Assembly (NCBI GenBank): GCA_903946745.1
Contig: CAJAWW010000011.1
Coordinates: forward strand, 2,368-66,367
DNA from: an uncultured beta proteobacterium
Lineage (GTDB): Bacteria; Pseudomonadota; Gammaproteobacteria; Burkholderiales; Rhodocyclaceae
Length of the DNA: 64,000 bases
Reading direction: 5' to 3'
Below are positions 1 to 64,000 of this stretch, one piece after another; the first letter of the stretch is position 1, and each line of letters starts with the position of its first letter. Below the pieces are notes generated by a model, which worked only from the letters and a program-made list of their open reading frames with translations, ran no database searches and had not been told where the DNA came from. The position numbers and the translations under genes were made by a program.

Positions 1-935
1 TCGCCCAGCCGCTGGACGATCTTGGCCGGAAGCACAGTTTTTTGCACCTCATTGGCGGCTTCGACGGCTTGCAGTACCTGCAAATTCTGGCCGGCTTCAC
101 TGGCCGTGCGAATCAGCGCCTGCACGTCCTTGGGGAAGCACGAGCCACCATAACCTACGCCGGGGTACAGAAAATGAAAGCCGATGCGCGGGTCTGAGCC
201 GATGCCCTTACGTACCAGTTCGATGTCGGCACCGAGCTTTTCAGCCAGATTCGCCAGCTCGTTCATGAAGCTGATGCGCGTGGCGAGCATGGCGTTGGCA
301 GCGTATTTAGTGAGTTCTGCGCTCTTGACGTCCATCACGATCAGGCGCTCATGATTGCGCTGGAACGGGGCATAGAGTTCGCGCATCAAGGCTACGGCGC
401 GGTCATCCTCCGCACCGACGACGATGCGATCCGGCTTCATGAAGTCTTCAACCGCCGCACCTTCCTTGAGAAATTCCGGGTTGGACACTACGCTGTAATC
501 GGTGGTCTGCCCGCGCGCTTTAAGTTCTTCGGCAATGGCAGCGCGCACCTTGTCGGCGGTGCCAACCGGCACGGTAGATTTGTCCACCACCACTTTGTAG
601 CCATTCATATGGCGGCCGATATTGCGCGCGGCGGCAACGACGTATTGCAAGTCGGCAGAACCATCTTCATCGGGCGGCGTGCCAACGGCGATGAACTGCA
701 ACACGCCAAAGGCGACGGCCTCTTCCACGTCAGTGGTGAAGCGCAAGCGGCCGGCAGCGACGTTCTTTTTCACCATCGCCTCCAGCCCCGGCTCGTAAAT
801 CGGAATGCCACCGTCCTTGAGCAGACGAATCTTGTTGGCATCTACATCCAGACACAATACGTCGTTGCCAACGTCGGCCAGACAGGTGCCGGAAACCAGT
901 CCGACATAGCCAGTACCAATGACGGTAATTTTCAT
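1..935 (-). CDS. ugd: UDP-glucose 6-dehydrogenase (C-terminal part lies outside the window)
   Basis: Absent from the ORF track because it runs off the window edge. Reverse translation from the ATG at 935-933 reads [32 protein letters not shown]...[19 protein letters not shown]. That gives a Rossmann GxGxxG N-terminus and the catalytic GGSCFPKD motif of UDP-glucose/GDP-mannose dehydrogenases. Confidence 0.9.
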
Positions 936-956
936 GAAAGCCTCAAAGGAAAATCG

Positions 957-2132
957 CTAGGGGTTGATGTCGAATTCTTCGGTGCGTTTGGGCGGGTAAG
1001 TCTCCCAGCCGCCGCAACCGGGGCAGCGCCAGTAGAACTGCCGCGCCTTGAAACCGCACGCATCGCAACGATAACGCGCCACGCGCCGGGTGTGATTGTG
1101 AATCAGGTTTTTAATGAGTTCCAGATCAGAGCGACGCTCCGGCGGCGCGACCAGAATCTGCGCTTCGAGCAGTTTGTCCAGCCCTAGCAAGGTGGGGTTG
1201 CGCCGCAGTTCGTCGCGCACCAGCGTGTACGCCGCTTCGGGGCTGCCGGTTTCGAGTTCGGCACGAAATACCGCTTCGAGCAGATCGAGTGAGGGGTGAT
1301 GTTCCAGCCAGTTGCGCAGCAGTGCGATGCCCTGCTCGCGCCGACCTTGCGCCTGATGCAGTGCCATGAGCTTTTCGGCGACCAGCGAGAGATACACCGG
1401 GTTTTGCTGCTCGACGCGAATCCAGTGTTCGGTTGCCGTCTCTTCATCGTCGACTTTTGCCGCTAGCTCGGCCAGCAACAAGGTGGCGCGTACACATTTG
1501 CGGTTGGCTGTCAGCGCCTCGTTGAGCAGTTTTCGCGCGGCATCATGGCGCTCGGCCTGCATCTCGATGGCCGCCAGTTCGCAATGAAACTCAGCCACTT
1601 CCCGTTGCCACAAGTGGTCGGAATGATTGGGCATGGCTTCGGCGATGTCGATGGCTTTTGCCCACTCTTTTTCCTGCTGATAGATTTCCAGCAGGTTCTT
1701 CAATGCTTCCTCGTCGTTGGCGGTGCCACGCAGTTTGAGGAAAATATCTTCGGCACGATCCAGCAACCCCGCCTTGAGATAATCCTGCCCCAGTTCAGAC
1801 AATGCATGCAGGCGTTGTGCGTCCGTCAGGCCGTCGCGCTCCATCAGATTTTGATGCACGCGAATCGCCCGGTCGGTTTCACCACGCCGGCGAAAGAGAC
1901 TGCCCAGCGCAAAGTGCAGTTCGATGGTTTCCGGATCAACGCGCGCGGCCTCGATGAAGGCTTCGATCGCCTGATCGGGCTGTTCGTTGAGCAGAAAGTT
2001 CAGCCCCTTGAAATAGGAGCGCGGCAAGGCGCGCGATTCTTGCAACAGGTGCTTGATGTCGATACGCGCCGCCACCCAGCCCATGACAAAAAAGACCGGC
2101 AAAGCCAGCAGCCACCAGAGTTGAATTTCCAT
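957..2132 (-). CDS. lapB: Lipopolysaccharide assembly protein LapB (YciM), TPR plus rubredoxin-type zinc finger
   Basis: 391 aa with an N-terminal TM helix (LWWLLALPVFFVMGWVAA), TPR-like repeats and a C-terminal CDACGF...CPGCGGW metal-binding motif. Lies immediately downstream of lapA, as in other proteobacteria. Confidence 0.9.
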   Translation of the reverse strand: MEIQLWWLLALPVFFVMGWVAARIDIKHLLQESRALPRSYFKGLNFLLNEQPDQAIEAFIEAARVDPETIELHFALGSLFRRRGETDRAIRVHQNLMERDGLTDAQRLHALSELGQDYLKAGLLDRAEDIFLKLRGTANDEEALKNLLEIYQQEKEWAKAIDIAEAMPNHSDHLWQREVAEFHCELAAIEMQAERHDAARKLLNEALTANRKCVRATLLLAELAAKVDDEETATEHWIRVEQQNPVYLSLVAEKLMALHQAQGRREQGIALLRNWLEHHPSLDLLEAVFRAELETGSPEAAYTLVRDELRRNPTLLGLDKLLEAQILVAPPERRSDLELIKNLIHNHTRRVARYRCDACGFKARQFYWRCPGCGGWETYPPKRTEEFDINP

Positions 2133-2136
2133 GTGC

Positions 2137-2400
2137 TTAGTGAGGCTTGTTCGGGTCGAGTGGTTTCGGACGCAGCCAGGATTTAAGCGCGGAACTGAGT
2201 CCCACCGTCAAACCCAGCGCCACACCCGCCGCAAAAACCGCCAGCACTACCACGGATACCGGGGCAACCCAGTTGCGGTCAAAGAAAAAACGCAATTCCA
2301 TCGGCCCGCTATTTTTGATCGCCAGCCCAAGCAATGCGATAAATACCACGATGCGCAACAGCCAGGCAAGCACGCGTATCAGTGTCGCAAGACCGTTCAT
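2137..2400 (-). CDS. lapA: Lipopolysaccharide assembly protein LapA (YciS, DUF1049), small 2-TM protein
   Basis: 87 aa with two hydrophobic helices. Position between ihfB and lapB is conserved. Confidence 0.8.
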   Translation of the reverse strand: MNGLATLIRVLAWLLRIVVFIALLGLAIKNSGPMELRFFFDRNWVAPVSVVVLAVFAAGVALGLTVGLSSALKSWLRPKPLDPNKPH

Positions 2401-2414
2401 GCGCTCGCCACATT

Positions 2415-2456
2415 AAATAAAAAACACAAAAAAACGGCACCCATGACAGGTGCCGC
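2415..2456 (-). terminator. Rho-independent terminator downstream of ihfB
   Basis: cggcacc (2435-2441) and ggtgccg (2449-2455) form a 7-bp GC stem with a 7-nt loop. On the minus strand it is followed by a T-rich run (complement of the A-run at 2419-2434). Confidence 0.65.
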
Positions 2457-2482
2457 TTCCATGCCAGCCAACCGCATGCGAC

Positions 2483-2767
2483 TCATGGCCGGTAGTCGAC
2501 CCGTTCCCGCAATTCCTTGCCAGCCTTGAAGTGGGGTACATATTTTTCAGGTACATCCACTTTATCACCCGACTTGGGATTGCGACCGAGACGCGGTGGT
2601 CGGTAGTTCAGCGCAAAACTGCCGAAGCCGCGAATCTCGATGCGATCACCGTTGGCAAGCGCTGCGGTGAGGGCATCGAGCATCATTTTCACGGCAAAGT
2701 CGGCATCCTTCGCCACGAGTTGCGGAAACCGCTCCGCAAGCCGGGCGATGAGCTCCGATTTAGTCAT
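2483..2767 (-). CDS. ihfB: Integration host factor subunit beta
   Basis: 94 aa, [17 protein letters not shown]...[28 protein letters not shown]. Typical HU/IHF fold sequence directly after rpsA. Confidence 0.95.
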
Positions 2768-2782
2768 TAGATTGCCTGTAGC

Positions 2783-4501
2783 TTAGTTCTGATTGAGCTT
2801 GGCATTGAGCAGCGCGCCCAGATTGGTCGTGCCGCTGCTGGCTGCGCTGGTGTCCGATGCAATCTTCTGCATCGCCTGGCTTTGCTCGACCTGATCTTTG
2901 GCCTTGATCGACAGGTTGATCGCACGGGTCTTGCGGTCAACGTTGGTAATCAGGGTTTCAATCACATCGCCCACTTTCAGGTGCTGCGTCAGATCTTCGA
3001 TACGGTCACGCGAGAACTCGGAGACGCGCAGATAACCTTCGACATCATCACCCAGGCTGATCGTGGCACCGCGCTGATCGACGGCGGTTACTGTGCCGGA
3101 AACCAGGCTGTTCTTGTCGTGCGTGGCAATGAAACTGGTGAAGGGGTCGCCATCCATCTGCTTGACGCCGAGAGAAATACGCTCTTTCTCGACATCGATG
3201 GACAACACCACGGCCTCGACTTCGTCGCCCTTCTTGAAATTCTGCTTGGCTTCTTCGCCCGCAGCAGACCAGGAAAGATCGGACAAATGCACCAGACCAT
3301 CGATACCACCGGGCAGACCAATGAAAATACCGAAATCGGTGATCGACTTGATTGCACCACGGACTTTGTCGCCCTTCTTGTGGTTCATCGAAAAATCTTC
3401 CCACGGATTCGCCATGCACTGCTTCATGCCCAGGCTGATCCGGCGACGATCTTCGTCGATTTCGAGAATCATCACTTCGACTTCCTCGCCCAGCTGGACA
3501 ACCTTGGTCGGGTGAATGTTCTTGTTCGTCCAGTCCATTTCAGAGACGTGCACCAAGCCTTCAATACCCTGCTCGATTTCAACAAACGAACCGTAATCGG
3601 TGAGGTTGGTGACCTTGCCGAACAGACGCGTGCCCTGCGGGTAACGGCGGGCGATTCCCACCCACGGATCTTCGCCCAACTGCTTCATGCCGAGGCTGAC
3701 GCGATTCTTTTCCTGATCGAACTTGAGCACCTTGGCGGTGACTTCATCACCGACATTGAGCACTTCCGACGGGTGACGCACGCGACGCCAGGCCAGATCG
3801 GTAATGTGCAGCAGGCCATCAATACCGCCGAGATCAACGAACGCACCGTAATCGGTGATGTTCTTGACGATACCCTTGATGATGGTGCCTTCAGCGAGGT
3901 TTTCGAGCAGCTTCTGACGGTCTTCGCCCATGCTGGCTTCCATCACGGCGCGACGCGAAACGACCACGTTGTTGCGCTTGCGGTCGAGCTTGATAACCTT
4001 GAATTCGTATTCCTTGCCCTCAAACGGCGTGGTGTCCTTGACCGGACGGGTATCGACCAGCGAACCCGGCAGGAAAGCACGAATGCCATTGACCATGACG
4101 GTCAGACCGCCCTTGACCTTGCCGGTAATCAGACCCTTGACCAGAACCGAATCATTCATGGCCTTGTCCAGATCGTTCCAGGCGGCGATGCGCTTGGCTT
4201 TTTCGCGGCTCAAGCGCGTTGCGCCGTAACCGTCTTCGAGCATTTCAATGGCGACTTGAACAAAGTCACCCGGCGTGGCTTCGACTTCACCGCGCTCGTT
4301 ATGAAACTCTTCGGCGGGGATCATGCTTTCCGATTTGAGTCCGGCATTGACGACCACAAAATTCTGGTCGATGCGGATAATTTCGGCGGTAATCACTTCA
4401 CCGGCGCGCATTTCCTGACGCTGGAGGCTTTCCTCAAACAGGGCGGCAAAGCTCTCCATGGGGGAGCCGCCATCAGTGGCGGCAATCGCTGCAGTAGACA
4501 T
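2783..4501 (-). CDS. rpsA: 30S ribosomal protein S1
   Basis: 572 aa with six S1 repeats and the [12 protein letters not shown]-terminal signature. An alternative start exists at 4459 (MESFAALF), but no Shine-Dalgarno sequence is visible there. Confidence 0.95.
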
Positions 4502-4617
4502 TAAATTAAGACCTTACAGAGGTGTGTCACCCCAAAATGCGGTGACGGGTTGGTTACTCTTCGCTGCGGGATCGGGCGACCCGGCAGCACCTTTGCTACA
4601 AAAACCACAAAAACTTC

Positions 4618-6597
4618 TTATACATCAATACGAATATCAACACGACGCCGCTCATTGACAATTTCCATCACGGCGGCGACCGCTTCTTCTATGCCAAGAT
4701 GGGTTGTTTCCACCAACTGAGCATCCTCGCATTGCTGGAGTGGTGCCACGCTACGTTGGGCGTCGCGCGCATCACGTTCCTGCAAATCCTGCAAAAGGGC
4801 GTGAATGTTAGCAGGCATCCCCTTTGCGATCAACTGTTTATAGCGTCTTTCTGCACGCGCTTGCGCTGACGCCGTCAAAAATATCTTGGCCACCGCCGCA
4901 GGAAACACCACCGAGCCCATATCACGGCCATCCGCCACCAGACCGGGGAAGCGGCGATAGGCGTGCTGACGGTCTAGCAACGCCGCGCGCACCGCCGGTA
5001 AAGCCGCCACCTTCGACGATCCGGCAGAAATTTGTTCGGTGCGAATCGCATCAGTCACATCGTCGCCGCCGAGCAGAATGCGTCCGCCTTCAAACACTGC
5101 CGGCAGCGTGGCGGCCAGCGGCGCAACGCCGGCCTCATCGTCCAGCGCCACGCCGGCACGAATGGCCGCCAGCGCCGTCAGGCGATACAACGAACCGCTG
5201 TCGAGGTAGTGATAACCGAGTGCTGTCGCCACGCGCTCGGCCACCGTGCCCTTGCCCGAGGCCGACGGGCCATCAATGGCGATCACCGGCGCAGTGATTT
5301 CAGCAAAGGCATCAAAATAATCGGGGAAGGTCTTGGCCACGCACGTCGGATCATTGATGGTTACCGGCACCCCGCCCAGCGCCGCCAGCGAAAAACACAT
5401 CGCCATGCGGTGATCGTCGTAGGTATCAATGGCGGCATTGGGCTGAATAGTTCCCGAAGGGACGCAGCGCGCTGACGGTAAATATACGGCAATGGAATCC
5501 GCGCCCTCTTCCACCGTCGCCCCCAGTTTGCGCAATTCGGTCGCCATGGCGGCAATGCGGTCGGTTTCCTTGACGCGCCACGAGGCGATGTTGCGCAACA
5601 CGCAGCGGCCATCGGCAAACAAGGCCGCAATCGCCAACGTCATCGCGGCATCCGGGATCAGATTGAGATCGAGATCGAACGCTCGCAGCTTTCCGGCAAC
5701 CGGCGCTTGCGCCTCGATCCAGTTGTCGCCCCAGGTAATGCGTGCGCCGAGTTTTTCCAGCGCATCGGCAAAGCGCACGTCGCCTTGAATGCTGGCGCGC
5801 CCCACGCCCTCCACCCGCACGGGGCCGCCCCCGATGGCACCGGCGGCCAAGAAGTACGACGCCGACGACGCATCGCCCTCGACATACATCACGCCGGGGC
5901 TGCGATACGACTGTCCTGCGGCAATGGTGAAACGCGCCCAGTCCGTGCGTTCGACGCTCACGCCAAACCGCGCCATCAGGTTGAGCGTGATTTCGATGTA
6001 CGGCTTGGAAATCAGTTCGGTCGTCATTTCAATCACCGCCGCCTTTTTGGTCAGCGGAAGACTCATCAGCAGGGCGGTGAGAAATTGCGAAGACACATCG
6101 CCGCGCACGCGGATCACCGGCGGGACGGTGATTGTCGCCGGCCGGAGTTGCAACGGCGGAAAGCCCTCATTGCCGGTGTAGTCAATCACCGCACCCAGTT
6201 GCCGCAAGCCATCGACCAGATCGCCAATCGGCCGCTCATGCATGCGTGACACGCCGGAAAGCCGGTAATCGCCTCCGCTCAAAGCCAGCGCCGCAGTCAG
6301 CGGCCGGATCGCCGTGCCGGCATTGCCCATGAATAAATCGGCATCCTTGATCGGGAAGTTGCCACCGCAACCCACAACGTGAAAAGCATTTCTGCCCAGC
6401 GCCGTGACACCAACGCCAACTTTCCGCAACGCATCAAGCATCACGCGTGTGTCGTCCGAATCCAGCAAATCGCGAATCTCTGTTTCACCCCGCGCCAGCG
6501 CGGCGAGCAGCAACATGCGGTTGGAAATACTTTTGGAACCCGGCAGCCGAATGGTGCCGGAGGCATTTTTCAGGGCGGGAATATTGAGGTGATTCAT
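4618..6597 (-). CDS. aroA/cmk: Bifunctional 3-phosphoshikimate 1-carboxyvinyltransferase / cytidylate kinase (single fused ORF)
   Basis: 659 aa. Residues 1 to about 435 are a full EPSP synthase ([18 protein letters not shown]...[13 protein letters not shown]). Residues from about 438 to the end are a full cytidylate kinase ([15 protein letters not shown]-loop). No stop or frameshift at the junction near 5285-5300. Confidence 0.9.
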
Positions 6598-6625
6598 GGG
6601 CGTATTGATTGAGAAAACTTGTGGA

Positions 6626-6772
6626 CTAAGTGGCTAATGCACTGACGGTTGCCATCAATTGCTCTACCTCTGCAACAACTGCCACGCGATCAATCGGTGC
6701 CTCGGATTCCATCAACCCGGATTCATAACGCGCCATGCGCAGCAACCCTTGTGCTCGATCAAGCGCGCACAT
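6626..6772 (-). pseudogene. Possible truncated HEPN-toxin remnant downstream of the MNT gene
   Basis: 48-codon ORF (MCALDRAQGLLRMARYESGLMES...) whose ATG at 6772 overlaps the MNT stop at 6759-6761. It resembles only the first helix of HEPN partners and has no Rx4-6H motif. Only about 160 nt remain before the aroA start, too short for a full HEPN domain. Confidence 0.25.
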
Positions 6773-7109
6773 GCAGAATCTTTCCTTCACGTTGAGCGCG
6801 ACCAATGATATGGTGTGCAGAGTCTTTAAGCTGCTCGAACTCATCACGACTGTAGAGCAGTAAATCCTTTGAAATCTGTAACTTACGCAGAGCAATATAC
6901 AGGCGCGCCGTTTCCTGGCGGCGACTACGCTGCGAATTGAAAGGTTCGCGCTCAACGATCAAGAGATCAATATCGGAATCTTCGCGTGCGTCACCACGCG
7001 CGCGGGAACCGAACAAGATCACAGTATCCGGATCAGCTTCGCGGACAATCGTATCAACGATCTCCGTAATGAGGCTATCTTCATTGTTCCGCATTTTCGA
7101 CATCTCCAT
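6759..7109 (-). CDS. Minimal nucleotidyltransferase (MNT/MntA-type antitoxin family)
   Basis: 116 aa with ILFGSRARGDAREDSDIDLLIV, the GSxxRG...DxD polymerase-beta-type nucleotidyltransferase signature of HEPN/MNT modules. Confidence 0.8.
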   Translation of the reverse strand: MEMSKMRNNEDSLITEIVDTIVREADPDTVILFGSRARGDAREDSDIDLLIVEREPFNSQRSRRQETARLYIALRKLQISKDLLLYSRDEFEQLKDSAHHIIGRAQREGKILHVRA

Positions 7110-7229
7110 TGCAATAGATGATTGGAAACCGTCGTCTCGCCAGCGTCGACTTTTCAGAATATCTGCCCCAGTCCTCTTTAAGAGTCAAAGGGGCCAGGCT
7201 CGAATTCCACAATCTTTTACAATATCTAT

Positions 7230-7610
7230 TCATTTCGCCATTGCCACAGGAAGGTAAGGACTCGCGGGATTAACGGTCAATCGTTGTGTAGCCGGATGAA
7301 GCACCAGATCCATCATTTCCATTGGCACAGCACCCAACAATGGCTCGTCGCCAAATACGAGTGCAGACAGATCGCAATAACGGTCACTGAAATGCACCCG
7401 CAGGGGGCCAATCATGGGAACAACCCGGCGCGAACCATCGGCCAAAATAAACTCACGCTGACTCACCTCCGTAAGATCAAATCCCAATTGAATCGCCATG
7501 TGCTCAGGAATAATCATAAAGACCGCGCCTGAGTCGACCAGCGCACGCGTATCGATCCGACGCTTATCCCACACGCTTTCGAGTTGAATATCGGCGTAAG
7601 TCAGTCCCAT
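7230..7610 (-). CDS. Retropepsin-like (clan AA) aspartic protease, soluble single-domain form
   Basis: 126 aa. LVDSGAVFMIIP carries the D-S/T-G-A active-site motif of retropepsin-like proteases. No signal peptide or TM helix. Confidence 0.7.
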   Translation of the reverse strand: MGLTYADIQLESVWDKRRIDTRALVDSGAVFMIIPEHMAIQLGFDLTEVSQREFILADGSRRVVPMIGPLRVHFSDRYCDLSALVFGDEPLLGAVPMEMMDLVLHPATQRLTVNPASPYLPVAMAK

Positions 7611-7734
7611 GATGGCTTTCCTTTTTCACGGGTTGGAAATTTGCTCGTCCGGCTCACAACAGCGCTTTTGCGAACTTCAAAGACGGTGGACATGGCAATC
7701 TCCCACAGACATGACAGATGCAATGATAGTCCGG

Positions 7735-8616
7735 CTACTCGCCGGGTGGTAACAAGGAATCCAGCCAGGCATCACGCCGATCGCGGGCTGTGGCGAACAG
7801 GGTCGACAATCCTTCAGCATTAGCGCCCGCCAGTAAAACCCGAACGCGCATCAGTTCGGCCATGTAGGCATCGAGTTCAGACAGCAACGCGCCCCGGTTG
7901 GCAACACAGATGTCGCGCCACATTTCCGGATGGCTGCTGGCGATCCGGGTGAAATCACGAAAACCGCCGGCGGCGAAGTCGAATAGTTGATCGGCATTGT
8001 CACGCCCGGCCAACTCATGCACCAGCGCAAACGCCAGCAAGTGCGGCAGATGACTGACGGCGGCGAAGATTTTGTCGTGCGCTTCCGGCGTCAATTGTGA
8101 AACCCGTGCGCCACAAGCTTCCCATGCCGCTTGAACGCGCGCCACATCGGCGGGCGCATTCTCCGGCAGCGGTGTGAGCACAACCCGTTTATCGCGATAC
8201 AGATCGACCTGCGCGGCCGCGACGCCGCTTTTCTCGGCACCGGCAATGGGATGGCCGGGTACGAACTGGCTGATTTTTTTACCGAAGGCGGCGCGCGCGG
8301 CAGCGACCACGTCGGACTTGGTGCTGCCGGCATCGGTCACCACGGTCTGCGCTTGCAGATGCGGCACCATGGCACGCATCACCTCGGGCATCTGGCCGAC
8401 CGGCATGCCCAGTAACACCAGATCGGCATCGTTGAGTACTGCCGCCCAGTCGGTGGTGAAGCTATCGATGACGCCGAGTGCCAGCGCTTGTTCCAGAGGC
8501 GCGCGATTTCGCCCCATGCCGACAACTTGCCGTATCCCCAGCGTCGACTTTTTGCAGGCCAGCGCAAACGAACCCCCAATGAGGCCAACGCCGCAGACCA
8601 CAATTTTTTTGAACAT
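7735..8616 (-). CDS. tyrA: Prephenate/arogenate dehydrogenase
   Basis: 293 aa with an N-terminal VCGVGLIGGSFA Rossmann motif. Conserved position between hisC and aroA. Confidence 0.9.
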   Translation of the reverse strand: MFKKIVVCGVGLIGGSFALACKKSTLGIRQVVGMGRNRAPLEQALALGVIDSFTTDWAAVLNDADLVLLGMPVGQMPEVMRAMVPHLQAQTVVTDAGSTKSDVVAAARAAFGKKISQFVPGHPIAGAEKSGVAAAQVDLYRDKRVVLTPLPENAPADVARVQAAWEACGARVSQLTPEAHDKIFAAVSHLPHLLAFALVHELAGRDNADQLFDFAAGGFRDFTRIASSHPEMWRDICVANRGALLSELDAYMAELMRVRVLLAGANAEGLSTLFATARDRRDAWLDSLLPPGE

Positions 8617-9719
8617 TACGCCAGCGCCTGATGCAGTGATTGTTCCAACGCTTCAAGAAACCGGGCATTTTCCGCCTCCAGCCCGATGGTGACGCGCAGA
8701 TGATTGGGCAGGCCGTAACCGGCAATCGGCCGCACGATGACGCCCTGCTTGAGCAAGCGCGCATTGACTGCTGCGCTGTCGTGCACCGCGACGGTGACAA
8801 AGTTGCCGTGCGACGGAATGTGCGCTAGACCAAGGCGCTTGATGCCGGCGACGATCTGTTCCATGCCGTGCCGGTTCAGCTGGTAGCTTTCGGCCAGGAA
8901 CGCATGGTCGTCGAGTGCTGCCAGCGCGGCTGCCAGCGCCAGATTATTGACGTTGAAGGGTTGCCGCACGCGATTCATGAGATCGGCTACGCCCGCCGAG
9001 GCAATCGCATAGCCAACCCGCAGCCCGGCCAGACCGTAGATTTTGGAGAAGGTGCGGGTGACGATCAGGTTGGAAAACTCTCGCAACCACGCTACGGTAT
9101 CGACGCGGTCGGCGGGTGCCAGATAGTCGTTGTAAGCCTCGTCGAGCACCACGGCGACATGCGCTGGAATCTGCGAGATAAAAGCGCGCAACGTGGCGGC
9201 CGGCAGAAAATTACCCGTCGGGTTGTTGGGGTTGGCGATCCACACCACCTGCGTGTCGGAACGGATGGCGGCCAGCATCGCCGCCGGATCGTGGCCGTAG
9301 TGATGCGCCGGCGCAACCACGCATTCGGCACCGGTCGCCAGCGTGGCCAGCGGATAGACGGCGAAAGCGTGTTGCGAAAATACGGCGGAACGGCCGGGTG
9401 CGAGGAACACGCGTGCGGCCATATCGAGTACATCGTTGGAACCGTTTCCCAGCACGATCTGTGCCGCATCAACGCCATGCCGCTCGGCCAGCGCGCGGAT
9501 CAGGTCAAACTGATCGGGGTAACGCTCGATGCCGGCCAACGCGGCCTCAACCGCCTTTTTCGCACGCGGACTGACACCCAGCGGGTTTTCGTTGGAGGCC
9601 AGCTTGACGATGCGGTCGACCGGAATGCCCATCTCGCGGGCCAGTTCGGTGATGGGTTTTCCCGGCACATAGGGCGAAATGCCACGGACGTAAGAGGGAG
9701 CCTGTTTGACAATGCTCAT
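8616..9719 (-). CDS. hisC: Histidinol-phosphate/aromatic aminotransferase
   Basis: 367 aa class-II aminotransferase (ASNENPLG..., RTFSKIYGLAGLRVGY with the PLP lysine). One-nucleotide stop/start overlap with tyrA. Confidence 0.9.
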   Translation of the reverse strand: MSIVKQAPSYVRGISPYVPGKPITELAREMGIPVDRIVKLASNENPLGVSPRAKKAVEAALAGIERYPDQFDLIRALAERHGVDAAQIVLGNGSNDVLDMAARVFLAPGRSAVFSQHAFAVYPLATLATGAECVVAPAHHYGHDPAAMLAAIRSDTQVVWIANPNNPTGNFLPAATLRAFISQIPAHVAVVLDEAYNDYLAPADRVDTVAWLREFSNLIVTRTFSKIYGLAGLRVGYAIASAGVADLMNRVRQPFNVNNLALAAALAALDDHAFLAESYQLNRHGMEQIVAGIKRLGLAHIPSHGNFVTVAVHDSAAVNARLLKQGVIVRPIAGYGLPNHLRVTIGLEAENARFLEALEQSLHQALA

Positions 9720-9729
9720 GGAATGCGCC

Positions 9730-10836
9730 TCAAAAAACTGCGCGCGGATAGGAGCCGAGCTCCTTGACGAACCCGGCGCGGCGGCGCAGTTCTTCGAGCG
9801 CGGCGGCTACCGGCGTGTCGCTGCGATGCCCTTCGACATCGATATAGAACACATATTCCCAGCGGCTGCCACCGAAACCCTTGGCCGGGCGCGATTCAAG
9901 CCGGGTCATGGATACCGCATGTTCGGCAAAGGGTGCCAGCAGATGATGAATGGCACCCGGACGATTCTGCGCCGAACAGACCAGCGAGGTACGGTCAATG
10001 CCTGATGGGTTCGCATCGTGTTCGCCCAGCACGACGAAGCGCGTGGTGTTGTTCGGATCGTCCTCGATGCTGGCCGCAAGAATCGGTAATTCATAGAGTG
10101 TCGCGGCGGCCTCGCCGGCGACCGCTGCCGCACCGGATTCACCCGCCGCCAGACGCGCGGCCTCGGCGTTGCTGGACACCGCCACGCGCGGCACATCAGG
10201 CAGATTGCGATTCAACCATTCGTGACACTGCGCCAGCGACTGGGCGTGCGAATACACACGTTTGACTTCTGCCAGCCCGGCGCTGCGACTCATCAAGTTG
10301 TGATGAATCGGCAAGGTGACTTCACCGCAGATATTTAGCGATGATGACAGCAGCAAATCGAGCGAGCGGCCAATGGCTCCTTCAGTGGAATTTTCAATCG
10401 GCACCACGCCGTAATGCGCGTTGCCCGATTCGACGGCGCGAAACACATCGTCGATCGCCGCACCGGGCACCAATGTTGGCGCACCGCCAAAATGCTTGCG
10501 CGCCGCGGCTTCGGTGTAGGTGCCGGCAGGCCCCAGATAGGCCACGGAAAGTGGCTGTTCCAGCGCCAGACAAGCCGACATGATTTCGCGGGCAATGCGC
10601 TGCACGGCCGCCGCAGGCAACGGCCCGGGGTTCTGCTCGGCAAAACGGCGCAACACCTGCGCTTCGCGTTCGGGGCGATAAATGTTGCCGTGCTTGATGG
10701 TGCCGATGCGCCCGGCCAGTTTGGCGCGCTCGTTGATTAAGCGCAGCAACTCGGCATCGATACCGTCGATGCCATCGCGCAGGCGCGCCAGTTCTTCTGT
10801 CAGATCGGCCGTCAGTTCTTTCGCATCATCCGCCAA
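9730..10836 (-). CDS. pheA: Bifunctional chorismate mutase / prephenate dehydratase (P-protein)
   Basis: 368 aa with an N-terminal chorismate mutase helix (LRDGIDGIDAELLRLINERAKLA), a prephenate dehydratase core and an ACT domain (TRFVVLG...SRP motif). Confidence 0.95.
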   Translation of the reverse strand: MADDAKELTADLTEELARLRDGIDGIDAELLRLINERAKLAGRIGTIKHGNIYRPEREAQVLRRFAEQNPGPLPAAAVQRIAREIMSACLALEQPLSVAYLGPAGTYTEAAARKHFGGAPTLVPGAAIDDVFRAVESGNAHYGVVPIENSTEGAIGRSLDLLLSSSLNICGEVTLPIHHNLMSRSAGLAEVKRVYSHAQSLAQCHEWLNRNLPDVPRVAVSSNAEAARLAAGESGAAAVAGEAAATLYELPILAASIEDDPNNTTRFVVLGEHDANPSGIDRTSLVCSAQNRPGAIHHLLAPFAEHAVSMTRLESRPAKGFGGSRWEYVFYIDVEGHRSDTPVAAALEELRRRAGFVKELGSYPRAVF

Positions 10837-10848
10837 GGTGCGCGCTCC

Positions 10849-12033
10849 TCAGGATTCGTGCGGCAGATACCTGACGGCGAGCACACCCGCGATGCCGGCA
10901 ATGGCCTCGATCACCGCAGGTTTGACGGCGCTATCCACATCCACCAGCGTATAGGCGATGTCGCCCCGCGATTTATTGACCATGTTGTGAATGTTCAGCC
11001 CGGCAGCGGCCAGCGTGGTGGAAATCTGCCCCACCATATTGGGCACGTTGGCGTTGGCAATGGCAATGCGCCAAGCCGATTCGCGCGGCATGCTGACATT
11101 GGGGAAATTGACCGCATTGGCCACCGCGCCGTGTTCAAGATAATCGACCAGTTGGTCGGCCACCATGATGGCGCAGTTTTCTTCGGCCTCACGGGTCGAA
11201 GCACCCAGATGCGGCAGAGCAATCACGCCGGGGTGACGGTTGATCTGCGCGGACGGAAAATCGCAGACGTAATAACCGAGCTTTTTATTCGTCAGTGCAT
11301 CCAGCACCGCCGCCTCATTCACCACGCCTTCGCGCGAAAAATTCAGCAGCACCGCACCGTGACGCATGGTGCTGACATTTTCGGCATTCACCAGATTCTT
11401 GGTTGCCGCCACCAGCGGCACATGCAAAGTGACGAACTGTGCATGCTTCAACACTTCAGCGACACTGTGGGCTTTCTTCACCTGCGCCGGCAAGCTCCAC
11501 GCCGCATCGACGGTGATTTCCGGGTCGAAACCGAGCACATTCATGCCCAGCTTAATGGCCGCATCAGCCACCAGACAGCCAATTTTGCCCAGCCCGACAA
11601 TGCCGAGCGTGTGGCCGGTCAGCTCGAAACCGGCAAACATTTTCTTGCCGTCTTCGACCTTCTTTTCCATGTCCGGATCGTTGGGGTCAAGCGCCGCGAC
11701 AAAGCCGATGGCTCCCGCCAGATTGCGCGAAGCCAGCAGCATGCCGGCGATGACCAGTTCCTTCACGGCATTGGCATTGGCACCCGGCGCATTGAACACC
11801 GGCACGCCACGCGCACTCATATCCGCGACCGGAATATTATTGGTACCCGCACCGGCACGCCCGATCGCCTGCACGCTGCGTGGAATCTCCATCGCATGCA
11901 TATCGGCCGAGCGCACCATGACTGCATCGGGATCAGCGAGATCTTTGCCTGTGACATAACGACCTTCCGGCAGGCGCTTGAGTCCTGAGGCGGAAATCTG
12001 ATTGAGTACCAGTATCTTCAGAGGATTGGCCAT
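10849..12033 (-). CDS. serA: D-3-phosphoglycerate dehydrogenase with C-terminal ACT domain
   Basis: 2-hydroxyacid dehydrogenase motifs (GIVGLGKIG, HLGAST). Start moved to the ATG at 12033 (MANPLKILVL), which avoids overlap with the serC stop at 12038. Confidence 0.85.
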   Translation of the reverse strand: MANPLKILVLNQISASGLKRLPEGRYVTGKDLADPDAVMVRSADMHAMEIPRSVQAIGRAGAGTNNIPVADMSARGVPVFNAPGANANAVKELVIAGMLLASRNLAGAIGFVAALDPNDPDMEKKVEDGKKMFAGFELTGHTLGIVGLGKIGCLVADAAIKLGMNVLGFDPEITVDAAWSLPAQVKKAHSVAEVLKHAQFVTLHVPLVAATKNLVNAENVSTMRHGAVLLNFSREGVVNEAAVLDALTNKKLGYYVCDFPSAQINRHPGVIALPHLGASTREAEENCAIMVADQLVDYLEHGAVANAVNFPNVSMPRESAWRIAIANANVPNMVGQISTTLAAAGLNIHNMVNKSRGDIAYTLVDVDSAVKPAVIEAIAGIAGVLAVRYLPHES

Positions 12034-12037
12034 GGCT

Positions 12038-13120
12038 TCACCCGTGCGCGGCTTCAAATTCTTTCATGTACGCCACCAGCGCCTGAACACCTTCGAGCGG
12101 CATGGCGTTGTAGATGGAGGCACGCATGCCGCCCACCGAGCGATGTCCCTTCAGTTGCGCCATGTTGTGCGCCTTGGCACCCTTGAGGAACTCATCATCC
12201 AGCGCAGCATTTCCAAGCGTGAAAGGCACGTTCATGCGGGAGCGGTCTTCTTTGCGCACCGGGTTGCTGTAGAACGCCGAGGCATCGAGGTAGTCATACA
12301 ACAGATCCGCTTTTTCGATGTTCTTTTTCTCGATCGCAACCAACCCGCCCTGCGCCTTCAGCCATTGGAAAACCAGCCCGGCAATGTAGATACCATAGGT
12401 CGGCGGCGTGTTGTACATGGAATCGTTATCGGCATGCGTCTTGTAGTCGAGCATGGTGGCCGGCGTCGGCACACCCTTGCCGATCAAGTCGTCGCGCACG
12501 ATCACGATAGTCAAGCCGGCCGGGCCGATGTTTTTTTGCGCCCCGGCGTAGATCAAGCCGTATTTGCTGACATCGACCGGTTTGGACAGAATGTTCGAGG
12601 ACATGTCGCACACCAAGGGCACGTCGCCGGTTTCGGGCGTCCAGTGAAATTCGACACCGCCGATGGTTTCGTTGGCCGTGTAGTGCAGATAAGCCGCCTT
12701 GGGGTCGGTCTTCCAGCCACTATGTGCGGGTGCGTAGGAAAAATTGGCATCCTCGGCGGTGGCAACCACGTTGACCTTGCCGAAGGCTTTGGCTTCTTTG
12801 ATCGCCTTCTTCGCCCACTCGCCGGTATGCACATAATCGGCGCTGCCGATGCCACGCATGAGATTGAGCGGAATCATCTCGAACTGCAACGTCGCGCCAC
12901 CTTGCAAAAATAGCACCTTGTAGTTGGCGGGAATGCCCATCAACTCACGCAAGTCGGCTTCGGTCTGGGCGTGAATCGCCATGTATTCCTTGCCGCGATG
13001 GCTCATTTCCATCACCGACTGGCCGCTGCCGTGCCAGTCGAGCATTTCTTCTGCGGCTTGCTTGAGAACGGACTCCGGCAGTGCGGCAGGGCCGGCGCTG
13101 AAATTGAAAATGCGTGCCAT
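12038..13120 (-). CDS. serC: Phosphoserine aminotransferase
   Basis: MARIFNFSAGPAALPESVLKQAAEE is the canonical SerC N-terminus. The longer track ORF (to 13243) overlaps the gyrA C-terminus and was trimmed. Confidence 0.95.
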   Translation of the reverse strand: MARIFNFSAGPAALPESVLKQAAEEMLDWHGSGQSVMEMSHRGKEYMAIHAQTEADLRELMGIPANYKVLFLQGGATLQFEMIPLNLMRGIGSADYVHTGEWAKKAIKEAKAFGKVNVVATAEDANFSYAPAHSGWKTDPKAAYLHYTANETIGGVEFHWTPETGDVPLVCDMSSNILSKPVDVSKYGLIYAGAQKNIGPAGLTIVIVRDDLIGKGVPTPATMLDYKTHADNDSMYNTPPTYGIYIAGLVFQWLKAQGGLVAIEKKNIEKADLLYDYLDASAFYSNPVRKEDRSRMNVPFTLGNAALDDEFLKGAKAHNMAQLKGHRSVGGMRASIYNAMPLEGVQALVAYMKEFEAAHG

Positions 13121-13124
13121 AAAC

Positions 13125-15743
13125 TTACTCCTCGGATGAGTCGGATTGTTCAGATGGATCAGGTTGTTCGGATTGTTCAGTTTCTTCGGGTTCGTCGGTT
13201 TCAATGACTTTTTCGACGCCGGCAAGATAGGTGCCCTGATCAAGATTGATGAGCGTCACACCTTGTGTGGAGCGCCCCATCTCGCGGATATCAGTGACGC
13301 GGGTACGAATCAGCACGCCGCCGGTGGAAATCAGCATGATTTCTTCGCGCGTTTCGCCCAGCGCCGCGAGCACAGCAGCAACGACCTTGCCGTTGCGCTC
13401 GGAAGTCTGGATCGCGATCATGCCCTTGGTGCCACGGCCGTGGCGCGTGTATTCAGCAATCGGAGTGCGCTTGCCGAAACCGTTTTCAGTCGCCGTCAGC
13501 ACCGAATAGCTTTCACTGTCGGCCACCAGCATGGAGATGACCTGCTGCCCGTCCTCCAGCATCATGCCGCGCACGCCTCGCGCTTCGCGACCCATCGGCC
13601 GCACGTCGTCTTCGGCAAAGCGCACCGCCTTGCCAGAATCCGAGAACAACATGACATCGCACTGGCCGTCGGTAATGGCCACACCAATGAGGTGATCGCC
13701 GTCATCCAGCCCCACGGCAATGATGCCGGCCTTGCGCGGGTTAGCGAAGCTGTTGAGCGGTGTTTTCTTCACCGTGCCCATGGACGTTGCCATGAAGACA
13801 AAATGTTGCTCGTCGAATACCTTAACCGGCAGGATCGCGGTGATTTTCTCGCCTTCTTCCAGCGGGAAGAGATTGACAATCGGCTTGCCGCGCGATGTCC
13901 GGGTGCCTTCCGGCGCCTCATACACCTTGAGCCAATAAACGCGACCGCGACTGGAAAAGCACAGGATGTAGTCGTGCGTATTGGCGATGAACAGGCAATC
14001 CACAAAATCATCGTCCTTGATCGCGGCGGCCTGCTTGCCACGCCCGCCACGGCGCTGAGATCGATAGTCGGCAAGCGGCTGGCGCTTGATGTAACCGGAA
14101 TGCGACAGGGTGACCACCATGTCCTCACGCGCAATCAGGTCTTCCAGATTGATATCGGTGGTGTTCAGTACAATTTCCGAACGACGCAAATCACCGTATT
14201 GCGCCTTGATCGCCGTCAGCTCATCGCCAATCATGGTGGTAATGCGCTCCGGGCGCGCCAGAATGTCGAGCAGGTCGGCGATCTGTTCCATCACCTCTTT
14301 GTATTCGGCAACAATTTTGTCCTGCTCAAGACCCGTCAGACGTTGCAAGCGCAGTTCGAGGATCGCCTGCGCCTGAACATCGGAGAGCAGATAGCCCTGT
14401 TCCGACAAACCAAACTCAGCCGCCAGTCCATCCGGACGCGAAGATTCGGCGCTGGCACGCTCAAGCATGCCTTCAACCAGTGTCGAGCGCCAGGTGCGCG
14501 CCATCAGTCCACGTTTCGCGTCAGCCGGCGTCGGTGCTGCCTTGATGAGTGCAATGATGTCATCAACGTTCGACAACGCCACCGCCAGACCTTCAAGAAT
14601 ATGCCCGCGTTCGCGCGCCTTGCGCAGTTCAAACACGGTACGCCGCGTGATGACCTCGCGCCGATGGGCGAGAAAACACACCAGCATGTCTTTCAGATTT
14701 AGCAGCTTCGGACGGCCATCAACCAGAGCCACCATGTTCATGCCGAAGGTGTCTTGCAGCTGCGTCTGTTTATAGAGGTGGTTCAGCACCACCTCGGGCA
14801 CTTCGCCACGTTTGATTTCGATGACCAGACGCATGCCGGACTTGTCCGACTCATCCTGAATATGTGCGATGCCTTCGATTTTCTTTTCGTGCACCAGTTC
14901 GGCGATTTTTTCCTGCAAGGTCTTTTTATTGACCTGATACGGCAACTCGTCGACCACGATGGCCTGACGGCCGCTGCGGGCAATTTCTTCAATGTGCGTG
15001 CGTGCGCGCATCACGACACGGCCGCGGCCGGTCATGTAGCCATCGCGCACTCCGGAAACACCGTAAATCAACGCGGCGGTAGGGAAGTCCGGTGCCGGAA
15101 CGATCTCGATCAGCTCCTCGATGGTGATGCCCGGGTTACCCAGCACAGCGAGACACGCAGCCACCACCTCGTTCAAATTGTGCGGTGGAATGTTGGTCGC
15201 CATGCCTACTGCGATGCCGGATGAACCGTTAATCAGCAGATTCGGAATGCGCGCCGGAAGGATCAGCGGCTCCTGCTCGGAGCCATCGTAGTTCGGCCCG
15301 AAATCGACCGTTTCCTTGTCGATATCGATCAGCAGCTCATGGCCGATGCGCGCCATGCGCACTTCGGTGTAGCGCATCGCCGCAGCGTTGTCGCCGTCGA
15401 CCGAACCGAAGTTACCCTGACCATCCACCAGCATGTAGCGCAAGCTGAAGTTCTGCGCCATACGCACGATGGTGTCGTACACCGCCGTATCGCCGTGCGG
15501 ATGGTATTTACCGATCACATCACCGACGATACGCGCCGACTTTTTGTACGCCTTGTTCCAGTCGTTATTGAGCTCGTGCATCGCAAACAGCACCCGGCGA
15601 TGTACGGGCTTCAGGCCGTCCCGCACATCGGGCAGTGCCCGCCCCACAATCACGCTCATGGCGTAATCGAGATACGAATGACGCATCTCTTCTTCGAGAC
15701 TGATCGGCAGGGTTTCTTTTGCGAAGGAGGTCATGTCTGACAA
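13125..15743 (-). CDS. gyrA: DNA gyrase subunit A
   Basis: 872 aa with GKYHPHGD (QRDR region), the active-site AAMRYTE tyrosine context, C-terminal beta-pinwheel repeats and an acidic tail. Confidence 0.97.
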
Positions 15744-15838
15744 CCCCGGTCGGCAAGCGACAGGGTGGTAGCGAGAAAGCGGGCGATTTTAGCATGCAGG
15801 GGGATGGCAAACCGGTTGTCGAAAGCGCCTGAATCTGA

Positions 15839-17194
15839 TTGAATCAGAACATGGAACCCGCCGCCTTTCACGAATCCCGGCCAACACGCGTTGACCTGTT
15901 GATCCGGCCAGAATGGATCATCCCCATTGAACCCGCCGGCATCACGCTGTCGGGTCACGTTTTGGCGATTGATAAAGGCAGGATCGTCGATCTTGTGCCC
16001 CAAAATGAGGCTACACAACGTTTTCAGCCCGACGAAACACTCGATCTACCCGGTCAGGTGCTCCTTCCGGGGTTGATTAACCTGCATACCCATGCCGCAA
16101 TGAGCCTGATGCGCGGCTACGCTGACGACCAACCCTTGATGAAATGGCTGACCGAGCACATCTGGCCGGCCGAAGCCCGCTTCGTCGGACCCGATTTTGT
16201 CCGCGCAGGCACCCTGCTGGCCTGTGCCGAAATGCTGCGCGGCGGAATCACCACCTTCAATGACATGTACTTTTTCCCTCAGGCCGCCGCCGAATCGGCT
16301 CGGCGCGCCGGGATGCGTGCGGTGCTGGGGTTGATTGCCATCGAATTTCCCTCGGCCTATGCAACAGACGCTGACGACTATCTTGCCAAAGGGCTCGCAC
16401 TTCGAGACACGCTCGCTGACGATCCGCTGCTGAGCTTCTGCCTGGCTCCGCATGCGCCCTACACGGTGGCGGACAAGACCTTCGAGAAAATCGCCACGCT
16501 TGGCGCACAACTCGAACTCCCCGTTCACATGCATCTGCATGAAACACAACAGGAAGTTAGCGATAGCATCAAGCTTCACGGAGTGCGTCCGCTGCAACGC
16601 ATGCAACGCCTGGGGCTACTCAATCCGAACCTGATCGCCGTGCATGCCGTGCACCTTGAGCCGACGGAGATTGATTTACTCCTGCAACATGGTTGCCACA
16701 TCGCTCACTGTCCCACCTCAAACATGAAGCTGGGTAGCGGAATTCCTGATATGGCGGCCATTCAGGCGCATGGCATCAACTTTGGGTTAGGAACCGACGG
16801 TGCCGCCTCCAATAACCGGCTCGACCTGTTTCAGGAAATGCGTCATGCAGCATTGGCAGCCAAAGGAAGCAGCAGGGACGCCACGGTGCTGGACGCGCAC
16901 ACAATTCTTCGCGCAGCCACGCTTGGCGGCGCGCGAGCGCTTGGACAAGATGACCGGATTGGTTCACTACTACCGGGAAAATGTGCCGATCTTTGTGCGA
17001 TCAGGCTGGATGACTGGCTGATCCAACCCTGTTTCGATCCGGCATCTCATCTTGTGTACGTGGCCGGCCGGGAAAACGTTACTCACACGCTGATTGACGG
17101 AAAAATCGTGATGCGTGATGGACTTCCAATACATATTCCGGCTCCCGCATTGCGCAGTGCGGTGGCTTTATGGCATAATCGACTCACGTCTTAA
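15839..17194 (+). CDS. mtaD: Amidohydrolase, 5-methylthioadenosine/S-adenosylhomocysteine deaminase-like (TRZ/ATZ family)
   Basis: 451 aa with the NLHTHAAMS metal-binding HxH motif and a later HLHE / HCPTSN pattern. TTG start at 15839; alternative ATG at 15851. Confidence 0.8.
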   Translation: MNQNMEPAAFHESRPTRVDLLIRPEWIIPIEPAGITLSGHVLAIDKGRIVDLVPQNEATQRFQPDETLDLPGQVLLPGLINLHTHAAMSLMRGYADDQPLMKWLTEHIWPAEARFVGPDFVRAGTLLACAEMLRGGITTFNDMYFFPQAAAESARRAGMRAVLGLIAIEFPSAYATDADDYLAKGLALRDTLADDPLLSFCLAPHAPYTVADKTFEKIATLGAQLELPVHMHLHETQQEVSDSIKLHGVRPLQRMQRLGLLNPNLIAVHAVHLEPTEIDLLLQHGCHIAHCPTSNMKLGSGIPDMAAIQAHGINFGLGTDGAASNNRLDLFQEMRHAALAAKGSSRDATVLDAHTILRAATLGGARALGQDDRIGSLLPGKCADLCAIRLDDWLIQPCFDPASHLVYVAGRENVTHTLIDGKIVMRDGLPIHIPAPALRSAVALWHNRLTS

Positions 17195-17323
17195 CATAGT
17201 ATCGACGCCGGTTGATCTTAGTTTGATCGTATGGAATCAGGCTCATACAGTCCCTGACACCACTAAAATTCTGGCGAAGATATCAATAATTGCTGAACAA
17301 CTCCATTCAAAGGGGAGCTCCTG

Positions 17324-18007
17324 ATGACTCGCGCGAAATTTTCTCTGTTACTTACTGTCCTGCTCGGCATTTCGTCTGCCGCAATGGCTCAGACACCCGG
17401 CATTGATACGAAAGGCACCGTTGGTTATCTGATCGACCAACGTGGTTATGTCGCCAAGAGTGGTTTTGGTCTTTGCTGGCGCACCAGTTACTGGACGCCT
17501 GCCATGGCAATTGCGGAATGCGATCCTGATCTGGTAAAGCGTGACGCGGCGTCTGCTGGTGGCACGACTTCAGCGGGTGGCCCTACCGACGCCGCTCCCG
17601 CCGCAGCCAAGCTTGCCCCGTCTGCCGAGAAGATCAAATTCGCCGCTGATGCACTGTTTGATTTCAATAAAGCAACCCTGCGTCCAGAAGGTACGGCAAA
17701 GCTGGACAAGTTGGTGAGCGACATCAAAGGCATTAAACTCGAAGTCATTATTGCGGTAGGCCATACCGACCGCTTTGGCACCGATGCCTACAACCAGAAT
17801 CTTTCCGAAAAACGTGCTGCCGCAGTCAAGACCTATCTGGTCAGCAAGGGTGTTGAAGCAGCGCGCGTCTATGCCGAAGGCAAGGGCAAGAAGCAGCCTG
17901 TGACCAATGCGGCGGATTGCAAAGGCGCAAAGAGCAAGAAGACAATCGATTGCCTGCAGCCGGATCGTCGCGTGGAAATCGAAGTTATCGGCACCAAGTC
18001 GAACTAA
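17324..18007 (+). CDS. OmpA-family periplasmic/outer-membrane protein
   Basis: 227 aa with a signal peptide (LLGISSAAMA-QT), an Ala/Pro-rich linker and an OmpA_C peptidoglycan-binding domain (GHTDRFGTDAYNQNLSEKRA). Confidence 0.85.
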   Translation: MTRAKFSLLLTVLLGISSAAMAQTPGIDTKGTVGYLIDQRGYVAKSGFGLCWRTSYWTPAMAIAECDPDLVKRDAASAGGTTSAGGPTDAAPAAAKLAPSAEKIKFAADALFDFNKATLRPEGTAKLDKLVSDIKGIKLEVIIAVGHTDRFGTDAYNQNLSEKRAAAVKTYLVSKGVEAARVYAEGKGKKQPVTNAADCKGAKSKKTIDCLQPDRRVEIEVIGTKSN

Positions 18008-18024
18008 TTTCACTTCACTCAATG

Positions 18025-18058
18025 AAAAAGCCCTGCCTTGCAGGGCTTTTTCATTTTT
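18025..18058 (+). terminator. Rho-independent terminator after the ompA-family gene
   Basis: agccctgc (18029-18036) / gcagggct (18040-18047) stem with a 3-nt loop, followed by a T-run. Confidence 0.8.
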
Positions 18059-18074
18059 CACGATAATCATAAAC

Positions 18075-18782
18075 ATGACTGCGACTCTTAACGCCGATCA
18101 GCGTGAGCTCGATAAATTTGGTGAACTGGCTCACCGCTGGTGGGATCCGAACTCCGAGTTTCGCCCGCTGCATGACATCAATCCAACCCGCATCAACTGG
18201 ATCAATCAACATTGCGGATTATCAGGCAAGCGTGTCATCGACGTTGGATGCGGTGGCGGACTGGTCACTGAAGCCATGGCGCGTCACGGCGCAGACGTCG
18301 TTGGCATCGACCTTTCGGAAAAACCATTGGGCGTCGCCAAACTGCACTTGCATGAAAGCGGCCTTGCCATCAACTACCGATTGGTGTCAGCGGAATCGAT
18401 GGCAATAGAAAGCCCCGCAAGCTTCGACGTCGTCACCTGCCTCGAAATGATCGAGCATGTACCGCAACCATCGAGCACCATTGAGGCCTGTGCCCGTCTC
18501 GTCAAACCGGGCGGACAGGTTTTTCTATCGACAATCAACCGTAATCCGAAAGCCTATCTTCTGGCAGTGATCGGTGCCGAATACCTGCTCAACCTGATGC
18601 CACGAGGAACTCACGACTATGCGCGGTTTATCAAACCGGCAGAACTCGCGCGCCTTTGTCGTAACGCCGGACTCGATGTGCTTGAAATCGTCGGCATACG
18701 CTATAACCCGTTTGATCGTAGCAGTTCAATTTGCGCAGACACCGACGTGAATTACATCCTGCGTGCCCGCCGTCAAGACTAA
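18075..18782 (+). CDS. ubiG: Bifunctional 3-demethylubiquinol 3-O-methyltransferase / 2-polyprenyl-6-hydroxyphenol methylase
   Basis: MTATLNADQRELDKFGELAHRWWDP is the typical UbiG N-terminus, with the SAM motif VIDVGCGGG. The track ORF start at 17907 reads through the terminator and was trimmed to the ATG at 18075. Confidence 0.9.
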   Translation: MTATLNADQRELDKFGELAHRWWDPNSEFRPLHDINPTRINWINQHCGLSGKRVIDVGCGGGLVTEAMARHGADVVGIDLSEKPLGVAKLHLHESGLAINYRLVSAESMAIESPASFDVVTCLEMIEHVPQPSSTIEACARLVKPGGQVFLSTINRNPKAYLLAVIGAEYLLNLMPRGTHDYARFIKPAELARLCRNAGLDVLEIVGIRYNPFDRSSSICADTDVNYILRARRQD

Positions 18783-18809
18783 GGCGGGAAACTTCGCGCA
18801 GCAGCGATA

Positions 18810-19571
18810 TCAATCAAACAGTGGCGTTTGTCCCGGGGTCGGAGCATCTGCTGAAGCTGACGCATCTTCCGGGGGCGGCGTGCCCTCGGTGGGTGCTGGT
18901 TGTGGCAAAGATTCAATGGGTGCCACCATTTCGGCAGCGGTGCGGCTACGCAAGTATTCGACGATTGCCGTGTTTTCTGATTTGACGGCAAGCGTCAGCG
19001 CCGTATCCTTGTCATAGTCGACCATATCAATTTCAGCGGCGGCCTCGACCAGCAGGCGCGCCAACTCAATCTTGCCGAGCTTGGCCGCCAGCATCAGTGC
19101 AGTCTGCCCGTTGGGTGCGCGCGCATCGACATTGGCACCGTATTCGATCAGGAAAGCCGCAATGTCGAGATGACCACCGTATGTTGCATAGTGCAATGGC
19201 GTCCAGCCGGATGGATTGATCTCGGCCCGGTGCTTGACCAGCACCTGTGCCACATCGAGCTTTCCTGCCAGCGCCGCCAGCAACAGTGCGGTATCGCCAT
19301 GGCGGTTGCGCCGGTTGGCATTGGCTCGGTTGGCAAGCAGGGTCTCCATCAGCGGAATGTTGCCGTTGCGCGCGGCAATCATCAGTAATGTCGTACCGGT
19401 CTGATCTGAGGTATTCACATCCATGCCACGCCCGATCAGATCGACCACCGTTGCTGTATCACTATTATTGACGGCAGCGATAATGTTGTCGTAGGCACCT
19501 GCCTGCGCAACGCCCTGTCCGAGCGCAAAAACCGTTAAGGCGATCAGTACGTTACGTTTGATATGTGTCAT
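18810..19571 (-). CDS. Secreted ankyrin-repeat protein
   Basis: Signal peptide MTHIKRNVLIALTVFALGQGVAQA, then about five ANK repeats (GTTLLMIAARNGNIPLMETLL, GDTALLLAALAGKLDVAQVLV, GWTPLHYATYGGHLDIAAFLI, GQTALMLAAKLGKIELARLLV) and a Pro/Ala-rich tail. The start at 19571 overlaps the tatD 3' end by 20 nt. Confidence 0.8.
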   Translation of the reverse strand: MTHIKRNVLIALTVFALGQGVAQAGAYDNIIAAVNNSDTATVVDLIGRGMDVNTSDQTGTTLLMIAARNGNIPLMETLLANRANANRRNRHGDTALLLAALAGKLDVAQVLVKHRAEINPSGWTPLHYATYGGHLDIAAFLIEYGANVDARAPNGQTALMLAAKLGKIELARLLVEAAAEIDMVDYDKDTALTLAVKSENTAIVEYLRSRTAAEMVAPIESLPQPAPTEGTPPPEDASASADAPTPGQTPLFD

Positions 19572-20358
19572 GCGGAATCCTGAACAGGCGAAAAAAATTG
19601 GCCGTGGTGGCACGGGTCAGATCGGCAAGCGGGACGCCCTTCAGACGGGCGACTTCTTCTGCAACATGCAATACCAGTGCCGGATGATTGAGTTTGCCGC
19701 GAAACGGTACCGGGGCAAGATACGGTGCATCGGTTTCAACCAGTATTCGCTCCATCGGCACAAATGCGGCAACCTCTTTGATCTGCAAGGCATTCTTGAA
19801 TGTCACAATGCCCGAAAACGAAATATGGAAGCCGATCCGTAGTGCCGCCTCGGCAACCTCACGGGTTTCGGTAAAGCAGTGGAACACGCCGCCGACCTCA
19901 CCCGCCCCCTCCTCTTCAAGAATGCGTAGTGTGTCCGCTGCTGCCTCACGGGTGTGGATGATAAGCGGCTTGCCGGCGCGGCGCGCGGCGCGCACATGCA
20001 CGCGCAGACGCGTTCTTTGCCACTCCAGATCACCCTCCAGCCGATAGTAGTCAAGACCGGTTTCGCCGATAGCCACCACCTTTGGGTGGTTAGCAAGCCG
20101 TACCAAGGTGTCTTCGTCAGCTTCTGCGCCCTCTTGCGTATCCGGATGGACGCCGACGGCAGCATACAGATTGGGAAAGCGCTCGGCCAGCGCCAATACG
20201 GCGGGAAACCGCTCCAGCGTCACGCCGGCGATCAACGCCCAGCCGACCCCGTTGGCCTGCATGGCGGCGAGATACGCATCCTCTTTACCGTTAAAGTCGG
20301 CAAAGTCGAGATGACAATGTGAATCGACCAGCATGGGATCTGTCGCAGATGTATTCAT
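19552..20358 (-). CDS. tatD: TatD-family metal-dependent hydrolase/DNase
   Basis: 268 aa with LVDSHCHLDF and later HTREA / ETDAPYL motifs. ATGA overlap with the holB stop. Confidence 0.9.
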   Translation of the reverse strand: MNTSATDPMLVDSHCHLDFADFNGKEDAYLAAMQANGVGWALIAGVTLERFPAVLALAERFPNLYAAVGVHPDTQEGAEADEDTLVRLANHPKVVAIGETGLDYYRLEGDLEWQRTRLRVHVRAARRAGKPLIIHTREAAADTLRILEEEGAGEVGGVFHCFTETREVAEAALRIGFHISFSGIVTFKNALQIKEVAAFVPMERILVETDAPYLAPVPFRGKLNHPALVLHVAEEVARLKGVPLADLTRATTANFFRLFRIPHDTYQT

Positions 20359-21368
20359 GAGCTCACCGGACGCACGGCTTTTAGAAAATACGCAGCGAGA
20401 TTTTCAAGAAACAACAACTGATTGAGCGGATGCCGCGCACTGCGGCGAAATTGCAGAATCTCACGCCATGCCGCGATCAGGGTGGCAGCGTGCAGTCGAC
20501 TGACGTCGCGGGGACGCGCCCAGCCACGGTGATAACGCACGGTTCCGGCCATGGATTCCTGTGCCAGATCGAATATCCAGCGCTGTACGCCATCCACCAG
20601 ATTTTCCAGCCGAAACGGGCCGTCGCCTTTAATCATGCCATCCCAGCGCGCCGCCAGCGCCACCGGATCGGTCGGCGGTGCGCTCAGGCTGTCGATCAGC
20701 GCATCGAGTACCGGCAATTGACCTTGTTGCTCCCACTGCAACACGCGCGCGGGTGCCCCACCGGCGAGATCAAGAAAACGCGCCTTGTCGGCGCCGAGTC
20801 CGTTTTCGGTCATCCACGTCGCGGCATCGGTCGTCGCCGGAGCACCAAAACCGATAGCGCGGCAGCGACTGCGTATTGTCGGCAGCAAGGATCTTGTTTT
20901 AGAAGAAACTAATATAAAATAAACATTTGGCGGTGGTTCTTCAAGTATTTTAAGAAGTGCATTTGCAGCCGCCGGATTCATTGCATCGGCCTCGGTAACC
21001 AGCACGATGCGTTTGCCGTTGCGGTGACTTCCCACAAACACGAAGTCTTCCAGCGCACGAATCTGGCCAATCAGAATACTGGTCGACTTCTTTTTGGCTT
21101 TTTCACTGACACCCTCTTCGGCCTCATCAGCACTTTCCGGCGCGATACGGCGGAAATCCGGGTGATTTTCGGTGGTGAACCAGTGACAGCCCTGACATTG
21201 ACCGCAGGCAACCAGCAATTTTCCCGGCGATTCACACAGCAGCAAAGCCGCCAGTTGCACGGAAAACTCGGCCTTGCCAACCCCGGGAGGCCCGACCAGC
21301 AGTAGCGCATGGGGCAATCGATGCAGCCCACCCGCCAGCAGTTGGTTCCATATTTCTTTATTTAACAT
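20355..21368 (-). CDS. holB: DNA polymerase III subunit delta prime
   Basis: 337 aa, [15 protein letters not shown], a zinc-module cysteine pair (CGQCQGC) and [13 protein letters not shown]. Confidence 0.85.
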
Positions 21369-21976
21369 AGAGTTGAAACAATCGATGCAACTTCTTGGTT
21401 AATGTCTTCCAGACGCTTGCAGGCGTCGATCAGCCGAACCCGCTGCGGGTTTGCTTGCGCGATCTGCAAATACGCTTGACGCACCCGCTCAAAAAATGCG
21501 GCTTGCTCCCGCTCAAAACGATCCGGGTTAGCCGTGGCGGCATGCAGACGCTGTTGCGCTACGGCAACCGGCGCATCGAAAATCAGCGTCAGATCCGGCG
21601 TCAGATCACCCAGTGTCCAGACTGCAAGTTGTTGGAGTTTATCCAAAGACATCCCGCGGCCGCCGCCCTGATAAGCGAACGATGCATCGACAAAGCGGTC
21701 ACAAATCACCCACTCGCCGCGCGCCAGCGCCGGTTCGATGACCTGCGCGACATGTTCGCGGCGGGCGGCAAACATCAGCAGAGCCTCGGTTTCCAGATGC
21801 ATGGGCTCCGACAACAACAAGGCGCGCAGTTTTTCGCCCAGCGGCGTGCCGCCCGGCTCGCGCGTTGCCACCACGGTTCGTCCCTGCGCACGCAAATGGC
21901 TCACCAGCCAGGCGTGCTGGGTGCTCTTGCCGGCACCGTCGATGCCCTCGAAAGTAATGAAACGTCCGCGTGTCAT
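21362..21976 (-). CDS. tmk: Thymidylate kinase
   Basis: [20 protein letters not shown]-loop start. The track ORF (to 22198) overlaps mltG and was trimmed to the ATG at 21976. Confidence 0.9.
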
Positions 21977-21983
21977 GCTGGGG

Positions 21984-22973
21984 TTATCGCCTTTGGTATT
22001 TATTGACTGCTGCGTTGTGCGCGTCGAGCGTGGCGGAAAACTGGCTGGTGCCGTCGCCACGGGCGACAAAATAGACCATATTGCTGGTGGGCGGTAATGC
22101 GGTTGCCAACAGCGAGGCCTGCCCCGGCATGGCGATCGGTGTCGGTGGCAGCCCCGCACGGGTGTAGGTATTCCACGGCGTATCGGTTTGCAAATCAATT
22201 TTGCGCAGATTGCCGTTAAAAGCTTCGCCGATGCCGTAGATCACCGTGGGATCGGTTTGCAGCAGCATGCCCCGGCGCAGCCGGTTGACGAACACGGCGG
22301 CCACCTGTGGGCGGTCGGCGGGCAGCCCGGTTTCTTTTTCAACGATGGAGGCCAGAATCAACAGTTCGTAAGGCGACTTCAAGGGCGATGTTGCCTCACG
22401 TTTTGTCCAGGCCGCATTCAGCCGCGTTTGCATGGTCTTGTAAGCGCGGCGCAGCACATCGAGATCGCTGCCACCTTTGTCGAAGCGATAGGTATCGGGG
22501 AAAAACAAGCCTTCCGGATGTGTTTCGGTGGCACCGATCTGTTTGAGAATCTGCGCATCGGTCATCTTTTGCGAGACATGCGCAAGATCCGGGTGCTCAT
22601 TTAGCACGCTGCGGAACTGACGGAATGTGCGGCCTTCGACCAGTACTAGTTCGCCTTGCGTCACATCGCCGCGCGCCAGTTTGTCGAGCAAGCCCAGCGG
22701 GGTGATGCCCTGCTCCACCTCGTAGCTGCCGGCCTTGATCTTGGCCGAATGCCCCATGACCCGCCCCAGCAAGACGATTTGCCACGCCCGAAGATCAATG
22801 CCAGCCGCTTCAACCGCTTGCGCAGCCGTGCGCAGCGAACCGCCGGCTGGAACGATAAAGCTGGTGGGGGTGTTCTGCAACTTTAGCGGGCGCACCGCAA
22901 TAAAAGTCGCGCCAGCGATCACTGCGATGATCGCAAGCAACACCAGCAGGAGGATAATTTTTAGTGCGCGCAT
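21984..22973 (-). CDS. mltG: Endolytic murein transglycosylase MltG (YceG-like)
   Basis: N-terminal TM anchor ([21 protein letters not shown]) and a YceG domain ([23 protein letters not shown]). Confidence 0.9.
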
Positions 22974-23076
22974 GCGTGTCAAAGATGAGTCTTTGCTTGA
23001 AAGAATGCTGTCTGGACACCATGTGAACTGACTACGCGATGATAGCATTCCCAACCTCTCGATCCGGACGCAGAAC

Positions 23077-24081
23077 ATGACTCAAGAATGGAATTCCCTG
23101 CTTGCTCACCAAGGTTTGACGCCCGATGCTGTCCACTTTGGCAACCCCGCCGGCGAACTGCTCGCCGCGCGTGACGGCGGAGTGGTTGCGCCCTTGCTTG
23201 ATCTGGGTGTAATTCGCGCCAGTGGTGAGGACGCGGCTGCGTTTTTGCACAATCTGGTGAGCAACGACGTCAAGGGGATCGATGTAAGCCACGCGCGCTT
23301 TGCCGGCCTTTGTACGCCAAAAGGGCGGCTGCTTGCGCTGCTGCTGATCTGGCGTGAAGGTGACGATCTGCTGCTGATGCTGCCGCGTGACATTCTGCCG
23401 GCCATTCTCAAACGCCTTTCGATGTATGTGCTGCGTTCCAAGGTCAAACTCACCGACGCGACTGAGCAGCGGGTATTGATCGGTATTGCCGCACCCAACC
23501 TACCCGCTCCGGTCTCATCGCTGCCACCATTTGGCGTATCCATCACGGCCAGCGGTCAGTGGCTACGTCTGGATGACCGGCGCTGCTTACTGGTCTGCAC
23601 CCCGGAGTCAGCCATCGCACAGTGGCCGCAACAAATTGCCAATGCCCACCCCGTCGGCACTGCCGCGTGGCAATGGCTGGAAATCGCCGCCGGCCAACCA
23701 CGCGTGGTGGCCGCCACACAGGAAGCCTTCGTGCCGCAGATGCTCAACATGGAATTGCCGGCCGTGGCCGGCGTCAGCTTCACCAAAGGTTGCTATCCCG
23801 GTCAGGAAATTGTGGCCCGCACCCAGTATCTGGGCAAGGTCAAACGCCGCACTTACCGCGTCCGGCTGGCGAGTTATGCGGCACCCGGGACGCATGTATT
23901 CGCCCCGGAAACCGGTGCGCAGCATTGCGGCACACTGGTCAGCATCGCCCCCAGCCCGGACGGCGGCCATGAAGCGCTGGTCTGCGTGCAGATCAGCGCC
24001 TTTGAAGCCGGTGAACTCCATGTCGGCACGCCCGATGGCGAGTGTCTGGAACGCTTGTCCCTACCCTACCCGATCAGCTGA
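23077..24081 (+). CDS. ygfZ: Folate-binding Fe-S cluster repair / tRNA-modifying protein YgfZ
   Basis: 334 aa, aminomethyltransferase-like with the diagnostic KGCYPGQEIVAR motif. Confidence 0.85.
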   Translation: MTQEWNSLLAHQGLTPDAVHFGNPAGELLAARDGGVVAPLLDLGVIRASGEDAAAFLHNLVSNDVKGIDVSHARFAGLCTPKGRLLALLLIWREGDDLLLMLPRDILPAILKRLSMYVLRSKVKLTDATEQRVLIGIAAPNLPAPVSSLPPFGVSITASGQWLRLDDRRCLLVCTPESAIAQWPQQIANAHPVGTAAWQWLEIAAGQPRVVAATQEAFVPQMLNMELPAVAGVSFTKGCYPGQEIVARTQYLGKVKRRTYRVRLASYAAPGTHVFAPETGAQHCGTLVSIAPSPDGGHEALVCVQISAFEAGELHVGTPDGECLERLSLPYPIS

Positions 24082-24104
24082 TTTCGCCGCCAATTTCGTT
24101 ACCC

Positions 24105-24911
24105 ATGTGCCTGATTCTCATCGCTTGGCACGCGCATCCGGATTACCCGCTGGTGGTGGCGGCCAACCGCGACGAGTTTTTTGCGCGCCCCACCGCCGCT
24201 GCCGGGTTTTGGGTCGATGCGCCGTCAGTGCTGGCGGGACGAGATCTGGAAGCGGGTGGCACCTGGATGGGCATCACCCGTACGGGGCGTTTTGCTGCGC
24301 TGACCAATTTTCGCGATCCGACGCAGCACCGGCCTGACGCGCCCTCACGCGGGCATCTGGTCGCCGATTTTCTGCGTGGCACGGATGCGCCGGCGGCGTA
24401 CCTGGAACGCATTGCCCCGATTGCCCGGCGCTGCAATGGCTTCAATCTGCTGCTGTCTGATGGCGAAAGCCTGTGGTGGTCGGCCAGCACGGGCGATGCG
24501 CAGCTGAGGGCGAAGTTGCTAACGCCGGGTGTGTATGGCGTCTCCAACCATCTGCTCGACACACCATGGCCAAAAGTCGACGCTGGGAAGACGGCATTGG
24601 CGGCCGCCATCACGCGCCTGCCGGATGACCTTGGCCTGTTTGAACTGCTGACCAATGAGGCCATTCATCCCGACGAAGAGTTGCCGGAAACCGGCGTCGG
24701 GTTGGAATGGGAACGACTGCTGTCGAGCGCCTTCGTCAAGGGCGAGAACCATGGCTATGGCACACGCTGTTCAACCGTGGCATGGTTCGGTGCCGATAGC
24801 AGCTTCGTGTTTGACGAGCAAAGCTGGCTGCCCGGCGCGCAACGGGGCTCACGCAGCCGATTTTCAATCCAGCCTCAGCTCAACTCGGGTCGACGCGCTT
24901 CCACCGTCTGA
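24105..24911 (+). CDS. NRDE-family protein (TANGO2-like, DUF833)
   Basis: MCLILIAWHAHPDYPLVVAANRDEFFARPT carries the family-defining N-terminal Cys and NRDE motif. Start trimmed to the ATG at 24105. Confidence 0.8.
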   Translation: MCLILIAWHAHPDYPLVVAANRDEFFARPTAAAGFWVDAPSVLAGRDLEAGGTWMGITRTGRFAALTNFRDPTQHRPDAPSRGHLVADFLRGTDAPAAYLERIAPIARRCNGFNLLLSDGESLWWSASTGDAQLRAKLLTPGVYGVSNHLLDTPWPKVDAGKTALAAAITRLPDDLGLFELLTNEAIHPDEELPETGVGLEWERLLSSAFVKGENHGYGTRCSTVAWFGADSSFVFDEQSWLPGAQRGSRSRFSIQPQLNSGRRASTV

Positions 24912-27900
24912 CGATACAGCGCCAGCTCGGCACGCAACGCAGCAACCTGCGTGCGGGCATCGTCGCCCAGTGCCACACGCAGTGCCTGTTCCACGGTGAG
25001 CGCAAGTTTTTGCAGCCGATTCGCACCGACACTCGCGCACGTGGATTTCAGGGTGTGGGCACACCGCTCGGCGCTGGCGCGGTCGTTTCCGTCGATAGCG
25101 GTTTCCAGATCACTGAGGGTTTGTCCGGCATCTTCCAAAAACAGATCAACGAGTTCCATCGGCTGAATTCCCGCTCCTGCAGTGATTTCAAGCAACATTG
25201 CACTGTCGAATACAACATCGGCGATCTCGTCACCGGAAGTGCGCGTTGCCGGTGGCGGCGTGGCGCTGCTCTTTTGATTGAATTGATGGGTTTGATGGGT
25301 TTGATTGGGCGATGGTAGCCAACGCGCCAGCGTGGCAATAAAGTTGGCTTCACGGAAAGGTTTGGCGATGAAATCGTCCATGCCCGCATCCATCGCCAGC
25401 ACGCGGTCGTTATCGAAAGCATTGGCGGTAAATGCAACAATAGGAACATGACGCGGCGACGATGAGTTTTCTGCCTCCAGCGCGCGGATGCGCTGTGTTG
25501 CCTCATGCCCACCCATGACCGGCATCTGCACATCCATCAGAATCAGATCGGGGGGATTGGCGAGATACGCATCGAGCGCCAGTGCCCCGTTTTCGGCAAC
25601 GGTGACGCGCAGCCCGTTTTTTTCCAGCAGTTCGCTGGCAACACGGGCATTGATCGGATTGTCTTCAACCACTAAAACCGTGCAACCGTTCCAATCCGAC
25701 GCCCGGGCAAGCCCCCCCGTGAGTGCTGCCGACGGTGACGCCCGCACCTCCACCTGAGGCAAAATCAGATCAAACCAGAAGCGACTTCCCTGCCCTTCCC
25801 GGCTCTCGACACCGATATGGCCGCCCATCGCATCAATCAGGCGTTTGCAGATGGCCAGCCCCAGCCCTGTGCCACCAAAGCGGCGGGTGGTGGATGAATC
25901 GGCCTGGAAAAACGGCATAAACAACTTTGGCACAACCTCGGGCGCGATCCCGATGCCCGTATCGGCTATGTCAAAACGCAAGTGCAAGGTGGCATTTTCC
26001 CGCTCGGCAACCTGCAAGCGCAGATCGATGCACCCCTGGTGGGTAAACTTGATTGCATTGCCAATCAGATTCACCAGCACCTGCCGCAAACGATTGGCGT
26101 CACCGAGCACTTGTAGCGACGCATCCTCATCGATCGCTATGCGCAGTTCAATCTGCTTTTCCATGGCGCGACCCAGCATCAGCGCCGAGGTTTCGTTCAG
26201 CAGCGCCACCGGTGAAAATGGCCGTGCCTCGATCTCCATCTTGCCGGCCTCAATCTTGGAATAATCAAGAATGTCGTTGAGTATCACCAATAAGGACGCC
26301 CCGGAATCCTTGATGATCTTCAGGTATTCCTGTTGCTCATCATTCATCTCCGTCATCTGCAGCAGGTCGGTCATTCCCAGCACACCGTTCATTGGCGTCC
26401 TGATTTCATGGCTGATGGTGGCCAGAAACTCGCTTTTGGCACGACTGGCGGTTTCAGCGGCATCGCGTGCATTGAGCAGTTCATTTTGAAACAAGGTGCG
26501 CTCGGTAATGTCCTGGTAGAACCAGCTACGGCCATGTACCGTGCCGTCTTCACCGATCACCGGGGCGGTATGGCGCTCGAACACACGGCCGTCTTTCAAG
26601 AGGATTTCATCGCGCCGATGCAGTTCCGGTTGGCCATAGATTTGATCCACCCGTTGCATGAAGCCATCGGGATCAGCGAGTTGCGGCAACATGAAATCCA
26701 GGGCATTGTGGCTCTCGGATTGCTTGATGATCTCGACAGGAATGCTCCAGATGGTGAGAAAGTGGAGGTTCCACAATATCCAGCGCCGATCCGGGGAAGC
26801 CACCAGCACGCCGGTCGGGGATGCCTCGATCAATGACGCCAGCAGCGTGCGCTGAAAGGCCGTGCGCTCGGCACTTTCACGCAGTTCCGCCGTCTTTTTT
26901 GTCACCAGAGCCGTGACGCGGCGATTGCCGGCCAGCAGCAAATGAATAATAAAAACCGTGCTCAAAATCGCGCAGATGCCAAAACCCAGCAACAAGAGGG
27001 CGATGCTCACACCTTCAAATTTGGCCAGCGCCGGTGCGGGCATCACCAGCAGTTGCCATTCCAGCCCCGCCAACATGATCGGCATGGCCACCGTGTCTGT
27101 GTGCGATTTCAGTTCTCTGATGGGTATCGGTTTGCTGCTCTTGTCAGCACGGAAACTGATGAGTGCCGCGCTATCAGGTGCCGCTGCGGGATCGATCAGC
27201 GCCAGATCGAACATCCGTACCCCTTGCCCGGCGAGCGCCAGTTCGATCAGTGGATCGATACGCACCAGCGCGGTGACGAAGCCGGTGAGGGCTTCCTGTC
27301 GTTGCAGGACAGTATCAAGCGCCGCACCCCGGACATACACGGGCAGCAAAAGCAGCACGCTGACCTGCTGCCGCTCGGCGCGCACCCGCACCACGGGCAT
27401 CACTGCCGCCAATTCACCGCTGTCTCGCGCGGCATCCATGACCGCACGGCGAACCGGATCTGCCGCCAGATCCAGCCCGACAGGCGGCGCATCGCCGACA
27501 TAAGGCTCCATAAAGCGCACCGGGAAGCGGTCGTATTCCGTCGCGGTGGCGGCCTTGATGCGCGGTGCCCATTCGATGGTCTGAACCGCCAGACGTGATT
27601 CCATCGTCGGTTGCACAAAGTCGATAAATTGCGGCTCGGTGACGGAGGGCACCGCAGTCAGCAGATGGCGAACGGCCATCATCCGTTCACCGACCAGCAA
27701 AAACCGGTCACGAATGGTGGCGGCATAGTCACTGGCGTAATGCTTGATGGTTTCAGTGTGCCGTTGCGCTTCCAGATTGCGCTGCACCGAATAAAAGGCC
27801 AGCGTGAATGAAAGGCCGATCACGGCAACAACACCGGTCACCCATCCGTAAGTGGAACGATTCATAAAAAAGTGCGTCAGCTTATTCACCGTAGGCGTCA

Positions 27901-27916
27901 CCGCGTGCTTCATCAC
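24875..27916 (-). CDS. Hybrid sensor histidine kinase: TM-CHASE-TM-PAS-HisKA-HATPase-REC-HPt
   Basis: 1013 aa. Periplasmic CHASE-like region (FPVRFMEPYVGDAPPVGLDLAADPVRRAVMDAARDSGE), H-box SHEIRTPMNG, G-boxes, a receiver domain (DLILMDVQMPVMGG) and a C-terminal HPt (HTLKSTCASVGA). Its 3' end overlaps the NRDE gene 3' end by 37 nt (convergent). Confidence 0.9.
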   Translation of the reverse strand: MMKHAVTPTVNKLTHFFMNRSTYGWVTGVVAVIGLSFTLAFYSVQRNLEAQRHTETIKHYASDYAATIRDRFLLVGERMMAVRHLLTAVPSVTEPQFIDFVQPTMESRLAVQTIEWAPRIKAATATEYDRFPVRFMEPYVGDAPPVGLDLAADPVRRAVMDAARDSGELAAVMPVVRVRAERQQVSVLLLLPVYVRGAALDTVLQRQEALTGFVTALVRIDPLIELALAGQGVRMFDLALIDPAAAPDSAALISFRADKSSKPIPIRELKSHTDTVAMPIMLAGLEWQLLVMPAPALAKFEGVSIALLLLGFGICAILSTVFIIHLLLAGNRRVTALVTKKTAELRESAERTAFQRTLLASLIEASPTGVLVASPDRRWILWNLHFLTIWSIPVEIIKQSESHNALDFMLPQLADPDGFMQRVDQIYGQPELHRRDEILLKDGRVFERHTAPVIGEDGTVHGRSWFYQDITERTLFQNELLNARDAAETASRAKSEFLATISHEIRTPMNGVLGMTDLLQMTEMNDEQQEYLKIIKDSGASLLVILNDILDYSKIEAGKMEIEARPFSPVALLNETSALMLGRAMEKQIELRIAIDEDASLQVLGDANRLRQVLVNLIGNAIKFTHQGCIDLRLQVAERENATLHLRFDIADTGIGIAPEVVPKLFMPFFQADSSTTRRFGGTGLGLAICKRLIDAMGGHIGVESREGQGSRFWFDLILPQVEVRASPSAALTGGLARASDWNGCTVLVVEDNPINARVASELLEKNGLRVTVAENGALALDAYLANPPDLILMDVQMPVMGGHEATQRIRALEAENSSSPRHVPIVAFTANAFDNDRVLAMDAGMDDFIAKPFREANFIATLARWLPSPNQTHQTHQFNQKSSATPPPATRTSGDEIADVVFDSAMLLEITAGAGIQPMELVDLFLEDAGQTLSDLETAIDGNDRASAERCAHTLKSTCASVGANRLQKLALTVEQALRVALGDDARTQVAALRAELALYRQTVEARRPELS

Positions 27917-28805
27917 ACGTCTCTGCGCATGCGCTGATGCGGGATGCCGGCTTCGAGAAACGTGTCACCTTCGGCCACAAATCCGCATTGTTCATAGAAG
28001 CCGCTGGCATGCGTTTGCGCATGCAGCACGAGCTCGCCGAGATGACGCTGTGCGGCTGCTTCCAGCAGGGACTCAAGCACCGCACGTCCGACACCACGGC
28101 CGCGCCATGCCGGCAGCACCGCCATGCGTCCGAGGTGCCCGTCCGGCAGCAAGCGTCCGGTGGCAATGGCCGCACCCGACGCATCGCGCGCCACCGCATG
28201 CTGGCTGCGGGCATCGTCATCGTCCCATTCAAGGGCTGCCGGAACCTGCTGCTCGTCAATGAACACAGCCTCGCGCAGCGGCCGGGCATGCGCCTGCTGC
28301 TGCCCCCAGTCAGCCACATCAACACAAAAGTCGACGATGGCGATACGGCAATACACGGGCACCCGGTCGAACAGCTCGATAATGTCGGCGTTACGCATAC
28401 GCACACAACCAATCGAACCGGGCGCGCCCATGGCGACGCTGTCCGGGCTGCCGTGCAGATACACATAACGACGCATGGTGTCGACATCACCCAAACGATT
28501 GAAGCCCGGTTGCTTGCCCGAAAGCCAAAGAATGCGCGTCAGAATCCAGTCGCGTCCCGGATACTGAGCGGCGAGTTGTGGCGTCCAGAGCTCACCGGTC
28601 GGCCGGCGTCGCACAAATACCGTATTCGGCACAGCGCCCGCACCAATTTTTGCCCGGACAATATGCGCGCCACGGGGCGTACAAAAGCTGCCATTGCGCT
28701 CACCGGCTCCGTTTTTGGCCGTGGATACCGGGTAGCGATGACTCAGGCGTCCGTCATCCGCATAAACTTCCAGTGTTTGTGCCGGCAGGCTGACACGCAG
28801 GCGCA

Positions 28806-28806
<1 letters not shown>
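27913..28806 (-). CDS. Fusion protein: L,D-transpeptidase-like YkuD catalytic domain (no signal peptide) + GNAT N-acetyltransferase
   Basis: N-terminal half has YLHGSPDSVAMGAPGSIGCVRM (the H...SxGC[IV]R YkuD signature). C-terminal half has the GNAT acetyl-CoA loop AVLPAWRGRGVGRAVL and GFYEQCGF. The start overlaps the tadA stop (TGATG) and the stop overlaps the kinase start (GTGATG). Confidence 0.8.
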
Positions 28807-30101
<1,295 letters not shown>

Positions 30102-30107
30102 TTAGCG

Positions 30108-30137
30108 ATCAATCAGCAATCAATCAATCAGCAATCA
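30108..30137. repeat. Perfect 15-bp tandem duplication (atcaatcagcaatca x2) in a convergent intergenic spacer
   Basis: Read directly: 30108-30122 equals 30123-30137. The second copy contains the stop codon of the HDOD gene (30135-30137). Confidence 0.9.
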
Positions 30138-31034
30138 CTCGTCGCTGGCAACAACTTCCCGGCAATCCTCCAGCAGCGCAACCAACTCGCTTTCGGAAAT
30201 ATCGAGCTGGCTCATGCACGCGGCACCGAGTTTGCCCCATTCCTGCGTTTGACTCAGGCCGGATGTCATTTGTATCAGATATTCAGCCACCTGAACGATG
30301 GCGATCAGCCGCCGGGCGGGCTCCGTCAATAGATCGAACAACTCGCCATCGATGGCCGATGCGTCATGGTGATGACGGATCGCCTGAATAATCTCATTCG
30401 GCAACAGCCAGTTCTTGGCCAGTTCTGCACCCACCATCGCATGGTTGATCGACAGTAAATGATCTTCGATGGCCGTAAAGGCCAGCGTGGTTTCTTGATT
30501 GGCCTGCTTGAGAATATGCGGATACTCCGGAAACGGAATCATCAGCACCGGAATACCGCAATCACGAAAAAGCCCGAGTGTATAGGCATCATCGACCATG
30601 ATCCCGGTACGACCCTGCAAGTGTGTCACCAGCCATCCTGAGACGCGGGCAGTCCGCGCCGCAGAATCCCAGAATCGCTCCAAGCTCGGCACATGGGGGA
30701 ACATTTGCCGCAACGCCAGGCTGGCAACGGTTTTAACCGTGACCGTCAGCCCCAGCATCAATAGCGCCTCGGATACGGATCGTACTTTCTTCGCGCCACC
30801 AAACAGCGGCGAATTGGCCACCTTGATAAGGCTGCCGGCGATGCCCACATCCGCACCGAGCACATCCGCGAGCCGCTTGAAATCCGGCTCGTCCTTGTGC
30901 ATCTCGCGGTCAATCTGATCGAGAATCGCTGGTCGCGGCGGAATACCGATGTTGCGTACCGCATTACCGATGCGCAACTCCAAGCCGTCGCCACAGGCGG
31001 TGATATTGACAGCTTCAGGGATGCGCGAATTCAT
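30135..31034 (-). CDS. HDOD-domain signalling protein
   Basis: 299 aa. LADVLGADVGIAGSLIKVANSPLFGGAKKVRSVSEALLMLGL is the typical HDOD core, with HD-like histidines further on (IRHHHD). Confidence 0.85.
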   Translation of the reverse strand: MNSRIPEAVNITACGDGLELRIGNAVRNIGIPPRPAILDQIDREMHKDEPDFKRLADVLGADVGIAGSLIKVANSPLFGGAKKVRSVSEALLMLGLTVTVKTVASLALRQMFPHVPSLERFWDSAARTARVSGWLVTHLQGRTGIMVDDAYTLGLFRDCGIPVLMIPFPEYPHILKQANQETTLAFTAIEDHLLSINHAMVGAELAKNWLLPNEIIQAIRHHHDASAIDGELFDLLTEPARRLIAIVQVAEYLIQMTSGLSQTQEWGKLGAACMSQLDISESELVALLEDCREVVASDE

Positions 31035-31085
31035 GCGTGCATTGTCGCGGAGGGGGAGCAGAGTCGTTATTTGGCGCGCGTGAGT

Positions 31086-31349
31086 TCAGCGTTTGATGAA
31101 GTCGATCATGACACCTTCCGGTTCGCGCTGGCGATAGGCGATCTCGATGTGATCTCCATAGCGGGCAGCCATCTGGTTAAGCAGCGGCAGCGGATCGTGG
31201 TCGTTCACAAAGCGCATGGTCTCACCCGGGTTGAGGGCGTCCAGCGCACCGAAAATAGCGGCGTGACGAAACCGTTTGGCAACACCGCGCGCGTCGAATG
31301 GATAGACCGCTTCTTCGGTCGTGTGATTGCAGGCGTGAATGGGGATCAT
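31086..31349 (-). CDS. DUF2249-domain protein
   Basis: 87 aa. FDARGVAKRFRHAAIFGALDALNPGETMRFVNDHDPLPLLNQM matches my memory of the DUF2249 pattern (RH...F..L..GE...VNDHDP.PL). Family assignment not verified by search. Confidence 0.6.
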   Translation of the reverse strand: MIPIHACNHTTEEAVYPFDARGVAKRFRHAAIFGALDALNPGETMRFVNDHDPLPLLNQMAARYGDHIEIAYRQREPEGVMIDFIKR

Positions 31350-31426
31350 GGCGAAAATCTCCTGATGGATAAACTGGATAAACGCGAAATGATAATTGAC
31401 CGTCCCCGGCGGATCTTTGATCTGCG

Positions 31427-33805
31427 TCAGGTTGCTGTCGATGCATAGGGCAGATAAACCAGAAAGGTGGTGCCGACCCCCACTTCGCTTTGCACTTCGA
31501 TGCGACCATGGTGTTTATCGATGATCGTCTTGACAATATCGAGCCCCAGACCGCTGCCCTCGCCGACCGGTTTGGTGGTGAAGAAAGCATCAAAAATCTT
31601 CCCGCGGATTTCTTCCGGAATGCCGCAACCGGTATCGCCAATGGATACCACGGCCTCGTTGCCGAGGCGACGAATATCAACGGTAAGCGTTCCTTGATGG
31701 TTCATGGACTGCAAGGCGTTGTGCACGAGATTGGTCCAGACCTGATTGAGTTCGTCCGGCAGGCAGTGCAAGGGCGGAATATCCTCGTAGTGTCGAATTA
31801 ATTCGGTGCCTTGCTTGATCTGGCTTTGGTAAATGGTCAAGACGGTATCGATGCCTTCACTCAACTTTGCATCAATCATTTCACCCGAATGACCGACGCG
31901 GGAGAATGCCTTGAGCGCAAATACGATCTTGGACACCCGATCGACCGCGGTGTTGATATTGCTGGAACTTTGAATAATCGTTGCCAGCGAATGCGCGGTA
32001 TCCAAGATCAATTCGCTCTCGGGGTGACGTAACAGCGGAAGATAGTCGGCAACGCCCGACTGGGCACGCAAGGCCACGAGAATGCCGGCCTTGTGGCTGG
32101 CGTCGGCGATCTGCGCAGCCTGCAACTGGGCGACCACTTCCCGCGTAATGCTGCGTTCCTCGCGCGTGCTCAGTACAGGCCCGGGAACACTGGCACAGTT
32201 GATCAGATCGATGAAGATCCGGGTGCTCTCAACTTCCAACGTCTGGAATAGCCTGGGCATATTGTCCAGTGCGTGATGCAAGGCGCTGGCAATGATCTCG
32301 CCGCTGGATTTGACCGCACCGATCGGCGTATTTATTTCGTGAGCAACATTCGCCACCAACTGACCAAGCGAGGCCATTTTTTCTGCTTGAATCAGTTGTG
32401 CCTGCGCTGTTTTCAAGCCGTTGAGCGCATCCGTTGCTTGTTGATGCGCATTTTCAGCTTGTTGGCGAGAGGCTTCCGCCACCTTGTAGGCTTCGTTCAG
32501 TGCCGCATTGCTTTGTGACAGCGACTCGGTACGTTCTGTGACCTTGGTATCCAGATGCTGGATATTGTCTTGCAAGCGATCCACCATGCCATTGAACGCA
32601 TTGCCGACCACGCCGATCTCATCGTTGCTTTTCACCAGACAGCGCGCATCGAGATCACCATTCTCGACCCGCAATGCGGTGGCACTCAGGTGCTTTAACG
32701 GCCCGACCAGTTTATTGACGAAAAGATAAACCAGCCCCATGGCCAGCAGCAGGGTCAAAGCAAATACCACCAGAACACGGTTTCTGAGCGTTCGCGCGCT
32801 CTCATCGAGTTCATCCAGATACACCGAAGAACCGACATACCAGTCCATGCCCTTGAAGTACCGAACCCATGAAATTTTTTCATAGACAAAGTTTCCCGGG
32901 TCGGTCGGACTGTCCCATTTGTAGCGTAAGCCATCGGTCTTGTCGGCCACAGCCGTGAGCATGGGCAGCAAAGGTTTTTTCGTGGCGGGCTCTAGCAGAT
33001 CGACACTGGTCTTCCCTTCAATGGTGGCATTCGGGTGAATATGCATGTAATAGGCGCCGTCAAAAATGTAGACGTAGCCGGTTTTTGCCAGACGGGTTGC
33101 CTTGATGCGCTGCCGCAAATCATCAATGGCAACGGTACGCCGCTTGCGCAGCATGGACTCGATGTCGTCGACATAAACGCCGGTGCCAATCACGATCTCA
33201 AAAGCCGGAATGTGTTTGTAAAACGTCAGCTTCTCGATCATCTCCTCTTCGCCGAGACGACGCCACCAGTAAGAGTAGAAGCCCTCGCCGTCCTTCAGCG
33301 CCCCGGCCACCATCGGCGGCACGATCAGATTGCCACGCGCATCGCGCTGCGTAGAGAACGTCAGATTATTGTTCAGCTTCGGGTCTGGATGTGACACCAG
33401 CACCGAATCGTAATTCGAGGCCCAGACATAATCTTTGTGGCCATAGCGGATCTGACGCAACTCGGCCAGTAGCATCTGCCGAGCCTTTTCTTTGGATAGC
33501 TGGCCTGTTTTGACTTGTTGTTCCAGCCAGTTGATGCGTGATTCCACGACCGCAATAATGGCGACCAGTTCGCTCTTGCGCGCCAGCAGGATGGATTGGC
33601 GGGAGTTTTCAAGTTCGCGTTGAATCTGCTCCACCATCTGCATCACGTCATCCAGCACGGTGCGTGCGGCGCGGGCTTCGATATTTTCAACCGTGGTCTG
33701 AATGAAGGGCACCGACAATAGGTACATGGCAACAAACAACGTTGCAATAGCCACCATCGTGCTGATAAACACGCGGGCAAACAAGCTGGATCGAAATAGA
33801 TTCAC
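31427..33805 (-). CDS. Sensor histidine kinase with double Cache periplasmic domain, HAMP, coiled coil, HisKA-like and HATPase domains
   Basis: 792 aa with two TM helices flanking two Cache-like modules (YVWASNYDSVLVSHPDP..., GYVYIFDGAYYMHIHPN...), HAMP (LVGPLKHLSATALRVENGDLD), H-box VAHEINTP and G-boxes DTGCGIP / GSGLGL. Confidence 0.9.
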   Translation of the reverse strand: MNLFRSSLFARVFISTMVAIATLFVAMYLLSVPFIQTTVENIEARAARTVLDDVMQMVEQIQRELENSRQSILLARKSELVAIIAVVESRINWLEQQVKTGQLSKEKARQMLLAELRQIRYGHKDYVWASNYDSVLVSHPDPKLNNNLTFSTQRDARGNLIVPPMVAGALKDGEGFYSYWWRRLGEEEMIEKLTFYKHIPAFEIVIGTGVYVDDIESMLRKRRTVAIDDLRQRIKATRLAKTGYVYIFDGAYYMHIHPNATIEGKTSVDLLEPATKKPLLPMLTAVADKTDGLRYKWDSPTDPGNFVYEKISWVRYFKGMDWYVGSSVYLDELDESARTLRNRVLVVFALTLLLAMGLVYLFVNKLVGPLKHLSATALRVENGDLDARCLVKSNDEIGVVGNAFNGMVDRLQDNIQHLDTKVTERTESLSQSNAALNEAYKVAEASRQQAENAHQQATDALNGLKTAQAQLIQAEKMASLGQLVANVAHEINTPIGAVKSSGEIIASALHHALDNMPRLFQTLEVESTRIFIDLINCASVPGPVLSTREERSITREVVAQLQAAQIADASHKAGILVALRAQSGVADYLPLLRHPESELILDTAHSLATIIQSSSNINTAVDRVSKIVFALKAFSRVGHSGEMIDAKLSEGIDTVLTIYQSQIKQGTELIRHYEDIPPLHCLPDELNQVWTNLVHNALQSMNHQGTLTVDIRRLGNEAVVSIGDTGCGIPEEIRGKIFDAFFTTKPVGEGSGLGLDIVKTIIDKHHGRIEVQSEVGVGTTFLVYLPYASTAT

Positions 33806-33830
33806 CCGTTGTCAGCGCCTGTTTAATGAA

Positions 33831-34313
33831 TCAAGTGCTGGTTTGAGCCAGCATGCGGTTCAATTCGGCATTTTCTTTCTTGAGGGTTTCAATCTGCAGG
33901 ATCAGGCCGCGTTCCTGCTTATAGGCGTGGACTGCGGACTTTGCCGTGAGCACCAGATCTGCATTATTGAAGGGTTTTTCGAGAAAGCGATACAGGTTGG
34001 CCTCATTGATCGCACGCTTGACACCGGTGAGGTCGCTCTGGCCGGTGAGCATGATCTTGATCGTTTTTGGACTTTTCTCATGCAGACGAACCAGCAGTTC
34101 GTCACCACGCATGCCGGGCATGATGAAGTCGGAGATCACGACGGTAAGTTCCCGGCCTTCCTTTTGCAAGTCATCGCAAAGTTCTAGCGCCTCTTGCCCG
34201 CTTTCGGCAATTTCGATGACATTATCGCTACCGAGCATGCTTCCCAGCAGTGTTCGCAACGCCTTGAGAACCGTGGTGTCATCATCGACACACAAAATTA
34301 TTCCAGTGGTCAT
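33831..34313 (-). CDS. Single-domain response regulator (REC + short coiled-coil tail)
   Basis: MTTGIILCVDDD...VVISDFIMPGMRGDELL...LYRFLEKPF. Start trimmed to the ATG at 34313. First gene of the RR / Cache-HK / DUF2249 / HDOD string. Confidence 0.85.
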   Translation of the reverse strand: MTTGIILCVDDDTTVLKALRTLLGSMLGSDNVIEIAESGQEALELCDDLQKEGRELTVVISDFIMPGMRGDELLVRLHEKSPKTIKIMLTGQSDLTGVKRAINEANLYRFLEKPFNNADLVLTAKSAVHAYKQERGLILQIETLKKENAELNRMLAQTST

Positions 34314-34478
34314 TGTTGCCGGGGCCCATTTTTTGGTATCGGCGCAACCACCTGATTGCACCAACGCAGTGCGCATCATAGAAGATTCGACAAGCCCCGT
34401 GCAACTTTCTCGCGCTCTGGAAACATCCGTAGAATGTAGCGATTCCCCCATGTCGCACATCAGATCGCCGAGCCTCGC

Positions 34479-35816
34479 ATGAATGCTGGAAATTCATCTG
34501 AAAAATTAGCTGAAAACTCAGTTGGGAACTCAGTTGGGAACTCAGTTGGGACATTAGTCGGCACATTATTGTGCGTCGATGATGACCCTACCGTACTCAC
34601 CGCATTGCGCGCCCTGCTGGGCACACTGGAGCCGCGACACACCATCGAAATCGCCCAGAGTGGTGAAGAGGCGCTGGAAATCGCCGCCGAGTTATGCGCG
34701 CAGGGGCACCCGTTGGCCGTGGTTATTTCCGACTTCAAAATGCCGCGCATGTGCGGCGACGAACTCCTGATTCGCTTGCATGCACTCAGCCCGGATACCG
34801 TCAAGATCATGCTCACCGGACAAAGCGATTTCGACGGCGTGAAGCGCGCAATCAACGGCGCCGACCTGTACCGATTTCTCGAAAAACCCTTCAATAATGA
34901 CGACTTTCTGCTCACCATCAAATCCGCCCTCACCGCGTTTAACCGGGATCGTGAGTTAGCACAGCAAAATCTTGCCCTTCGGCACCTCAATACCGAGCTT
35001 GAAACGATGCTCGATCGCCTCAAACACCAACAGGAAGAACTCACCCGCAGCGAGGCCAAGGCGACCATCAGCACACTGGTCGCCAGTGTTTCGCACGAAC
35101 TCAGCTCACCGCTGGGCAACAGCGTACTCGCCGCAGGGATGCTGACCGAAGTCACGACGCGCATGCACGACCTGCTGCAAAGCGGGCAACTGAAACGTAG
35201 TGATCTCGACAACTTCGTCGGCACCATAGAAGAAGGCACCACAGCGCTGACCGCAAACCTGAAACGAGCAAACAAACTGCTGCGAAATTTCAAGCAAGTG
35301 GCTGCCGATCAGGCCAGCGAACAGCATCGGAAGTTTGATCTCGATGTAGCCATCAAAGAAGTCGTGGATGCCATGGCACCGAGCTTGAGAAACAAACCAC
35401 ACCAGATAGTGCTGGAAATTCCGACTGGAATTTCCATGACCAGCCAGCCCGGCGCACTAGGGCAGGTCGTCATCAACCTCATCAACAACGCCTGCCTGCA
35501 TGCCTTTGAAAACCGCACCGACGGTGTGCTCACGATGACGGGTGAAGCCGACGGCGATGCCATCAATCTCATTATTTCTGACAACGGCGTCGGCATGAGT
35601 AAAGAGGTGCTGACGCATCTGCTGGAACCCTTCTACAGCACCAAAATTGGCCGGGGTGGCACGGGGCTTGGCATGTCCATCGTAGACAATCTGATCCGCA
35701 AAACGCTGGGCGGCACCCTGAGCGTACGTTCCACACCGGGTGTCGGCACGTCGTTCGAGATCAGGCTCCCACGCACGACGCGCACGGCACCCAAGGCAAA
35801 CATCACACATGAGTGA
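34479..35816 (+). CDS. Response-regulator/histidine-kinase hybrid (REC-coiled coil-HisKA-HATPase)
   Basis: 445 aa. The REC domain is a paralogue of the divergent RR. H-box SVSHELSSPLGN and G-boxes DNGVGMS / GTGLGMS. The N-terminal 28 aa include a repeat-encoded NSVGNSVGNSVG, so the true start could lie downstream of the repeats. Confidence 0.85.
   Translation: MNAGNSSEKLAENSVGNSVGNSVGTLVGTLLCVDDDPTVLTALRALLGTLEPRHTIEIAQSGEEALEIAAELCAQGHPLAVVISDFKMPRMCGDELLIRLHALSPDTVKIMLTGQSDFDGVKRAINGADLYRFLEKPFNNDDFLLTIKSALTAFNRDRELAQQNLALRHLNTELETMLDRLKHQQEELTRSEAKATISTLVASVSHELSSPLGNSVLAAGMLTEVTTRMHDLLQSGQLKRSDLDNFVGTIEEGTTALTANLKRANKLLRNFKQVAADQASEQHRKFDLDVAIKEVVDAMAPSLRNKPHQIVLEIPTGISMTSQPGALGQVVINLINNACLHAFENRTDGVLTMTGEADGDAINLIISDNGVGMSKEVLTHLLEPFYSTKIGRGGTGLGMSIVDNLIRKTLGGTLSVRSTPGVGTSFEIRLPRTTRTAPKANITHE
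34515..34550. repeat. 12-bp tandem repeat aactcagttggg x3 (plus two degenerate copies to 34574)
   Basis: Read directly: 34515-34526, 34527-34538 and 34539-34550 are identical. acattagtcggc and acattattgtgc follow. Confidence 0.9.
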
Positions 35817-36936
35817 TCTCGACCAGCGCATACACCTGCGGCTGGACGAACTTTCAGCGTCTGCCCAGCGTCGACTTTTACGGGTGCCCGATGCGCGCTT
35901 GATCGATGTTTCCTCCAACGATTATCTCGGCCTCTCGCGCCACCCGCTGGTGATCGCCCGCGCCTGCCAATGGGCGCAGCAACACGGCGCCGGCAGTCGC
36001 GCCTCGCGGCTGGTCACCGGCACCTCGCAAGCCCTGCTTGATCTGGAACGCAAACTGGCCGCCTTCAAGGGCACCGAAGCTGCCCTGATTTTCGCCACCG
36101 GCTTTCAGCTCAATAGCGCCGTGCTGCCGGCCTTGTTTGAACTCGATGAAAAGCCACTGATCTTCACCGACCGCCTCAACCACGCCAGCCTGCACGCCGG
36201 CTGTCGCGGCATGCGGCAGATTCGCTACCGGCACAATGACACCGCGCATCTCGACGCCTTACTGCAAGCCAACCCCGGCCGGCTTCGCTTCATCGTCACC
36301 GAATCCGTCTTCAGCATGGACGGCGACCGCATCGATGTCGCGGCACTGGCGACACTGGCGCAGCGCCATCAAGCCGTGCTCTACCTCGACGAAGCCCACG
36401 CCACCGGCGTACTCGGCAGCGACGGTCGCGGTCTGGCCGCCGACGTTGCATCGCTACCCGCCGACACCATCCTCATGGGCACGCTGGGCAAAGCACTCGG
36501 CAGCGCCGGAGCCTATGTCGCCGGCTCGCAGGCACTGATCGACTGGCTGGTGAACCGCTGCGCCGGCTTCATCTACAGCACCGCCCCGGCACCCGCCGCG
36601 TTGGGCGCAGTCGATGCCGCGCTCGATTTGCTGCCTGGCATGGATGCTGAACGCGCCCGGTTGGCTGCACTGGCCGGGCAACTGCGCGCCGCACTACAAG
36701 CACGCGGCTTCGACACCCTGGCCTCCAGCACGCAGATCGTCCCCGCCGTGATTGGAGACGCCGCCGCCACGCTGAATGCCGCGCAACACATGGCACAAGC
36801 CGGCGTACTGGCCATCGCCATCCGCCCCCCCACCGTGCCCGCCGGCACCGCACGACTGCGCTTTGCGTTATCGACCGCGCTGACCGATGCCGAATTTGCG
36901 CGGGTGCTTGAGGCGGTGGCGACGCTGTCGGTATGA
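35809..36936 (+). CDS. bioF: 8-amino-7-oxononanoate synthase
   Basis: MSDLDQRIHLRLDEL..., SNDYLGL, SVFSMDGD and the GTLGKALG PLP lysine. The ATG at 35809 overlaps the upstream kinase stop by 8 nt. Confidence 0.9.
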   Translation: MSDLDQRIHLRLDELSASAQRRLLRVPDARLIDVSSNDYLGLSRHPLVIARACQWAQQHGAGSRASRLVTGTSQALLDLERKLAAFKGTEAALIFATGFQLNSAVLPALFELDEKPLIFTDRLNHASLHAGCRGMRQIRYRHNDTAHLDALLQANPGRLRFIVTESVFSMDGDRIDVAALATLAQRHQAVLYLDEAHATGVLGSDGRGLAADVASLPADTILMGTLGKALGSAGAYVAGSQALIDWLVNRCAGFIYSTAPAPAALGAVDAALDLLPGMDAERARLAALAGQLRAALQARGFDTLASSTQIVPAVIGDAAATLNAAQHMAQAGVLAIAIRPPTVPAGTARLRFALSTALTDAEFARVLEAVATLSV

Positions 36937-37589
36937 GCACCATCATTTTCGCCCACGGTTGGGGCTTTGATGACACGGTGTGGGAGGCGGTACGCGCACG
37001 CCTGTCATCGCAGCACCGTGTCGCCAGCGTCGACTTTGGCTTTTTTGGTGCGCCGCACATGCCGGCTATCACAACAGACAGCACAACAGGCGACACGGTG
37101 ATTGCCGTCGGTCATTCGCTCGGTGCCTGCTGGTGGCTCGCACAAAGCACCCTGCCCTGGCATCGGCTGTTACTAGTGAACGGTTTCCCACGCTTCACCA
37201 CCACCACCGACTACACCCCGGCCGTAGCTGTGCGCGTGCTGGCACGCATGGCCACACAATTCAGGCGCGATCCCGGCGCGGTGCTGGGCGAGTTTCGCGC
37301 CGCTTGCGGTGCCCCGGCGGTGCTCGCCGGCTTTGATGCCGCACAGCTTGCGCTCGGGCTGGATTGGCTGGCGCAGTGGGATGGTCGCGCCCGGCTGGCG
37401 ACACGCGCCGCCGATATTCACGCATTGGCCGCTGACAACGATCCCATCGTGTCTGCCGCCATGTCAGAAATGGCGCTGGCTGGCCTGCCGCCAGGGCATT
37501 TGACGCGCGTGGCCGGCGACGACCATGTATTGCCACTCACCGCCCCCGATTTGTGCGCCGCACTGATCGAACGCTTGGCGGCCACATGA
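36933..37589 (+). CDS. bioH: Alpha/beta hydrolase in BioH position (putative pimeloyl-ACP methyl ester esterase)
   Basis: 218 aa with the GHSLG nucleophile elbow and later Asp (DNDPIV) and His (DDHVLP). ATGA overlaps with both bioF and bioC. Function inferred from context. Confidence 0.65.
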   Translation: MSTIIFAHGWGFDDTVWEAVRARLSSQHRVASVDFGFFGAPHMPAITTDSTTGDTVIAVGHSLGACWWLAQSTLPWHRLLLVNGFPRFTTTTDYTPAVAVRVLARMATQFRRDPGAVLGEFRAACGAPAVLAGFDAAQLALGLDWLAQWDGRARLATRAADIHALAADNDPIVSAAMSEMALAGLPPGHLTRVAGDDHVLPLTAPDLCAALIERLAAT

Positions 37590-38359
37590 CGCTGCACGCA
37601 CGCATCGCCCGGCGTTTCGACCGCGCTGCGGCGCACTACGATGCCGACTCGGCACCACAGCGCCACGCCGCAGAACAGTTGACGCAACGCATTATCGCGG
37701 CAGGCCTGCCACCCGCCCCGCGCGTGCTGGAGATCGGCTGCGGCACCGGCCACCTGACGCAGTCGTTGCTGCACCGTCTGCCCAGCGTCGACTTTTGTGC
37801 CAGCGACATTGCCCCCGCCATGGTGGCAGCTTGCCGCCAGCGTTTGCCGGGCATCCGTTATCTGGTGATGGATGGGCAGCAACCCGCCGTCTGCGGATCA
37901 TTTGATCTGATCTGCGCCAACCTTGCCGCACAGTGGTTTGGCGACCTGCCCGCCGCGCTGCGTCGCTGGACTGCATTGCTAGCCCCCGGTGGCATGCTGG
38001 CCTTCAGCATGCTGGGGAATGACACCTTTCATGAATGGCGTGCCGCGCATCAAACGCTGGGGCTGCGCGCCGGCACGCCCGCATTCCCCCGCACCCACGA
38101 TGTCACTGCGATGTTCCCCCCGGGCAAACTCTCGCTGACAGAAGAACACTACATTGACCATCCGTCGTCTGCCCTCGGTTTCCTGCATCAGTTGCGTGCC
38201 ATTGGTGCCGACACCGCCGCATCGACGCACCAACCGCTTGGTGCCGGTCAGTTACGCAAGGTGCTGCGCCAGCTTGGCGATGCGCCCACGGCAAGCTACC
38301 ATTTGATTTATCTTGCTTATCGCCCCGAGATCTACGCGCATGCACAAACCCGTGAGTGA
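37586..38359 (+). CDS. bioC: Malonyl-ACP O-methyltransferase
   Basis: MTLHARIARRFDRAAAHYDADSAPQRHAAEQL plus the SAM motif VLEIGCGTGHLT. Start at the ATG at 37586 (ATGA overlap with bioH). Confidence 0.8.
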   Translation: MTLHARIARRFDRAAAHYDADSAPQRHAAEQLTQRIIAAGLPPAPRVLEIGCGTGHLTQSLLHRLPSVDFCASDIAPAMVAACRQRLPGIRYLVMDGQQPAVCGSFDLICANLAAQWFGDLPAALRRWTALLAPGGMLAFSMLGNDTFHEWRAAHQTLGLRAGTPAFPRTHDVTAMFPPGKLSLTEEHYIDHPSSALGFLHQLRAIGADTAASTHQPLGAGQLRKVLRQLGDAPTASYHLIYLAYRPEIYAHAQTRE

Positions 38360-39896
38360 TCGCAGCCAGCAGGAAGCCACGGCACTGGCCGACCTGCTGC
38401 GTCGTCTGGACGGCAAGCCGGGCTTTCCTGCCCTGTCCGAATCGGTAGCGGCAATCAACGAGATCACCAACTCGGAAGACCAGAACATTGACGATCTGGC
38501 AAAGATCATTCAATGCGATGTGGGGCTCACCGCCAGTATCTTGCGTGTAGCCAACTCGGCCAACTACCGGGGTGCGAGCGGCAGCGGGGTGACTACCGTG
38601 GCGCGCGCAGTCAGCGTGCTGGGGTTCTCTACGCTGCGCGACATTGCACTGACCGTCGCGCTCTTCGAACAGATGAAGAGCCGCGCCGATTTACGCGAAA
38701 TTAAGGAAACGTTTCTACGCGCGCAACTGGCCGGCACCATTGCCCGGGAAGCCGGCAAGCTATTTTTGCCACGCAGCTCTGATGACGTCTACACCAGCGC
38801 GTTACTCCACAGCCTGGGTCAGATTGTGGTTCAGTTATACCTTCCCGATGAAGCCAGTCAGATTCAGGAAGTCGTGCAGCAACAGGGCGTGACGGACGAC
38901 GTTGCCGCAACCGAGGTGCTGGGGCTGGATTTTTCCCGCATTGGTCTTGGTGTTGCCGAGCAGTGGCGATTTCCGATCTCGCTGGTGCGCAGCTTGCGAT
39001 CGCTGCCAGATGGCGTCATCACGAAACCCGAATCGTCAGAGGACATGCTTTGGTTGTTGGCCGGTTTTGGCAATGAAGTCTCCGGCGTGCTGGCCAGCGC
39101 CGGTGGATTGAAGGATGGTAGCGAATTGTCAGCGCTGCGCCGCCGCTTCGCCGACGTCATGAAGGTATCGGCACCGCAACTGCATGCCCTTGTGCATCAG
39201 TCGCTCGACGAGACCAAAGTCTTTGCCAGCGCACTTGGCGTGCGCCTGACTCAGAGCAAGTTTGTCCAGCAGGTGAGCGACTGGGTTGAGGCCGGAGCCG
39301 AGAAATCTGTGGCCACGGGCGGCGGCGTTGCGCCCTCGACCGCCGTGACCGACGCTGCTGCCGCCAAGGCGCAGAACGATCGCGTCGAGCAATTGCTGTC
39401 GGCTGGTATCGGCAAACTCAGCGATGCACTGGTTGGCGATTTCGTGCTCAACGAAATATTCCGCATTGCGCTGGAAACGCTGTCACAGGCCATTGATTTC
39501 CAGCGTGTGCTGCTATGCCTGCGGGATGACAAATCGGGCAACATGGTCGCGCGCAAGGGACACGGAACGGACGTGGAACTGATCGTGCGAAAGTTCCGTT
39601 TTCCGTTGCAGGATGCGCCCAACGTATTTCAACTGGCCATCGCAAAAGGGCTTGATATGGTCATCATGGATATTGCCGACGAGAAAATTGCCGACAAGAT
39701 TCCGGCGTGGTACCGCAACATGCTCTCGGCGCGCTGCTTTGTCCTGATGCCACTGACGATTAAGGGACGCGCCGTTGGTCTGATCTATGCCGACAAGCAG
39801 CAAGCCAACAGCATTGTCATCTCCGAGCAACAAATGTCGCTGATGAAGACGCTACGCAATCAGGCGCTGCTGGCATTGAAGCAATCAATGCCCTGA
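38340..39896 (+). CDS. HDOD + GAF domain signalling protein
   Basis: N-terminal HDOD (LAKIIQCDVGLTASILRVANSANYRG...VSVLGF) and a C-terminal GAF-like domain (IFRIALETLSQAIDFQRVLLCLRDDKSGNMVARKGHG). The ATG at 38340 overlaps the bioC end by 20 nt; a TTG at 38313 is also possible. Confidence 0.8.
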   Translation: MHKPVSDRSQQEATALADLLRRLDGKPGFPALSESVAAINEITNSEDQNIDDLAKIIQCDVGLTASILRVANSANYRGASGSGVTTVARAVSVLGFSTLRDIALTVALFEQMKSRADLREIKETFLRAQLAGTIAREAGKLFLPRSSDDVYTSALLHSLGQIVVQLYLPDEASQIQEVVQQQGVTDDVAATEVLGLDFSRIGLGVAEQWRFPISLVRSLRSLPDGVITKPESSEDMLWLLAGFGNEVSGVLASAGGLKDGSELSALRRRFADVMKVSAPQLHALVHQSLDETKVFASALGVRLTQSKFVQQVSDWVEAGAEKSVATGGGVAPSTAVTDAAAAKAQNDRVEQLLSAGIGKLSDALVGDFVLNEIFRIALETLSQAIDFQRVLLCLRDDKSGNMVARKGHGTDVELIVRKFRFPLQDAPNVFQLAIAKGLDMVIMDIADEKIADKIPAWYRNMLSARCFVLMPLTIKGRAVGLIYADKQQANSIVISEQQMSLMKTLRNQALLALKQSMP

Positions 39897-39941
39897 TGCC
39901 TGGGTTCCAGCGCATCCAGTGCTGATCGCTCATCGCTCTTT

Positions 39942-39984
39942 TTGCCGTCCATCAAGGAATTGCGTCTGCCGATCGTCGTATACT
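39942..39984 (+). promoter_or_regulatory. Candidate FNR/CRP-family box plus -10 element upstream of ubiU
   Basis: ttgccgtccatcaa (39942-39955) matches TTGAT-N4-ATCAA in 8 of 10 half-site positions. TATACT at 39979-39984 places the box centre near -42, a class II geometry, about 30 nt upstream of the GTG start at 40016. Confidence 0.35.
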
Positions 39985-40015
39985 TCAGGCCTGTTTTTAT
40001 TCAGGAATTGCCATT

Positions 40016-41047
40016 GTGTCCGCCACCGCCCAGCCGGAATCTTTCAGAAAACCTGAACTCATCTGCCCCGCCGGCAGCCTGCCCGCACTCAAGGCTGCCA
40101 TCGACAACGGCGCGGATGCGGTATATCTCGGCTTCAAAAATGACACCAACGCACGCAACTTTTCCGGCCTCAATTTCGACCTGAAAACCATGGCCGAAGG
40201 CATCCGCTACGCGCAATCGCGTGGCCGTCAGGTGCTGCTGGCGCTCAACACCTATGCCCAAGCCGGGCGCGTGGCCGACTGGCGCAAGGCGGTCGATCAG
40301 GCCGTCGATCTGGGAGTCAATGCCATTATCCTGGCCGACGTCGGGCTGCTCGATTACGCCGCCAAAACCCATCCGCAGGCGCGTCTGCATCTATCGGTAC
40401 AAGGCTCGGCCACCAGCTATGAAGCCATCAATTTCGCCTATGAGATGTTCGGCGTGCGCCGCGCCGTGCTGCCGCGCGTGCTGACACTGGCGCAGGTGGA
40501 ACATGTCATCAAAAACACGCCTGTGGAGATCGAAGTCTTTGGCTTTGGCAGCCTGTGCGTCATGAACGAAGGCCGCTGCTGGCTGTCTTCTTACGCCTGC
40601 GGCGAATCTCCCAACACCGTCGGAGCGTGCTCGCCGGCCAAGTTCGTCAAGTGGGACAAACAGCCAGACGCGATGGAAGTGCGCTTGAACGGCATCCTCA
40701 TCGACCGTTTCGGCAACGACGAAAACGCCGGCTACCCGACCATCTGCAAAGGCCGCTTTGAAGTGGCAGGCGAAACCTACTACGCCATGGAAGAACCGGT
40801 GAGCCTCAACGTGGTCGAGTTGCTGCCGGAAATCATGCGCATTGGCGTGGCCGCCATCAAGGTCGAAGGCCGCCAGCGCAGCCCGGCGTATGTGACGCAG
40901 GTGACACGCGCGCTGCGTCAGGCCATCGATGCGGCGGCCGCCAACCCGGATCGCTTCGTCGTCAAGCCGCAATGGATGAGCGATCTGGCCAAAGTTTCCG
41001 AAGGTACGCAAGCCACGTTGGGTGCCTACAACCGGCCGTGGCGTTAA
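40016..41047 (+). CDS. ubiU: U32-family protein UbiU (O2-independent ubiquinone hydroxylation)
   Basis: 343 aa U32 peptidase-family sequence ([26 protein letters not shown]) with a Cys cluster ([18 protein letters not shown]...GACSP). Followed by ubiV and ubiT. Confidence 0.8.
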
Positions 41048-41060
41048 TCACCTGAAAATC

Positions 41061-41957
41061 ATGACCATGAAAATCGCACTGGGGCCGCTGCTGTTTTTCT
41101 GGAGCAAGGACGAAGTCTTCAATTTTTACGCCGAGATGGCGGAGAACCCGCAGATCGACCGCATCTATCTGGGCGAAGTGGTCTGCTCGCGCCGCCAGCA
41201 ACTGCGTACCGCAGACTGGCTCGGCCTCGCCCGCGACCTGCGCGAAGCCGGCAAAGATGTAGTGCTCGCCGCACAGGCGCTGCTGGAATCCGAAAGCGAT
41301 CTGAAAATGCTGCGCCGCCTGTTGGACGACAGCCAGTGCGTCGTCGAAGCCAACGATCTGGGTGCAGTCAAGATCGCCAAAGACAAAGGCATACCCTTTG
41401 TTTGCGGCCCGCATCTCAACCTTTACAACGAAGACACGCTGGCCTTTTATGCCACGCAAGGCGCCATCCGCTGGCTGCCGCCGCTTGAAGCCACCGGCGA
41501 ACTGGTGCGCCAGTTGCACGCCACGCGGCCGCCCGGCATGGAAACCGAAGTCTTCGCCTTCGGCAAAATCCCGTTGGCCTTCTCGGCGCGCTGTTTCACC
41601 GCCCGGCACTATGGACTGAACAAGGACGACTGCCAGTTCAAATGTCTCGACCATCCCGAAGGCATGCTGGTCAAAACCCGCGAACAGGAAAGTTTTTTGA
41701 CGCTGAACGGCATCCAGACCATGTCGGCACACAGCTACAACCTGCTAGCCGAAATGCCCGAGCTACTGGCACTGGGCATTGACGCGGTGCGCATCAGCCC
41801 GCAGCCAACCCATACCCCGGCCATCGTCGCCGCCTTTGCCGCCGCCCGTGATGGACAGAGCGCCCGCCCCGATCCGGCCTGGAACCCCGAAGGTCTGGTC
41901 AATGGCTTCTGGCACGGCAAGGCCGGCATCGTGCAGCAAGACGTGGAATTCGTCTGA
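41061..41957 (+). CDS. ubiV: U32-family protein UbiV
   Basis: [15 protein letters not shown]... is a short U32 homologue with the Cys pattern VVCSRR...[21 protein letters not shown]. Start at 41061 or 41067. Confidence 0.8.
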
Positions 41958-41998
41958 TCCGTCTATAAAATTCAAGAAAATATCAAGGAAAACCCGCC

Positions 41999-42499
41999 AT
42001 GAGCACCTTCATCATCCCGAAATTCGCCCTGCCCGGTTTTGTCGCCAAAATTGGCGCGCGCCTGCCGCAGTGGCCGCATGCGCTCTCACTCATCTGTGGT
42101 CTCAATCTCGTCCGCTCGCTTGGCATCCTGCCCGCTGAAACGCTGGCCGAAATCGACGGCCGCACGTTTCGGGTCACCGTGCTCGACACCGGTGCGGTGG
42201 CAACCTTCACCCTTCAGGGCGGCGTGTTCAAACCCGTTTTCGGCAAAGCTTCGCCAGACCTGCAATTCACCGCCAACCTCTCGGCCTACCTGCAACTGCT
42301 GGCACGGCAGGAAGACCCCGACACCCTGTTTTTCAATCGCCAGCTCACCATCGAAGGCGACACCGAACTCGGCCTGACGGTCAAAAACATGCTCGATGCG
42401 GTGGATTTTTCCACCCTGCGCGCCAGCCTCTCGCGCCTGCCCGGCTTCGCCCGCCTGCGCGACCACGGCGACAGCCATACTCAAACCAGCCCGGCGTGA
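41999..42499 (+). CDS. ubiT: SCP2-domain ubiquinone-biosynthesis accessory protein UbiT
   Basis: 166 aa SCP2-like (ANLSAYLQLLARQEDPDTLFFNRQLTIEGDTELGLTVKNMLD), third gene of the ubiUVT set. Confidence 0.75.
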   Translation: MSTFIIPKFALPGFVAKIGARLPQWPHALSLICGLNLVRSLGILPAETLAEIDGRTFRVTVLDTGAVATFTLQGGVFKPVFGKASPDLQFTANLSAYLQLLARQEDPDTLFFNRQLTIEGDTELGLTVKNMLDAVDFSTLRASLSRLPGFARLRDHGDSHTQTSPA

Positions 42500-42669
42500 T
42501 CGCCTCGCCCTGCATCGAAGTCTGCCGCACGGAAAACGGCCTGTGCACCGGCTGCTTGCGCACGCTGGATGAAATCACCGTCTGGAGTACGGCGGATGAT
42601 GCACAACGATTGCAGATTCTGGATGCCGTGAGACAGCGCCGCGCCACAAACACACTTGCCGCACATTAA
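42496..42669 (+). CDS. DUF1289-family small Cys-rich protein (below the ORF-track size threshold)
   Basis: 57 codons from the GTG at 42496 (GTGA overlap with the ubiT stop) to the TAA at 42667-42669: VIASPCIEVCRTENGLCTGCLRTLDEITVWSTADDAQRLQILDAV... The SPC-x3-C...G-x-C-x-GC-x-RT-x-DEI-x-x-W pattern is what I recognise as DUF1289. Confidence 0.65.
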   Translation: MIASPCIEVCRTENGLCTGCLRTLDEITVWSTADDAQRLQILDAVRQRRATNTLAAH

Positions 42670-42711
42670 CTTTCGCGCAACAATGCAGCGAACCTGCCAA
42701 GGAGAAGTTTC

Positions 42712-43116
42712 ATGCCCGCCCACTTTATGGCCACGCTACCGAATTTTCTTGCCTACTTTGGCGTCAGCATCGGCTTGCTGGGTCTGTTTCTGCTGGTCTA
42801 TGTCACGGTAACACCCTACAAAGAGTTCACGCTGATTCGCGGCGGCAACACGGCGGCGGCTATTTCACTGACGGGCACGATTCTCGGCTTTGCCCTGCCA
42901 GTCGCCAATGTGGTGGCGCATAGCGACACGCTGCTGGATCTGACGATGTGGGGTGCAGTGGCGGGCTGCGTGCAACTGGCCGCCTATTTTGCGGTGCGGC
43001 TGTTGCTGCCGCAACTCAACGATGACATTCCTGCCGGGCGCGTAGCCTCGGCGACCTTTCTCGCCGGGCTGTCGCTCGGCGTCGGCATCATCAATGCGGC
43101 CTGCATGACGTACTGA
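42712..43116 (+). CDS. DUF350 (YjfL-like) 4-TM membrane protein
   Basis: 134 aa with four hydrophobic helices and TPYKEFTLIRGGNTAAAISLTG, typical of DUF350. AGGAG Shine-Dalgarno sequence upstream. Confidence 0.8.
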   Translation: MPAHFMATLPNFLAYFGVSIGLLGLFLLVYVTVTPYKEFTLIRGGNTAAAISLTGTILGFALPVANVVAHSDTLLDLTMWGAVAGCVQLAAYFAVRLLLPQLNDDIPAGRVASATFLAGLSLGVGIINAACMTY

Positions 43117-43149
43117 AAAACCCCGGCACCACAATTCAAGGAGACGCAC

Positions 43150-44184
43150 ATGGCACTCATGGACTTCATCAAGAAACAATTTATTGACATCATCCAATGG
43201 ACAGAGGATGACGCGACCACCATGGCCTGGCGCTTTCCCATGGCCGAGATGGAAATTCAGAATGGTGCCAGCCTGACGGTGCGTGAATCGCAGATGGCAG
43301 TCTTCGTGAACGAAGGCCAGGTTGCCGATGTATTCGGCCCCGGTACGCACAAGCTGACAACACAGACGCTGCCGGTGCTGACCTATCTGAAAAACTGGGA
43401 CAAGCTCTTCGAATCCCCCTTCAAAAGCGATGTGTATTTTTTCAGCACGCGGCAAAAGCTTGATCGCAAGTGGGGCACCCCCAACCCGGTCACCATCCGC
43501 GACAAAGATTTCGGCATGGTACGGCTGCGTGCCTTCGGCATCTATGCCTTCCACCTGACCGACCCCAAGCTCTTTCACACCACAATTTCGGGCACGCTGG
43601 AGCGTTACTCCAGCGAGGAACTCGAAGGCCAGTTGCGCAACACCATCGTCGGCCACATTGCCGACATCTTCGGCGAATCCGGCGTGCCTTTTATCGACAT
43701 GGCCAGTAATCAGGAAGAATTCGGCAAGGCGCTGCGCGCCAAGGTCGAGCCAATGTTCCAGAGCTACGGGCTGGCGCTGGACAGCTTCAACGTGCAGAAC
43801 ATCTCGCTGCCCGAAGAACTACAAGCCATGCTCGACAAGCGCATCGGCGTGAATATGATGGGCGGCATGCAGGCTTACACGCAGTTCCAGACCGCCGAGG
43901 CGATTCCGCTGGCAGCGCAAAACGAAGGCGGGCTGGCCGGTTTGGGCGCAGGCATGGGGGTTGGTTTTGGCATGGGGCAACAGATCGCCGGCGCGATGTC
44001 CGGGGCACTGAATCCGGCCGCGGGTGTTGCGGGCTCTGCCCCCGCAGCCGCAGCCCCCGCAGCGCCCATTTCAGCCGACGATGTCGTGGGCACGCTCGAA
44101 AAGTTGCACGGGCTGGTGACCAAGGGCGTGCTATCGCAGGCTGAATTCGATGCCAAAAAAGCCGAGTTGCTGGGCAAGCTCTAA
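43150..44184 (+). CDS. SPFH/Band-7 superfamily protein (COG4260, YdjI-like) with Gly/Ala-rich linker and C-terminal SHOCT domain
   Basis: 344 aa. The N-terminus MALMDFIKKQFIDIIQWTEDD and the following beta-rich region match my memory of the YdjI-like SPFH family. The C-terminus DVVGTLEKLHGLVTKGVLSQAEFDAKKAELLGKL is a SHOCT-type motif. Confidence 0.8.
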   Translation: MALMDFIKKQFIDIIQWTEDDATTMAWRFPMAEMEIQNGASLTVRESQMAVFVNEGQVADVFGPGTHKLTTQTLPVLTYLKNWDKLFESPFKSDVYFFSTRQKLDRKWGTPNPVTIRDKDFGMVRLRAFGIYAFHLTDPKLFHTTISGTLERYSSEELEGQLRNTIVGHIADIFGESGVPFIDMASNQEEFGKALRAKVEPMFQSYGLALDSFNVQNISLPEELQAMLDKRIGVNMMGGMQAYTQFQTAEAIPLAAQNEGGLAGLGAGMGVGFGMGQQIAGAMSGALNPAAGVAGSAPAAAAPAAPISADDVVGTLEKLHGLVTKGVLSQAEFDAKKAELLGKL

Positions 44185-44238
44185 GCCACACTAAACCCCA
44201 CCTTAATTCACTAACTTTTCCACCAGCGGAGCCGGCTC

Positions 44239-46260
44239 TTGCCCTTTAGCGCCAACTGCCCGTCTTGCGGCGCGCCGGTCGAGTTCAAGTCGACCACGTC
44301 GTTCCATGCCGTGTGCGCGTTTTGCCAGAGCACGCTGGTGCGCCACGGCGGCAACCTCGAAAACCTCGGCCGCATGGCCGATCTGATCGAGGACACCTCG
44401 CCGATTCAGCTGGGTACCGAAGGCGTTTTCAAGGGCGTGCATTTCGCCGTGATCGGCCGCATTCAGCTGCGTTATGCCGCCGGGTTGTGGAACGAATGGT
44501 ATGTGCTGTTCGACGATCAACGCGGTGGCTGGTTGTCAGACGCCAACGGCGAATATGTCTTGAGCTTTCTGACGCCGCCTGAAATCACGCTGCCGGCCTA
44601 CGCTGAACTGGTGCCCGACACCTCGCTGACCCTGGCCGGGCGCGAATTCGTCGTCACCAACAAAGAAGCGGCCATGTGCATCGCTGGTGCCGGCGAACTG
44701 CCCTTTGCGTTTGGCTCGGGCTACCCGGCGGAACTGGTGGATCTGCGCGCCACCGATGGTTCCGGTTCGTTTGCCAGCATCGATTATTCGGAAACACCGC
44801 CGCTGTTTTTCGTCGGCGTGTCGCTGCCCTTTGCCAGCTTCAAGTTTGCCAATCTGCGCGCCGGCACCGAAGCAAAAAAAGTTTCAGGTTCAGTGAAGGC
44901 GCTGCAATGCCCCGCCTGCGGCGGTGCGATTGCACTGCACGATCCGGCCGTGCAAAGCGTGGCCTGCCCGTCGTGCCTGGGGATTCTCGATGTCGAAAAC
45001 GAAAACCTGCGCCTGATCGCCAAAGTCAATGCCGCCATGTGGCTGGAGCCACGCATCCCGCTGGGCAGCACCGGCCGCTTTGAAAATCTCGACTGGACGC
45101 TGATCGGCTTTCAGCAGCGTTGCATCGTCAGCGAGGGCATCAATTATCTGTGGCATGAATACCTGTTGCAGCATCCGCAAGAGGGCTTCCGCTGGCTGAT
45201 CGAGTCCGACGGGCACTGGTCGTTGGCGCGCGTGCTGACATCGCCGCCACGCTCTACCCTTGGCATGCCGACGGCGTTGCTTGGCGGAGAAACCTTCACC
45301 CGCTTTAGCGCCGGCATGGCCGAAACACGCTATGTGATTGGCGAATTCACCTGGAAAGTACGCATCGGTGAAACCTGGGAAACCACCGATTTCATCGCCC
45401 CGCCACGCATGCTCTCACGCGAAGCCAGTGAGGGCGAAACCAGCTGGTCAATCGCAGAGTATCTGAGCCCGGAAGCGGTTACCGCCGCCTTTCAACTGCC
45501 CAACCCGTTGCCGGCACCGGTCAGTGTCGGCGCGATCCAGCCCAACCCACGGCTGGAAAATCATCGCAGTGTGTGCAGCTATTTCTGGAAATTTTTTCTG
45601 GCAGTAACCGTGATGCATCTGCTGTGGGTGTTTGTGCTGGGCGGCAACACGCTGCTGGAACAGCGACTGGTGTACTCGCCCACGCAAGCAGAATCACAGA
45701 AAACCAACAGTTTTACGCTCACCAGCCCAACCCGCTCACTCGTCGTGGAACACCAGACCGACATCAATAACAACTGGGTGGGGCTGGGGCATGCACTGGT
45801 GGAACAAAATTCCGGCAAGGTCTGGATCGCACAACCCGAGCTGTCTTACTGGCAGGGGGTGGAGGGCGGCGAAAGCTGGAGCGAGGGCAGCAAAAGCACG
45901 GAACTGGGCTTTAAGGACCTGCCTGCCGGTACCTACTATTTTGTGCTCGACCCGGAACTATCAAACGAAAACCCGGCCAGCGTGGCCGACCGCATCAAGG
46001 TAGTGCGTAACCCGGTGGCCTGGAGCAACTATATTCTGCTGACAATTTTTCTCGCCATCTTCCCCTTGCTGACGCTTTACCGCAAAGGCTCGTTCGAGAC
46101 CGCACGCTGGCAATCAGCTGATTTCACCCGCACGGGCGAAGCTGAAAGCATCGTCAGCAACGCTGACAGCGATTCCGACAGCGACGCTGACATTGAATAT
46201 GATGGTGACTCCGGTAGTGACTCCGGTAGTGACTCGGGCAGCAGCGGAGGCAACGACTGA
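44239..46260 (+). CDS. Large Zn-ribbon / triple DUF4178-like / 2-TM membrane protein with acidic Asp/Ser-rich tail
   Basis: 673 aa from a TTG start (GGAG 7 nt upstream; in-frame stop at 44212). Two CxxC...CxxC ribbons (CPSCG...CAFCQ, CPACG...CPSCLG). Three W-x-E-[WY]-x-L style beta modules (LWNEWYVLFDD, LWHEYLLQHP, FTWKVRIGETWE). TM helices near residues 445-470 and 595-615. Tail ADSDSDSDADIEYDGDSGSDSGSDSGSSGG. Confidence 0.75.
   Translation: MPFSANCPSCGAPVEFKSTTSFHAVCAFCQSTLVRHGGNLENLGRMADLIEDTSPIQLGTEGVFKGVHFAVIGRIQLRYAAGLWNEWYVLFDDQRGGWLSDANGEYVLSFLTPPEITLPAYAELVPDTSLTLAGREFVVTNKEAAMCIAGAGELPFAFGSGYPAELVDLRATDGSGSFASIDYSETPPLFFVGVSLPFASFKFANLRAGTEAKKVSGSVKALQCPACGGAIALHDPAVQSVACPSCLGILDVENENLRLIAKVNAAMWLEPRIPLGSTGRFENLDWTLIGFQQRCIVSEGINYLWHEYLLQHPQEGFRWLIESDGHWSLARVLTSPPRSTLGMPTALLGGETFTRFSAGMAETRYVIGEFTWKVRIGETWETTDFIAPPRMLSREASEGETSWSIAEYLSPEAVTAAFQLPNPLPAPVSVGAIQPNPRLENHRSVCSYFWKFFLAVTVMHLLWVFVLGGNTLLEQRLVYSPTQAESQKTNSFTLTSPTRSLVVEHQTDINNNWVGLGHALVEQNSGKVWIAQPELSYWQGVEGGESWSEGSKSTELGFKDLPAGTYYFVLDPELSNENPASVADRIKVVRNPVAWSNYILLTIFLAIFPLLTLYRKGSFETARWQSADFTRTGEAESIVSNADSDSDSDADIEYDGDSGSDSGSDSGSSGGND
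46205..46240. repeat. 12-bp tandem repeat gtgactccggta x2 plus one degenerate copy, encoding the (DSGS)n tail
   Basis: Read directly: 46205-46216 equals 46217-46228, and 46229-46240 differs at 2 positions. Confidence 0.85.
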
Positions 46261-46406
46261 TGCCACGGATTTTTCTGATTGCCGGCCTGCTGGGCATCGG
46301 TTTTTTCAACTACGCCCAATACACGGGCTGGAGCCTGTTCTCCGAAGAATCGCAAGCGCAACCGGTGCGTTCCGCCAACGCCGCGCGCAGCCTGTACCAC
46401 AAGTAA
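46260..46406 (+). CDS. Candidate 48-aa single-TM microprotein (below the ORF-track size threshold)
   Basis: The ATG at 46260 shares its A with the TGA of the upstream gene (TGATG), with GGAGG 9 nt upstream. MPRIFLIAGLLGIGFFNYAQYTGWSLFSEESQAQPVRSANAARSLYHK has one clear hydrophobic helix. It ends 30 nt before the next gene. Confidence 0.4.
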   Translation: MPRIFLIAGLLGIGFFNYAQYTGWSLFSEESQAQPVRSANAARSLYHK

Positions 46407-46436
46407 TCACAAGTAGCCCGTAGCACCAATCACCGC

Positions 46437-47939
46437 ATGCACGCTCCCCTGCTGGTTTCAGTCTTTATCGTCGCCTCGTGCGGGCTGGCCTATGAGCTGA
46501 TCGCCGGCGCACTCGCGAGCTATTTGCTGGGCGATTCGGTCACGCAATTTTCCACAATCATCGGCACGTATCTCTTCGCCATGGGCATCGGCTCGTGGTT
46601 GTCACGCCATATCGGTGGCGATTTGCTGCGGCGTTTCATTCAGATCGAACTGCTGGTCGGTCTGCTCGGTGGCATTTCGGCCGGGCTGCTGTTTTTGTTA
46701 TTCACCCTGCACGCCGGGCCGTTCGGACTGATGCTGTATGGACTGGTGATGCTGATCGGCATTCTGGTCGGCCTCGAAATTCCGCTCATCATGCGCATTC
46801 TCAAGGGCGAGGTAGCGTTCAAGGATCTGGTCGCGCAGGTGTTGTCCTTCGATTACATCGGCGCGCTGGCAGTGTCGCTGCTGTTCCCGCTGGTGCTGGC
46901 ACCACATCTTGGACTGGTCAGAAGCGCGCTGCTGTTCGGCCTGCTCAATGCGCTGGTGGCCGCCTGGGCATTGATGCTGTTCCGCACGCGCATCGGCAAT
47001 GTGCGCGGTTTGCAGGTGCAATGCGCGGCGGTGATCGCCGCGCTGGTCATCGGCTTTGCGCTGGCCGGCCGCTTCGTCAGTCTCGCCGAAGCCAACCTCT
47101 ATGCCGAAGACATCGTGCATGCCGAATCCAGCCCCTATCAGCGCATCGTCGTCACCCGCTGGCGCGACGAAACGCGGCTTTACCTCAACCACAATCTGCA
47201 ATTCAGTTCGCGCGACGAATACCGTTACCACGAAGCGCTGGTGCATCCGGGGCTGGCCGCCCTGCCCGGCGCACGCCGCGTGCTGGTGCTGGGCGGCGGC
47301 GATGGCATGGCGGTGCGCGAAATCCTCAAATACCCGCAGGTCGAACACATTACGCTGGTCGATCTCGACCCGCGCATGACAGAAATTTTCCGCACTTCGC
47401 CGCTGTTGCGCCCACTCAACGGTGATGCGCTGCATTCCCCCAAGCTCACCATCGTCACCGCCGACGCCCTGCAATGGCTGGAAGCCTCCAGCGAACAATT
47501 CGATTTCGTGGTGGCAGATTTTCCAGACCCCTCCAGCCATGGCCTCGGCAAGCTCTACTCAACCGCTTTCTATCGCCTGCTGGCGCAGCATGTGTCGGCC
47601 ACGGGCATGATCGTAGTGCAGGCCACTTCGCCGATGTATGCGCGTGAATCATTCTGGACAGTCGTTACCACGCTCGAAGCCGCCGGCTGGCAGACCGCGC
47701 CGTATCACGCGCTGGTGCCCAGTTTCGGCGAATGGGGTTACATCATCGCCGGCCATCGCGGCTACCAGATGCCAAAAACTGTTCCCGTGCCGACCCGATT
47801 TGTGACGCCCGACGCACTGCCCGCGCTGTTTCATTTTCCTGCCGACATGGCGCGAGTGCCCGCCGAACCCAATCGCCTCGACAACCAGAATCTGGTGCGG
47901 GTGTTCGAGCGTGAATGGGGTCGCCTGCAAGGCCACTGA
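46437..47939 (+). CDS. speE: Membrane-embedded polyamine aminopropyltransferase (about 7 TM helices + spermidine-synthase fold)
   Basis: 500 aa. The N-terminal 200 residues are polytopic membrane. The C-terminal domain has YQRIVV, YHEALVHP, VLVLGGGDGMAVREI and the DFPDP motif of spermidine/spermine synthases. Confidence 0.85.
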   Translation: MHAPLLVSVFIVASCGLAYELIAGALASYLLGDSVTQFSTIIGTYLFAMGIGSWLSRHIGGDLLRRFIQIELLVGLLGGISAGLLFLLFTLHAGPFGLMLYGLVMLIGILVGLEIPLIMRILKGEVAFKDLVAQVLSFDYIGALAVSLLFPLVLAPHLGLVRSALLFGLLNALVAAWALMLFRTRIGNVRGLQVQCAAVIAALVIGFALAGRFVSLAEANLYAEDIVHAESSPYQRIVVTRWRDETRLYLNHNLQFSSRDEYRYHEALVHPGLAALPGARRVLVLGGGDGMAVREILKYPQVEHITLVDLDPRMTEIFRTSPLLRPLNGDALHSPKLTIVTADALQWLEASSEQFDFVVADFPDPSSHGLGKLYSTAFYRLLAQHVSATGMIVVQATSPMYARESFWTVVTTLEAAGWQTAPYHALVPSFGEWGYIIAGHRGYQMPKTVPVPTRFVTPDALPALFHFPADMARVPAEPNRLDNQNLVRVFEREWGRLQGH

Positions 47940-49564
47940 TGCAGCGCCGCGAATTTCTGCTCGGCGCATCGATGGCCGCCTTACTGAATGCTTGCGGCCA
48001 GCCGGCGGGTTTTTCATCCAAACCACCGCTGCCCCCCGGAACGCTGACCGAACCCGCACGCCTGCTCGGCCATCGACTGCGCCAGAAGGATTTTCCTGCC
48101 CCGACAGAAACCCGTCGCGTCGCTGTAGTCATTGCCGGGGGCGGCATCGGCGGTCTTTCAGCAAGTTGGCGGCTCCAGCATGCCGGCTGCGATGATTTTT
48201 TGTTGCTGGAGATGGAAAGCAGCGTCGGCGGCAATTCGCGTGCGGGTAGCAATGCGGTCGCGCCCTACCCGCTCGGCGCGCATTACCTGCCGCTGCCGCC
48301 GCCCGAAGCCCGCGCCGTGCGCCGCCTGCTGCGTGAATTGAATGTGCTGAAGCCTGACGGCCAGTACGATGAAGCCTATCTCTGCCATGCCCCGCAAGAG
48401 CGGCTCTACCGCGACGGCTACTGGCACGACGGCCTGTTGCCCAGCCTTGGCCTCGGTGCCAGCGAGCGCGCCGAGCATGCGCGCTTTCACGACCAGATTG
48501 CTGAACTGCGTAGCACCCGCGACCACGCCGGCCGGCGGCCTTTTGCCTTGCCCATGGCACTATCCAGCCGCGAGGCTGCATGGCGGGCGACTGATCGCAG
48601 CAACTTTCGCGACTGGTTGCTCCAAAACGGCTACACCTCCCCTGCCCTGCACTGGCTGGCTGATTACGCCTGCCGCGACGACTACGGCACCCGCGCGGCC
48701 GAAACCTCGGCATGGGCGGGGCTGCACTATTTTTCCTGCCGCGAAGGCGAAGGCCAGGTGCTCACCACGCCGGGCGGCAATGCGTGGCTAACCGACGGGC
48801 TAAAACAAGGGCTAAAACAAGGCATGGAAGGCACACGATCAGCGCAACTGCAAGCCGATGCGGTGCTCTGGCGCGTTACCGAAACACGCCATCAGGTGGC
48901 CTGCGATGTGTATCTCGCCGCCGAAAACCGCAGCATCCGGATACTGGCACGCGAACTGATCTGGGCGGCACCGCTGTTCCTGATCCCACACGTCTTCGTG
49001 CCCCCCCGCCCGGAATGGCTGGCGGCACTGGCAGGTATTGAATATGCCCCCTGGGTGGTGGTCAATCTCACGCTTTCTGCCCCGCCCGAAACCCGCGCCG
49101 GGGTACCGCTGGCCTGGGACAACGTGCTCTACGACAGCCCGGCACTGGGCTATGTGGTCGCCACCCACCAGCAACTGCGCTATGCCCCGGCACCGACCGT
49201 CATCACCTGGTATCGCGCCCTGCATGAAGAATCCGTGCGCAGCCCGGCCACCCCGCTGTTGCAAATGGATCGCGCCGCATGGGCCGAGGCGGCATTGCGC
49301 GATCTCGAACGCGCACATCCTGAAATCCGTCAGACGGCCACCCGCATCGACGTCCATCGCCACGCCCATGCCATGATCCGACCCCGCCCCGGCAGCCTGT
49401 GGGATGGCCGGCGTGAGGTCTTTACCCGCAACCATGGCCGGGTGCGGTTCGCACATGCCGATGTCTCCGGCTTCTCCTTGTTCGAGGAAGCCAATCATCG
49501 CGGGGTGCTGGCCGCAGAGCGCACACTGACCCGGCTCGGGGTATCCTTCAACACATTCCTGTAA
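47939..49564 (+). CDS. Tat-signal, lipobox-like FAD-dependent oxidoreductase (flavin amine-oxidase-like)
   Basis: MQRREFLLGASMAALLNACG has a twin-arginine motif plus LNAC-type Cys. VAVVIAGGGIGGLSASWRL is a dinucleotide-binding GxGxxG, followed by E-x5-GGN. TGATG overlap with the aminopropyltransferase stop. Confidence 0.8.
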   Translation: MQRREFLLGASMAALLNACGQPAGFSSKPPLPPGTLTEPARLLGHRLRQKDFPAPTETRRVAVVIAGGGIGGLSASWRLQHAGCDDFLLLEMESSVGGNSRAGSNAVAPYPLGAHYLPLPPPEARAVRRLLRELNVLKPDGQYDEAYLCHAPQERLYRDGYWHDGLLPSLGLGASERAEHARFHDQIAELRSTRDHAGRRPFALPMALSSREAAWRATDRSNFRDWLLQNGYTSPALHWLADYACRDDYGTRAAETSAWAGLHYFSCREGEGQVLTTPGGNAWLTDGLKQGLKQGMEGTRSAQLQADAVLWRVTETRHQVACDVYLAAENRSIRILARELIWAAPLFLIPHVFVPPRPEWLAALAGIEYAPWVVVNLTLSAPPETRAGVPLAWDNVLYDSPALGYVVATHQQLRYAPAPTVITWYRALHEESVRSPATPLLQMDRAAWAEAALRDLERAHPEIRQTATRIDVHRHAHAMIRPRPGSLWDGRREVFTRNHGRVRFAHADVSGFSLFEEANHRGVLAAERTLTRLGVSFNTFL

Positions 49565-49569
49565 TCGCT

Positions 49570-49956
49570 TTGAACACCATGAACGGATTGCACATCCTCG
49601 CCGAGCTTCATGACTGCCGCTGCCCCCCTGCCCTGTTGCGCGAGGCTACGGCGCTGGCGACCTTGTGCCGGGGCGCATGCAAGGCCGCCGGACTGACCGT
49701 GGTGGCCGAGGCTTTTCATCAGTTTGCCGGCGCTGGCGCTACCGGCGCGGTAATTCTTGCCGAGTCACATCTGGCCATCCACACCTGGCCCGAATTGAAC
49801 AGCGCCACCTTCGATCTCTACGTCTGCAATTTCAGCCAGGACAACCGCGCCGCCGCCGAATCGGTTTATGACGCGCTGCGTGCTGCCCTGCAACCCGCTG
49901 ACGTGGCTCGCCGCGATGTTGTGCGCGGCACCCTGCACGCAGGAATAACAGCATGA
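49570..49956 (+). CDS. speH: Small pyruvoyl-dependent S-adenosylmethionine decarboxylase proenzyme (class 1, SpeH/SpeD type)
   Basis: 128 aa. VILAESHLAIHTWPE is the self-cleavage (Glu65-Ser66, Ser codon at 49765-49767) and active-site motif of class 1 AdoMetDC. Confidence 0.8.
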   Translation: MNTMNGLHILAELHDCRCPPALLREATALATLCRGACKAAGLTVVAEAFHQFAGAGATGAVILAESHLAIHTWPELNSATFDLYVCNFSQDNRAAAESVYDALRAALQPADVARRDVVRGTLHAGITA

Positions 49957-51809
49957 CGATTACTCAGGAAGCCTCTCGCGTTCGCCGGCCATTAAGTCTG
50001 AAAATATTCGGCATCGTCGCCGGCTTGTTGAGCTTGATGATTCTGGTGACGCTGATGTCGTCAATCAGTTTGCGACGCGTCGGACAACAACTCGATTTTC
50101 TGGTCAAGTTCTACATTCAGGTCGATCAGAAAATGGGCGATCTGCGCAGCTACGGCTTGTCTGAACTGATCCTGATCGAACGGATTTTGCAAAACCGTCC
50201 GACCCTGAGCTGGGATGCTGCCAAAGCGGAAGCCGACAAGCGACAAAAGGAGGTCGGTGAATGCACGTTCGAAACATTGCGCCCCGCCAATGCCAGCATC
50301 CGCAAGGCCTTCGTTAATCCTGCCGATAGTCAGGCCGTCCGCTTCGAACTGCTGAAACGCTGTGCTGCAGACAAACTGGCACGCGTCGAGCAACTGGTCG
50401 ATACCGCACTGGCTTCCGAGTTTGTCAGGCAAGATGCAGAAAAGGTGGCACGACTGGCCACGATTCGCCAAGCATTGAAGGACGTCCAGCCGGCACGCGC
50501 CCGGATGCACGCCACCTTTCAGCAGTATCTTGAGCAGTTGGCGACCCGTGACCCACGCGCCATCGCCTTGGTGCGCAGCGAGTTGGAAGAAAACCGCTCA
50601 ACATTGGGACGCAAGATCTCCGACATCACCAATCAGGTGCACGAAGGCACCCGGCTTTCAGGTGCCACCGCCTACGATCTAGAACAGCGCGTGCAGTGGA
50701 TGAGTTGGGCGATCACGCTGGTCGCGTGTCTGCTCGGACTGATCGTCGCCACCATTCTGACCAAAAGCCTGGTCAGCCCTTTGCGCGAACTGCTGTCCGG
50801 AACACGCGCCATTGAAGAGGGCAACCTGGATATCCAGATCAAGGTATCCACCTCCGATGAGCTCGAAAGACTGGGCGACTCCTTCAATCACATGGTGCGC
50901 GAACTGCGGCAAAAAGAAGAAATCAAAACCATGTTCGGCAAGTATGTCGACCCGCGTGTCGTCCAGGGCTTGCTCGATCGCAGCACCATTGGCAATGACG
51001 GCGACCGCCGGCGCATGACGGTGTTTTTTTCTGATCTGGAAGACTTCACCAAGATCAGCGAACAAATGACACCGGGCAGCGTGGTGCGCTTGCTGAATCA
51101 CTACTTTACCGTCGTCGCAGAACCGATCCGCGCCAGCAACGGCATTATCGACAAATACATCGGCGATTCGGTCATGGCATTCTGGGGGCCGCCGTTTACA
51201 CAGGAGACCGACCATGCCGTACTGGCGTGCTACGCCGTGCTCGATCAGCAAGCGCGGATTCCGCAATTTCAGGCGGCGCTGCCGGACATTCTCGGCGTGC
51301 GTACCGGCGTGCCGAAAATCAATGTTCGCATGGCGCTGGCGACGGGCGATGTCACCATCGGCAGCATTGGCTCCGAAGATGCAAAGAGCTACACGGTGAT
51401 TGGTGACACGGTCAATCTTGCCTCGCGACTGGAGAGCGTGAACAAACTGTTCGGTACCAACATCATCATCAGCGAAAACACCCGCACGCTCGCTGGCGAC
51501 GCAATCGAAACCCGCGAACTGGATAACATCCGGGTCGCCGGCAAACTTGAGCCAATCCGTATTTATGAATTGCTCGCCCGCAAGGGACAGGCCGCACCCC
51601 GCATGATGGAACTACGCGACAGCTTCGAGCAGGCGCTGGGGTTCTATCGCCAGCAACAGTGGGACGAAGCACAGGCCGCACTGAATCGATGCCTGCAGAT
51701 CAATGCGCACGATGGTCCATCGCTCGTCTTGCAAAAACGCATCGGGCAATTCCGCAACACCCCGCCGGCAGTGGATTGGGACGGTAGCTGGACGATGGTC
51801 AGCAAATAG
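49953..51809 (+). CDS. Membrane-bound class III adenylate/guanylate cyclase (TM-sensor-TM-HAMP-CYCc-helical C-terminus)
   Basis: 618 aa. HAMP (LVSPLRELLSGTRAIEEGNLD...DELERLGDSFNHMVRELR) and a cyclase core (MTVFFSDLEDFTKISE, IDKYIGDSVMAFWG, YTVIGDTVNLASRLES). ATGA overlap with the AdoMetDC stop. Confidence 0.9.
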   Translation: MTITQEASRVRRPLSLKIFGIVAGLLSLMILVTLMSSISLRRVGQQLDFLVKFYIQVDQKMGDLRSYGLSELILIERILQNRPTLSWDAAKAEADKRQKEVGECTFETLRPANASIRKAFVNPADSQAVRFELLKRCAADKLARVEQLVDTALASEFVRQDAEKVARLATIRQALKDVQPARARMHATFQQYLEQLATRDPRAIALVRSELEENRSTLGRKISDITNQVHEGTRLSGATAYDLEQRVQWMSWAITLVACLLGLIVATILTKSLVSPLRELLSGTRAIEEGNLDIQIKVSTSDELERLGDSFNHMVRELRQKEEIKTMFGKYVDPRVVQGLLDRSTIGNDGDRRRMTVFFSDLEDFTKISEQMTPGSVVRLLNHYFTVVAEPIRASNGIIDKYIGDSVMAFWGPPFTQETDHAVLACYAVLDQQARIPQFQAALPDILGVRTGVPKINVRMALATGDVTIGSIGSEDAKSYTVIGDTVNLASRLESVNKLFGTNIIISENTRTLAGDAIETRELDNIRVAGKLEPIRIYELLARKGQAAPRMMELRDSFEQALGFYRQQQWDEAQAALNRCLQINAHDGPSLVLQKRIGQFRNTPPAVDWDGSWTMVSK

Positions 51810-51825
51810 GTGCTTGCTCAACCGC

Positions 51826-52299
51826 ATGGTTAGCCGTCGACAATTCATCCAAGGAAATTTCAAAGCCGGGACACCTCCACAACGTCCGCCCTGGGCGCTG
51901 ACCGAAGAGGCCTTCCTTGATGCCTGCTCGCGTTGTGGCGACTGCATTACGGCCTGTCCGACACACATCATTGTCGTAACGCGCGGCTATCCGGTGGTGG
52001 ATTTCAGTCGCGGTGAGTGCACTTTCTGTGGTGACTGTGCCAATGCCTGCAAAGATGGCGCATTGCGGCGCGGCGAGAATCAGGGGGCACCGTGGTCAAT
52101 CAAGGCGCACATCGCCGAAAGCTGTCTGGCGCAACAAGCCGTTGAATGCCGGATCTGTGGCGATCCCTGTCCGGTATCCGCCATCCGGTTCAAACCACGC
52201 ATCGGCAAGCCGCCGCTGGCCGATGTCGATCTCAATACCTGCACGGGGTGCGGCGCTTGCGTCGCCCCCTGCCCGACAGCGGCGATCAGCGTGGCGTAG
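51826..52299 (+). CDS. napF: Ferredoxin-type protein NapF
   Basis: 157 aa with four Cys clusters (CSRCGDCITACP, CTFCGDCANAC, CRICGDPCP, CTGCGACVAPCP) and a Tat-like SRRQFI N-terminus. Start trimmed to the ATG at 51826, 16 nt after the cyclase stop. Confidence 0.8.
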   Translation: MVSRRQFIQGNFKAGTPPQRPPWALTEEAFLDACSRCGDCITACPTHIIVVTRGYPVVDFSRGECTFCGDCANACKDGALRRGENQGAPWSIKAHIAESCLAQQAVECRICGDPCPVSAIRFKPRIGKPPLADVDLNTCTGCGACVAPCPTAAISVA

Positions 52300-52305
52300 C
52301 GCCTG

Positions 52306-52327
52306 GCACCGCCGTTGCGCGCGGTGC
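52306..52327. terminator. Possible bidirectional hairpin between convergent napF and napB
   Basis: gcaccgc (52306-52312) / gcggtgc (52321-52327) form a 7-bp stem with an 8-nt loop. Only a weak T-rich stretch follows. Confidence 0.3.
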
Positions 52328-52329
52328 GA

Positions 52330-52761
52330 TTATTTGATGTCGCCGACGAATCGATTCTCGACCAGCGCTGGCGCATCAACCTGTGGCACATGGCAACTTA
52401 CGCAGACATGGCGCGCGGCATCGAATTCTTTGGTGGCCGCAATAAAATGGCTATCGCCCAACTTGGGTGAGTTCTTTTTTGCATAGTTGTCCGGGCCATG
52501 GCAACTCATGCACTGGTTTTCGGTAACGGTCAGTTCATCGTAGTTATTCACTGCATGCGGAATCACCGGCGGCTGCTGGGCATAAGTGCGCGCCACCAGC
52601 GGTTGCGTGCCCGGCCGTTTGCCCACGTAGTCTTTGGCGCTCGGTGGCTGATCTTGCGCGGCAACATCGCTACCGCGCATCGACACCAGTGGTTCATAGC
52701 TGGCACAACCGACAATGACAGTCAGCAACGATGCCAGCAGGACAAGGACAGATTTTTTCAT
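52330..52761 (-). CDS. napB: Periplasmic nitrate reductase dihaem cytochrome c subunit
   Basis: 143 aa with a signal peptide plus Cys (LLTVIVGCAS) and two CxxCH haem motifs (CMSCH, CVSCH). Confidence 0.9.
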   Translation of the reverse strand: MKKSVLVLLASLLTVIVGCASYEPLVSMRGSDVAAQDQPPSAKDYVGKRPGTQPLVARTYAQQPPVIPHAVNNYDELTVTENQCMSCHGPDNYAKKNSPKLGDSHFIAATKEFDAARHVCVSCHVPQVDAPALVENRFVGDIK

Positions 52762-52792
52762 GATGAACTCCCCAGACGAAATTGAATGTTAA

Positions 52793-53698
52793 TCACTTTG
52801 GCGTCACTTGCGAGACGCCGGCTACTGTTGCGACAGAATGGTTAAAACGGGTGCCAAAGACAAAAACATCTTTCGAGCAGACATCGATGCAGCGGCCACA
52901 ATTGGTGCAGTTGGCCTCCAGTATCAATGGCGGCGTGCCTCCGATGGCTTTCAGTGCCGGCCGGATGACCTGTGGCTCCGGACAGACCGCGAAGCAATCC
53001 ATGCAGTCGTTGCAGGCGGTGCGCAAGGGCAAACGGATACGCGTCAGCGACCACTTGCCGATCAGGCTGTAGAACGCACCAACCGGGCACAAATGGCCAC
53101 ACCAGCCGTGGCGCATGACAAACAGATCGAAGAGCCACACGGCCAGCAATACGGCCCAAGCCAGCCCGAAACCGAAAAACAACCCGCGATGCATCATCGA
53201 AACCGGATTGACCATCTCCCAGACGATGCTGCCGGTGACGGCTGCGGCCACCAGCGTCATGCCCAGTATCCAGTAACGTGTTTGCCGGCTGATGTGCGCG
53301 CTGCCCTTGATGCCCAGCCGCACGCGCAGCCAGTAGGCGGCATCGGTGAGTAAATTGACCGGGCAAACCCACGAACAAAAGCTGCGCCCGCCGACCAGCA
53401 GATAAAAAACGGTCACGATGAGCACGCCTGTCAGCGCCATTTTGTCCGACACATGCCCGGCCAGAAGCGATTGCAAAATGATGTAGGGATCGGTCAGCGG
53501 CAGGATGTTCAGGGTGTGACTGAAACTCAAGTTGCCCTTGACGATCCACCAGCCGAACCATGGCCCGACCAGAAACAGCAGCAAAATGCCGATCTGGCTG
53601 CTGCGCCGCAAAATCAACCAACGATGCGCCCCCAGCCAGCCTTTTGTGATGACGGCCTCGGCACCCGGCTGCAATAGTTGTTTCGAATTTGCGCTCAC
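52793..53698 (-). CDS. napH: Quinol dehydrogenase membrane ferredoxin subunit NapH
   Basis: 301 aa with four TM helices, CxxCP motifs ([15 protein letters not shown]) and C-terminal 4Fe-4S motifs ([23 protein letters not shown]). Confidence 0.9.
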
Positions 53699-54570
53699 AG
53701 CTTGTTACCCTGCAATGCTTTAGGTAATCCATTCGCTGGAGCAGGCGCAGGTGCAGGTGCAGCAGAAACACCGGGGGGCTGAACCGGCATGGGTGAGAGA
53801 CCTTTGCCGTGCTCATACTTCATCCCCTCGGGCATGTTGTATTGATGCGCGGCGTCGGGGGCGACCAGACTGCCCCCGGCTTTCTCTTTCTCGACCCATC
53901 CCAGCCGGTAATGTGCGCTCAGTTGCCCCTTGGCCATGGTGAGCGGGAATACCTTGATCGATGCAACTTCCGTGGGGCAGGCTTTCTCGCATTTTCCGCA
54001 CCCGGTGCATTGATCGGAATGCACCACCGGAATAAACAGGGTGTGCTTGCCGGTACGCGTGTTGGTTTGCGGATCGAGCGTGATGGCCTTGTCGATCACC
54101 GGGCAAACGCGATAACAAATGTCGCAGCGCAAACCCAGAAAATTGAGACAGGTTTCGTGGTCGACCAGCACCGCCAAACCCATCTTTGCCTTGTTGATAT
54201 CCTTGAGTGAATGATCCAGTGCGCCCGTCGGGCAGGCTTTCACGCACGGAATGTCCTCGCACATTTCGCAGGGCAACTGGCGCGCAACGAAGTACGGCGT
54301 GCCGGTCGACAGTGGTTCTTCGGGTTTGGCCAGATGCAGGATGTTGAATGGGCAATCGCGCACGCACATCCCGCAGCGGATACACGCAGCAGAAAAGTCT
54401 GCTTCGGCCAGCGCGCCGGGCGGCCGAATCGCGGCAGGTGGCAAAGCCCTGGCGTGCCGCGCATACAACCCGACCCCCAGCCCCAGCAAGCCGACGCCAC
54501 AAGCCATACGAGCGGTATCGGCAAAAAACTGGCGACGGGCTGCCGTACTGGGCGTGTTCTCGTTGTCCAT
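53695..54570 (-). CDS. napG: Periplasmic ferredoxin-type subunit NapG
   Basis: 291 aa with a Tat signal (RRQFFADT) and four 4Fe-4S motifs ([47 protein letters not shown]). Confidence 0.9.
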
Positions 54571-54630
54571 GTGGTCTATCCGGGGAATGCTGCATGCTCA
54601 TGACATCCATACCTTCCCCGGTGCATCCAA

Positions 54631-57180
54631 TCAGGCCTTGACCACCTTGGCGGCGCACTTCTTGTAGTCGGTCTCTTTCGAGATCGGGCAGGTGGCATCC
54701 AGCGTTAATTTATTGACCAGGCGATGCTCGTCAAAGAATGGAATAAAGATCAATCCCTCTGGTGGTTTATTGCGACCCTTGGTGTCGACCCGTAGTTGAA
54801 TTTCGCCACGGCGGGTGGATACCTTGACCACGTCGTTGCGCTTCAGGCCACGCTTTTCGGCATCCTTCGGGTGCATCCATACCACCGCATCCGGGAAGGC
54901 TTTGTAAAGTTCCGGCGCGCGACGCGTCATCGAACCGGTATGCCAGTGTTCCAGCACGCGGCCGGTGCACAACCACAGGTCGAAATCCTTGTCCGGCATT
55001 TCTGCTGCGGGCTGATAGGGCAGCGCAAAAATCTTGGCCTTGCCATCGGGGTAGCCGTAGAACTTGACGCCCTCACCCTTCTTCACATAGGTGTCGTAAC
55101 CTTCACGGAAGCGCCACAAAGTTTCTTTGCCATCCACCACCGGCCAGCGCAAGCCACGCACCTTGTGGTAGGTGTCAAAGGGAGCCAGATCATGGGCGTG
55201 GCCACGACCGAAACCGGCATATTCCTCGAACAGCCCTTTTTGAACGTAATAGCCGAAAGCTTCAGATTCGTCGTTGGTATAACCGGCCCAAGCGTGGGCA
55301 TTGACGCTGGCTGTTTCGCTTTTCGGAAATTTATCAACCTGCCCATTGGCAAACAGTACGTCGTACAGCGTCTTGCCTTTGAGTTCAGGTGCCTTCGCCA
55401 GCAAATCGGCCGGCCAGACTTCCTCGACCTTGAAGCGCTTGGAAAATTCCATGTATTGCCACAGGTCAGAGCGGGATTCACCCGGTGCCTTGACCTGCTG
55501 ACGCCACATCTGGCCGCGACGCTCGGCATTGCCGAACATGCCTTCCTTTTCCATCCACATCGCGCAAGGCAGAATCAGGTCGGCCGACATCGCGGAAACA
55601 GTCGGGTAAACATCCGAAACCACAATAAAGGCTTTCGGGTTACGCCAGCCGGGATAAATCTCGCCGTTGATGTTCGGCCCCGCCTGCATGTTGTTGTTGG
55701 TTGATGTCCAGTAGAAGCCGATCTTGCCGTCCTTCAGCATGCGCGATTGCGCCACGGCGTGATATCCGGGCGTTGGCGGAATGGTGCCAGCCGGCAACTT
55801 CCAGGCTTTTTCAGTGAATTCGCGGTGCTTGGGGTTCATTACCACCATGTCAGCCGGCAGGCGATGTGCAAAAGTGCCCACCTCGCGCGCCGTGCCGCAG
55901 GCTGAAGGCTGGCCGGTCAGCGAGAAGGGACTGTTGCCCGGCTCGGAGATCTTGCCCACCAAAAGATGGACGTTGTAGATCATGTTATTGACCCAGGTGC
56001 CGCGCGTGTGCTGGTTGAAGCCCATGGTCCAGTAAGACGTAACCTTCACCTTCGGATCGGCATAGGCCTTGGCCAGCGCCTCCAGCTTGTCTTTGGGCAC
56101 GCCCGAAATCTCGTGCGCCTTGTCCAGCGTGTATTCGGAAACGAACTGGGCGAAATCTTCAAAGGTGATGGGTGCGTGCTTGTTCGGGTCGCCCTTGGGT
56201 TTGCCGTCAGCACCGGGATAACCGTTGTTGTTGGCCACCTGCTCCAGCCGGTGCTTGGGGCGCAAGCCGTAGCCAATGACAGTGACGCCCTTGAAGAACC
56301 CGACATTCTTCTTGACGAACTCCTGATTCACCGCCTTGTTCTGGATGATGTAGTTACAGATGTAGTTGAGAATCGCCAAGTCTGACTGCGGCTTGAAGAT
56401 CAGTTCATTGTCGGCCAACTCACAGGAGCGATGGCTGAAGGTCGACAGCACATGAATCTTGACGTGGCTGGCGGTGAGGCGGCGATTGGTGACACGCGAC
56501 CACAGAATCGGGTGCATCTCGGCCATGTTCGAACCCCACAGGGCGAATACGTCCGCATGTTCGGCGTCGTCATAGCAACCCATCGGCTCGTCGATACCAA
56601 AGGTGCGCATAAATCCTGCCACGGCCGAGGCCATGCAGTGACGTGCATTCGGGTCAAGACTGTTGCTGCGAAAACCTGCCTTCATCAGTTTGGCGGCGGC
56701 ATACCCTTCCCATACCGTCCATTGCCCGGAACCGAACATGGCGACACCGTAAGGACCTTGAGCAGGATCTTTCATCGTGGCCTTGACCTTCTCGGCCATG
56801 ATGTCGAAAGCGGCGTCCCAGGAGATGGGCGCGAATTCGCCATTCTTGTCGAACTTGCCGTCCTTCATGCGCAGCAGCGGTTGCGTCAGCCGATCCTTGC
56901 CATACATGATCTTCGACAGGAAATAGCCTTTGACGCAGTTGATACCCTTATTCACGGGAGCGTCCGGATCGCCTTGCGTAGCCACGACGCGGCCTTCCTT
57001 GACGCCGACCAGCACACCGCAGCCCACGCCGCAATAACGGCAGACGCCCTTGTCCCAGCGCACGCCGTCTTGCCCTGCCGGCGCTGCCGCCTGAACCAAA
57101 CCGGGCACACTCACCCCCGCAGTTGCCGCCGCAGCAGCGATGGCGTTGGTCTTGATGAATTCACGTCGCGTCAATGTCAT
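54631..57180 (-). CDS. napA: Periplasmic nitrate reductase catalytic subunit
   Basis: 849 aa from [22 protein letters not shown] (Tat signal), a CRYCGVGCG 4Fe-4S motif and a molybdopterin oxidoreductase body. The track ORF start at 57303 overlaps napD and was trimmed. Confidence 0.97.
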
Positions 57181-57181
57181 T

Positions 57182-57430
57182 TCAGATCTCCTTGTTTGGC
57201 TCAGATTCGGTTTGGTGATAGACCATGGCCGCTGACATGACACAGTCAAGCTGACCAATGTGTTGGTATGTCGCGGAATTGCTGCCCTCGTCGTCGGTTT
57301 CAATCGTGACGATCAATATGCCCTCGGCCGAGACAGCATGTACCTCGACACCGGCCAGTGTCGCCAGCGCAGCCTGAACGTCCGGCAAATACCCGGGACG
57401 GGCGTGGACAATGGCGCTAGAGATATTCAT
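57182..57430 (-). CDS. napD: NapA chaperone NapD
   Basis: 82 aa from [13 protein letters not shown]...[19 protein letters not shown], the typical NapD ferredoxin-like fold sequence. It stops 1 nt before the napA start. Confidence 0.8.
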
Positions 57431-57556
57431 TTGAGTATTCCGATCACTGGCATTGGCATTGGCAGACCATGCGGCTTTCGACACCGCGCTTCATCAAGCA
57501 TCAAGGCCAAAGTTAATCATGTGCCCCTCATCCTAGAAGGTTTTTATGATGAAACA

Positions 57557-57570
57557 TTGATACTAGTCAA
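57557..57570 (-). promoter_or_regulatory. Candidate FNR/Dnr-family box upstream of napD
   Basis: ttgatactagtcaa equals TTGAT-N4-GTCAA (9 of 10 to TTGAT-N4-ATCAA). On the nap strand a TAGGAT -10-like hexamer lies about 22 nt downstream of the box. The box centre is about 133 nt upstream of the napD ATG. Confidence 0.35.
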
Positions 57571-57728
57571 CTTTACACGCAATAAGCCAGCGCATTCGCT
57601 CAAGCCTGATGTGCAAATCAGCTGTGCAAACCTCGGCCTGCCAATCAGCCAGTAAAAGTCGACGCTCAAACTACGGTACCCGGCATCTGTAACAACCGTA
57701 GCGATTCAATCAATGCCCGCAACAACTG

Positions 57729-58685
57729 TTACATATCTGCCGTCACAACCCGATTGCGCCCGGCGTGCTTTGCCTTGTAGAGCGCTGCATCGGCAACTTT
57801 AATCAGGGTATCGGAATGCTCGTTGAGACCGGGCACGACCGTAGCCACCCCGATGCTCAGGCTCACATGGCCGATTTCACTTGCCGAATGAGGAATCGCC
57901 AGCGCTGCGACGGATTCCAGAATGCGACTGGCGACGATCATGGCACCGTCCATGCCCGTATTGGGAAGAATCACGGAAAACTCTTCACCACCGTAACGAG
58001 CCAGCATGTCGCTTGGACGAAACACCACGGTGGCCGCGCTTTCGGCAACCTGACGAAGACACGCATCACCATGCTGATGTCCATAGGTGTCGTTGTAGCG
58101 CTTGAAATGATCGACATCCACCATCAACAGTGAAATCGGTGTCTGATCGCGCTTGCCGCGCAACCATTCACGCTCAAGCTTCTCATCAAAACTGCGCCGG
58201 TTGGCAATCCCGGTTAATCCATCTCGCGCTGCCAGATGCTCCAGAGCGAGTTGAGCGCGCTTGTGGTCGGTCATATCGCGGATCGTTTCGACCACAGCGA
58301 TCAGGTGTCCGTCGCCGTCATACACGGCACCGGCGTCAACGGTCAGATAGAGTTCGTGACCCAATCGCGGCATCACACACCAGTTGGACGCGTGATAGCC
58401 ATGCTCGTTAGTGCCACCGCTATCGGAGCTCACATAGAGGTCTTCGATTTCCCCGATACGCCCCTGCACCAGCAGGTCGGCAAGACAGGGCCGGGGTGCA
58501 TCGTAGAACGCACGCCAATGATCGCTCGTGCCAACAAGTTCACCCGCCTCCACGCCCGTCAGACGCTCGCAGGCACGGTTCCAGATCAGCACGCGGCAGT
58601 CGGCATCGAGCACGAATGTCGGCACCACAAGATGCTGCATCAGGTGGATCGCGAAACCATGTTCGCGAGAGGCGCTACTGGTCAC
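57729..58685 (-). CDS. PAS-GGDEF diguanylate cyclase
   Basis: 318 aa with an N-terminal PAS (VLIWNRACERLTGV) and a GGDEF domain with RYGGEEF active site and an upstream RxxD-like site. Confidence 0.9.
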   Translation of the reverse strand: MTSSASREHGFAIHLMQHLVVPTFVLDADCRVLIWNRACERLTGVEAGELVGTSDHWRAFYDAPRPCLADLLVQGRIGEIEDLYVSSDSGGTNEHGYHASNWCVMPRLGHELYLTVDAGAVYDGDGHLIAVVETIRDMTDHKRAQLALEHLAARDGLTGIANRRSFDEKLEREWLRGKRDQTPISLLMVDVDHFKRYNDTYGHQHGDACLRQVAESAATVVFRPSDMLARYGGEEFSVILPNTGMDGAMIVASRILESVAALAIPHSASEIGHVSLSIGVATVVPGLNEHSDTLIKVADAALYKAKHAGRNRVVTADM

Positions 58686-58732
58686 AATATTCCCCGGAAG
58701 TGATTGAACTGCTCAAGCATGTCGCTCATAGC

Positions 58733-59788
58733 CTAACGCAGCGTCGCGTTAAGCGCCTCCAAGGCTTTGGAACCGGGGCACAGGTAGGCGTCGCCGAGTT
58801 GATTCAACGGCTTCTCCACAGTATTCAGATAGCGATGCAATTCCTCGGCACTGCTATCCACATAAAGTAAGCCGGTGACAATCTCGCCCAGCGCGTTTCT
58901 TTCCTGCAAATGATTCATCGCGCCGACCCGATCCGACGGATCGTAATCTGCTTCCAGTTTGCGCAAGTGCAGCACGGAGCCGTCGTGCTGCACGATGCGG
59001 CGCAGTGAGCCGGGCGGATAACTGGCCTGAATGTGGTCACGCGGCAGGATGACATCCAGCCGGTTGACGGCCTCGTTGTGCTCACGCACATAGTCGTAGC
59101 TCTTGGTTGAGCCGGAATGATTGTTGAAGGTGACGCAAGGGCTGAGGACATCGATAAAAGCCGGACCACGGTGGCGCAAAGCCCCCTTAATCAAGGGGAT
59201 CAATTGCTCTTTGTCGCCGGAAAAGCTGCGCGCCACGTAGCTGGCACCGAGTTGCAGCGCCAGCGCCACCAGATCGATCGGGGTGTCGTTGTTCACCACG
59301 CCACGCTTGCTCTTGGTGCCCTTGTCCGCCGTCGCCGAGAACTGCCCTTTGGTCAGACCATAGACGCCATTGTTCTCGACGATGTAGGTCATATTCACGC
59401 CACGGCGCATGGCGTGGGCGAACTGACCGATACCAATCGACGCGGAATCGCCATCGCCCGAGACGCCCAGATAAATCAGGTCGCGATTCGCCAGTGCGGC
59501 CCCCGTCAGCACCGACGGCATACGCCCGTGCGTGGTGTTGAAGCCATGCGAAGCACCGAGAAAATAGTCCGGCGTTTTGGATGAACAACCAATACCCGAC
59601 AGTTTGGCCACTTTGTGCGGCTCGATATCGAGATCGAAACACGCTTGCACCACGGCCGCGCTGATTGAATCGTGGCCACAGCCGGCGCACAGCGTCGAAA
59701 TGGCACCTTCATAGTCGCGGCGGGTGTAACCAAGCGTGTTGCGCGGGGCATCGGCGCGCAGCAGTTTGGGTTTGACGAGATAGGTCAT
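58733..59788 (-). CDS. korB: 2-oxoacid (2-oxoglutarate):acceptor oxidoreductase beta subunit (TPP-binding)
   Basis: 351 aa with CAGCGH and GDGD...N TPP motifs (VSGDGDSASIG, IVENNGVYGLTKGQ). Confidence 0.9.
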   Translation of the reverse strand: MTYLVKPKLLRADAPRNTLGYTRRDYEGAISTLCAGCGHDSISAAVVQACFDLDIEPHKVAKLSGIGCSSKTPDYFLGASHGFNTTHGRMPSVLTGAALANRDLIYLGVSGDGDSASIGIGQFAHAMRRGVNMTYIVENNGVYGLTKGQFSATADKGTKSKRGVVNNDTPIDLVALALQLGASYVARSFSGDKEQLIPLIKGALRHRGPAFIDVLSPCVTFNNHSGSTKSYDYVREHNEAVNRLDVILPRDHIQASYPPGSLRRIVQHDGSVLHLRKLEADYDPSDRVGAMNHLQERNALGEIVTGLLYVDSSAEELHRYLNTVEKPLNQLGDAYLCPGSKALEALNATLR

Positions 59789-61659
59789 GAGGCCACCTGT
59801 TTACGAATGGGCAGGGGCGTTACCTTGTGTGCGGCGAGCGCATCGGTAATTCTGCCGGAAATGAAGCGGGCGGTGATTGGCGTGCCGTCGTAATGCAGCA
59901 CACGGATCAGGCGTTTGGGATCCACTTCGCCCTCGTTAATTAACAGCATGCGCAACTGACCGCTTTCGTTCTGTTCGACAACAAAAACAGCGTCGCGCGC
60001 ATTGATGAAATCAATCACCTCGTCGGCGAACGGAAAGCCTCGCACCCGCAAGGTGTCGACGTGAATGCCCTGCGCTTCCAGCAAAGCAAAGGCCTCGGCC
60101 ATTGCCGGGCCGGTCGAGCCATAGTAAATGGCACCAAAACGGCTGGGTTGCGAGGCGCGTTGCAAAATGGGTGCCGGCACCAGTTTCTTGGCCGTTTCCA
60201 GCTTGCGCCGCAGGCGTTCCATGTTGTAAACATAGTCGGTGCCGACCTCGCTGTATTTGGCGTAGGCGTTGCGCGTGGTGCCGCGACTGAAAAACGCCCC
60301 CTTGGTCGGATGTGTGCCAGGAATCGTGCGCCAGGGGATACCATCACCATCGACATCAAGATAGCGCCCGAAGTTCTTGCCCGCTTCCAACTGTTCGGCG
60401 GTCATCACCTTGCCTCGGTCGTAACGACGTTGGTCGTCCCAGTCGAAGGGCTTGCACAGACGATCATTCATGCCGATATCGAGATCCAACAACACAAACA
60501 CGGGCGTTTGCAAACGGTCAGCAAGATCAAAGGCCTGCGCACCGAGCGTGAAGCATTCGTAGGGGTCTTCCGGGAACAGCAGCACATGTTTGGTGTCGCC
60601 GTGCGAAGCATAAGCACAGGCAATCAGGTCGGATTGCTGGGTGCGCGTCGGCATGCCGGTCGAGGGGCCACCACGCTGCACGTTGAAGATCACCACGGGC
60701 ACTTCGGCAAAATAGGCAAGGCCGAAAAACTCCTGCATCAGCGAAATTCCGGGGCCGGAGGTCGCTGTAAAAGCGCGCGCGCCATTCCAGGCGGCACCGA
60801 TCACCATGCCGATTGATGCCAGCTCGTCCTCGGCCTGCACCACGGCATAGCGGGCCATGCCATTGTCGGGGTCGGTGCGGTATTTGCGGCAGTAGTTGGC
60901 AAACGCTTCGATGACCGAGGTGGACGGCGTGATCGGATACCAGCCCGCAACCGTAGCGCCACCAAAGACGGCACCCAGCCCGCAGGCATCGTTGCCATTG
61001 ACGAAAATCATGTCACCGACGCCGTCGGCGCGTTCCACCCGCAAACCTAGCGGACACGAAAGATGCGTTTTGGCGTAATCGTAGCCGAGCTTGATGGCAT
61101 TGACGTTGGCGTCAATCAGCTTGTCCTTGCCACGATACTGGTCGGCGATCAACTTTACGACCGAATCAAGCTCCATGTCGAGCAAGGCCGTCAGCGCCCC
61201 GACGTACATGATGTTCTTGAACAACTGCCGCTGACGCGGATCGCTGTATTCGCGATTGCAGATTTCTGTGAGCGGAATGCCCAACACCGTGATGTCTTCG
61301 CGAAACCGCGACTTGGGCAAGTCCTTGGTCGAATCGTAGACGAGATAGCCGCCGGGTTCGATTTCCGCAATGTCACGATCCCAGGTTTGCGGATTCATCG
61401 CCACCATGAGGTCGCACCCACCCCGCCGTCCCAACCAACCAGCGGCCGAAACGCGCATTTCGTACCAGGTGGGCATGCCCTGAATGTTGGACGGGAAAAT
61501 ATTGCGCGGTGCCACCGGCACGCCCATGCGCATGATGGCGCGGGCAAACAGTTCGTTGGCCGACGCCGACCCCGAGCCATTGACGTTGGCAAACTTGATG
61601 ACGAAGTCGTTACAACGCTGGATTGGTTGGGTTACCTGCGTTGACTGGGTGGTATTCAT
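59785..61659 (-). CDS. korA: 2-oxoacid (2-oxoglutarate):acceptor oxidoreductase alpha subunit
   Basis: 624 aa alpha/gamma-fused pyruvate/2-oxoglutarate ferredoxin oxidoreductase domains (YPITPST, GGPSTGMPT). ATGA-type overlaps on both sides. Confidence 0.9.
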   Translation of the reverse strand: MNTTQSTQVTQPIQRCNDFVIKFANVNGSGSASANELFARAIMRMGVPVAPRNIFPSNIQGMPTWYEMRVSAAGWLGRRGGCDLMVAMNPQTWDRDIAEIEPGGYLVYDSTKDLPKSRFREDITVLGIPLTEICNREYSDPRQRQLFKNIMYVGALTALLDMELDSVVKLIADQYRGKDKLIDANVNAIKLGYDYAKTHLSCPLGLRVERADGVGDMIFVNGNDACGLGAVFGGATVAGWYPITPSTSVIEAFANYCRKYRTDPDNGMARYAVVQAEDELASIGMVIGAAWNGARAFTATSGPGISLMQEFFGLAYFAEVPVVIFNVQRGGPSTGMPTRTQQSDLIACAYASHGDTKHVLLFPEDPYECFTLGAQAFDLADRLQTPVFVLLDLDIGMNDRLCKPFDWDDQRRYDRGKVMTAEQLEAGKNFGRYLDVDGDGIPWRTIPGTHPTKGAFFSRGTTRNAYAKYSEVGTDYVYNMERLRRKLETAKKLVPAPILQRASQPSRFGAIYYGSTGPAMAEAFALLEAQGIHVDTLRVRGFPFADEVIDFINARDAVFVVEQNESGQLRMLLINEGEVDPKRLIRVLHYDGTPITARFISGRITDALAAHKVTPLPIRKQVAS

Positions 61660-63443
61660 GTTTTCTTCATCTCCATTCCGGCTTCAGCACTTTGCAGGAA
61701 GAATTTCTGCATGTCCCAGGCACCGGTGGGGCAACGCTCGGCGCACATGCCGCAATGCAGGCAGATGTTCTCGTCCTTGACCATGACGCGCCCCGTTTTG
61801 AGGACATCCGAGACGTACAGCGCCTGATCCTTGTTGCTCGCCGGAGCCTTGAGCCGCCCGCGCAACTCATCCTCTTCGCCGTTGCCGGTGAAAGTGATGC
61901 ATTCGGTCGGACAGATATCGACGCAGGCGTCACACTCGATGCAGGTTTTTACAGTGAATACCGTTTCAATATCGCAGTTGAGACAACGCTCGGCCTCGGC
62001 GCAGGCCATGTAGGGATCAAAGCCGAGTTCAAGTTCCAGCTTGATGTCCCTGAGCGTTTTTTCCAACGCCTTGACCGGCACTTTTTTGCGCTCTTCTTCC
62101 GACACCTGATTGTCGTAACTCCATTCATGTATGCCCATTTTCTGGCTGACCAGATTGAACATGGGCGGCGGACGCTGCAACAGGTTTTTGCCACGGCAAA
62201 AGAGATCAATCGAGATCGCCGCCTCGTGACCTTGCGCCGCAGCAGTAATGATATTTTTGGGGCCCAGCGCGGCATCGCCACCAAAAAATACCTTGGGCAG
62301 CGTCGATTGCAGCGTTGCGTTATTCAATACCGGCATGCCCCATTTGTCGAACTCAAGTCCGATGTCTTTTTCGATCCACGGAAAAGTATTTTCCTGCCCA
62401 ATGGCCACCAGCACTTCATCACATTCCATCAGCACATCCGGCTCTCCGGTGGGCACCAGACTGCGCCGACCCTTAGCGTCATATTCTGCGCGAACTTTCT
62501 CGAACAGCACGCCCCGAAGCAACCCGTCATCGTGGACAAATTCTTTTGGCACCATCATGTTCAGGATCGGAATGCCCTCGTGGATGGCGTCCTCTTTCTC
62601 CCACGGCGAGGCCTTCATCTCATCGAACCCGCTACGTACCACCACCGTGACCTCTTCGCCCCCCAGCCGACGTGCGGAGCGACAGCAATCCATCGCCGTG
62701 TTGCCACCGCCCAGAACAATCACGCGTCGGGAAATTTTGGTGGTGTGGCCGAACGCTACGTTGGCCAGCCATTCAATGCCGACATGGATGCAACTCGCCG
62801 CCTCTTTGCGTCCGGGGAGATCGGCATCGCGGCCGTGCGGGGCACCGGTGCCGACAAATACCGCATCCCAGGCACCATCGAGCAGTTCACGCAGGCTGGA
62901 AACCCACTGGTTATAACGGGTTTCGACACCCAGATTGATGATGTAGCCGCATTCTTCCTCGATCACATCATTGGGCAGACGAAATTTCGGAATCTGGCTG
63001 CGCATCATGCCGCCGGGTGCCGTGCCGCTATCAAAAACCGTCACCTGATAACCCAGCAAAGTCAGGTCGCGCGCCACGGTCAGCGAGGCCGGGCCGGCAC
63101 CGACGCAGGCAATGCGCTTGCCGTTCATTTTTTCCGGCGGACGCGGCAGCCGCTCCCGAATGTCATCTTTCAGATCAGCGGCAACGCGTTTCAGACGGCA
63201 AATAGCCACCGGCTCTTTGTCCACCCGGCCACGCCGACAAGCCGGCTCACAGGGGCGATCACACACCCGGCCGAGGATGCCCGGAAAGACATTTGACCGC
63301 CAGTTAATCAGGTAGGCCTCCGAATAATGCCCGGCTGCGATCAGCCGGATGTATTCGGGGACGGGTGTGTGGGCCGGACAAGCCCACTGGCAATCCACGA
63401 CTTTATGAAAATAGTCGTGCGCACCTATGTTCGTCGGTTTCAC
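61656..63443 (-). CDS. GltD-like NAD(P)H-flavin oxidoreductase fused to a 2x[4Fe-4S] ferredoxin domain (KorC-like)
   Basis: 595 aa. N-terminal Fe-S cysteines (CDRPCEPACRR), GxGxxG motifs (IACVGAGPASL, VIVLGGGNTAMD) as in the glutamate synthase small chain, and a C-terminal CLNCD...CIECDACVDICP...CLHCGMCAERCP. It overlaps the korA start. Confidence 0.8.
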   Translation of the reverse strand: MKPTNIGAHDYFHKVVDCQWACPAHTPVPEYIRLIAAGHYSEAYLINWRSNVFPGILGRVCDRPCEPACRRGRVDKEPVAICRLKRVAADLKDDIRERLPRPPEKMNGKRIACVGAGPASLTVARDLTLLGYQVTVFDSGTAPGGMMRSQIPKFRLPNDVIEEECGYIINLGVETRYNQWVSSLRELLDGAWDAVFVGTGAPHGRDADLPGRKEAASCIHVGIEWLANVAFGHTTKISRRVIVLGGGNTAMDCCRSARRLGGEEVTVVVRSGFDEMKASPWEKEDAIHEGIPILNMMVPKEFVHDDGLLRGVLFEKVRAEYDAKGRRSLVPTGEPDVLMECDEVLVAIGQENTFPWIEKDIGLEFDKWGMPVLNNATLQSTLPKVFFGGDAALGPKNIITAAAQGHEAAISIDLFCRGKNLLQRPPPMFNLVSQKMGIHEWSYDNQVSEEERKKVPVKALEKTLRDIKLELELGFDPYMACAEAERCLNCDIETVFTVKTCIECDACVDICPTECITFTGNGEEDELRGRLKAPASNKDQALYVSDVLKTGRVMVKDENICLHCGMCAERCPTGAWDMQKFFLQSAEAGMEMKKT

Positions 63444-63645
63444 GTTCGCTTGATCTCCCGTCTTCCCGTCACGATGTACGGCTCAAGTTCGCCGGCCGAT
63501 GGCCGCCCCTCAACGGGTGCACTCTAGCATCGTCAGCAGCGAAGAAATGCCGGCACTGAAATGTACGGAAAAAATTGCCCCAGTTTCCCATCGAACCAAA
63601 AATCGGCTAGTCTTCGAATCTCATCCTCTGCCGCGGTGACGCATC

Positions 63646-64000
63646 ATGGCCCTACGCGCCCTCATCTTCGATGTCGACGGTACCCTTGCCAATACAGAGC
63701 GCGACGGCCACCGTCCAGCCTTTAACGCCGCCTTTACCGAAGTGGGCCTTCCCTGGCACTGGGACGAGGCGTTTTACGGCACCTTGCTGGAGGTGACCGG
63801 CGGTCTGGAAAGAATCCGCCACTATGCTGAACGCTTTGATCCGGAAACCCGGCAACGCCCCGATTTTGACGAACTGCTACAGCGTATCCATGACATCAAA
63901 ACCCGTAACTACCAGCGCCTGCTGGCGGCGGGCGCTATTCCGCTGCGTGCAGACATCGGCCAACTGATTTGTGACGCCCGCACCGAGGGTGTGCGTCTGG
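63646..64000 (+). CDS. HAD-superfamily hydrolase, CbbY-like (3' end outside the window)
   Basis: MALRALIFDVDGTLANTERDGHRPAFNAAF has HAD motif I (DxDGT) and the CbbY-type N-terminus. The ORF runs off the window end. Confidence 0.75.
   Translation, partial: MALRALIFDVDGTLANTERDGHRPAFNAAFTEVGLPWHWDEAFYGTLLEVTGGLERIRHYAERFDPETRQRPDFDELLQRIHDIKTRNYQRLLAAGAIPLRADIGQLICDARTEGVRL

Follow-up and report, generated by a model that had tools for sequence, protein, structure and literature searches.

A widely conserved PspA-free operon encoding a membrane-fused aminopropyltransferase and a lysine-terminated microprotein

Bacterial operons that join Band-7 proteins to polyamine-type enzymes are known from comparative genomics, and the operon type studied here is not new. 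A PspA-free Band-7/2TM/SHOCT variant with S-adenosylmethionine decarboxylase (AdoMetDC) and polyamine oxidase has already been described (Ravi et al. 2024), in keeping with an earlier note on this DNA, which pointed to such associations in Psp comparative genomics; no experimental study of the type is known. The same note mapped part of the locus to ydjG-ydjH-ydjI of Bacillus subtilis. The YdjI-like Band_7_1 protein is the sole counterpart, whereas YdjH has a TPM domain, and YdjG carries Zn ribbons and an NTF2-like domain, not DUF4178 (Ravi et al. 2024). In Escherichia coli, the DUF350 sister operon yjfIJKLMC encodes YjfC, a peptide-spermidine ligase, and beside it the lipoprotein YjfM, which has a Gly/Ser/Arg/aromatic-rich C-terminal tail resembling the tail proteins described below. 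The fungal homologue NHMT, which like the transferase considered here joins seven transmembrane (TM) helices to a spermidine-synthase (SpdSyn) fold, acts on secreted proteins by methylating their N-terminal His (bioRxiv 10.1101/2022.10.03.510680). Bacterial membrane-aminopropyltransferase fusions of this type make neither spermidine nor spermine, according to the Michael laboratory.

Gene content and conservation of the locus

The window, the whole stretch of 64,000 nucleotides analyzed, comes from an uncultured beta proteobacterium. Eight co-directional open reading frames (ORFs) fill positions 42712-51809 exactly, with successive gaps of 33, 54, −1, 30, −1, 14 and −4 nt from g1 to g8:

42712..43116, + strand: g1, DUF350 (YjfL-like) inner-membrane protein with 4 TM segments, 134 aa (Pfam PF03994)
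43150..44184, + strand: g2, SPFH protein of the YdjI-like Band_7_1 family with SHOCT, 344 aa (Pfam)
44239..46260, + strand: g3, 2x (Zn ribbon + DUF4178) with 2 TM segments, 673 aa, TTG start (Pfam, TM segments)
46260..46406, + strand: g4, 48-aa microprotein MPRIFLIAGLLGIGFFNYAQYTGWSLFSEESQAQPVRSANAARSLYHK, proposed aminopropyl acceptor (ORF conservation)
46437..47939, + strand: g5, 7 TM segments plus aminopropyltransferase of SpdSyn fold, 500 aa (NCBIfam NF002956, AlphaFold)
47939..49564, + strand: g6, flavin amine oxidase with twin-arginine signal and lipobox, 541 aa (Pfam, N-terminus)
49579..49956, + strand: g7, class 1b pyruvoyl AdoMetDC proenzyme, 125 aa (AdoMet_dc, TIGR03330)
49953..51809, + strand: g8, membrane sensor with HAMP and class III nucleotidyl cyclase domain, 618 aa (Pfam)

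The domain calls of the earlier note hold for all eight genes in Pfam and NCBIfam. DUF350 covers the full length of g1 (E = 3.7e-38), which has four hydrophobic segments. In g2, a stretch rich in Gly and Ala separates Band_7_1 (5.3e-80; Band_7, 1.5e-18) from a C-terminal SHOCT match slightly under its cut-off (5e-6; 26.5 bits vs 27); the Gemmatirosa counterpart has a Zn ribbon in place of the SHOCT tail. The g3 product matches DUF4178 in two stretches (6e-32) and Zn ribbons weakly at residues 5-32 and 223-250. Between its TM segments (449-467 and 593-611) lies a beta-rich periplasmic domain of ~125 aa, and an acidic Asp/Ser tail follows the second; AlphaFold models g3 poorly (pLDDT 53). The TTG start is supported by the N-terminus MPFSANCPxCG, unchanged in 32 homologues, and a short form of g3 (~420-470 aa, with the TM hairpin at its end) occurs in Ralstonia, Janthinobacterium and Massilia.

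With g3 as bait, 1634 relatives were found, and 80 loci from distinct species were searched with the window proteins by tblastn. Matches were obtained to g2 in 74 loci (49-85% identity), to g5 in 72, to g6 in 66 and to g7 in 60, several contigs being truncated. A 4TM g1 homologue adjoins the module in 65 of the 80; most of the others have a 71-aa, 2TM half-DUF350 protein encoded between the microprotein and g5. Genes g1-g7 are found together in 80 or more genomes; these span Beta-, Gamma- and Alphaproteobacteria, Bdellovibrionales, Obscuribacterales and Gemmatimonadota, at least six major lineages in all, and no additional neighboring family is common to more than 10 of the 80 loci. The co-occurrence of the module genes far exceeds chance, and the locus represents a real, widely conserved bacterial operon. 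On the near-identical metagenome contig L001, no PspA was called by Pfam within ~6-10 kb, in agreement with the earlier description of a module without PspA.

Of the eight genes, the first seven recur. The g8 protein, with two TM segments, a ~215-aa periplasmic domain, HAMP (3.9e-14) and Guanylate_cyc (2.3e-19), has no tblastn match in any of the 80 related loci and is found only in contig L001. It overlaps g7 by 4 nt and is translationally coupled here, and its similarity to Pycsar cyclases in PADLOC is at fold level only. The cyclase is a lineage-specific addition outside the conserved module; the attached cyclic-nucleotide output envisaged earlier is thus limited to this lineage.

The microprotein and other lysine-terminated proteins

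Two observations on g4 are new here: a microprotein constantly follows the DUF4178 gene, and it constantly ends in His-Lys. The stop of g3 and the start of g4 share the letters ATGA, and GGAGG lies 9 nt before the start. In the product, N-terminal Arg and a single hydrophobic stretch, which could serve as signal peptide or anchor, precede a polar tail that ends in His-Lys. It matched no Pfam or NCBIfam family, and its homologues are annotated publicly as “hypothetical” or “Serin-rich transmembrane protein”; the earlier note listed it without comment. Of 79 usable loci, 74 have an equivalent ORF directly 3' of g3 according to a script; inspection of the ORF listing by eye recovered it in three of the remaining five (L003, L010 and L041), and overall a microprotein follows the DUF4178 gene in ~79/79. 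All 79 sequences (75 distinct) have Lys at position −1 and His at −2 while the remainder varies, the tails being 17-54 aa long and 55% Gly+Ser. Among ORF segments of at least 40 aa, the background of such ends is 0.47%, mostly these same genes. The invariance of the terminus makes g4 the most informative gene of the locus.

Also new is a GK-terminated tail protein in distant operons that combine a TelA scaffold with a g5-family enzyme. In 8/8 such loci, including Alteromonas, Arcobacter, Magnetococcales, Oleispira and Paracoccaceae, a signal-anchored protein or lipoprotein of ~510-570 aa ends in RG(R/K)GPxx(G/S)GK, and the Gly-Lys end is absent from all other genes examined in these operons. 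In Ensifer, the enzyme gene is immediately preceded by one for a 78-aa TM protein ending in ...GGGPESGK; the generalization to GK tails is based on ~10 loci. The Gemmatirosa microprotein ends in ...HGK.

Such proteins might be partners or tethers rather than substrates, the true acceptor of g5 lying elsewhere: a pseudo-substrate plug with its Lys in the amine site, a small subunit stabilizing the 7TM domain, or an envelope tether cross-linked to peptidoglycan. Bacterial microproteins often act as regulatory subunits of membrane proteins, Braun's lipoprotein is joined to peptidoglycan by the epsilon-amine of its C-terminal Lys, and g4 is translationally coupled to g3, not g5. However, the unrelated ~50-aa microprotein and ~540-aa lipoprotein have nothing in common except a flexible tail ending in Lys, as expected more for a substrate determinant than for a structural interface, and the neighborhood contains no L,D-transpeptidase or other conserved partner. 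We regard a non-substrate role as very improbable.

Topology and chemistry of the enzymes

The g5 product scores 679 bits against NF002956, the membrane-fused polyamine aminopropyltransferase family (cut-off 472), and matches Spermine_synth (4e-36). Against NF037959 (MFS_SpdSyn) it scores 32.7 bits, under the cut-off of 40. Its AlphaFold model (pLDDT 83.4) comprises seven TM helices followed by the SpdSyn fold. Among 68 homologues, Lys plus Arg per loop amounts to 1.07, 2.57, 3.07 and 2.75 on the cytoplasmic side and to 0.00, 0.01 and 0.40 on the opposite side, and 118 TelA-type homologues have the same loop-charge pattern. By the positive-inside rule, the catalytic domain is predicted in both sets to lie outside the cytoplasm, on the side of the Tat-exported oxidase. 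This predicted periplasmic placement is new here; the earlier note did not mention it. The TM domain contains the invariant polar or charged residues E20, E71, E114, R120, D139 and N171. In the catalytic domain, GGGDG and D(F/L)PDP are invariant (68/68 and 118/118), and the Asp in GGGDG separates users of decarboxylated AdoMet (dcAdoMet) from methyltransferases (bioRxiv 10.1101/2022.10.03.510680). The closest solved structures, Thermus SpeE (1uir) and thermospermine synthase (6bq2), are aminopropyltransferases using acceptors larger than putrescine.

The donor enzyme g7 matches AdoMet_dc (1.4e-28) and TIGR03330 (88 bits vs a cut-off of 75.65) and contains the self-processing motif ...LAESHLAIHTWPE; the donor and transferase pair is complete, as claimed earlier. 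An alternative TTG start at 49570 would give 128 aa. A sequence scan found no signal peptide or TM segment in g7, which is placed as cytoplasmic. The oxidase g6 matches Amino_oxidase (3.5e-13) and NAD_binding_8 (2.9e-10), and among solved structures it resembles only maize polyamine oxidase (1b37) in sequence, a weak match (E 0.004) that covers just the FAD-binding N-terminal part. Its start is most likely the ATG at 47939 (MQRREFLLGASMAALLNAC), which overlaps the g5 stop and was also chosen in the annotation of L001; translation could instead begin farther upstream, at the ATG at 47915. From 47939, the N-terminus carries a twin-arginine motif and a lipobox, as fits the Tat export and lipid anchoring predicted in the earlier note. 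Among the 64 homologous N-termini listed, RR(S/D/E/R)F(L/M) is present in most (script-flagged in 35) and a lipobox Cys in 12.

These enzymes could make a free polyamine at the envelope. Here the acceptor of g5, at the inner membrane or beyond it, would be putrescine, 1,3-diaminopropane or spermidine, and the oxidase would remodel the product (e.g., thermospermine to norspermidine). The microprotein would be an accessory subunit, and the polyamine would coat anionic surfaces of the envelope, as has been suggested for PA4773-PA4774 of P. aeruginosa. Consistent with this, g5 keeps every residue with which genuine aminopropyltransferases bind dcAdoMet and carry out catalysis, its top structural matches are polyamine enzymes, the g6 flavin domain is polyamine-oxidase-like, the Ensifer variant adjoins agmatinase and putrescine ABC transporter (potFGHI-like) genes, and oxidation of thermospermine to norspermidine by an unnamed oxidase has been suggested in P. 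aeruginosa (PMC11107197). However, a freely diffusing periplasmic polyamine would leak out through porins, and the invariant Lys-ended tails of two unrelated protein families are left unexplained. Betaproteobacteria classically hold putrescine and 2-hydroxyputrescine, not spermidine. Spermidine is said to have been absent from the fusion-bearing species studied by Li et al. in 2019, and the fusion reportedly failed to complement an E. coli speE mutant. Since bacterial g5 homologues reportedly take no part in making spermidine or spermine, the earlier suggestion of polyamine synthesis or remodeling at the membrane is the less likely reading, and we consider a free product unlikely.

A lipid or LPS amine (phosphatidylethanolamine, or a phosphoethanolamine or aminoarabinose decoration) might instead be aminopropylated at the outer face of the inner membrane, making the envelope more cationic, with SPFH, TelA or PspA scaffolds handling the resulting lipid domains. 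An integral-membrane enzyme with a predicted periplasmic catalytic domain has the layout of the lipid A- and phospholipid-modifying enzymes EptA, ArnT and MprF, the invariant TM residues could bind a head group, and the enzyme is repeatedly linked to membrane-stress scaffolds. Yet nothing positive speaks for a lipid acceptor, the conserved C-terminal Lys proteins and the dedicated amine oxidase would go unexplained, the fungal protein of the same architecture targets protein termini, and YjfC of the sister operon acts on peptides. Such an acceptor appears distinctly improbable.

Proposed aminopropylation of the tail protein

The locus is best explained as the PspA-free, SPFH-type form of an envelope system that is widespread and whose core would comprise a 7TM-fused aminopropyltransferase, the cytoplasmic donor enzyme AdoMetDC, DUF350, DUF4178 and a tail protein exposing a C-terminal lysine. 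We tentatively propose, at somewhat below an even chance, that in the periplasm g5 aminopropylates the C-terminal Lys of g4, the product being edited by the oxidase. Decarboxylated AdoMet would be produced by g7 in the cytoplasm, and the 7TM domain of g5, with its invariant membrane-embedded acidic residues, would hand over or present this cationic donor to the catalytic domain on the periplasmic face. One or more aminopropyl groups would then be transferred to the epsilon-amine of the C-terminal Lys on the flexible, likewise periplasmic g4 tail, yielding a membrane-tethered or secreted peptide-polyamine conjugate. As guessed from context, the exported g6 may trim or remove the modification, while g2, g3 (coupled to g4) and DUF350 may organize or gate the machine at the cytoplasmic face, a role that PspA or TelA proteins would fill in sister operons; the g8 cyclase would be a local add-on.

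Several lines of evidence point to g4 as the acceptor. Seven of the eight genes co-occur across these lineages, the HK end is invariant while the rest of the microprotein drifts, and Lys-ended proteins recur in the TelA-type, Ensifer and Gemmatirosa loci. The predicted topology is coherent in its charge bias, seven-TM model, Tat oxidase and GK-tail lipoprotein signals, the GGGDG Asp and the D-x-P-D-P motif are invariant, and the nearest solved structures accommodate larger acceptors. By analogy, NHMT modifies protein termini, YjfC is a peptide-spermidine ligase, and the YjfM tail resembles those of the tail proteins. Against the proposal, we know of no bacterial precedent for protein aminopropylation by a SpdSyn-fold enzyme, and a periplasmic catalytic domain would require dcAdoMet to cross the membrane, a transport for which, to our knowledge, there is no example. 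The topology itself is a prediction from charge statistics and a structural model. Moreover, canonical enzymes use the second Asp of D-x-P-D-P to bind the distal amine of a diamine, and this residue would be expected to persist if the acceptor were a free diamine or polyamine; the neighbors of the Ensifer genes hint at free polyamine chemistry. The physiological output of the system would probably be envelope-charge modulation or stress protection, and the overlooked 48-aa g4 offers a testable candidate for the true target of a membrane-bound polyamine-type enzyme.

Gene content and conservation of the locus

Eight plus-strand open reading frames (ORFs), g1 to g8, occupy 42712-51809 and are separated by gaps or overlaps of 33, 54, -1, 30, -1, 14 and -4 nt. 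Across 42300-52400, predicted promoters and terminators were about as numerous as in shuffled sequence, so the operon structure rests on gene spacing only. Profile searches confirmed every domain assignment of the earlier note. g1 is DUF350 along its full length. g2 is a Band_7_1 protein (YdjI-like SPFH; Pfam, 5e-80) with a SHOCT tail whose Pfam match lies marginally below the cut-off (5e-6, 26.5 bits versus 27); the Gly/Ala-rich segment between the two domains received no transmembrane (TM) call in a hydropathy scan. g3 consists of two units, each a Zn ribbon followed by DUF4178, and then two TM segments, and its AlphaFold model, built on a 32-sequence alignment (pLDDT 53, pTM 0.34), is too poor for a fold search. 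g5 has a hydrophobic N-terminal half followed by a Spermine_synth domain. It belongs to NCBIfam NF002956 (PRK03612; 679.4 bits versus a cut-off of 472, residues 3-496), which NCBIfam names as a membrane-fused “polyamine aminopropyltransferase” family, and falls below the cut-offs of both NF037959, the “fused MFS/spermidine synthase” model, and the soluble SpeE models. g6 is an Amino_oxidase/NAD_binding_8 flavoprotein. Its start is most plausibly at 47939 (MQRREFLLGASMAALLNAC), which gives an N-terminus with a twin-arginine motif and a lipobox; the gene call on L001, a near-identical metagenome contig, has the identical start. g7 is an AdoMet_dc protein of the Bacillus-type class 1b AdoMet decarboxylases (AdoMetDC; TIGR03330, 88.2 bits versus 75.65), and its ESH self-cleavage motif predicts a functional class 1b proenzyme. 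g8 combines HAMP and Guanylate_cyc domains. The microprotein gene g4 and the genes beside the module are listed below.

Microprotein gene and flanking features of the module
40016-42499, directly upstream: two Peptidase_U32 genes and an SCP2 gene, Pfam domains confirmed
42496-42669: 57-aa Cys-rich DUF1289 ORF (Pfam E 7e-19), overlapping the end of the SCP2 gene and lying 43 nt upstream of g1
46260-46406, plus strand: g4, start codon on the g3 stop (ATGA), GGAGG 9 nt upstream
51703-57303: NapF-like poly-ferredoxin gene (plus strand) and napB, napH, napG and napA (minus strand)

The g3 protein ends in an acidic Asp/Ser repeat (SDSDSDSDADIEYDGDSGSDSGSDSGSSGGND; window 46050-46260) that differs in length between the window and L001. 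The protein has 673 aa in the window and 681 aa in the otherwise identical L001 (7779-9824), thus the underlying GAC/AGC-type repeat is length-variable.

The module is flanked by unrelated genes, with two U32 peptidases, SCP2 and DUF1289 upstream and nap genes downstream. The U32-U32-SCP2 arrangement is presumably ubiU/ubiV/ubiT, which we take to be genes for O2-independent ubiquinone synthesis; neighbour clustering found no conservation of this set beside the module in other genomes. The NapF-like gene likely starts inside, or just past, the end of g8. Together, ubiUVT and nap form anaerobic-respiration surroundings of an operon holding an O2-dependent oxidase. An anti-phage defence reading, including Pycsar, was rejected, since the PADLOC matches (g8 to PycC, g5 to a methyltransferase model) are at fold level only; PADLOC found no effector and gave no match for the other six proteins.

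When g3 was used as bait with one genome per species, 102 relatives were obtained and 80 loci were kept. The closest relatives, at 64-68% identity, are from Rhodocyclales, which points to a Sulfuritalea-like source, and the 80 loci include Gallionella, Sulfuriferula, Usitatibacter, Methylococcaceae, Competibacter, Steroidobacteraceae, Ralstonia, Cupriavidus, Janthinobacterium, Massilia, Noviherbaspirillum, Neisseria, Stenotrophomonas, Noviluteimonas, Bdellovibrionales and Obscuribacterales. By tblastn of the window proteins, g2 was found in 74 of the 80 loci, g5 in 72, g6 in 66, the four-TM g1 in 65 and g7 in 60, many of the misses being due to truncated contigs. The proposed co-occurrence is thus borne out for seven genes, g1-g7. 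Two layouts were observed: one is colinear as in the window, and in the other g6 and g5 (g6<-g5<-) are divergent from ->g1-g2-g3-g4-g7. Many colinear loci carry a half-size DUF350 gene (71 aa, 2TM) between g4 and g5. A tblastn search with g5 located the same gene set on plasmids of Novosphingobium (Alphaproteobacteria) and Gemmatirosa (Gemmatimonadota). In a separate search, at least 8000 candidate relatives of g5 scored E <= 1e-10.

The cyclase gene g8 has no counterpart in any of the 80 loci by tblastn. It is a local, lineage-specific addition outside the conserved module, and the idea of an attached cyclic-nucleotide output as a general feature of the module was abandoned. The reported absence of PspA did hold: Pfam searches matched no PspA in the eight window proteins, and the gene calls on L001, out to about 6-10 kb, contained none. 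Clustering of the other neighbour ORFs gave no family common to more than 10 of the 80 loci, which argues against a hidden PspA or other partner. The PspA/IM30 gene that marks a classical Psp locus is therefore missing from this neighbourhood, although one could lie elsewhere in the genome. Thus, the locus is real and had been annotated correctly, with the cyclase outside the module.

DUF350 occurs in three sizes, with 2TM (71 aa), 4TM (134 aa, as in the window) or 8TM (~280 aa, in TelA-type operons and Ensifer); examples are L005 8497-8712, L008 12096-12323, L084 8679-8891 and L086 8690-8899. The size series suggests that DUF350 may form an oligomer built of a 2TM unit. On the megaplasmid of R. 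pseudosolanacearum GMI1000 (L085, 1648365-1667867), only g5-g6 are present, with an IS630-like transposase ORF immediately upstream, and this locus was therefore not useful as a conservation test. In the R. solanacearum complex, unlike in the R. pickettii group, the module seems to have been disrupted or divided.

Terminal-lysine proteins and the predicted topology of the membrane enzyme

A script found a small ORF equivalent to g4 after g3 in 74 of 79 usable loci; visual inspection of the listed ORFs added three of the other five (L003, L010, L041). The g4-type sequences (79, of which 75 are distinct) are built alike: one or two basic residues at the N-terminus, a single hydrophobic segment, and a tail of 17-54 residues with a mean Gly+Ser content of 55%. 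All 79 end in His-Lys (HK), and no other position is conserved. Of all ORF segments in these loci that reach 40 aa, 0.47% end in HK, and these are mostly the g4-type genes themselves. Six diverse microproteins matched no family in Pfam and NCBIfam at E <= 10. Public protein collections contain seven g4-type sequences with an identical start, under no more specific name than “hypothetical,” “Serin-rich transmembrane protein” or “lipoprotein.” That g4 is a chance ORF was rejected on account of its conservation in about 79 of 79 cases, its Shine-Dalgarno sequence, its stop/start coupling to g3 and these independent gene calls.

More distant operons were sought by searching with an Alteromonas enzyme that shares 32% identity with g5 and then looking up the gene contexts of the matches. 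Eight were collected, including those of Alteromonas, Arcobacter, Magnetococcales, Oleispira and Paracoccaceae. They begin with a small TM/coiled-coil protein, TelA, DUF4178, sometimes DUF2617, and a protein of ~510-570 aa, and continue with DUF350 in its 8TM form and the TM-aminopropyltransferase; in some a K+ channel follows, and in some AdoMetDC. The ~510-570-aa protein has no Pfam domain and has a lipoprotein or signal-anchor N-terminus; its tail, basic and rich in Gly and Ser, terminates in RG(R/K)GPxx(G/S)GK in 8/8 loci. A Gly-Lys (GK) end was found in no other gene examined in these operons. In loci L087-L093 and L082, TelA (PF05816) and a ~170-aa TM/coiled-coil protein fill the SPFH slot, and the gene after the enzyme often encodes a K+ channel (Ion_trans_2 + TrkA_N). 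Actinobacteria have a further variant with DUF4247/DUF2617 (M. tuberculosis Rv2597-Rv2601).

In Ensifer, a 78-aa TM protein ending ...GGGPESGK lies directly before the enzyme gene. The gene set of Ensifer sp. PDNC004 (L083, 10533-15649) is a minimal variant consisting of speD, 8TM DUF350, a 2TM beta-rich protein, the GK-tail protein and the TM-aminopropyltransferase, and it adjoins an agmatinase-like gene and a potFGHI-like putrescine ABC transporter. A tblastn search of the plasmid collection with the Ensifer enzyme gave no further operon variants. On plasmid 1 of Gemmatirosa kalamazoonensis (L084), the microprotein ends in ...RFRHGK, not in HK, and the SPFH protein (5118-6131) ends in a Zn ribbon (CINCG...CSECG), like B. 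subtilis YdjI, and not in SHOCT.

The two tail-protein families are thus unrelated and have nothing in common but export, a flexible tail and a lysine at the end. The same enzyme goes with both of them, and the cytoplasmic “scaffold” slot varies among SPFH, TelA and PspA. A tail protein with a purely structural or regulatory role, or one serving as a peptidoglycan tether like Braun's lipoprotein, is to our mind very unlikely.

The AlphaFold model of g5 (pLDDT 83.4) contains seven TM helices followed by a spermidine-synthase fold, for which the best Foldseek matches are 1uir (Thermus SpeE) and 6bq2 (plant thermospermine synthase), both enzymes that take acceptors larger than putrescine. Across 68 g5 homologues, the mean number of Lys and Arg is 1.07, 2.57, 3.07 and 2.75 in the N-terminus and loops 2-3, 4-5 and 6-7, versus 0.00, 0.01 and 0.40 in loops 1-2, 3-4 and 5-6, and 118 distant homologues display the same pattern. 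This very strong positive-inside signal places the N-terminus inside the cell, and with seven helices the catalytic domain is predicted to be extracytoplasmic. In both sets, the membrane-embedded residues E20, E71, E114, R120, D139 and N171 are kept, and GGGDG and D(F/L)PDP are invariant (68/68 and 118/118). The acidic residue of GxG(D/E)G separates aminopropyltransferases that use decarboxylated AdoMet (dcAdoMet) from methyltransferases (bioRxiv 10.1101/2022.10.03.510680); thus, g5 is predicted to be an aminopropyltransferase and not a methyltransferase. Most of the g6 homologue N-termini listed have a twin-arginine motif, and the AdoMetDC g7 has no export signal. From the topology and signal evidence, the donor would be made inside, and the oxidase would lie outside together with the transferase domain and the tail of the N-in microprotein.

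Comparison with known polyamine and Psp systems

That comparative genomics of the Psp system had already recorded related gene associations, as the earlier note believed, is correct. Operons of CesT/Tir-PspA, 7TM-spermine-synthase, DUF350, a lipoprotein and DUF4178 are described by Ravi et al. (mSystems 2024, PMC11237479). In one variant described there, a Band-7 protein whose C-terminal part has a membrane segment and SHOCT takes the place of CesT/Tir-PspA, and the window operon corresponds to this PspA-free Band-7/2TM/SHOCT variant. DUF350, AdoMet decarboxylase and polyamine oxidase are common to both; 7TM-spermine-synthase and DUF4178 occur in related groups of the same study and in the window. 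The whole combination (Band-7/SHOCT with DUF350, AdoMetDC, oxidase, 7TM-SpdSyn and DUF4178) is present in the window and co-conserved in the 80 loci, and the HAMP-cyclase gene is extra relative to the published variant. The study is purely comparative and proposes polyamine-level monitoring or “aminopropylation of other substrates”; as far as the available text goes, it mentions no microprotein, invariant C-terminal lysine or extracytoplasmic enzyme orientation. Since the operon type is already in the comparative-genomics literature, the window locus itself is another member of an uncharacterised kind; the gene association is known and its function is not.

Clusters of class 1b AdoMetDC, a membrane-fused SpdSyn-like protein and DUF350 were reported by Li, Kurihara, Kim, Liang and Michael (Biochem J 2019), who, as cited in later papers, conclude that the pair serves something besides spermidine or spermine synthesis and leave the substrate open. 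The orthology of their proteins to g5 is uncertain because g5 belongs to NF002956 and falls below the NF037959 cut-off. According to the Michael laboratory, bacterial membrane-aminopropyltransferase fusions make neither spermidine nor spermine. This report speaks against the view, taken in the earlier note, that the product is a free envelope polyamine, which would also leave the tail proteins unexplained; we consider it unlikely.

An architectural likeness is found in the fungal enzyme NHMT (A. nidulans AN4663), with seven TM segments to about residue 215 and then a SpdSyn-like domain. NHMT works in the ER, where it methylates secreted LPMOs at their N-terminal His (bioRxiv 10.1101/2022.10.03.510680). 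The likeness to g5 is one of architecture, and the ER lumen is topologically equivalent to the periplasm; g5 is likewise predicted, from sequence and model, to have seven TM helices and then a SpdSyn-fold domain facing out. NHMT has Ile at the acidic position of GxG(D/E)G and SAM as methyl donor, whereas g5 lacks such a non-acidic residue and keeps Asp (GGGDG). Because this Asp is kept and AdoMetDC is co-encoded, g5 should transfer aminopropyl. The Michael laboratory described a 594-aa membrane-aminopropyltransferase fusion of Pyricularia oryzae, alike in architecture, whose only non-fungal homologues are reported to be these bacterial fusions; AN4663 and the P. oryzae fusion are assumed here to be orthologous. 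From the invariant HK and GK tail proteins we infer that the substrate of g5 would be the terminus of an exported protein, with C-terminal Lys as the proposed target, in contrast to the N-terminal His of NHMT.

In the E. coli yjfIJKLMC cluster, DUF350 (YjfL) is linked to a polyamine-to-peptide enzyme, YjfC, whose RefSeq name is “peptide--spermidine ligase” after Pederick et al., Biochemistry 2023. YjfC is not an aminopropyltransferase but an ATP-grasp ligase of the cytoplasm whose target is a carboxylate. The cluster has a PspA homologue (YjfJ), a CesT-like protein (YjfI) and DUF2491, but it is without an SPFH protein, DUF4178, AdoMetDC or oxidase. Beside YjfC, the lipoprotein YjfM has a C-terminal tail rich in Gly, Ser, Arg, Trp and Tyr that resembles the microprotein tails, although it ends in ...GHWGG without a terminal Lys. 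The tail end of YjfM (L094, NC_000913.3 4412387-4413025, a DUF1190 lipoprotein) reads ...RGGYGRSSSARGHWGG. On sequence grounds, YjfM could be the physiological substrate of YjfC.

P. aeruginosa PA4773-PA4774 (speD2-speE2), as described in the available text of PMC11107197, also pair a class 1b AdoMetDC with a second aminopropyltransferase and are associated with envelope protection. However, PA4774 is there a soluble enzyme with no 7TM domain, functionally a thermospermine synthase making free polyamine, and that text mentions no DUF350, DUF4178, SPFH or Lys-tail protein. Unlike the soluble cytoplasmic enzyme of canonical SpeD/SpeE pairs, g5 is fused to seven TM helices with its catalytic domain predicted to be extracytoplasmic.

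The B. subtilis pspA-ydjGHI operon is likewise a membrane-stress operon with a YdjI-like Band_7_1 SPFH protein and a Zn-ribbon membrane protein. It differs in having PspA and in its other two proteins: YdjH has a TPM domain, and YdjG combines Zn ribbons with an NTF2-like domain and not with DUF4178 (PMC11237479). The operon is not known to include polyamine-type enzymes. Pfam found neither TPM nor PspA domains in the eight window proteins. The parallel to ydjGHI drawn in the earlier note thus stands for the SPFH (Band_7_1) protein and fails for YdjG and YdjH, whose domains differ.

A candidate substrate and what it would mean

In the best-supported model, to which we give close to an even chance, g7 would make dcAdoMet inside the cell as the donor for g5, which, facing the periplasm, would attach an aminopropyl group to the lysine at the end of g4. 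g6 would remove or edit this modification, and g1, g2 and g3 would gate or organise the complex, acting from the membrane and its cytoplasmic side. The acceptor, the donor route and the role of the oxidase are what we infer here. In its general form the proposal, which we hold tentatively, as possible but short of an even chance, is that of a new extracytoplasmic modification, an aminopropyl or longer polyamine chain on the C-terminal Lys of a tail protein, the HK microprotein of SPFH-type operons or the GK lipoprotein of TelA-type ones, with g6 as an eraser or editor in the SPFH type. An amine of a lipid or of LPS as the acceptor is quite unlikely. A literature search for protein aminopropylation or C-terminal-lysine modification tied to this system found nothing relevant.

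The analysis adds a concrete and cheaply testable proposal for what this enzyme pair, a puzzle since 2019, acts on. Many bacteria encode an AdoMetDC together with a membrane-fused spermidine-synthase-like protein, and a co-encoded protein with an exposed C-terminal lysine as its sole invariant feature makes the substrate question directly testable. The system is also present in opportunists and plant pathogens (Ralstonia, Stenotrophomonas, Burkholderia cenocepacia), thus envelope and antimicrobial-peptide phenotypes are plausible. Should the idea be wrong, the locus would still be a well-delimited example of a broadly conserved, uncharacterised envelope operon.

If the idea is true, periplasmic lysine aminopropylation would be a new protein modification, the “polyamine-independent role of AdoMetDC” would gain its missing substrate, and passage of dcAdoMet across the membrane would be implied. 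There would be a family of protein-polyamine conjugates, with E. coli YjfC/YjfM as a convergent, ligase-based version, and the E. coli peptide-spermidine ligases would gain a rationale. The SPFH, TelA and PspA membrane-stress scaffolds would, in turn, gain a concrete biochemical output.
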